A stretch of 24,796 bases of DNA. It comes from a virus (taxonomy: Duplodnaviria > Caudoviricetes). The notes under the pieces are model-generated. The model was not told where the DNA came from and did not search any database. It saw nothing but the letters and a program-made list of their open reading frames with translations. Shown one piece after another: positions 1-24,796 of this stretch. How positions within the stretch are numbered: the first letter of the stretch is position 1; each line of letters starts with the position of its first letter. The position numbers were made by a program, and so were the translations under genes. Location: positions 1 to 24,796 of the IMG/VR virus record IMGVR_UViG_3300010165_000005. One strand, given 5' to 3'.

Positions 1-27
1 AAAAAAAGAAGAAACATAAGTCTCTTC

Positions 28-387
28 TTAGTCAGTTTCAAAATATTGTTTAATTTTACCAATACGTTTTTCTCTATCTTCTTTTTCTTCGTCTTCTGGA
101 GTTTCGTATAATTTTGTAATTTCTTCAGGAACAGTTAGTACAGTTTTATAGGCTGTTTCAACTTTGAACATATTAAGATAAATGGTTTTTCCATAACGAC
201 CACTAGTGTCTGTATGAACTTCTCGAAACGCTGTTCCTTGTCCGGCAATAGAACTTTCAGCTTTTACTAATGCATCTAAGGGTTGACCTCCAGTATAGCT
301 TGGGTAAAGATAGTAGTCGTTGTCCTTGGCATGGACTTCCAATACAACTTCTTTTTTTGGTTGTGGGTAATTCACTATTGTTTTCAT
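28..387 (-). CDS. hypothetical phage protein (119 aa)
   Basis: Open ORF with an AAAGAAAGG RBS on the minus strand; no recognisable motif. Confidence 0.7.
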   Translation of the reverse strand: MKTIVNYPQPKKEVVLEVHAKDNDYYLYPSYTGGQPLDALVKAESSIAGQGTAFREVHTDTSGRYGKTIYLNMFKVETAYKTVLTVPEEITKLYETPEDEEKEDREKRIGKIKQYFETD

Positions 388-454
388 CCTTTCTTTGTGG
401 TAAAATAAGGGTATAAGGAATTTCTGCCCTTTTCCTTATTATATCACAGATTGA

Positions 455-802
455 CTAGCCTTGAAACATACTAAACAGATAAGTGACAACAGCTCCTAAA
501 ACAATCATGAAAATGTTTTCCACAACATCTCGTTTGTGGTCTGTATTCTTATCGTTTACATTTTCTAAATCTTGGATTGCCTTTTCTAATTTGGAAATTT
601 GATAGGAGAGGTGAGTGTACTTTTCTTTATAGACGGAAAAGCGTGTATCTAGATTATTAACAATAGATTTTAAATCCTTTAAAGCAGTTTCGAGCTCCTT
701 GTTTTCCTCCTGTATCCCTTTTTCTGTAAGTTCTCCATGTTGGAGACGGTCTTCAAGACTCTGCAACCGAAGTAAAATGTTATTTAATTGGTCATCAGAC
801 AT
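455..802 (-). CDS. coiled-coil protein with C-terminal membrane anchor (XhlA/holin-like topology)
   Basis: Heptad-rich body and hydrophobic C-terminus IFMIVLGAVVTYLFSMF; function is inferred only. Confidence 0.6.
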   Translation of the reverse strand: MSDDQLNNILLRLQSLEDRLQHGELTEKGIQEENKELETALKDLKSIVNNLDTRFSVYKEKYTHLSYQISKLEKAIQDLENVNDKNTDHKRDVVENIFMIVLGAVVTYLFSMFQG

Positions 803-837
803 CTATACAAAGAGCCCCCTTTTTTGTTTTTATTTGG

Positions 838-1107
838 TTAGACGCTATCCTTAAGTAGTAACCATAACATAGCACTTAGTCCAAGTGTTAAACCAGTAAA
901 CACTGTAATAGCCATGTAAAAACCAAAATAGACAGATAAAATACTGCCTAAGCTGATTCCCAAAAGGATAACATGAAATTTGTATGAAGATAAGGGGCTA
1001 ATTGCATGATGGAATTTTTTATGTACTAAAGAGCGAGTAACAAAATAAGAAGCAGTATAAACCCAAAGCTGTAGTAAAAGCATGCTTATAAATGCTAAAA
1101 TGAACAT
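838..1107 (-). CDS. small membrane protein (about 3 TM segments)
   Basis: Highly hydrophobic 89 aa ORF; AGGAGAGG RBS on the minus strand. Confidence 0.7.
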   Translation of the reverse strand: MFILAFISMLLLQLWVYTASYFVTRSLVHKKFHHAISPLSSYKFHVILLGISLGSILSVYFGFYMAITVFTGLTLGLSAMLWLLLKDSV

Positions 1108-1143
1108 GGATTTACCTCTCCTTTTGCCTTCTTAACCTAAGAG

Positions 1144-1199
1144 TAATATAGCATGAAATACCAAACAGATGTTGTCATACTAGCTTTTGTATTATATTA
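1144..1199. promoter_or_regulatory. divergent phage late-type promoters
   Basis: TGCTATATTA on the minus strand (1144-1153) and TATTATATTA on the plus strand (1190-1199) resemble the TGTTATATTA late motif of Twort-like phages and lie between divergent genes. Confidence 0.45.
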
Positions 1200-1236
1200 G
1201 AATAGATACAAAATATTAGCAAAGGAGTATGATAAT

Positions 1237-1533
1237 TTGGACAATAAGAACCAGGAGAAAAAAGATAATCGAAAACGTAAAGGCAGAAAATTTATTTTTA
1301 TGGTATTTTTTGTCTTAGTGATGTTAGCTTTTACCTTCTTTATTGCCCATGAGTTTGGTATTGCCCACCATGAGTCCTTAATTTGGGTATCAAGCGGAGC
1401 GATATGGTCTTGGATAGCAAGTGATATCTTTGACCGCCAAACCCAGCGAACAGTTTCACGTGATATTCAAGAAGATATTCAGAGAAAACTTAAAACAGTC
1501 GCTAGTAACTTAGAAGAAATTGGAAAACACTAG
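1237..1533 (+). CDS. membrane protein upstream of terminase
   Basis: AAAGGAG RBS with TTG start; basic N-terminus then hydrophobic segments. Confidence 0.7.
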   Translation: MDNKNQEKKDNRKRKGRKFIFMVFFVLVMLAFTFFIAHEFGIAHHESLIWVSSGAIWSWIASDIFDRQTQRTVSRDIQEDIQRKLKTVASNLEEIGKH

Positions 1534-1542
1534 GTCTAAGGA

Positions 1543-1830
1543 GTGATTCTAACGGAAAGAAACGAGATTAAAGAGAAACGAAAATACTTTTTACACAATG
1601 CTGAAAAAGTGACAACAATTAAAAAAGGGGACAGACGGGTGGTAAGTGCGACTAGATTTTGCGTCATTTGCCACCGTCCTTTGTCTACACTGGTGAAATC
1701 TACTGGAAAAACGATTTCTACTGTGGACCATTTTAGTTGTGTAGTCAATGACTTTATAAGAGTGAATATGTGTAAAGATATCCGTTCTTGTTATAACAAC
1801 TGTGAAAAAGATGGGAGTGGTGAAACATGA
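1543..1830 (+). CDS. Cys-rich hypothetical protein (possible Zn-binding)
   Basis: CVIC plus later Cys/His residues; ATGA overlap with the next gene; start codon uncertain. Confidence 0.65.
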   Translation: MILTERNEIKEKRKYFLHNAEKVTTIKKGDRRVVSATRFCVICHRPLSTLVKSTGKTISTVDHFSCVVNDFIRVNMCKDIRSCYNNCEKDGSGET

Positions 1831-2255
1831 GTTTAGCAGACCGTTTAAAAGAAGATGTTTCTAAAAAGAAAATAGAACAGTCTTCAGAAGAAACATTGAG
1901 AAACACCTTTAATGAGGCTTCTTCTAAATTAATTAACCAATTCATGGCAGATGTTTTAAGTGGTTCAATAAAAATTGATGATGTAGGAGATTTATCCCGC
2001 TTATTTCAAATTTATATGAGTGTCAATGATATAAATGAAAACCAAGGAGCAGGAGGAACTTTACCTGAATTAAGTTCGGGGCAAAAAGAGTTGTTTGGTA
2101 ATCATATTGAAACCACAAAAACAGAAAATGAAGACGGCGAAGAAGAAGAAACAGTAAACTTGTCAGACTTAGAAGGATTGGAAGATGATAGTATAGATAA
2201 AATGTTACAAGATAGAGAATTAGAAATGAATAAAGAAAATGAAGGTGGTTTGTAG
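1827..2255 (+). CDS. putative terminase small subunit
   Basis: Immediately upstream of and overlapping terL; helical N-terminus and acidic C-terminus; function inferred from position. Confidence 0.5.
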   Translation: MSLADRLKEDVSKKKIEQSSEETLRNTFNEASSKLINQFMADVLSGSIKIDDVGDLSRLFQIYMSVNDINENQGAGGTLPELSSGQKELFGNHIETTKTENEDGEEEETVNLSDLEGLEDDSIDKMLQDRELEMNKENEGGL

Positions 2256-2594
2256 TGGGTAAAAAGGCGGAACAGATAGCAGGTATGGCAAGAGAAATGT
2301 TTGGTACAGAACAGATTACAGTGGAACAGCTTGCTTATATAACGGATATGTTAAAGCCTAGTACATACTTGTTAAAAAACCACCAAATTGATGGCAAGCC
2401 TATGACATTTATTGCTAAAGACCGTGCACATGCTATACAACACAGACCCTGGCAAATCGCAATAGTGAACGACCCGCACCCTAATATGGTGGTAATGAAG
2501 AGCCGTCAATTAGGGATTTCGGAATTAAATGTAGGTAAACTTTTACATTTTGTTGATACACATAGTTATGATGGCGTCCGGGCGTTATACGCTT
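2255..2594 (+). CDS. terL: terminase large subunit, exon 1
   Basis: HRPWQ motif and Walker A KSRQLGISE; ends TAC GCT T and joins TT CCC ACT of exon 2 to give ALYAFPTNDQM. Confidence 0.93.
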
Positions 2595-2640
2595 AGATGG
2601 GGAGAGCCTTTGTAGGGTAACCTACATTGAAAAACTCTAC

Positions 2641-2826
2641 TAAACGGGCATAGCAAAATAATAATCACAATAACAATATGCTGGTAAGAAAGACTAAGGG
2701 TGAGTGATTACACCTAGGGTTGACCTACCGTGCTAAATACGGTACATTATTCATTGTACTGTTAAAAGCCTAGAGACTAAATTTCTAGTTAGCTAACTAA
2801 ATGGAGTTAGTGAGAACTAGATAAAA
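2641..2826 (+). repeat. 186-bp exact direct repeat, copy 1 (intron core)
   Basis: Base-for-base identical to 5239-5424 by manual comparison. Confidence 0.95.
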
Positions 2827-2849
2827 GCTACTAAAGGAGGTGACAGTTT

Positions 2850-3767
2850 TTGGGAAAAAGCTTAACAGATGAAGAATTTAATAGAAGAGTAAACAAAGAT
2901 ACACAAGGAGATTACACATTTTTAGAGCCATATATAGGAAGACATAATAAAATTTTGTGCCGTCATAATACTTGTGGCTATGAATGGAAAGTAGAGCCTG
3001 GAGCATTTTTAGGAAATAAAAATAAAAAAGGGAGTAGATGCCCTTATTGTGAAGGGAACGCTCTTAAGACAACTGAACAATACAAAAAAGAAGTTAAAAA
3101 ACTAACAGAAAATTCTTATGAAGTATTAGGCTCTTATAAGAATTCTCATACAAAAATTAAAATGAAGCACAAAAGTTGTGGTACTATATATATGATTGAA
3201 CCTAACTCCTTTATGGGTGGTACTAGATGCCCTTTTTGTAACCCCACTAGACCTTATGACACAGAAAAAGCAAGAGTTGCTATACAAGGATTAGCAGACG
3301 GTAGTTATATATTGTCAGGGGGATGTAATGGATTTTATGAAGATATAGAAATTTTGCATAAAAAGTGCGGTAAGACTTTTACTTCTTCAATGATGAGAGC
3401 TAGAAGAGGGTTAATTTGCCCTTATTGTTTTAATAGGTCTAAAGGAGAGTTTTTTGTTAGAAATTACCTTGAAATAAATGGTTACCACTACGAGATACAG
3501 AAAAGATTCGAGGGTATTAAGAAGTTATCATACGATTTTTACTTACCCGAAGAAAATATTGTAATAGAATATCAAGGAGAACAACATTACAAGCCTGTTA
3601 AGTTATTCGGTGGAGAAGAATCGTTTGAAAGGCAAAAAAATATTGATAAAATGAAAAGAGACTATGCCGAAGATAAAGGTATAAATCTTGTTGAGATTAG
3701 CTATAAAAACAAAACCCAAACAGCTGTGTCCTCCGAGCTTGATTTAAAATTAAGCTTAGTAGTATAA
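2850..3767 (+). CDS. intron-encoded homing endonuclease: three HxxCG...CPxC zinc-finger repeats plus a C-terminal Vsr/DUF559-like nuclease
   Basis: AAAGGAGGTGA RBS; HNTCG..CPYC, HKSCG..CPFC, HKKCG..CPYC; YDFYLPEENIVIEYQGEQHY; lies inside intron 1. Confidence 0.85.
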   Translation: MGKSLTDEEFNRRVNKDTQGDYTFLEPYIGRHNKILCRHNTCGYEWKVEPGAFLGNKNKKGSRCPYCEGNALKTTEQYKKEVKKLTENSYEVLGSYKNSHTKIKMKHKSCGTIYMIEPNSFMGGTRCPFCNPTRPYDTEKARVAIQGLADGSYILSGGCNGFYEDIEILHKKCGKTFTSSMMRARRGLICPYCFNRSKGEFFVRNYLEINGYHYEIQKRFEGIKKLSYDFYLPEENIVIEYQGEQHYKPVKLFGGEESFERQKNIDKMKRDYAEDKGINLVEISYKNKTQTAVSSELDLKLSLVV

Positions 3768-3850
3768 CGTAGAGCATCCTTAACCAAAACTAAGGATGAT
3801 GATATAGTCCAACCCTTAAAAATACTATGAAAATAAAGTGGAACACTAGG

Positions 3851-5190
3851 TTCCCACTAACGACCAGATGCAAATCTTTACTCAATCCAGGTTAGACCCT
3901 GTGTTGAATAAAGGCTATTATTCAACAATTATAAATCCAGATTTAAATTCGATGAAATTAAAGCAAATACGGAACAGTTTTATTTACTTCCGTTCGAGTT
4001 CTAAACCAGGGGCATTAGAAGGGCTTGCTAACGATTATTTAATCCTAGATGAATATGACCGTGTACCGCAAGCAGCAGAAGCTTCAGCCCTAGAAGGGAT
4101 GTCCTCATCTCCTTATAAGATAACAAATAGGTTTAGTACTCCAAGTATTAACGACGTAGGTATCCATAAGTTGTTTAAGCAATCGGACCAAAATTATTAC
4201 ATGCATAAATGTCCACATTGTAACTATTACAACAAGATGAGCTTTGAGCCTTATGTACCTGAAGCTCCAGTTGAAAAAAGAGGAAATGTTTTAACGGTTA
4301 ACCCTCAAGGGGTAGACTTATCTGCTAAGACAGTCGTAGATGGCTCTTTCCAATATGTTTGTCAAAAATGTGGGAGACCTCTAGACAGATGGATGACTGG
4401 TGAATGGGTTCCTATGTATCCTGATAGAGCTAAGAATAACCAAGGTACAAGAGGGTATTATATTTCACAAATGAATGCCGTTTGGATAAGTTTAGATGAC
4501 CTTAAACGAAAAGAACTAACTGCTGAATCTAAACAGTTGTTCTACAACTATGTTATCGGAGAGCCGTTTATCGATGCCAAAATGACGGTTAATAAATCAG
4601 ATATCATGAATCACATTAGACCTGACCTAAATAAGCAACCGGAAAATAGACAAGGATATGCCTTTGTATCCGTAGGAGTGGATTTCGGTAACCAACACTC
4701 CATAACTATTCATGGTGTTCGTTCTAATGGAGTTGTAGATATGATTGCTAACTTCCAAGTGACCAAAGCAAATCCTTTAAACCCCGACTCTATCGGAACA
4801 GACATTCAAGCATTAAGAGTTAAATTGGCTCCTTATGACCCAGACATCATTGTAGCCGATATAGGAGATTCAGGAGATAAAATTGCTAAATTAATCCAAA
4901 TCTATGGGAAAGGCAAAGTGTACGGGTGTATTTATCCGTCCACACCTAAGTCAAGCGGCAATGTTATCCCTACTTGGTCGGAAAACAATAATACTGTTCG
5001 TGCAGATAAATTAATGCAGAATAAAAGATATATTGCAAAATTAAAAGAAGGTGAAATTGGTTTTGCTAGAGGTATGGATAAATCCTTAGAAGATTTTGTT
5101 TCTCATTGGAGCAACGTTGTTATTCGTGATGAGGAAGACAACAAATCTATAACAGGATTTGTTCAAAAGATTACTCGAAAGGGACCCGAT
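3851..5190 (+). CDS. terL: terminase large subunit, exon 2
   Basis: Walker B YLILDEYDR, FSTP coupling motif, CPHC/CQKC, nuclease GVDFG; ends RKGPD. Confidence 0.93.
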
Positions 5191-5238
5191 TAAGTGATGG
5201 TCGGCTTTATAAGGTAACTTATAATGACAAAACAGTGT

Positions 5239-5424
5239 TAAACGGGCATAGCAAAATAATAATCACAATAACAATATGCTGGTAAGAAAGACTAAGGGTG
5301 AGTGATTACACCTAGGGTTGACCTACCGTGCTAAATACGGTACATTATTCATTGTACTGTTAAAAGCCTAGAGACTAAATTTCTAGTTAGCTAACTAAAT
5401 GGAGTTAGTGAGAACTAGATAAAA
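5239..5424 (+). repeat. 186-bp exact direct repeat, copy 2 (intron core)
   Basis: Identical to 2641-2826. Confidence 0.95.
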
Positions 5425-5461
5425 AGGTAAACTAATAATAAGTAATAAAGGAGGTGTAAAT

Positions 5462-5545
5462 ATAGAAATACCTTATACTGTGAGCAAATATGAGGACATA
5501 GAAAGAGTTATTCTAAAAGAAATAAAAAATATAGTTTACCTGTAA
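5462..5545 (+). pseudogene. C-terminal remnant of a deleted homing endonuclease gene
   Basis: AAAGGAGGTG RBS-like sequence then IEIPYTVSKYEDIERVILKEIKNIVYL*, in the same loop position as the intron 1 ORF and resembling its tail LVEISY... Confidence 0.6.
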
Positions 5546-5644
5546 AGCACTGAACCCTTAGCCAAAAGTAAGGGTTATGATATAGTCCAACTCGATTGCA
5601 AAAAAGCAATGTTAAAATATCACGAAAGTGACGATAGAAAAAAG

Positions 5645-5791
5645 CATTATGCCCAGGCAGCAATTTACTCAATGCTTGGTTATGAGTACCTTATGAATGT
5701 TTGGGATACAGATAAGTCAGCTCAATTTGATTCAGATTGGCTAAATGCTAACTTAACTCCTACCCAAACAGATATCTTTAGTCAATTCTAA
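5645..5791 (+). CDS. terL: terminase large subunit, exon 3
   Basis: HYAQAAIYSMLGY completes the nuclease DH motif; spliced total 1827 nt = 608 aa. Confidence 0.9.
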   Translation, partial: HYAQAAIYSMLGYEYLMNVWDTDKSAQFDSDWLNANLTPTQTDIFSQF

Positions 5792-5803
5792 TAAGCTAAA
5801 TTT

Positions 5804-5838
5804 AAGCCAGTTCTCTTTTTAGGGAATTGGCTTTTTTT
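5804..5838 (+). terminator. intrinsic terminator after terL
   Basis: AAGCCAGTTCTC / GGGAATTGGCTT stem followed by a T-run. Confidence 0.85.
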
Positions 5839-5848
5839 AATTTACTTG

Positions 5849-5877
5849 TTGACAAATAAACTTTAGTAGTGTAAGCT
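5849..5877 (+). promoter_or_regulatory. sigma-A-type promoter
   Basis: TTGACA-17-TAAGCT. Confidence 0.7.
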
Positions 5878-5910
5878 TAGCTCATAAGTTAAATAAAGGA
5901 GGAAAATTAA

Positions 5911-6222
5911 ATGAGTTGGTTAGATTCAATTCCTGAGATAAAAGAAATACCTAGTATACAATATAAAGCTACACAGAAAGCTTATGATAGGGCTAAAGGT
6001 AAAATAGAGTATAGAGTTACCGAGGAATTTATGAACTTAGAGTATGAGATAAGAGGGAATATAATAACCCCTACTGTTTTGTACAGTGAAATCATGCCAG
6101 GTAGCGATAAAATAGCTAAAAAAGCGATAGAAGATACCGCAACTGAGTTAAAGAATCATTTAGGATATAACGTAAAAGTAGAAGAAACAGCAATGGGTTT
6201 TGCCTTAACTATACATTGGTAA
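5911..6222 (+). CDS. hypothetical protein with a C-terminal GY-x-V...I-x-W motif
   Basis: AAAGGAGG RBS; ends LGYNVKVEETAMGFALTIHW. Confidence 0.8.
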   Translation: MSWLDSIPEIKEIPSIQYKATQKAYDRAKGKIEYRVTEEFMNLEYEIRGNIITPTVLYSEIMPGSDKIAKKAIEDTATELKNHLGYNVKVEETAMGFALTIHW

Positions 6223-6242
6223 AATACAAAGGAGGGATAATA

Positions 6243-6803
6243 GTGAAATTTTGGAATAGTATAAAAGAACTGGTAAAACCGGAGACAGTATATTCTGACC
6301 CTGAATATATAAGGGAAGATGTGAAAATGGGAGAAGTAGAAAAAACTAGTGAACAAAAAGGAGAAGAGGATACAGAAATGAAAAAAGAAAGTAATAAGAT
6401 TTCTCCTGAAGAAGCTAAGGAACAAGCAGACGAGTATAACGAAAAAGCTTTTCAAGATTGTTTGCAAAAAGCCTACGAAAATATTCGTAGTAGCGCTTAA
6501 CATGGAGCTACTCTAGCAATATTAGGTAGTTCGAATGGTATAGGTAGTCTATTCGATAACTATTATGATCACAATACAATAGAAAAAGTTGGAAGAAAGT
6601 TATCTGAAGAAGGCTATGATATAGAAATACAAGATAATTACGGTAATCCATGCCGAATTCCTGGTTCTCCAAGAATGGTAATATACATCAGTTTTGACAA
6701 TTCCATAGGAAAGTTTGTTATAAGAGATGTAGCTAAAGAAATTAAGAAAGCAGAAGAAGAGGACGGTAAAGTTGTTGCTGAAGGGGAGACTGACATAGAG
6801 TGA
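6243..6803 (+). pseudogene. hypothetical gene interrupted by an in-frame TAA at 6498-6500
   Basis: GGAGG RBS with GTG at 6243; the frame stays open 100 codons past the TAA and ends in a GTGA overlap with the next gene. Confidence 0.75.
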
Positions 6804-7399
6804 CAGACTATATTACTTCAGATACTCATTTTGATCATAATAATATTTGCGGTCCAAATGGATTTACTGAAACCAGGAAACATTTTCAATCAACTGAAGA
6901 AATGAATAAAACAATTATTAAAAATTGGAATGCTGTTGTAACAAATAAAGACAGAGTTTATCATTGTGGTGATTTTAGCTTAGGGGCTAAGCCTGAAAGA
7001 GCAATTGAGTTAATAAAGCAATTGAATGGGAAAATTGTTTTGATTAAAGGAAACCATGACTCACATAGGTTTTTAAATAAAATAAAGAAAGACTCAGAGT
7101 TAAGTAAAAGAGTAACGATTTATGATGTGGGGGTAAAGATTAAGCTAAACGGAAAAGTTCTCTACTTAACACATTACCCATTTATTGTAGGGAATAAAGA
7201 GAACTTATTTAATTTCCATGGGCATATTCATGAAGAAAAAATGGATTACGATAATGTTATTAACATTGGCGTAGATAGTCCTGAAATAAGTGGAATTCCC
7301 TCTAATAAAAATAAGGAACATCAAAAATTTGGAGAACCCATAGAGTTAGAGAACTTTTTAGAATTCAAGTCAAACATTATTAAGGTTAACTTAATTTAG
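6800..7399 (+). CDS. calcineurin-like metallophosphoesterase
   Basis: SDTH, HCGD, GNHD, THYP and HGHIH motifs. Confidence 0.92.
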   Translation: MTDYITSDTHFDHNNICGPNGFTETRKHFQSTEEMNKTIIKNWNAVVTNKDRVYHCGDFSLGAKPERAIELIKQLNGKIVLIKGNHDSHRFLNKIKKDSELSKRVTIYDVGVKIKLNGKVLYLTHYPFIVGNKENLFNFHGHIHEEKMDYDNVINIGVDSPEISGIPSNKNKEHQKFGEPIELENFLEFKSNIIKVNLI

Positions 7400-7492
7400 A
7401 CAGAAGTCGCTCATCCTCTATAGGTGGGTGATGAATGCCGTTCGGTATGAGGGTTACCGTTGGTAACTCGAAAACTGACAATCAAGGCATGT

Positions 7493-7521
7493 TGACTTTT
7501 TATTTTGCTCTATGTTATAAT
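7493..7521 (+). promoter_or_regulatory. IS internal promoter
   Basis: TTGACT-17-TATAAT with an extended TG. Confidence 0.7.
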
Positions 7522-7551
7522 CAGTCTATATAAGAAATGAGTTGATATAAC

Positions 7552-7670
7552 ATGGTATTAGATACAAATAATCATTCAGTTCTAAAAGTTTCTGTCTTTT
7601 GACTACTGGTGGCGCACCGATTGACGTTATAAAGAAATATATTCAGAATCAAGGGAATAATCATAAATAG
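7552..7670 (+). pseudogene. tnpA: internally deleted Y1 transposase
   Basis: N-terminal MVLDTNNHSV joined out of frame to C-terminal SKSFCLLTTGGAPIDVIKKYIQNQG; HUH core missing. Confidence 0.88.
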
Positions 7671-7677
7671 AAAGTAG

Positions 7678-8829
7678 ATGAGTCTTATGGAGCGACTAAA
7701 AGCATACAAATTCAGATTATATCCAACAGAAGAACAAGAAATTTTCTTTTCTAAGTCTTTTGGTTGTGTTCGTAAAGTTTATAATTTGATGTTAGATGAA
7801 CGCACCAAGGCGTATCAACAGTACAAATCAGACACGTCAAAACAAACTAAGTTACCGACACCTGCCAAGTACAAAAAAGACTATCCATTCTTAAAAGAAG
7901 TAGACAGTCTAGCTTTAGCCAATGCCCAGCAACATTTAGATAAAGCATACAAGAATTTCTTTCGGGATAAATCCATTGGATTTCCTCGTTTCAAGAGTAA
8001 GAAAAATCCTGTTCAGAGTTATACAACGAATAATCAAAATGGGACAGTTGCTTTGATTGATAATAGATTTATCAAAGTTCCTAAACTAAAATCCTTAATC
8101 AAAATTAAACTTCATAGACAGCCTAAAGGGATTATCAAATCTGCTACAATATCACGTCATTCTAGTGGTAAATACTATGTTTCTCTGTTATGCAAAGAAG
8201 AAGTTAACGAATTACCTAAGATGAAGTCTTCGATTGGTATTGACTTGGGTATTACTGACTTTGCAATTCTTTCTGACGGACAAAAAATTGATAATAATAA
8301 ATTCACGTCCAAAATGGAAAAGAAACTAAAACGTGAGCAACGCAAGTTATCTAGACGTGCATTATTAGCCAAACAGAAAGGTATCAATTTGTTTGAAGCT
8401 AAAAACTATCAAAAACAAAAACGAAAAGTAGCACGGTTACATGAAAAAGTAATGAATCAACGTACTGATTTTCTGAATAAGTTGAGTACGGAAATTATCA
8501 AAAACCACGATATTATCTGTATTGAAGACTTAAACATAAAAGGTATGTTGTGTAATCATAAATTAGCAAAAAGTATTTCTGATGTGTCTTGGTCTAGTTT
8601 TGTAACTAAATTACAATACAAGGCTGACTGGTATGGACGTGAAATTATCAAGGTAGATAAATGGTTTCCTTCTAGCCAAATTTGTTCAGAACGCGGACAC
8701 AAAGATGGTAAGAAATCTCTTGATATTCGAGAATGGACTTGCCCTATTTGTCATACTCAACACGACCGAGACATCAACGCTAGTATAAATATTTTGACCG
8801 ATGGTCTACGAATACAAGCATTGGCTTAG
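7678..8829 (+). CDS. tnpB: RNA-guided endonuclease TnpB
   Basis: KAYKFRLYPT N-terminus; RuvC GIDLG / IEDL / DRDINA; Zn ribbon CSERG..CPIC with one Cys lost; start may be ATG 7687. Confidence 0.95.
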   Translation: MSLMERLKAYKFRLYPTEEQEIFFSKSFGCVRKVYNLMLDERTKAYQQYKSDTSKQTKLPTPAKYKKDYPFLKEVDSLALANAQQHLDKAYKNFFRDKSIGFPRFKSKKNPVQSYTTNNQNGTVALIDNRFIKVPKLKSLIKIKLHRQPKGIIKSATISRHSSGKYYVSLLCKEEVNELPKMKSSIGIDLGITDFAILSDGQKIDNNKFTSKMEKKLKREQRKLSRRALLAKQKGINLFEAKNYQKQKRKVARLHEKVMNQRTDFLNKLSTEIIKNHDIICIEDLNIKGMLCNHKLAKSISDVSWSSFVTKLQYKADWYGREIIKVDKWFPSSQICSERGHKDGKKSLDIREWTCPICHTQHDRDINASINILTDGLRIQALA

Positions 8830-8840
8830 AAAGTATCAAG

Positions 8841-8986
8841 AACCGTAGGAACTACGGGGATAGCTTGGTAAATAAGAGACACCGCTGTGAGCAAAGAAAT
8901 ACGCTTGCAAGTACGCTCTATTCCCAAGAAGCTCCCACTTCAAGCGTTAAGAACCGTAAGGTTTAGCTAAGTGGTGAGTAGTTCAC
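8841..8986 (+). ncRNA. TnpB omegaRNA (reRNA) scaffold / IS right end
   Basis: CCGTAG/CTACGG hairpin, CTTGG..CCAAG pairing and terminal hairpin; predicted guide is the flank AAAGTTATTGACAAGA... Confidence 0.8.
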
Positions 8987-8993
8987 AAAGTTA

Positions 8994-9021
8994 TTGACAA
9001 GAATTGTAAATATGTTATAAT
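8994..9021 (+). promoter_or_regulatory. sigma-A-type promoter of the tRNA cluster
   Basis: TTGACA-16-TATAAT with an extended TG. Confidence 0.8.
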
Positions 9022-9150
9022 AAACATGTAAGTAAAATAAAAAATTAAACTTTAGATGACTTATCTTTACTTACATCTTTTGTAAACGTACTGAGTAGGA
9101 AGATTCTGCCTTACCTTCCTACTCAAATATATAAAAAGGTAGTGAGTGAA

Positions 9151-9321
9151 ATGTCTACAAGAGACGAATTAATAAAGAAAGCTGAAGCTGACCAAGAAGC
9201 ATTTATAAAAGAGTATAATAAGCTAAAAGAAGAAGAAGAAGCTAAAAAACAGGACGACCTTGAGGTTAAAAAAGCTATATTAAGTAATAAGGATGATAAA
9301 TTCGCTAGTGAAGAAGATTAG
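9151..9321 (+). CDS. small charged protein (56 aa, MSTRDELIKKAEADQEAF...)
   Basis: Manually translated open ORF below the 60-aa track cutoff; AAAGGTAGTGAG upstream. Confidence 0.65.
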   Translation: MSTRDELIKKAEADQEAFIKEYNKLKEEEEAKKQDDLEVKKAILSNKDDKFASEED

Positions 9322-9367
9322 GCAATACCCCGTAAAGAGATACATTAGATAGAGTTACATAATTTCT

Positions 9368-9439
9368 AAGCCAATAGTTTAATCAGAAAAACATAGGTCT
9401 CCAAAACCTAAGAACAGGGAGCATAACCTTGTTGGCTTG
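9368..9439 (+). tRNA. tRNA-Trp (CCA), atypical T-loop
   Basis: AAGCCAA/TTGGCTT acceptor; TAGGT-CTCCAAA-ACCTA anticodon arm; CAGGG-AGCATAA-CCTTG T arm; no encoded 3' CCA. Confidence 0.85.
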
Positions 9440-9443
9440 TTAT

Positions 9444-9516
9444 TGAGATATAGTTCAGTTGGTAGAACGCTTGTCTGTTAAACAAGAAGTCACAGGTTCG
9501 AGTCCTGTTATCTCAG
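9444..9516 (+). tRNA. tRNA-Asn (GTT)
   Basis: Canonical cloverleaf: TGAGATA/TATCTCA, GTTC/GAAC, CTTGT-CTGTTAA-ACAAG, ACAGG-TTCGAGT-CCTGT. Confidence 0.95.
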
Positions 9517-9519
9517 TTT

Positions 9520-9602
9520 GGGAAAGTAGCCAAGATAAGACAAAGGCGGCGGACTGTAAATCCGTTCTTTCGGGTTCGTAGGTGCAAATCCTTCCTTTCC
9601 CA
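9520..9602 (+). tRNA. tRNA-Tyr (GTA)
   Basis: GGGAAAG/CTTTCCC acceptor; GCGGA-CTGTAAA-TCCGT; long variable arm; T-loop TGCAAAT. Confidence 0.92.
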
Positions 9603-9612
9603 TAACATTAAG

Positions 9613-9821
9613 TTGGGCTTATCAGGAGTGCGATAAGTTGCCTGAAGCAGGCTTTGTAAGCTGTCTTAGATAAATTTAAGAGGTTACACTGACCTCTATA
9701 AATATAGGAGTTTCTAAGTTAAATGCGTAGGACTCGGAGCTAGTCGCATAGCTTCCGCACTCAATACATAAAGCCAATCCCTCTACACCTTTCAAAGGAC
9801 AGTCATGTACTGACGTAGAGG
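9613..9821 (+). ncRNA. candidate structured ncRNA(s) of unknown family
   Basis: GC-enriched, no long ORF, many nested helices and a possible pseudoknot (see findings). Confidence 0.5.
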
Positions 9822-9923
9822 TTTTACATAAAATATATTGCTCTTGGAATAGCCTATTTTTTTTTATTCTTAAGTAAATTTACACCTAGAGGGTTTGACT
9901 CCCTCATATCCCTTTTACGGGAA

Positions 9924-9997
9924 GCTCTAGTTGAGTACTAATGACACGCCATGGCAACTTGGTCATTAGTAGACAGGTGCAAATCCTGTAGCAGAGC
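9924..9997 (+). ncRNA. tRNA-like RNA lacking a D arm
   Basis: Closing stem GCTCT(A)GTT/AGCAGAGC, 10-bp stem TACTAATGAC/GTCATTAGTA, T arm ACAGG-TGCAAAT-CCTGT. Confidence 0.6.
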
Positions 9998-10134
9998 GCT
10001 TGTTATTCTAGTTAACAAGAAAAGCCTCCCTTCCCATTAGAATTAAGTGAAACTTTTCGAAGTTTTAGTGGAGTATACCCACAGGCGTCTTCCTCTACAG
10101 AGAAGTAACTAGTTATATTGAGAGGAGGGAGCCT

Positions 10135-10503
10135 ATGAAAACAGTTGGAGAGATTAATCGAGATATAAGAGAACTAAAAGCTGAAGGCGGTCATGCAGAT
10201 AGCATATCAGATAAGTGGCACACTTTTGGTGAGCTATATTTCCATAGGGCTGTTCTCTTTTCGGTTATTCTAAATTCAAATAAGTCTATTTCTTGGAAGT
10301 CTTGGAAACACCACGATGGCACCATGTTTGATGATTCGTTTATTGTAGGTATTAATACACCTAAAGGACAGTATACTTACCATTATGGTCCAGAGCTTTG
10401 GGATTTATTTGATGTACCTGAGTTGGAGTATGCTCCTGAATATGATGGGCATGTCCCTGATGATGTTACTCGTTTGTTGTCCTTGAATTTTCCTATGATG
10501 TAA
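10135..10503 (+). CDS. conserved phage protein (WDGH-domain-like)
   Basis: SDKWHTFGELYFHR...WKSWKHHDG...QYTYH...YDGH pattern; GGAGG RBS. Confidence 0.75.
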   Translation: MKTVGEINRDIRELKAEGGHADSISDKWHTFGELYFHRAVLFSVILNSNKSISWKSWKHHDGTMFDDSFIVGINTPKGQYTYHYGPELWDLFDVPELEYAPEYDGHVPDDVTRLLSLNFPMM

Positions 10504-10507
10504 TATT

Positions 10508-10538
10508 TTAGCTATCTATTAGGTAGCTAATTTTATTT
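10508..10538 (+). terminator. intrinsic terminator
   Basis: TTAGCTATCT/AGGTAGCTAA stem followed by T-rich sequence. Confidence 0.7.
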
Positions 10539-10548
10539 CATTAAAGTG

Positions 10549-10577
10549 TTGACATTGGATAAAAAGCATGATAAGAT
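10549..10577 (+). promoter_or_regulatory. sigma-A-type promoter
   Basis: TTGACA-17-TAAGAT with an extended TG. Confidence 0.75.
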
Positions 10578-10613
10578 AAGTATAGAAAGTTAGAGGGAGG
10601 AGAAAACAATAAA

Positions 10614-10823
10614 ATGGCAATCCAAGGAAAAGAACTAGAATTTAAACAAGCTAGACGAGATAAACATATGTCGCTAACAGATTTAGCTAAGGTATTAAAG
10701 GTGGACAAAAGTGCAGTGTCTTACTGGGAACGAGGCTTACGTTATCCTAGAAAAGAATACCACAAAAAAATAGAAAACTACTTAGGTAAACCTGTTTCAG
10801 AACTTATGCAAGAAAAAGAATAA
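10614..10823 (+). CDS. XRE/Cro-family helix-turn-helix regulator
   Basis: MSLTDLAKVLKVDKSAVSYWERGLRYP. Confidence 0.92.
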   Translation: MAIQGKELEFKQARRDKHMSLTDLAKVLKVDKSAVSYWERGLRYPRKEYHKKIENYLGKPVSELMQEKE

Positions 10824-10862
10824 AGTGCTAAAATTTTTAGCAATTTATTTTTAAAGTAAAGG

Positions 10863-10891
10863 TTGACAAACAAAAATTTATTTAGTAAAAT
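10863..10891 (+). promoter_or_regulatory. sigma-A-type promoter
   Basis: TTGACA-17-TAAAAT; the ORF-track TTG start at 10863 is this -35 box. Confidence 0.75.
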
Positions 10892-10922
10892 ATACTTAAT
10901 AAATAAAGAGGAGATGGAAAGT

Positions 10923-11255
10923 ATGTACAAGGAGAATTACACAACAAAAACTTTATCAAAATCAGAGGAAAAACTAACAAGAGATATTGAAGAACTAGAA
11001 TCAATCAAAACTTCTTTAGAAACCCTAAAAGCAAGAGAGAAAGCCCTAAAAGAAAATATTTTTAATCATATGGGTGACCTAGACTTAGGATATTATGAGA
11101 CAAGTAATTATGAGTATAATATTGTTCGAAATGCACAAAGAAACCAAGTAGATAGTAAAAAGTTAAAGAACCAGTTTCCGAATGTGTTTAAAACAGTTAG
11201 TAGTTTAAAGGATATAAAACCTTACATTCAAGTAAAGAAAGTTAAAAAAGACTAA
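10923..11255 (+). CDS. coiled-coil hypothetical protein; may extend to 11322 if the A6 run at 11244 carries an extra A
   Basis: GAGGAG RBS with ATG 10923; VDSKKLKNQFP motif as in phage YqaJ-tail/Gp157-like proteins. Confidence 0.7.
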   Translation: MYKENYTTKTLSKSEEKLTRDIEELESIKTSLETLKAREKALKENIFNHMGDLDLGYYETSNYEYNIVRNAQRNQVDSKKLKNQFPNVFKTVSSLKDIKPYIQVKKVKKD

Positions 11256-11343
11256 GGGTAAAGAAATTAAAGAGAAAATGATGGAAGAAAACGTTTGTAA
11301 AACTACAGATGAATTTGACTAAAGGTAAAGGAGTAAACTCGAA

Positions 11344-11586
11344 ATGAGGAAATATAGACTATTAGTTCGAACAAAACACCCTATGCAAATAGATGAGGAA
11401 ACAGGAGCATATGCAAAAGTTGTTTCTTTCCCACTTACTGATGAACCTCAAATAGAAGCTATTATGGAAGAAAATAATGAAAATTCTCACTGGTTTAAAT
11501 TAGAAAGTGCAGAAAAAACAATGTACTTAGCAAAAGATGACATTGTAAATATCATAGAGGTGGAGGTAAATACAAATGGCGGTTAG
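11344..11586 (+). CDS. hypothetical protein
   Basis: AAAGGAG RBS; open 80 aa ORF. Confidence 0.75.
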   Translation: MRKYRLLVRTKHPMQIDEETGAYAKVVSFPLTDEPQIEAIMEENNENSHWFKLESAEKTMYLAKDDIVNIIEVEVNTNGG

Positions 11587-11986
11587 AGTAGATTTGAAAG
11601 TTAGAAAGAATGAGGATAATGGTGACTTTGAAAAAGCTCTAAGTGAATTTTGTAAAAAGTACTCCGAAGAAAATGATTGTGCAATTGAGTTTGATACTCA
11701 AGACCATAGAGATGTACAGTTCTTTTGGTGGGAAGAGGCTATTTACAAGGATACCATATCAAGTGGATATGTAACTCATCAGTTAAAGAAAATGGAAAAA
11801 GAAGACCAAGAGGCTTATAGAAGATATCAAGACATCTATAGTCAGGTAGCAAAGCAAACGTTTAGTAAGGTTGTTGGACTAGAAGCAGTAATTCAGACAG
11901 TAGGCTATCGAGCTGAAACTTACAAAGACCCTGTATCTTTACCAGCACTTAAATTATTATATGAAGAAGTTACAAGAAGGTATTAA
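11576..11986 (+). CDS. hypothetical protein
   Basis: GGAGGT RBS; overlaps the upstream gene. Confidence 0.75.
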   Translation: MAVRVDLKVRKNEDNGDFEKALSEFCKKYSEENDCAIEFDTQDHRDVQFFWWEEAIYKDTISSGYVTHQLKKMEKEDQEAYRRYQDIYSQVAKQTFSKVVGLEAVIQTVGYRAETYKDPVSLPALKLLYEEVTRRY

Positions 11987-12062
11987 TTTAAAACATTCTT
12001 AATAAATAATAAAAAGCTTACTTTCCAGTAGGGATTTTAATAAATAGATATTGACAAATACC

Positions 12063-12119
12063 TTGATTTTTTACTATATGTTGTGTATAATAATAATTAG
12101 TCACCCCAATATATGGGAT
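12063..12119 (+). promoter_or_regulatory. nrdH promoter with tandem NrdR-like boxes
   Basis: TTGATT-17-TATAAT; box 1 TTACTATATGTTGTGT (12071-12086) and box 2 CCCCAATATATGGGAT (12104-12119) versus consensus acaCwAtATaTwGtgt. Confidence 0.7.
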
Positions 12120-12149
12120 AATAAATTATACATAAGGAGCTAGAAAATC

Positions 12150-12389
12150 ATGAGTATAACCGTATTTTCAAAACAAAATTGCATGCAATGCAAAATGACA
12201 AAAAGACAGCTAGAGGCTAAAGGTATTCCGTTTGAGGAGAAGAATACAGACGATAACCCAGAGGTTTTAGAACAATTACGTGAAGAAGGTTTTGGTTCAC
12301 TTCCTGTTGTTAAAGCTGGAGAAGAATCTTGGACAGGATTCCAACCGCCTAAAATTGCACATTTAGCCGAACTTGTTCAATCAGCATAA
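12150..12389 (+). CDS. nrdH: glutaredoxin-like protein NrdH
   Basis: VFSKQNCMQCKMTK, SLPVV and WTGFQP are NrdH signatures. Confidence 0.95.
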   Translation: MSITVFSKQNCMQCKMTKRQLEAKGIPFEEKNTDDNPEVLEQLREEGFGSLPVVKAGEESWTGFQPPKIAHLAELVQSA

Positions 12390-12398
12390 TTCATTTTT

Positions 12399-12425
12399 AT
12401 CCTACTTTCGAGTAGGATTTTTTTT
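12399..12425 (+). terminator. intrinsic terminator
   Basis: ATCCTACT-TTCG-AGTAGGAT followed by a T-run. Confidence 0.9.
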
Positions 12426-12436
12426 AATAGAAGGTG

Positions 12437-12465
12437 TTGACAAAAGTTGTTTAAAATACTATAAT
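12437..12465 (+). promoter_or_regulatory. consensus sigma-A promoter
   Basis: TTGACA-17-TATAAT. Confidence 0.85.
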
Positions 12466-12492
12466 AACAAATATAGAAAGGGGGTAAGTTTA

Positions 12493-13272
12493 TTGCCTAA
12501 AAAGAAAAAGAAGAAACAAAGCCAACCCAAAGAAATTCCTAAACAAAAACCTCGTAAATATATAGATGCACATTTTAAACATAGTGATGTAAAGTACGCT
12601 GTAGAATTTTACCAAAAGCAAATTAGACGGATGTTAACAAATTTAGAAGAGATTGGAGTGTATACGGAAATAGTTTATTTTTCAAAGTCAAGTGAATCTG
12701 TTTATGTTGCTTTTACTTTGTCCCCAGAGGCACAGAGAGCCGTGGGAGTATCCGAGAAAATATATATGGGACAATTCGTAATCTCTAGCCATAAACGCTA
12801 CTACACAATGAATGTGCGCACCTTTTATTTACAAGATGTTTCTAGCGCAGATGAATTTGAAAACTACTTAAGAGGAAAGATAAAAGAGTTAATTAGCCAA
12901 GAAGTGAGACCTCAAAGTTTTCTTTGTTCTCTAACTAAAAAAGAATTAGATTGTTTAAGAGTTATTGGTAAATCTTTACGAACAGGCACTTATTTAGAGC
13001 TAGACCCTAATCAAATAGAGGACCCTTTGTTTGACGTTTGTTTTCGAACAAAAACAAGAGCTTTATTAGCAGTAACTCGAGAAGAAAAAACAAGTCAAAT
13101 GATAGGGAACTTACAGTATAAGGGTTGCTTACAAGTTGTAGATAATGCGGTTGGTTATCGTTTAGGTCTAAGTCTAAGTAATACAGGTAAAGCCCTACTA
13201 GGTACTTATGGCGCAGATATAGAATCAAGCGCTTGGATTAAATATTTAGATACAAGGTCTTTAGATTTGTAA
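12493..13272 (+). CDS. hypothetical protein with a Lys-rich N-terminus
   Basis: Start reassigned to TTG 12493 after GAAAGGGGG, because the track start lies upstream of a terminator and promoter. Confidence 0.75.
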   Translation: MPKKKKKKQSQPKEIPKQKPRKYIDAHFKHSDVKYAVEFYQKQIRRMLTNLEEIGVYTEIVYFSKSSESVYVAFTLSPEAQRAVGVSEKIYMGQFVISSHKRYYTMNVRTFYLQDVSSADEFENYLRGKIKELISQEVRPQSFLCSLTKKELDCLRVIGKSLRTGTYLELDPNQIEDPLFDVCFRTKTRALLAVTREEKTSQMIGNLQYKGCLQVVDNAVGYRLGLSLSNTGKALLGTYGADIESSAWIKYLDTRSLDL

Positions 13273-13301
13273 AAAAGTTTTATAAAAGTTAAGAGAAACG
13301 G

Positions 13302-13330
13302 TTGACAAAGATGCTGTAATAGAGTAAAAT
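13302..13330 (+). promoter_or_regulatory. sigma-A-type promoter
   Basis: TTGACA-17-TAAAAT. Confidence 0.75.
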
Positions 13331-13358
13331 AAAGGTATTAATTTGAAAGGGGATAACA

Positions 13359-13886
13359 ATGAAAACATTAGAAGAAAGATTAGGTGGGCACTCCTTAAGA
13401 GAGGTAGACACTAGTAGCTTATTTAACTTATTAAGGTACACAATAAAAAGCAAAAGAAAGGCAGAAACTAATTTAAGTTTTATTACCCAAAAGGACGGTT
13501 TTAAAGACTACTGTAAACCAATAGTTCAACAAATTTCTTTGGTTTTATTAAAATATCCATTTTTAGGATTTGTTATCACTAGTATAGTTCACATTTTTAT
13601 TCGCTGGTATTGGGTGCAAATCGTAGTGGACATTTTCTATTGGTTATTCTTAGGAGTTTTAGCTTTTGTTGGACTATTATGGATTGGGTACTTTTTTGTT
13701 AAAAAAGTTATCCATGGTGTCCAAAGCTCAGATAAAGGGTTGCAAGCAAAAGAAGAATTTGAAGCAGGCGTTAATCAAGCAGAAAAAGAAATACAATCTG
13801 TAAGAAATGAACTGTACGCTAGGGGAGTTAAAAAGGAAAATGTGATAAAACTTGAAACGTTATATGATGAATATGATAATGTGTAA
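13359..13886 (+). CDS. membrane protein (about 2 central TM helices)
   Basis: Hydrophobic centre with charged helical flanks; GAAAGGGG RBS. Confidence 0.8.
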   Translation: MKTLEERLGGHSLREVDTSSLFNLLRYTIKSKRKAETNLSFITQKDGFKDYCKPIVQQISLVLLKYPFLGFVITSIVHIFIRWYWVQIVVDIFYWLFLGVLAFVGLLWIGYFFVKKVIHGVQSSDKGLQAKEEFEAGVNQAEKEIQSVRNELYARGVKKENVIKLETLYDEYDNV

Positions 13887-13906
13887 AGGAGATTTTTTAT
13901 CATTAT

Positions 13907-14107
13907 GGTCAAAGAATACTCACACTTCTAAAGTGTGAGATGAATTTGACAAAACACATAAACCATAGGGACTATGGGGATAGCTTGGTAAATAAAAGAA
14001 GTCAATGAACCAGTTGTAACCCAACTGTTTTAAACATGCTTTGTTCCCAAGAATCTGACACTTCTAAACGTTAAATCGAAGATTTAGTGTAAGTGTTGGC
14101 AGTTCAA
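13907..14107 (+). mobile_element. 201-bp minimal IS200/IS605 derivative (left end plus omegaRNA scaffold, no ORF)
   Basis: Preceded by TTAT; left-end hairpin CTCACACTT/AAGTGTGAG-ATGAA; 13961-14107 homologous to 8841-8986; ends TCAA; removal restores RBS...ATG TCA AGG ATT AAC ATG. Confidence 0.88.
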
Positions 14108-14120
14108 GTCAAGGATTAAC

Positions 14121-14429
14121 ATGCAGGTAGAAGATTACCGAATAAAATCAGATGAATTTCAACTAATTGTTACAAAGATTCGAAGAGATGAAAAAGGGAA
14201 TATCCGCAAGTCGAAAAAGCGTAATGGAGAAGGAGAAGAGGATAGTGTTTCTCTTGTTGGATACTACGGGAATATGAGAAAAGCTATGAGTGGTATTGCA
14301 AAAGATTATCTGACAACTGAAAGTTATGACAAAAAAGAAATCACAACCATCAAAGAATATCAAGAAGAACTTGATTTTATTATAGAAGAATTTTATCAAC
14401 AAAGTGATTTAGAAGAACCTTTCAATTAG
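14121..14429 (+). CDS. hypothetical phage protein (DUF5405-like); original start split by the mini-IS
   Basis: YRIKSDEFQLIV...VGYYGN pattern. Confidence 0.7.
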   Translation: MQVEDYRIKSDEFQLIVTKIRRDEKGNIRKSKKRNGEGEEDSVSLVGYYGNMRKAMSGIAKDYLTTESYDKKEITTIKEYQEELDFIIEEFYQQSDLEEPFN

Positions 14430-14438
14430 GGGAAAACA

Positions 14439-14602
14439 ATGGGCGATAAATCGGAAAAACAAAAATTTTTAAGTGACTTACTCGAATGTATACGAGAAGG
14501 AAAGAAATTTTATATGAGAGTGAAGAATTTGTTTTTACTAAAAAGGTAAGACAGAAATTCTTTTCAGATAATAAAAATAACATCGAGGTGACACAATGGT
14601 AA
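14439..14602 (+). pseudogene. small ORF with a probable 2-nt duplication frameshift
   Basis: MGDKSEKQKF...KKFY; removing one AT of TATATG near 14511 continues ESEEFVFTKKVRQKFF...TQW* into the next start. Confidence 0.45.
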
Positions 14603-14820
14603 CAGGAAAATTTAAGGCAAAAATGAAAGGTTCATTTGATATTAATGATAAAAACATTGATTGGTTAAAAGATTGGGTAGACGATAAAGGATACATTTAC
14701 GGTTACTACGTAGATGGATACATTGTAGGAAACATCGATGAAGTAACAACAGAAGATTTTTGTGTGAATTGGTGGATTCCAGTTGAAACGGAAACTTTAG
14801 AGGCGTGGGAGGGTAAATAA
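14596..14820 (+). CDS. YopX-like small phage protein
   Basis: KFKAK...IYGYYV...IPVETETL resembles the YopX N-terminal region. Confidence 0.55.
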   Translation: MVTGKFKAKMKGSFDINDKNIDWLKDWVDDKGYIYGYYVDGYIVGNIDEVTTEDFCVNWWIPVETETLEAWEGK

Positions 14821-15405
14821 ATGAGAACAGATAAGAATTTAAAAAACCCTTTTGACCCAAACTTAACTCACGAAGAATTTAGTATTGCTGCTAAATGGTG
14901 GAATGAACAAGTAGACAAATTTGAGGAGAAAAAGAAAAAAGAAATTCAAGCAGGAACTTACGCTCCTGTAGATAAAGAAGACAAGAGAATGTTTGAAGCG
15001 AATGAAAAGCTTATTGAAATAGATAAAGAGCATGAATATAATGGTATAACTTTAGGCAAAGAATATTACGTCTTAAAATTCGGTAGTGGTGTGCATGATA
15101 AATATTATGTAGATAAAGTAATTATTCGTTATCGAGACGATTCGAAAGGAAAACCTTTATACTTTACAGGGCATGACTATAAAGCTTACTTTCCTTATGA
15201 AATTTGTAGCACAAAACAAGATGCAAAAGACATTATTGAAATAGCTACAAAAGCGACCAAAAATCCATCGCCTATAGGAAATATTTATCACTACTATGAT
15301 GAGTTTAAAGAAAAAGAAGGTCTCAGTGAATCAGAGCTTGCCTCTTATTATGTACAAATGGCAAAAGTCAACAAATGGAATAAGGAGGCTAAAGGTGAAT
15401 CATAG
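14821..15405 (+). CDS. hypothetical protein
   Basis: GGGAGGG RBS; 194 aa open ORF. Confidence 0.8.
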   Translation: MRTDKNLKNPFDPNLTHEEFSIAAKWWNEQVDKFEEKKKKEIQAGTYAPVDKEDKRMFEANEKLIEIDKEHEYNGITLGKEYYVLKFGSGVHDKYYVDKVIIRYRDDSKGKPLYFTGHDYKAYFPYEICSTKQDAKDIIEIATKATKNPSPIGNIYHYYDEFKEKEGLSESELASYYVQMAKVNKWNKEAKGES

Positions 15406-15787
15406 ACAATACTTAGAGGAATTAAATTATAATTCTATAGAAAAACAAACAAAAAATGATAGTAGAAGACAGAAAAAACGTTGGAAAAAAGAACGTAAGA
15501 AGTACGGATTTGACCAAAGAGATACATGGAATATGGATACAACTATGATTGAGTTGTTATATGAGCGTATTCGAATGTATTTAGAGGTTACAATTGTAGA
15601 CCTTGACTATCATAAAATTTTAATTAATGGAACTGAGGGAACATTAAGATATTGGCTACATGTACTTCTTGTATTATGTTCAGAATTTTTAACAGAAGAT
15701 GAAGATTACTCTAAAATTGATGATGGCACACTTTCTCGTAAAATTTGGAATATTTGGGCAGAGCTGGATACATATGTTTGGTGGTAA
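15395..15787 (+). CDS. conserved hypothetical phage protein
   Basis: Start reassigned to GTG 15395 after AAGGAGG; YGFDQRDTWNMD...WW pattern. Confidence 0.75.
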   Translation: MNHRQYLEELNYNSIEKQTKNDSRRQKKRWKKERKKYGFDQRDTWNMDTTMIELLYERIRMYLEVTIVDLDYHKILINGTEGTLRYWLHVLLVLCSEFLTEDEDYSKIDDGTLSRKIWNIWAELDTYVWW

Positions 15788-15818
15788 CTAATAGCATAGA
15801 AAGGAAGAGTAACAAAAT

Positions 15819-15992
15819 ATGGAAAGAAAATTAGAAACTTATTGGGTAGGAATTCAACCAATCAAAATGGATTCACCAGAGTATTACATTTTAGTCAATG
15901 GAGAAAATAAAGTAGATGCGGAGAATACTGCAAGTCGTATGTTCCCAGATAATAGAATTATTCACGTAAGTAAAGCAGAGGAAGGGAAGTGA
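15819..15992 (+). CDS. small hypothetical protein (57 aa, MERKLETYWVGIQ...)
   Basis: GAAAGGA RBS; fills the gap between neighbouring genes; below track cutoff. Confidence 0.65.
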   Translation: MERKLETYWVGIQPIKMDSPEYYILVNGENKVDAENTASRMFPDNRIIHVSKAEEGK

Positions 15993-16002
15993 ATATATTA
16001 GA

Positions 16003-16593
16003 ATGCCTAAAATACACTTTACTTCAGATACTCATTTTAGTCAAGAACGTACATTCAAGTATTCTATGAGAAATATGTATTTTTCTAGTGTAGAAGAAAT
16101 GGATAGAGTTATGGTAGATAATTGGAACAGTGTGGTTTCTTCTGAAGATATAGTTTTCCATCTAGGAGATTTTGGCAGCTGGGATATGGTTAAATACTTA
16201 AATGGGTATATTACTTTACTAGAAGGAAATTATGAACGAGAAGGAAAGAATGGTACACTTACACCAGAAAATGAGAGATATTTTGCAAGTATTATGAGCA
16301 GTCCTTTTATTAAGCTAAGGACTGGAAGAATTGTTTTAGTACATGAGCCTCACCATATAGAAAACTTGGGAGGCAACATTTATCCGAATAACCCTGAATT
16401 CTATTTGTTTGGTCATATTCATGAAAAACAAAAAGTAAAACGTAATGGGTTAAATGTAGGGGTAGATGTTCATAACTTTACTCCGATTAGTTGGGATACA
16501 GTGAACTTTTACAGAGAAGCTGTTAAAAATATTTATGATGCTGACTGTTTTGAGAATTTTGAATTTGGGGGAGATTTATGGGAATCGATTTAA
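16003..16593 (+). CDS. calcineurin-like metallophosphoesterase (paralog of 6800-7399)
   Basis: SDTH, HLGD, GNYE (in place of GNHD), VHEP, FGHIH, NVGVD. Confidence 0.9.
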   Translation: MPKIHFTSDTHFSQERTFKYSMRNMYFSSVEEMDRVMVDNWNSVVSSEDIVFHLGDFGSWDMVKYLNGYITLLEGNYEREGKNGTLTPENERYFASIMSSPFIKLRTGRIVLVHEPHHIENLGGNIYPNNPEFYLFGHIHEKQKVKRNGLNVGVDVHNFTPISWDTVNFYREAVKNIYDADCFENFEFGGDLWESI

Positions 16594-16709
16594 TTTATTT
16601 TTGCCTAAAAGGTACATCTTAAATTTTGAGGTATTTTTAGATAAATGAGTGCTTAAAACTATTCATTAATAGGTTATACTTAATCTATAAAATAAAAGGA
16701 GGAAAAATA

Positions 16710-17225
16710 ATGGAGAGTAATTTTTTATTCTTTTGGGGTCATAGACCTAAAAATAATAATATTGTAGACAAAAGTTGTTTATCACAATGGTACGTAGCAC
16801 CTTTTGTGGTAGACGGCAAAGAATTTAAAACTTGTGAACATTGGATGATGTATCAAAAAGCTGTTTTGTTTAAAGATACCAAAAAGGCTAATAGTATTTT
16901 AAAAGCTGAGACGCCTAAAGAAGCTAAGAGATTGGGTAGAAGAGTAAAAAATTTTGAAGAAGATATTTGGGATAATAACAAGTATGCTATTGTTGTAAAA
17001 GGAAACGCCTATAAGTTTAACCAAAATAAAAAGCTAAAAAACTTTTTAGTTAACACAGGTCATCGAGAACTAGTCGAAGCTTCTCCATATGATACAATTT
17101 GGGGCATTGGACTAAAACAAGATGATCCTCGGGCTAAATATAAACAGCAATGGAAAGGGCAAAACTTGCTAGGTGAAGCTCTAATGGATGTTCGTAAATG
17201 GACTTTAGGAGGAAATCATGAGTAA
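16710..17225 (+). CDS. NADAR family protein (YbiA/DUF1768)
   Basis: LSQWY, EHWMMYQKA, AKRLGR, KFNQN, LVEASPYDTIWGIG, GQNLLGEALM. Confidence 0.95.
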   Translation: MESNFLFFWGHRPKNNNIVDKSCLSQWYVAPFVVDGKEFKTCEHWMMYQKAVLFKDTKKANSILKAETPKEAKRLGRRVKNFEEDIWDNNKYAIVVKGNAYKFNQNKKLKNFLVNTGHRELVEASPYDTIWGIGLKQDDPRAKYKQQWKGQNLLGEALMDVRKWTLGGNHE

Positions 17226-17686
17226 TTTCTATGGCTATGGGAATCCAGGAATGACAAGCAATAAACAAGACTGGGAAACACCTAAGTGGTTGTTTGATAA
17301 GTTAAATGAGAAATATAGTTTCACATGGGGTTTAGCTTCTTCTGTTAACAACGCAAAAAGTATAAATTACTTCACGGAAGGTGAAGACAGCTTGAATCAG
17401 GATTGGAGCTCTTTAAAAGGGAATCTATTTTTAAATCCACCTTACGGTCGTTCTTTGAAAAAGTGGGTAAAGAAAGCAAGTGAAACCTCTTTGGACGAAA
17501 ATCAAAAACTAGTTATGCTTATACCTGCTAGAACAGACACAAGTTACTGGCACGATTATATTTTTGATAAAGCAGAAATACATTTCTTAAGAGGAAGATT
17601 GAAGTTTGAAAAAAAATGGCGTACCAGGAAACTCGGCAACTTTTGGTTCTGCTATTGTTATCTACTCAGGCAGTAAAGAGAAATAA
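17218..17686 (+). pseudogene. phage DNA N6-adenine methyltransferase (Dam-family), frameshifted in an A8 run
   Basis: WETP, NPPY, LIPARTDT, RGRLKF; removing one A at 17609-17616 restores NGVPGNSATFGSAIVIY; the motif F-x-x-D reads FTWG. Confidence 0.85.
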
Positions 17687-17709
17687 ATAAAAATTTAAGG
17701 AGAAAAGGC

Positions 17710-18174
17710 ATGAAATCATATGAGGCATTGTATCTAACAGGAGAAATACTAGAGGAACTAATGGATGAAATAGAGGAATATAGAGAAGATGGTATAGATT
17801 TAGAATCTGGTATGGAAGAAAGAGCAAGGGCCCTAAGAGAAGTGTTGCAAATGGCTAAGAAGTTTGATGACAGAAATAGAGAAGAAGACAGGAACAGAGA
17901 TAGATTCATGTATACAGATAAGTATGGAACTACTATGAATCTTGAAGAAACTCAATCAGAAGAACTACTATCTAAGTTTATTCTAGGTAGCCAAGGTATT
18001 GAAATAAATCCAGCTCTCATTGGTTGCTTTGTAAATAGAGGATCAGGAGAACTGGAAGACGTAGAGGAAATGGTTGACCAAAGAGATTTTGAAACTCTAT
18101 ATGATGTCTTCAATGAGGAAAAAATAAAAGAATACATGTTTTACACCATAGTAAAAGATGAGGGGGACAAGTAA
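17710..18174 (+). CDS. acidic hypothetical protein
   Basis: AAGGAG RBS; open ORF. Confidence 0.75.
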   Translation: MKSYEALYLTGEILEELMDEIEEYREDGIDLESGMEERARALREVLQMAKKFDDRNREEDRNRDRFMYTDKYGTTMNLEETQSEELLSKFILGSQGIEINPALIGCFVNRGSGELEDVEEMVDQRDFETLYDVFNEEKIKEYMFYTIVKDEGDK

Positions 18175-18175
18175 A

Positions 18176-18323
18176 GTGTTAAGAGATGAATTTAAAGAAC
18201 TTAACGCAATGCCTAATCTGTGGACGAGAAGTTATTTTGTTTCAACTGCAGGTAATGTATCGAGTGAAACAATTAAACAATTAAACAATTAAACAATATG
18301 TAGAAAATCAAAGGAAGAGGTGA
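18176..18323 (+). pseudogene. tnpA: C-terminal fragment of a Y1 transposase with an 8-bp repeat expansion
   Basis: LRDEF..LWTRSYFVSTAGNVSSETIKQ then YVENQ in another frame; about 4 copies of AAACAATT at 18267-18297. Confidence 0.88.
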
Positions 18324-19405
18324 GAGAAGTGAGACAAGCCATGACAGTAAAAGTAAAACTTGAACCAAACAAAGCGCAATTGGAATTAATTAAGTCATCT
18401 TCACAAGCATATATTAATGCTATTAATACATTGGTAGACGAAATGGTTAAAGCACAGGCGCCCACTCAGAAAACAACTAAGCACATTGATGTACCTTTAA
18501 ATAGTAGCGTTAAAAATCAAGTGATTAGAGATGCTAAATCAGTGTTTAAGAAAGCTAAGAAGATTGAGTATAAAAAGGTACCCATTTTAAAGAAACCTAT
18601 TATTGTATGGAATAATCAAAACTATACGATTCATCATGCAAGCATAAAAGTGCCGTTTATTGTTGGTGGTAAGTCACAAAAAATTGAGATTAAAGCTCTC
18701 ATTTCAGACTATGAAAGAAACTTAATTGAATCAGCAAGCAAGTTAGGAACGTTGCGCATCACTCGAAAAGGCACTAAGTATGTAGCACAAATTGCCATTG
18801 AAACGGATGTGAAAGAACAAATAAATACAAAAGTAATGGGTATTGACTTAGGTATTAAGATACCTGCGGTGTGCTGTACAGATGAAAACAAAATAAAGTT
18901 TGTAGGTAATGGAAGAGAAAACAAATACATTAGACGAAAACACAATAGTAGGCGTAAGAAACTAGGTAAAGCCAAAAAATTAAAGGCTATCAAAAAGTCA
19001 CAGAATAAGGAACAACGTTGGATGAATGATAAAGACCACAAGATAAGTCGTGAAATAATCGACTTTGCTATTCAACACAATGTAGGAATAATTAGATTAG
19101 AGCAATTAGCGAATATTAGAAAACAGACAAGTAAAAGTCGTAAAAACAACCACTCATTAAGTAACTGGTCATTCTATAGATTGGCACAGTACATTGAGTA
19201 CAAAGCAAATTTAGTAGGTATTAAAGTAGAATATGTAGACCCTAAATACACAAGCCAACAATGTCCTAAATGTGCTGAAAGAAACAAAGCAAAAGATAGA
19301 CAGTACAAATGTTCTAACTGTGGTCACACAGACCATAGAGATATAGTCGGTGCTAAAAATATTATTCACGCACCTGTACTTGATGGTCATAGTCAAGTAG
19401 CCTAG
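18320..19405 (+). CDS. tnpB: RNA-guided endonuclease TnpB (second, divergent)
   Basis: RuvC GIDLG / RLEQL / HRDIVGAKNI; CPKC..CSNC Zn ribbon intact; start may be 18329 or 18341. Confidence 0.93.
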   Translation: MREVRQAMTVKVKLEPNKAQLELIKSSSQAYINAINTLVDEMVKAQAPTQKTTKHIDVPLNSSVKNQVIRDAKSVFKKAKKIEYKKVPILKKPIIVWNNQNYTIHHASIKVPFIVGGKSQKIEIKALISDYERNLIESASKLGTLRITRKGTKYVAQIAIETDVKEQINTKVMGIDLGIKIPAVCCTDENKIKFVGNGRENKYIRRKHNSRRKKLGKAKKLKAIKKSQNKEQRWMNDKDHKISREIIDFAIQHNVGIIRLEQLANIRKQTSKSRKNNHSLSNWSFYRLAQYIEYKANLVGIKVEYVDPKYTSQQCPKCAERNKAKDRQYKCSNCGHTDHRDIVGAKNIIHAPVLDGHSQVA

Positions 19406-19533
19406 TTAACTATAAGTTCTGAACTAGGATGGGGTATTGGCATACCCCTTATCTTTAGGCAAGTACAAACTAGAAATAGATGCGTACGGTTTTGTACTAA
19501 AGAATCCCATTGCTTTAGCTGTGGGAGTGTCAA
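19406..19533 (+). ncRNA. omegaRNA scaffold / right end of the second tnpB element
   Basis: Hairpins CCTAGTT/AACTAGG and GGGGTAT/ATACCCC plus the terminal hairpin; the 5' end probably overlaps the tnpB 3' end. Confidence 0.7.
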
Positions 19534-19623
19534 CTACAGGCTTGTGGGTATGATGTTAAAGTAGATTGGTACCCTGACAATCAATATATTCCTGAGGTAG
19601 AAATTAAAATTTATTGGGGGTAG
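19534..19623 (+). pseudogene. orphan 3' fragment of the gene hit by the IS
   Basis: LQACGYDVKVDWYPDNQYIPEVEIKIYWG*, similar to the C-terminus of 5911-6222. Confidence 0.6.
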
Positions 19624-19630
19624 AATAAAA

Positions 19631-19747
19631 GTGAAGAAATTAAAACATAAAGTAGTGAATTGGCTTAAAGATAAGTTTACAGAGGATCCTGAAAAGATTA
19701 AAGAACAAATGATGAACGAAAATGTTTCTAAGACAGGAGAAGATTAG
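19631..19747 (+). CDS. small ORF (38 aa, MKKLKHKVVNWLKDKFTEDPEKIKEQM...)
   Basis: GGGGG RBS with GTG start; weakly resembles the N-terminus of 6243-6803. Confidence 0.45.
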   Translation: MKKLKHKVVNWLKDKFTEDPEKIKEQMMNENVSKTGED

Positions 19748-19749
19748 TA

Positions 19750-19986
19750 ATGTCAGATGACAATAAAACGAAGCTTATGATTGGTGGTAAGGTTGTAGCC
19801 CAGTGGGAAGCAAAAACTGGGGAAAACACTTGTACACCAAGTATTTATACAAGGAATGACTACTATAACGACATTGTAGAGCGTCATGAAATCGGAGATG
19901 GTCGGATTTCTAAAGAAGGGTTAGGAACAACAATTTTAGACTCCAGTATTCCGATTAGGTACAGGGAGGAAAAGAATGGGGATTGA
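19750..19986 (+). CDS. hypothetical protein
   Basis: AGGAG RBS; open ORF. Confidence 0.65.
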   Translation: MSDDNKTKLMIGGKVVAQWEAKTGENTCTPSIYTRNDYYNDIVERHEIGDGRISKEGLGTTILDSSIPIRYREEKNGD

Positions 19987-20281
19987 TTTAAGTAACTTCT
20001 TTCCAGAGGGGACATCTGAGGAAGAAATAAAAAAGTACCACGAAGAGTCTAAAGAAGATATTTTCCAGGTTATTAGAAAAACCATTGGACGTCATGTGCC
20101 TATTGATGTTCGAGTAAATAAAAATATGGAAGTTGTATTCTTCAACTTCTTATCTGATGAAGCACATTTTGATAAGGATCTTGACAACATAGAGAAATTG
20201 GATGAAATCCTCCATTATGTAACTTACTATGTACCGAGTATAAAAGAGGAGTATAGAGTTGTAGTAACTCTTCATGGATAG
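19976..20281 (+). CDS. hypothetical protein
   Basis: GGAGG RBS; open ORF. Confidence 0.75.
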   Translation: MGIDLSNFFPEGTSEEEIKKYHEESKEDIFQVIRKTIGRHVPIDVRVNKNMEVVFFNFLSDEAHFDKDLDNIEKLDEILHYVTYYVPSIKEEYRVVVTLHG

Positions 20282-20288
20282 ATAATTT

Positions 20289-20314
20289 TACCTCAAAATT
20301 TTGAGGTATTTTTA
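20289..20314 (+). terminator. intrinsic terminator
   Basis: TACCTCAA/TTGAGGTA palindrome followed by TTTTT. Confidence 0.75.
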
Positions 20315-20326
20315 TTCGAATGAATG

Positions 20327-20355
20327 TTGACAGAAATACAAAAATGAAGTAGAAT
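20327..20355 (+). promoter_or_regulatory. sigma-A-type promoter
   Basis: TTGACA-17-TAGAAT. Confidence 0.75.
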
Positions 20356-20384
20356 GAATATATCAAAAAAAGAGGAGTGGAACT

Positions 20385-20762
20385 ATGGATGAATTAAGCT
20401 TAATTATTGCAACAGTAGCAATGGAAGATGCAGAATTATTTAGAGACCGTAAAAACAAAGATGAACTAACGGTGTCTATGAAATTAATTGACTTTCCAAG
20501 GTTTGTATCCTATGTAAGAGATGATGTAAAAGAAAAGTCTTCTTATACATTTAGAGTTTCAGGAAACAAAGTATACTTTGGGTTAGAAGAAAATTTATTT
20601 GGAAAAGCAGACTTAAACAAAGTAGAAAACGAATATGATTGCTACCTAAATTTTAAAAAGGCTTATGATAAACTATAAAAGTCCTTGGATTCTTATGAAG
20701 AGATAAAAGAAGAAGTTGATTATTTAAAAGATAAACTTAAAAATCGGTTAGAGGTGGAGTAA
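20385..20762 (+). pseudogene. hypothetical gene with a probable premature TAA at 20676-20678
   Basis: After KAYDKL* the frame continues KSLDSYEEIKEEVDYLKDKLKNRLEVE* to the base just before the next ATG. Confidence 0.6.
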
Positions 20763-23012
20763 ATGAAAGTAATGTATGTAACCGTAGGTGCGCCAGGATC
20801 TGGTAAGACCCACTTGGTAGATAATTCAGCGCTAAAAGAACTAGATAATATCCACTCCGACCGAGTAAGAGACTTGGTTGAGGGGTTTACTACAAAAGCT
20901 ACCAATGAAACAGGGGAAACTTTTAAGACTCACGATACTCGATTTGAGAAAAAGACTTGGTCGATTATTTGGGATTTAATTGAGCAACGAATGCAGGAGG
21001 GTAAAACTTTCTGCTTTGACTCCACGTTCTTGTCTAAGAAAAGTTTCTCAACATTAAAGAAACTAAGAGAAAAATATGGTTATCGAGTGTATGTTTTAGA
21101 CTTTACAGAGATGCCAATCGGTACTCTTGTCAGAAATAACAAGAGTGAAGAAAGAAAAGAAAATCATGCTGTTGTACCTGACAATGTAGTCATAGATATG
21201 CATGAACGAGCAATGAACACTCACTTTCCTTCTTGGGTAAATGTCATTGATTGTTCTGATAAAGAAGAAGCAAAAGCAGAAATTAAAAACTCCCTTATGT
21301 GGTTACACTCAGACGTAAACGAATATAACCAAGTAAAAATCATTGGGGATATACATGGTTCTGCTTCTGTCTTAGAAGAAAATGTTCTAAATGATGTAGA
21401 CCCAAGTACACTTTACATTTTATTAGGAGACTACTTAGACCGAGGAACAGAGAACGCCCGAACCTTTAAGCTACTTTATGAGCATTTGAATGATTCGAAC
21501 TTTGTGTTCTTAAGAGGAAATCATGACAAGCACCTAGAACGCTTTGTCCAAGGTCGAGATGTCCCTAATAAAGGAACGAAAGAGGAAACTATTCCGGCTT
21601 TATTAGAAGCGGGTGTTACCAAAAAAGACATCAAACGATTTACTAAAAAATTGCAAGATGTTTATATGTTCGACTTCAGAGGGCAAACCTATGTATGTAC
21701 CCATGCAGGGTTAACCGAAGAGGACAGTATGAATTTAACTGATGATTTTGGGGTAGACATTGACCAGTCTAACTTTGTGGATGGTGTAGGAAAGTACGAC
21801 TTTGACGTTGACTATTGGTACAATGATATAGCTAGTTATTTTTCTAATTCTACTATTCAATTCCATGGGCATAGAAACGCTTTTGATGTGGATATCGATG
21901 AATATGAAACTATCTACAACCTAGAACAAAAGGTTGAACGTGGAGGTCACTTAGCTGTAGCGACAATTGATGATAGAGGAGTTCATACTCATCTGCATAA
22001 GAATGACAATTTTGACATCCGTTACTTAGAATCAGACTTATCTACAGATATTTCTAAACTGGATAACAAGGATATTAAGTCTATCCTTGACCATTCTACA
22101 AATGTTATCACTAAAGAAGTAGAAGATAACCTCTATGCAAATAACTTTACCCGAAAAGTATTTTCTAAAGGAAACTTTAACAACTTTTCTATTCAAGCTC
22201 GTGGACTATTTACGAATGACGAAGGGGATGTTAAAGCTCGTGGATTTAAAAAGTTCTTTAACTTGAACCAAGTATCTGAAACTGAAGAACAAGAAGTGTT
22301 GAAACATCCTTTACCAGCTAGAGTTTCTGAAAAAATAGATGGTTTTCTAGTTATCCTTACAGGAATTGATGGAGAACTTAAAGTATTGTCCAAAGGTGGA
22401 GATAAGAAATTTGGCAAAGAAGCTCGACGAATCCTTAAGAATAATGCTAGTAAAACAGAAGAAGAGCTAGCCTACTATTTGGAAAGTAACAATTTGTCCG
22501 TTACCTGTGAAGTTGTCTCTCACAAGGATTCTCATGTTATTGAGTACCCTGAGGAGAATATCTATGTACTAGATGCGATTTACAATGAGTACACAGAGGA
22601 CGCAAATTTTGAAGTAGCTAAAGAGTTTTCGACATATTCTGGATTAGCAATGCCTAGATACCAATATGTGGACAACAAAGAAGAACTTAAGTTATTTATT
22701 GAAAAGGAAAAGAATAACATGAGTCCTCATTTTGAAGGCTCAGTCCTTACTTTTGCTGATGGATTTCGAGTGAAGATTAAAACTCGTCACTACTTCCAGA
22801 TGAAGTTCCTTTTAAATGAGATTGGGAAGAAAAGAAAATTTTCTGATTATGTGTTTTATAATGGTAGAGATTACGTGTCTGAAAATGAAGCTTCCAAAAT
22901 AAATAAAATTCTTCAAAGAGTTCATTTTGGGGACGACTACAAGAAAACTAAAATGGGATTTGAAGATAATAAAGCTACAAAGGAAAGGTATGGTATAAAA
23001 GATGTTTGGTAA
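20763..23012 (+). CDS. trifunctional RNA-repair enzyme: polynucleotide kinase, metallophosphoesterase and RNA ligase (Pnkp/Rnl1-like)
   Basis: P-loop GAPGSGKT; GDIHG, LGDYLDRG, RGNHD, THAG, HGH; ligase KIDG, TCEVV, EGSV, RVKIK. Confidence 0.92.
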   Translation: MKVMYVTVGAPGSGKTHLVDNSALKELDNIHSDRVRDLVEGFTTKATNETGETFKTHDTRFEKKTWSIIWDLIEQRMQEGKTFCFDSTFLSKKSFSTLKKLREKYGYRVYVLDFTEMPIGTLVRNNKSEERKENHAVVPDNVVIDMHERAMNTHFPSWVNVIDCSDKEEAKAEIKNSLMWLHSDVNEYNQVKIIGDIHGSASVLEENVLNDVDPSTLYILLGDYLDRGTENARTFKLLYEHLNDSNFVFLRGNHDKHLERFVQGRDVPNKGTKEETIPALLEAGVTKKDIKRFTKKLQDVYMFDFRGQTYVCTHAGLTEEDSMNLTDDFGVDIDQSNFVDGVGKYDFDVDYWYNDIASYFSNSTIQFHGHRNAFDVDIDEYETIYNLEQKVERGGHLAVATIDDRGVHTHLHKNDNFDIRYLESDLSTDISKLDNKDIKSILDHSTNVITKEVEDNLYANNFTRKVFSKGNFNNFSIQARGLFTNDEGDVKARGFKKFFNLNQVSETEEQEVLKHPLPARVSEKIDGFLVILTGIDGELKVLSKGGDKKFGKEARRILKNNASKTEEELAYYLESNNLSVTCEVVSHKDSHVIEYPEENIYVLDAIYNEYTEDANFEVAKEFSTYSGLAMPRYQYVDNKEELKLFIEKEKNNMSPHFEGSVLTFADGFRVKIKTRHYFQMKFLLNEIGKKRKFSDYVFYNGRDYVSENEASKINKILQRVHFGDDYKKTKMGFEDNKATKERYGIKDVW

Positions 23013-23256
23013 AAAAAACTACTAGGAAGTCTAAAAAACCTTACAAAAACCAGAAGGAATTTAAACCTGATGATAATATTGTATGGTCTGCCTCTCATTT
23101 GCATAATAAGCAAGATGAAGTAATTCAAAAAGCATTGTACACCCAAATGAAAGACTTTAAGAAAAAGGGTACAAAACATGGCTGTGGACTTCCGTTGAAG
23201 GATATCTAGTCATTGGATTTCAGTGGCGTAATGACAATAACAGATGGCGTACCTAA
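23006..23256 (+). pseudogene. small gene with a probable 1-nt deletion in the A5 run (23162-23166)
   Basis: Adding one A gives FKKKGYKTWLWTSVEGYLVIGFQW...RWRT*, ending just before the terminator. Confidence 0.5.
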
Positions 23257-23280
23257 GGAATACTAATAGAAACAAAACAT

Positions 23281-23325
23281 AAGGGTAGCCTTTTAATAAA
23301 AAATAGGGTAGCTACCCTTTTCTTT
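23281..23325 (+). terminator. intrinsic terminator
   Basis: AAGGGTAGC/GCTACCCTT inverted repeat followed by T-rich sequence. Confidence 0.65.
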
Positions 23326-23335
23326 CAACAAAGTG

Positions 23336-23364
23336 TTGACAAAAGCTTTTGGCTATAGTATACT
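23336..23364 (+). promoter_or_regulatory. sigma-A-type promoter
   Basis: TTGACA-17-TATACT. Confidence 0.8.
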
Positions 23365-23394
23365 TGTATTAAAGATAAAGAAAGGAAGGGATAA

Positions 23395-24063
23395 ATGATG
23401 GATAGGCAGGAATTAATAAAAAAATACGAAAAGCTGATACAGCAAAATGAACCGGAGCTAGAAGAATCAAAATTAGCAGAGTCTAGAAGCAAATTATATA
23501 ACAATATTTTAAGAGAACTTAAACGTATGGATGACGAAATCACCACAGAACAAGCGTGGAAGAAGATCGCTGAGAAATACGATAAAAGCATAGCTAACGT
23601 AGAAGCTGATTTTGAGGATTGGATAAACAGTGGGAGCACTCAAACGAAAGAAAAGCCAGAGATACCTAAGTTTGTGGCGGATTGGATAGAAGAAGTGAAG
23701 CAAAGAGGCTGCGGATTGGCGGATGCTTTGAATTGTTTTGTAAGTCCAATTATGCCTGAAAAAGTAAAACAATGGATACAGTTTGATTTTGCAGCTATTG
23801 GCTGTCATCACGATAATCAAGAATTACTAGCAAAAGCATGGCTAAACGGCTACACTATCGAAAAAGAACCTGTGTGGATAGTTAAAGCACCTTATGACCG
23901 CTATTTTGGTGGGTTTTTAGAAAAAGGAAATCATGCAGAAATTAATTTTAGCCATATAAATAGAGTTAATGCACAAAGATTTGAAGATAAAGACAAAGCT
24001 CAGGCTGTCGCAACGCTGGTTGATGGCACGGTCGAGGAATGGAGTGAGAAAGATGAACAATAA
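23395..24063 (+). CDS. DUF1642-like phage protein
   Basis: KPEIPKFVADWIE...NQELLAKAWLNGYTIEKEP. Confidence 0.85.
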   Translation: MMDRQELIKKYEKLIQQNEPELEESKLAESRSKLYNNILRELKRMDDEITTEQAWKKIAEKYDKSIANVEADFEDWINSGSTQTKEKPEIPKFVADWIEEVKQRGCGLADALNCFVSPIMPEKVKQWIQFDFAAIGCHHDNQELLAKAWLNGYTIEKEPVWIVKAPYDRYFGGFLEKGNHAEINFSHINRVNAQRFEDKDKAQAVATLVDGTVEEWSEKDEQ

Positions 24064-24580
24064 TAGTTTAGAAAATGAAATATTGAATCTTCCAAAAGGA
24101 GCTTTTACTAATATTAATGGTACTTGTTATGTCAAATACGACAATGTTTTAGATGTTATAAACAATGCTTACGAACTTAAAAAACCAAGTATTCCCTCAG
24201 AGCTAGCCGAAATAATCGAAAACTTTAGAAAATTTGGTTGGGACGATGAATACATTATTAATGAAATTTATACAGATAAAGAAACAGATATGATAGATAG
24301 CGGTGTAGAAAGATGGATGAATCATAATAAAGGACTTCTTACAAAAGCTTTAGTTATTGGTTATACAATATTTAAACCAGTATGGGTAGTGAGAAGGAGC
24401 GGATTAACTTTAACTGAATTCGAATATAATTTTGAACGCGCTTTTGAGGATAAGAATATGTATGAATCAGAATTTACAAATTTATACTGTAGCGATAAAA
24501 ATCCTATATATTTTAAAGATAAAAAAGCAGCCGAATTTGCAGCGTATGTTACTAACGGAACGATAAAAGAATGGAGCTAG
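24053..24580 (+). CDS. second DUF1642-like protein
   Basis: Start reassigned to ATG 24053 (GGAG RBS); KPSIPSELAEIIE...LTKALVIGYTIFKPVW; similar C-terminus to the upstream gene. Confidence 0.75.
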   Translation: MNNNSLENEILNLPKGAFTNINGTCYVKYDNVLDVINNAYELKKPSIPSELAEIIENFRKFGWDDEYIINEIYTDKETDMIDSGVERWMNHNKGLLTKALVIGYTIFKPVWVVRRSGLTLTEFEYNFERAFEDKNMYESEFTNLYCSDKNPIYFKDKKAAEFAAYVTNGTIKEWS

Positions 24581-24796
24581 TGACGGCATGAACGAAAAGC
24601 AGAAAGACGTATATAATTGTTTGTTTAGCTTATATAGGCAATTAAAATTTTAGGGAGGTTGAAGCATGAAACTAATGTTAAGAGAAAGTATATTATTATA
24701 AAGATATATACTAAAATTTGATGTATGGAGAGATAGTATGAGTACAAACATATTAGATGAAATCAGTAAGATACTAAATGGAATCGAAAGATATTG

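Follow-up and report, generated by a model that had tools for sequence, protein, structure and literature searches.

The window, meaning the whole 24.8-kb stretch of virus DNA that was analyzed (a genome fragment), encodes at positions 9604-9762 a pseudoknotted RNA that is probably an orphan mimic of an RNA antitoxin, carried in a phage non-coding operon. This reading is based on the fold of the RNA, its homology in both directions with RNAs located upstream of PBECR4 genes, the layout of these gene cassettes, the lack of a PBECR4 gene in the window, the repeated occurrence of orphan copies in unrelated phages, and an adjacent second orphan linked to Abi_2 genes. The finding is likely one of phage mimicry of an RNA antitoxin, pointing to an undescribed toxin-RNA family.

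In the proposed mechanism, PBECR4 would be a toxic host RNase, and the RNA encoded upstream of it would bind and thereby neutralize it, like the antitoxins of type III systems. The phage operon would be transcribed from the promoter at 8994-9021, and its antitoxin-like RNA (module A) would have its 5' end freed by tRNA processing and its 3' end by a MazF-type cut at UACAUA. The free RNA would titrate the host toxin, so that abortive infection would be prevented or the cassette of a resident prophage cancelled. If the mimic reading is true, the stolen antidote would disarm a previously unrecognized bacterial defence.

Phage window and non-coding operon

The terminase large subunit was encoded in two pieces flanking an HNH endonuclease gene, and displayed 67% identity to those of large Enterococcus phages, e.g., EFDG1, which we take to be Herelleviridae. 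The split gene with its HNH insert (2255-5193, + strand) suggests an intron; Rfam at gathering score reported none. A prophage-like copy in Tetragenococcus halophilus was 98% identical to module A of the window, and at least half of the sampled window words were present in 19 of the 24 listed sequencing runs, mostly from food or plant metagenomes; together these matches point to Tetragenococcus as the putative host.

The operon ran from a promoter through three tRNAs, module A and a second RNA (module B) to tRNA-like units and a WDGH-domain gene. Its features were as follows (all on the + strand):

8994-9021: promoter of sigma-70/sigma-A type (12/12 perfect, extended -10) heading the non-coding operon, presumably in use
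9367-9603: tRNA-Trp, tRNA-Asn and tRNA-Tyr
9604-9762: module A, an orphan pseudoknotted RNA related to rli62/Bacilli-1 and to RNAs 5' of PBECR4 genes
9604-9616: single-stranded 5' leader of module A, near-invariant in Enterococcaceae orphans and unconserved in toxin-linked copies
9617-9638: P1 hairpin of 7 bp (9617-9623/9632-9638), with an 8-nt loop holding the pseudoknot 5' strand (9626-9631)
9640-9652: P2 hairpin (pairs 9640-9644/9648-9652), with the best sequence conservation of any family feature
9665-9718: P3 arm, optional and length-variable, which short toxin-linked copies and 5 of the 19 aligned orphans lack
9736-9756: P4 hairpin (pairs 9736-9742/9749-9756), its pairing preserved despite sequence variation
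9757-9762: pseudoknot 3' strand, partner of 9626-9631
9765-9770: UACAUA linker after module A, a predicted processing site
9771-9825: module B, an orphan three-way-junction RNA and predicted second antitoxin mimic
9825-9830: second UACAUA linker, after module B
9838-9865: degenerate terminator-like hairpin with T run

Module A began at the 3' end of tRNA-Tyr, so its 5' end would be released when the 3' end of the tRNA is processed, and many other orphan copies also sat after a tRNA or tRNA-like unit. The terminator scan made no call for the terminator-like hairpin of the window, and a longer stem was found at this hairpin in a prophage copy (L009).

Downstream, a tRNA-like element at 9923-9999 (+) showed an acceptor-like stem, a long arm and a T arm without a D arm, and was called by neither ARAGORN nor Rfam; its 15-nt loop region reappeared within another hairpin in prophage L011. 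An isolated T-arm-like hairpin (9884-9905, +) and a folded sequence (10021-10134, +) before the WDGH gene are possibly extra array modules. Elsewhere in the window, a TnpB (IS605 OrfB/Cas12f-like) gene lay within 7678-8968 (+); the structured right end behind it weakly matched Ref70 and is likely the guide-scaffold RNA of TnpB. A second transposase-like gene was located at 18320-19405. A 749-residue kinase/phosphatase/RNA-ligase protein (20763-23012, +) is an RNA repair enzyme, which fits a conflict between phage and host ribonucleases.

Fold and covariation of module A

Comparison among copies indicated that module A is a real four-helix RNA whose P1 loop pairs with its own 3' end. All motifs quoted in a first-pass annotation of this DNA were found where it had placed them, and its proposal of a structured, pseudoknotted phage non-coding RNA was borne out by covariation in the orphan, toxin-linked and 41-member sets. 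The fold energy of 9613-9777 was better than that of 200 out of 200 shuffles (z -3.44). Across P1, P2, P3, P4 and the pseudoknot, 98.8% of cells were paired in 19 orphan copies, compared with 32-42% in slid controls. Both sides had changed at 11 of the 28 pairs, a count reached by none of 500 shuffles, although this figure is not a probability, the structure having been worked out from these same, mutually related copies. For the 17 aligned toxin-linked RNAs, four rows of which were misaligned in P1, both-side changes were found at 17 of 22 pairs (0 of 500 shuffles matched this). A rule-based check, with ends picked by the analyst, covered 21 gene-linked and 20 orphan members; in 38 of these 41 the pseudoknot had 5 or more Watson-Crick pairs, against 25% of cross-pairings.

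This pseudoknot, previously placed at 9626-9632/9756-9762, was confirmed by comparison as 9626-9631/9757-9762. It took different sequence forms in cassettes (GGUAC/GUACC, UUGGCAG/CUGCCAA, AAGCAC/GUGCUU and GGGAAG/CUUCCC), and the form of the window, GAGUGC/GCACUC, was also found in two of them (L105 and L106). Sequence conservation was sparse throughout the family (4 invariant columns among the 17 toxin-linked members), single RNAs measured about 95-160 nt, and the family order of P1, loop-to-3'-end pseudoknot, P2 and P4 was present in the window element. Another helix proposed earlier, 9650-9658/9765-9775, was not conserved. Among 20 loci it reached a strong -8 to -11 kcal/mol in just 3, all of Tetragenococcus type with module B directly after module A. 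The helix is in competition with P2, and the leader that is conserved in module B supplies its 3' strand. The RNA first delimited at 9613-9777 was real but wrongly bounded, since it encompassed most of module A (about 9604-9762) and the beginning of the separate module B (9771-9825).

A self-cleaving ribozyme that frees the tRNA 3' end had also been suggested. The position of the element at the 3' end of tRNA-Tyr, the many orphans that follow tRNA-like units and the presence of a pseudoknot would agree with it, but we consider it extremely improbable: no Rfam ribozyme was matched, few nucleotides were invariant, and toxin-linked copies had their own promoter and terminator in a home context upstream of one protein family. 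HDV-like and theta ribozymes form a nested double pseudoknot, with P3 and P1.1 within the P1 loop. The 8-nt P1 loop of module A leaves no room for these nested helices. The theta/HDV-like ribozymes, ROOL and GOLLD all differ from module A in topology and size, with no Rfam match, although ROOL and GOLLD share with it a location in phage tRNA clusters (PMC5737381). For other motifs, Weinberg et al. took a 3' terminator and an association with a single protein as arguments against self-cleavage (PMC5737381). RNase P, SRP Alu, glmS, pistol, hatchet and raiA were also considered and set aside because none was matched in Rfam.

Related RNAs upstream of PBECR4 genes

A covariance model built from orphan copies (R1) gave matches in 8 of 134 Enterococcaceae genomes, seven of them within prophage-like RNA arrays or late regions. 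One match (L076) had its own promoter and terminator and was located 5' of a gene for a 183-residue PBECR4 protein adjoining a helicase. Relatives of this protein were encoded in 18 of 401 Lactobacillales genomes, and in 18 of 18 loci the RNA lay between a promoter and the PBECR4-like (BECR nuclease) gene. An upstream RNA was also found in all three PBECR4-carrying phage records inspected, and all 17 tested proteins from PBECR4 loci passed the cut-off of Pfam family PF18813.

Homology was shown in both directions, since the orphan-trained R1 detected 8 of the 18 cassettes (E < 0.05) and a covariance model built from gene-linked RNAs only (R3) found the window copy. The best R3 match in the window covered 9614-9766 (34.4 bits, E 2.4e-7, covariance-model E-values being rough), with the next match at 10.6 bits. 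R3 detected 12 of 24 orphan-set loci at E <= 0.015; with default filters it missed 11 of the 24 (one of which was a chance locus) and gave only a partial match at one further locus. The R3 search of Bacilli genomes was insensitive, finding 1 of 151 and missing the known copy of one T. halophilus genome (G001).

The cassettes spanned about 0.9 kb and consisted of a promoter, the RNA, a terminator and the predicted toxin gene, with a single RNA copy in each of 18 upstream regions and one R3 match in each of 4 more gene-linked loci. Type III loci likewise comprise one promoter, a pseudoknotted RNA, a terminator and an endoribonuclease gene (PMC5086642), and the PBECR4 cassette shares this order with ToxIN, CptIN and TenpIN. 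It differs from them by a single four-helix RNA in place of tandem short antitoxin repeats (PMC5086642), a difference that we count against the mimic reading, and may also differ in its protein, labelled BECR type by Pfam where theirs is MazF/Kid-like. Also counted against it were a cassette with a TGA within the gene and an intact RNA (L104), and the lack of PADLOC matches for five PBECR4 proteins.

The Pfam label and the invariant His52 and Arg96 suggest a nuclease activity for PBECR4 proteins, which would make PBECR4 a toxic RNase. The AlphaFold model was confident (pLDDT 93). With this model as query, no Foldseek match reached E <= 0.001 and no VIA-align match reached Z >= 5; RelE, BrnT and CdiA-CT chains came up only at Z of about 3 amid unrelated rows. 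No solved structure related by sequence was found, and an Atlas search with PBECR4 returned PBECR4 clusters only. PBECR4 genes were carried by 31 phage records and, in the three inspected, were located after the lysis genes or near the record end. Accessory defence genes are commonly found at such sites. In the openly readable literature, PBECR4 appeared in passing annotation only, with no functional study found, and the article texts searched there yielded no description of the RNA and PBECR4 as a pair.

The RNA and PBECR4 could instead form a ribonucleoprotein with another job, such as a scaffolded or guided nuclease or prophage maintenance, orphans then recruiting or redirecting the host protein. 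The tight one-to-one linkage of RNA and gene, an RNA larger and more elaborate than known type III antitoxins, and a variable P3 arm that could carry specificity are consistent with such a role, and AbiF ribonucleoproteins have been described as Cas13 ancestors (PMC12373285). We judge it distinctly unlikely, as P3 was missing from many members and self-paired where present, and the operon layout is that of an antitoxin.

Rfam relatives

The Rfam search recommended with the first-pass annotation returned only tRNAs in the window and nothing for the element, even at E <= 10. The novelty claim of that annotation held for the window copy, which no Rfam family matched, but not for the toxin-linked relatives, which matched rli62 and Bacilli-1. 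In phage A500, rli62 (RF01486) scored 142.5 bits directly 5' of the PBECR4-like gp26 and overlapped an R3 match. This RNA has been detected as a Listeria prophage sRNA (PMC3556495, PMC3105390), and neither a function nor a toxin link was given in the portions of the rli62 literature examined. Of 17 toxin-linked loci scanned, 5 scored above the gathering threshold of Bacilli-1 (RF02931), as did L110. The RF01486 model ends short of the pseudoknot 3' strand. RF02931, a 65-nt fragment lacking P4 and the pseudoknot, takes in P1, P2 and the 5' hairpin of the long subtype. The window element matched neither model at gathering score, and gave no hit even at E <= 10. By these matches, toxin-linked members are already partly catalogued as rli62 and Bacilli-1, without the pseudoknot.

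Distribution of orphan copies

Pattern scans retrieved module A in other phage contexts with unrelated flanks. Further scans gave 26 of 27 IMG/VR matches (overlapping the earlier ones, one chance match being dropped) and 6 metagenome matches, and the limits of the module, 9604-9762, were set from all these copies. A first metagenome scan had given none, no genuine match came from phage and plasmid records searched by BLAST with the window element, and terminase relatives (L002-L008) did not carry module A. Chance pattern matches were discarded (4 of 5 in one scan, L051 in another, and in a third L086 and L087, both weak and one lying within an ORF).

A PBECR4 profile detected the gene in all 19 cassette loci, but neither in the window nor in any of 23 orphan loci with flanks of up to 1.5 kb, the window result applying to this 24.8-kb fragment of the phage genome. 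Run without a positive control, the profile detected no PBECR4 gene in five orphan-bearing viral records (three at least 90% complete) or in five genomes. No PBECR4 match was obtained in the one T. halophilus genome searched (G001), which we count against the mimic reading, as we do the fragmentary state of the window and the loci missed by R3. A second pattern retrieved 82 viral loci, mostly staphylococcal prophage-like by sequence, of which 31 had a PBECR4 gene downstream and 51 had none, some of the latter having less than 500 bases of downstream flank.

Orphans were distributed among a myophage tRNA operon, siphophage late regions, a second large-phage tRNA cluster and phage phi12, and similar DNA was present in 215 records of Staphylococcus phages, phi12 and 80alpha among them. 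The idea is directly testable, because homologous DNA occurs in these two model phages and the cassettes are only about 0.9 kb. In phi12 (L199:716-808), the orphan lay 15 nt 3' of SprX, in the S. aureus sprY-sprX2 sRNA cluster, and is possibly already catalogued as an sRNA under another name. SprY, described about 50 bp upstream of sprX2 (PMC8501977), was rejected as that name, since the homolog starts 15 nt downstream of SprX.

A related phage contig (run X8, loose end at window position 9609) carried a different P1/loop allele, similar to the streptococcal cassette type, in the same slot after tRNA-Tyr, which suggests that specificities are exchangeable. A single contig from an RNA library, 14 kb long, gave no indication of expression. 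Truncated array members, one retaining module B alone (L012, 960-1030) and one lacking the P1 of module A (L075), indicate that modules are gained and lost separately. In the Tetragenococcus prophage, a structured RNA of about 230 nt with a tRNA-like stack at its end was located immediately 5' of module A (L009:1660-1890, - strand) and matched no Rfam family.

The RNA might alternatively be a cis leader of PBECR4 (an attenuator or a protein-bound feedback site), orphans being leftovers of gene loss or decoy operators that would alter how the gene is expressed and not inhibit the enzyme. In every case the RNA lay 5' of the gene, with a terminator or T run after it, and the cassettes with a T run after the pseudoknot but no separate terminator hairpin also fit a leader or attenuator, which counts against the mimic reading. 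Rfam classes rli62 as cis-regulatory, staphylococcal prophage orphans were nearly identical to gene-linked copies and held similar positions, as expected from gene loss, and abiF transcription is also repressed by its upstream RNA, RCd22 (PMC12373285). Against this, Enterococcaceae orphans have relocated to tRNA and non-coding RNA operons with pairing kept through sequence change, the 98.8% pairing would be unexpected for a pure remnant, and informal inspection of the alignments made no alternative terminator/antiterminator fold evident. We regard the leader as rather unlikely.

A precedent for an antitoxin mimic is the pseudo-ToxI of phage phiTE, a phage-borne, toxin-less RNA copy (PMC3475682). 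Both are RNAs without a toxin gene; the orphans described here differ in being natural, widespread and arrayed with other modules. They point to natural, widespread RNA-based counter-defence, of which, to our knowledge, few cases are documented (phiTE pseudo-ToxI and RNA anti-CRISPRs).

Module B and its link to Abi_2 genes

Module B was found between a promoter and an Abi_2 (AbiD/AbiF) gene in L027/L028/L030, L082 and L083, and 5' of an Abi_2 gene in 4 of 5 new loci, the exception being the most distant protein; PADLOC labelled the linked genes AbiD. In the window and in several prophage arrays it was an orphan. [quoted passage not shown] It differs from the AbiF RNA by its three-way junction and its orphan state in the window, and did not match the Rfam abiF motif (RF03085). 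That two orphans lie side by side, and that each traces to a different predicted nuclease gene, is the strongest sign of a common purpose.

UACAUA linkers and MazF

UACAUA is the MazF cut site in B. subtilis, S. aureus and L. monocytogenes (bioRxiv 10.64898/2026.08.06.743204, in whose available text Enterococcus goes unmentioned). In 20 related loci, the 6,200 nt that follow the module start held 26 copies of it and the 33,438 nt of flanks 8; on the other strand the corresponding counts were 0 and 17. The 1.1-kb operon of the window contained 3 sense copies, and the rest of the plus-strand region 3 sense versus 18 antisense (binomial p 0.0015).

Of the 11 cassette genomes that had a close MazF match, 6 had the site after the RNA, compared with none of the 7 that lacked such a match (Fisher p 0.025, the genomes not being independent); among the 11, one MazF had an internal stop and one cassette's site fell past the terminator. 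It was absent from 12 of 18 cassettes, and is thus not essential. The mazF gene of T. halophilus was located after acpS-alr, directly after alr in L067:1441-1866, with no mazE-sized ORF (at least 60 residues) between. With UACAUA at the module boundary and a mazF gene in the putative host, MazF is predicted to process the RNA at this site, if the Enterococcaceae enzyme shares the specificity of the other Gram-positive ones. The toxin link, module B and the UACAUA linkers are additions to the first-pass annotation.

The element could also serve the tRNA operon in general as a decoy or stability module, e.g., a sacrificial substrate of MazF or of an anticodon nuclease, independent of PBECR4. Its location among tRNAs and tRNA-like units, the concentration of UACAUA in the operon and its avoidance in mRNA, and the kinase/phosphatase/RNA-ligase protein encoded in the window would all suit such a module. 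It would leave the 18 of 18 linkage to PBECR4 and the parallel Abi_2-linked module unexplained, and we hold it to be very unlikely.

Wider reading and other array modules

A broader reading, which we advance tentatively and consider possible but doubtful as a whole, is that PBECR4 and the four-helix pseudoknot RNA form an undescribed anti-phage RNA-antitoxin class of Bacilli, to which phages respond with antidote libraries. The catalogued rli62 and Bacilli-1 would thereby gain a function, Enterococcaceae and Staphylococcus phage operons would hold stolen RNA antitoxins together with tRNA-like decoys, and host MazF would cut the arrays at UACAUA, one toxin freeing the antidotes to others. The mimic reading itself predicts a new toxin-antitoxin family around the PBECR4 nuclease domain and a function for the two catalogued sRNAs. 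It also offers a search rule, by which orphan RNAs in phage arrays lead to undiscovered defence systems, and which worked for both modules considered here.

Other shuffled RNA modules without Rfam match recurred in Enterococcus prophage arrays after an ArpU-like gene, and each of them may trace back to another defence system. Regions with such modules were L026, L031, L038, L042, L044, L056, L072-L074 and L084, and the Enterococcus modules included tRNA-like units whose anticodon arms were replaced by large ones.

Follow-up and report, generated by a model that had tools for sequence, protein, structure and literature searches.

The 24,796-nucleotide stretch of phage DNA analysed here (the window) carries, at positions 13901 to 14107 of its plus strand, on which the gene that it interrupts and the two tnpB elements also lie, a 207-bp mini-element of the IS605 family that contains no protein gene, is missing from exactly this site in sister phages and has a second copy at another locus. 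Our preferred reading, which we consider probable, is that this element has moved among TTAT sites as the likely deletion product of a larger parent and with the help of a TnpA acting in trans, and that it would cut only its own empty site if the TnpB of the parent loads its RNA. The window covers part of a large phage whose terminase is ~67% identical to those of Enterococcus phages such as phiSHEF13 and EFDG1, which belong to the Herelleviridae, and the stretch is present in 20 listed runs from 9 studies, for the most part metagenomes of plants and food fermentations.

Public contigs from 8 sequencing runs (X1, X2, X3, X4, X6, X7, X15 and X19) were aligned to the window. In contigs from X3 and X6 the alignment passes from 13900 directly to 14108, skipping exactly 207 bases (ends CA..AA) with 0 shared letters at the joint, and a contig from X2 makes the same skip, covering 13457-13900 with 2 differences and 14108-15182 with 0. 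These empty-site joints place the left end at 13901 and revise the initial annotation, which had the element span 201 bp from 13907 to 14107; a copy at another locus (contig L003, below) shares the six extra bases, CATTAT. The tetranucleotide TTAT had been named as the TAM, but the copy chosen was the second one (13903-13906), whereas the one used as target lies at 13897-13900, outside the element, and is the predicted TAM (TTTAT with 13896). The right end at 14107 and the predicted guide GTCAAGGATTAACATG (14108-14123) are both confirmed by the joint, which resumes at 14108; this guide is derived from the flank, being phage gene sequence outside the element, and is present in the empty allele. 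An assembly artefact or chance fusion as the source of the element is given next to no credence here, since the two public contigs that break inside it do so as expected from a repeat, contigs from X1 span the junction between right end and right flank (14068-14531) as well as the interior, and precise empty sites are seen in independent studies.

With the left boundary set to 13901, the putative left-end DNA guide AATA (13915-13918), predicted to pair with TTAT under the pairing rule known from IS608, falls at +15 to +18, and its spacing thereby matches that of the TnpB1 element of the window (TTAA|7390, guide AAGT) and that of a plasmid element, L141; other left ends of the family have much the same guide arrangement, 13-14 nt past the tetranucleotide. 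The guide is followed by a subterminal hairpin, CTCACACTT-CTA-AAGTGTGAG (13919-13939; predicted fold -11.5 kcal/mol, z -3.96 as ssDNA), which is enclosed by a GGTCAA/TTGAC stem (13907-13950), then by a linker (13951-13962) and by a predicted omegaRNA scaffold (13963-14107) consisting of a 5' hairpin, a long stem closed by CTTGG/CCAAG and the right-end hairpin. Within the scaffold are the right-end DNA guide GAAT (14051-14054), assigned from its covariation with the end tetranucleotide, and the right cleavage tetranucleotide TCAA (14104-14107). Insertion 3' of a fixed tetranucleotide TTAT, here, in L003 and at joints 14513, 16112 and ~9867, together with the left guide AATA, places the element in IS200/IS605. 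Coding sequence is absent, as had been claimed: no ORF of at least 60 aa overlaps the 207 bp, and there is no transposase. Palindromes are present near both ends, the ends themselves (CATTATGG.. and ..CAGTTCAA) are not complementary, so there are no terminal inverted repeats, and the clean 207-base skip leaves no target-site duplication. Non-coding, with subterminal palindromes, free of duplication and mobile, the element has each of the PATE features tested, by the definition given in passages of PMC3119063.

The exact empty allele was found in 3 of the 8 runs (X2, X3 and X6), in X2 within a phage that differs from the window by 2 letters over ~1,500 bases. A second empty allele, in which ATGTATGC replaces 13895-14109, is present in four runs (X6, X7, X15 and X19); it retains the start codon of the interrupted gene, lacks the TTAT at the cut and is altered at guide position 2, and could be either an escape from cleavage or simply ancestral. 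X1 shows the filled right junction, and in X4 the flanks lie outside coverage. In a scan of viral contigs, the first 119 bases of the element end two contigs of one dataset, of which L001 corresponds to window positions 1-14019, and L003 has these bases, identical, at another locus, 3' of a holin-like gene. The L003 contig encodes genes of phage replication (recA, polymerase, primase and helicase), and because its RecA also finds its best matches among Enterococcus phages, it and the window probably represent the same phage. Further joints with element ends were seen at 14513 (as an insert of 221 letters in X15 and as joints in X3 and in X6), 16112 (X19), ~9867 (X7 and X15), close to 6829 (X7) and immediately before 8987 (X15); TTAT precedes the first three in the window, and the left-end joints fit the mini-element or a full parent alike. 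The empty alleles, the second copy in L003 and the further TTAT sites bear out the mobility that had been proposed; of the further copies and the parent IS for which a search had been suggested, a second copy was found and the parent was not.

Three joints have more complex arrangements. The one in X4 from 14108 to 13896 reads as a right end, ~16 bases, TTTAT and the next left end, i.e. a tandem, short array-like configuration. That in X6 from 13960 to 13897 has a left end apparently nested at TTAT inside a parent-like left part, with coverage comparable to that of a phage strain. In X15, a joint from 14107 to 8987 puts the right end of the mini-element one base from the TnpB1 element end in the window, so that two different elements are found at a nearly identical phage site.

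The insertion falls inside an ATG and therefore cuts a phage gene (13899-14429) off from its RBS and start, leaving AT at 13899-13900 and G at 14108. In the empty site, the frame begins MSRINMQVED and is preceded on its 5' side by AAGGAG; the sole homolog found for the split gene, a protein of 107 aa, starts MPRINMQVED. A shorter, 102-aa form of the protein may still be made from a second ATG at 14121. Viral contigs searched with a flanking gene as bait contained no relatives.

The mini-element is likely to be what an internal deletion left of a third element, one that carried tnpB between the same ends, as suggested by contig ends of at most 30 letters, on which the parent is reconstructed. 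In X3, X4 and X6, contigs diverge from the window past 13960, the approximate position of the deletion junction within the linker, where the left end continues into TTCAGTGTT and an RBS-like AAAAG(A/G)GGTGATA; a contig from X3 joins the window before 13960 out of a stretch that contains a stop codon. On the other side of the junction, a loose end before the scaffold in X15 translates as GLRMRNLKLN, which resembles the C terminus of a TnpB, and one in X3 has TAA six bases 5' of the scaffold. Short ends akin to these also occur in X4, X6 and X19, parent-like ends being present in 5 of the 8 runs.

The parent itself was not found in phages, plasmids or viral contigs, and metagenome contigs gave 6 distant matches; nor was it found in samples of the class Bacilli (401 genomes), of an order (401) and of a family (134), with mostly 2-6 candidates scored per genome, or among the best 120 of 3,520 TnpB proteins ranked by C terminus. 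Neither a cognate tnpB nor an intact tnpA is present in the window, G001 and G002, which together make up ~1/3 of the phage. A pattern of the left end fused to the scaffold gave 3 matches in viral contigs, 2 of them real and one (L002) due to chance, and 58 in GTDB genomes, none of which was mini-like by BLAST and which were read as chance. The closest whole element found is L141, an IS200/IS605 tnpB element on the Mammaliicoccus sciuri plasmid NZ_CP065961.1, whose ends are laid out in the same way, with TTAT and GAAT..TCAA, and whose TnpB (WP_150821901.1) is intact and 57% identical to TnpB1; with identities to the mini-element of 76.5% in the scaffold and 63% in the left end, it is too distant to be the parent. 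Within L141 (2501-2967) a second copy of the tnpB 3' end plus scaffold lies 312 bases from the first, so that there are two right ends, each with its own guide.

Two other tnpB elements lie within the window. The first (7390-8986), related to the mini-element but non-parental, is inserted after TTAA and consists of a tnpA remnant, an intact tnpB1 (7678-8829) and a scaffold (8843-8986); the protein is full length with RuvC motifs and an IS200_TnpB match above the cut-off. Its ends are seen in a joint at 7389 in X15 and in loose ends at 7386 and 8986 in X7/X19, and X7 has 286 extra bases at 7580, corresponding to a longer tnpA region. The second element (18171-19533) is unrelated, with a C-terminal tnpA remnant, tnpB2 (18320-19405) and a different scaffold ending TCAA at 19533; TnpB2 shares 26% protein identity with TnpB1, and the mini scaffold is 49% identical to this scaffold vs 47 +/- 2% for shuffled sequence. 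The view of the initial annotation that the mini-element is too diverged to be a recent deletion of the TnpB1 (7.4-kb) element holds, and descent from that element is ruled out, as identity is 55% between the left ends and 70% between the scaffolds and the sites are TTAT vs TTAA. Of the two tnpA remnants (7550-7670 and 18171-18320), the first is without the 286 bases at 7580 relative to X7, and the second is missing its 5' portion together with the left end and contains an 8-base unit in three repeats. The stop codon of the phosphoesterase ORF upstream of the TnpB1 element (6800-7399) lies inside the left end of that element (7390-7399).

The mini scaffold is homologous to that of TnpB1, as had been recognised, with 70% identity over 13961-14107, all four motifs named earlier in common and a similar predicted fold, and it has been retained whole. 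It can be aligned over its full length with 24 family scaffolds (those left of 41 once near-duplicates were removed), most of them 3' of tnpB, and is by this comparison a complete scaffold. In the resulting alignment of 25 rows, both partners have changed in 9 of the 21 predicted pairs, and the proposed covariation of the right-end pair is upheld, with 4/4 GAAT rows ending TCAA, 20/20 GAAG rows ending TCAC and one GAAA row ending TCAC. These compensatory changes validate the predicted scaffold itself. The change between CCATAG/CTATGG and CCGTAG/CTACGG is indeed present, but it separates TnpB-bearing elements as well and is not a sign of selection on the mini-element; more generally, because the changes mark lineages of mostly TnpB-bearing elements, covariation is uninformative on selection after the deletion. 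Four common scaffold variants in the runs, whose carrier may be the mini-element or the parent alike, leave the predicted energy about unchanged (-33.4 to -34.4 kcal/mol). Rfam RF02841 (Ref70, Enterococcus sRNA 70) matches both scaffolds (8837-8968 and 13957-14076) weakly, the higher score being 34.8 and the lower 30.3 bits, values that lie far below its gathering score of 115 and make them non-members; the Ref70 family may itself be a TnpB omegaRNA.

The likeness to the TnpB1 scaffold, with the fold kept, and the presence of a full-length TnpB1 with RuvC motifs would be expected if the element were a domesticated guide cassette that loads the phage's own TnpB1 or TnpB2 and so forms a dispersed multi-guide weapon against other DNA, copies at different flanks then meaning different guides. 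This we regard as very improbable. The TnpB1 element follows TTAA rather than TTAT, and TnpB TAMs are described as little degenerate in passages of PMC10278001, while the TnpB2 scaffold, at the level of shuffled sequence, is unrelated; neither TnpB of the window thus looks like a fitting partner, contrary to what had been suggested. The notion of a multi-guide system serving the phage also finds no support in the targets, as the guides are plain phage flanks at the landing site and no other match to TTAT plus guide with up to 5 mismatches occurs in the window or G002. Moreover, the site is empty in 6 of the 8 runs, a near-identical phage included, and the insertion breaks a start codon.

Viral contigs were scanned three times by the right-end hairpin alone, giving 66 matches, with L229 left out as a duplicate. 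Six lineages without genes but with a left end nearby were obtained (L189; L202; L205/L210; L216/L221; L219; L224/L227/L228), and the 5' scaffold hairpin is kept in all six, two of the lineages being related and some ends, among them the left ends of the L227/L228 family, having been assigned by eye. Their left-end tails stand 15 to 190 bases before the scaffold, compared with 23 in the mini-element and 1,235-1,412 in full elements, and breakpoints have no fixed place at the scaffold edge. Relics without a left end (L190, L252 and L199/L201) are cut inside the scaffold. Random deletions are expected to strike the 58-89-base 5' scaffold part ~5% of the time (~1/20), and given this expectation, the ends assigned by eye and the two related lineages, the 0/6 deletions inside this part are only suggestive as a sign of selection. 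The deletion junction of the mini-element, 3 bases 5' of the first scaffold hairpin, provides a natural 5' limit for scaffolds of this family.

Among these gene-less elements, up to 2 contigs (L228 being one) have two copies each, and no TnpB1-like gene is present in four records with other mini-elements, three of which are small fragments and one of which is rated 100% complete. L150 and L239 have in common a similar long non-coding stretch ~250 bases upstream of a TnpB-type scaffold; both are gene-less, and the stretch is unlike a plain left end.

The variable distance between tail and scaffold is also what would be seen if the mini-element were a passive hitchhiker, that is a mobile PATE whose scaffold is the 3' leftover of one deletion, which spreads by virtue of its shortness and TnpA-recognised ends and whose RNA is neither made nor used. 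The retention of the scaffold may indeed be an accident of one deletion, and no selection since that event is needed to explain it, since the contigs suggest near-identity to the scaffold of the parent. Terminal-only PATEs of 52 bp exist, as reported in passages of PMC3119063, and no internal promoter-like site was seen in the element, promoter matches in the region being at chance (5 vs 4.3 +/- 2.0). The 6/6 lineages that keep the 5' hairpin, the relics cut inside the scaffold where no left end remains and the position of the junction here speak against such an origin, the first two weakly in view of the random chance of ~5%. On balance, we see the hitchhiker as possible but not likely.

We prefer to view the element as one that moves in trans and whose RNA would still be put to use. 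A TnpA borrowed in trans would move it by peel-and-paste, and its RNA would come from transcription that starts at a phage promoter upstream and reads through the element, and would be trimmed by TnpB, which is known to process the omegaRNA 5' end (PMC10278001). Were the TnpB of the parent to load this RNA, it would cut the empty site, and repair would then restore the filled copy; loading of a TnpB in trans is plausible and has been put forward in print. Because the guide is the DNA beyond the right end and the TAM precedes the left end, as set out by Meers et al. (PMC10055086), TAM and guide coexist only at the empty site. The consequence would be either retention after excision or homing into the empty alleles of co-infecting sister phages, and homing between co-infecting phages or plasmids is a mode listed in a review (PMC13565253). 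Parent-like ends and the exact empty allele are found together in X3 and X6, so any homing is not sweeping. These features fit an element that serves itself and not the phage.

A bolder version of this scheme, in which the element would be a protein-free homing element of lytic phages that borrows TnpA and the TnpB of the parent, converts co-infecting empty alleles, has kept its scaffold for that reason and has selected escape alleles, appears to us unlikely. The escape allele would in that case be the one with ATGTATGC seen in 4 of the 8 runs.

An omegaRNA-encoding PATE is of a kind already described and mobilised experimentally. In the passages of Meers et al. that concern it (PMC10055086), protein-less IS605 elements are reported, TnpA excises omegaRNA-only substrates, and PATEs are said often to encode omegaRNAs, with use of TnpB in trans as a proposal. 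Like the Geobacillus stearothermophilus PATE-like elements of that study, the mini-element has no protein gene, has IS605 ends with a covarying guide and TAM/TEM, and keeps its omegaRNA; for the Geobacillus elements, again as far as those passages go, the action of TnpA in trans was shown and that of TnpB proposed. Unlike them, it resides in a large Enterococcus-phage-related phage, belongs to another IS lineage (TTAT, GAAT..TCAA) and is known from sequence alone, and it adds the occurrence of filled, empty and TAM-less alleles in populations. With the Haloquadratum walsbyi PATEs of Dyall-Smith et al. (passages of PMC3119063) it shares subterminal palindromes, the absence of terminal inverted repeats and of target duplication, a non-coding nature and an IS605-type internal deletion; some of those PATEs are terminal-only, 52 bp long and derived by repeat-mediated deletion, whereas the mini-element keeps ~145 scaffold bases. 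It also resembles the standalone omegaRNAs of OMEGA systems (Altae-Tran et al., passages of PMC10691335), mobilised guide-RNA loci without effector or transposase, which are described as functioning in trans when a compatible effector is present, whereas the omegaRNA here is predicted from the DNA. A phage-specific account of such elements beyond Meers et al. was not found in the literature searched, figures, supplements and subscription papers aside, and 10.1101/2025.02.20.638934 was without relevant terms. What the phage offers is a test case: its population contains the filled, the empty and the TAM-less state of a single site, and these alleles would allow a direct test of whether a TnpB produced elsewhere improves the inheritance of an omegaRNA-only PATE, the step proposed by Meers et al. 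(PMC10055086).

Elsewhere in the window, the terminase gene is interrupted twice by 196-base stretches (2631-2826 and 5229-5424) that are 98% identical to each other, the first being followed by a zinc-finger-rich nuclease-like ORF (2850-3767); these interruptions are probably group I introns with a homing endonuclease. Three tRNA genes are located at 9368-9602, and a fused kinase/phosphoesterase/RNA ligase gene lies at 20763-23012.
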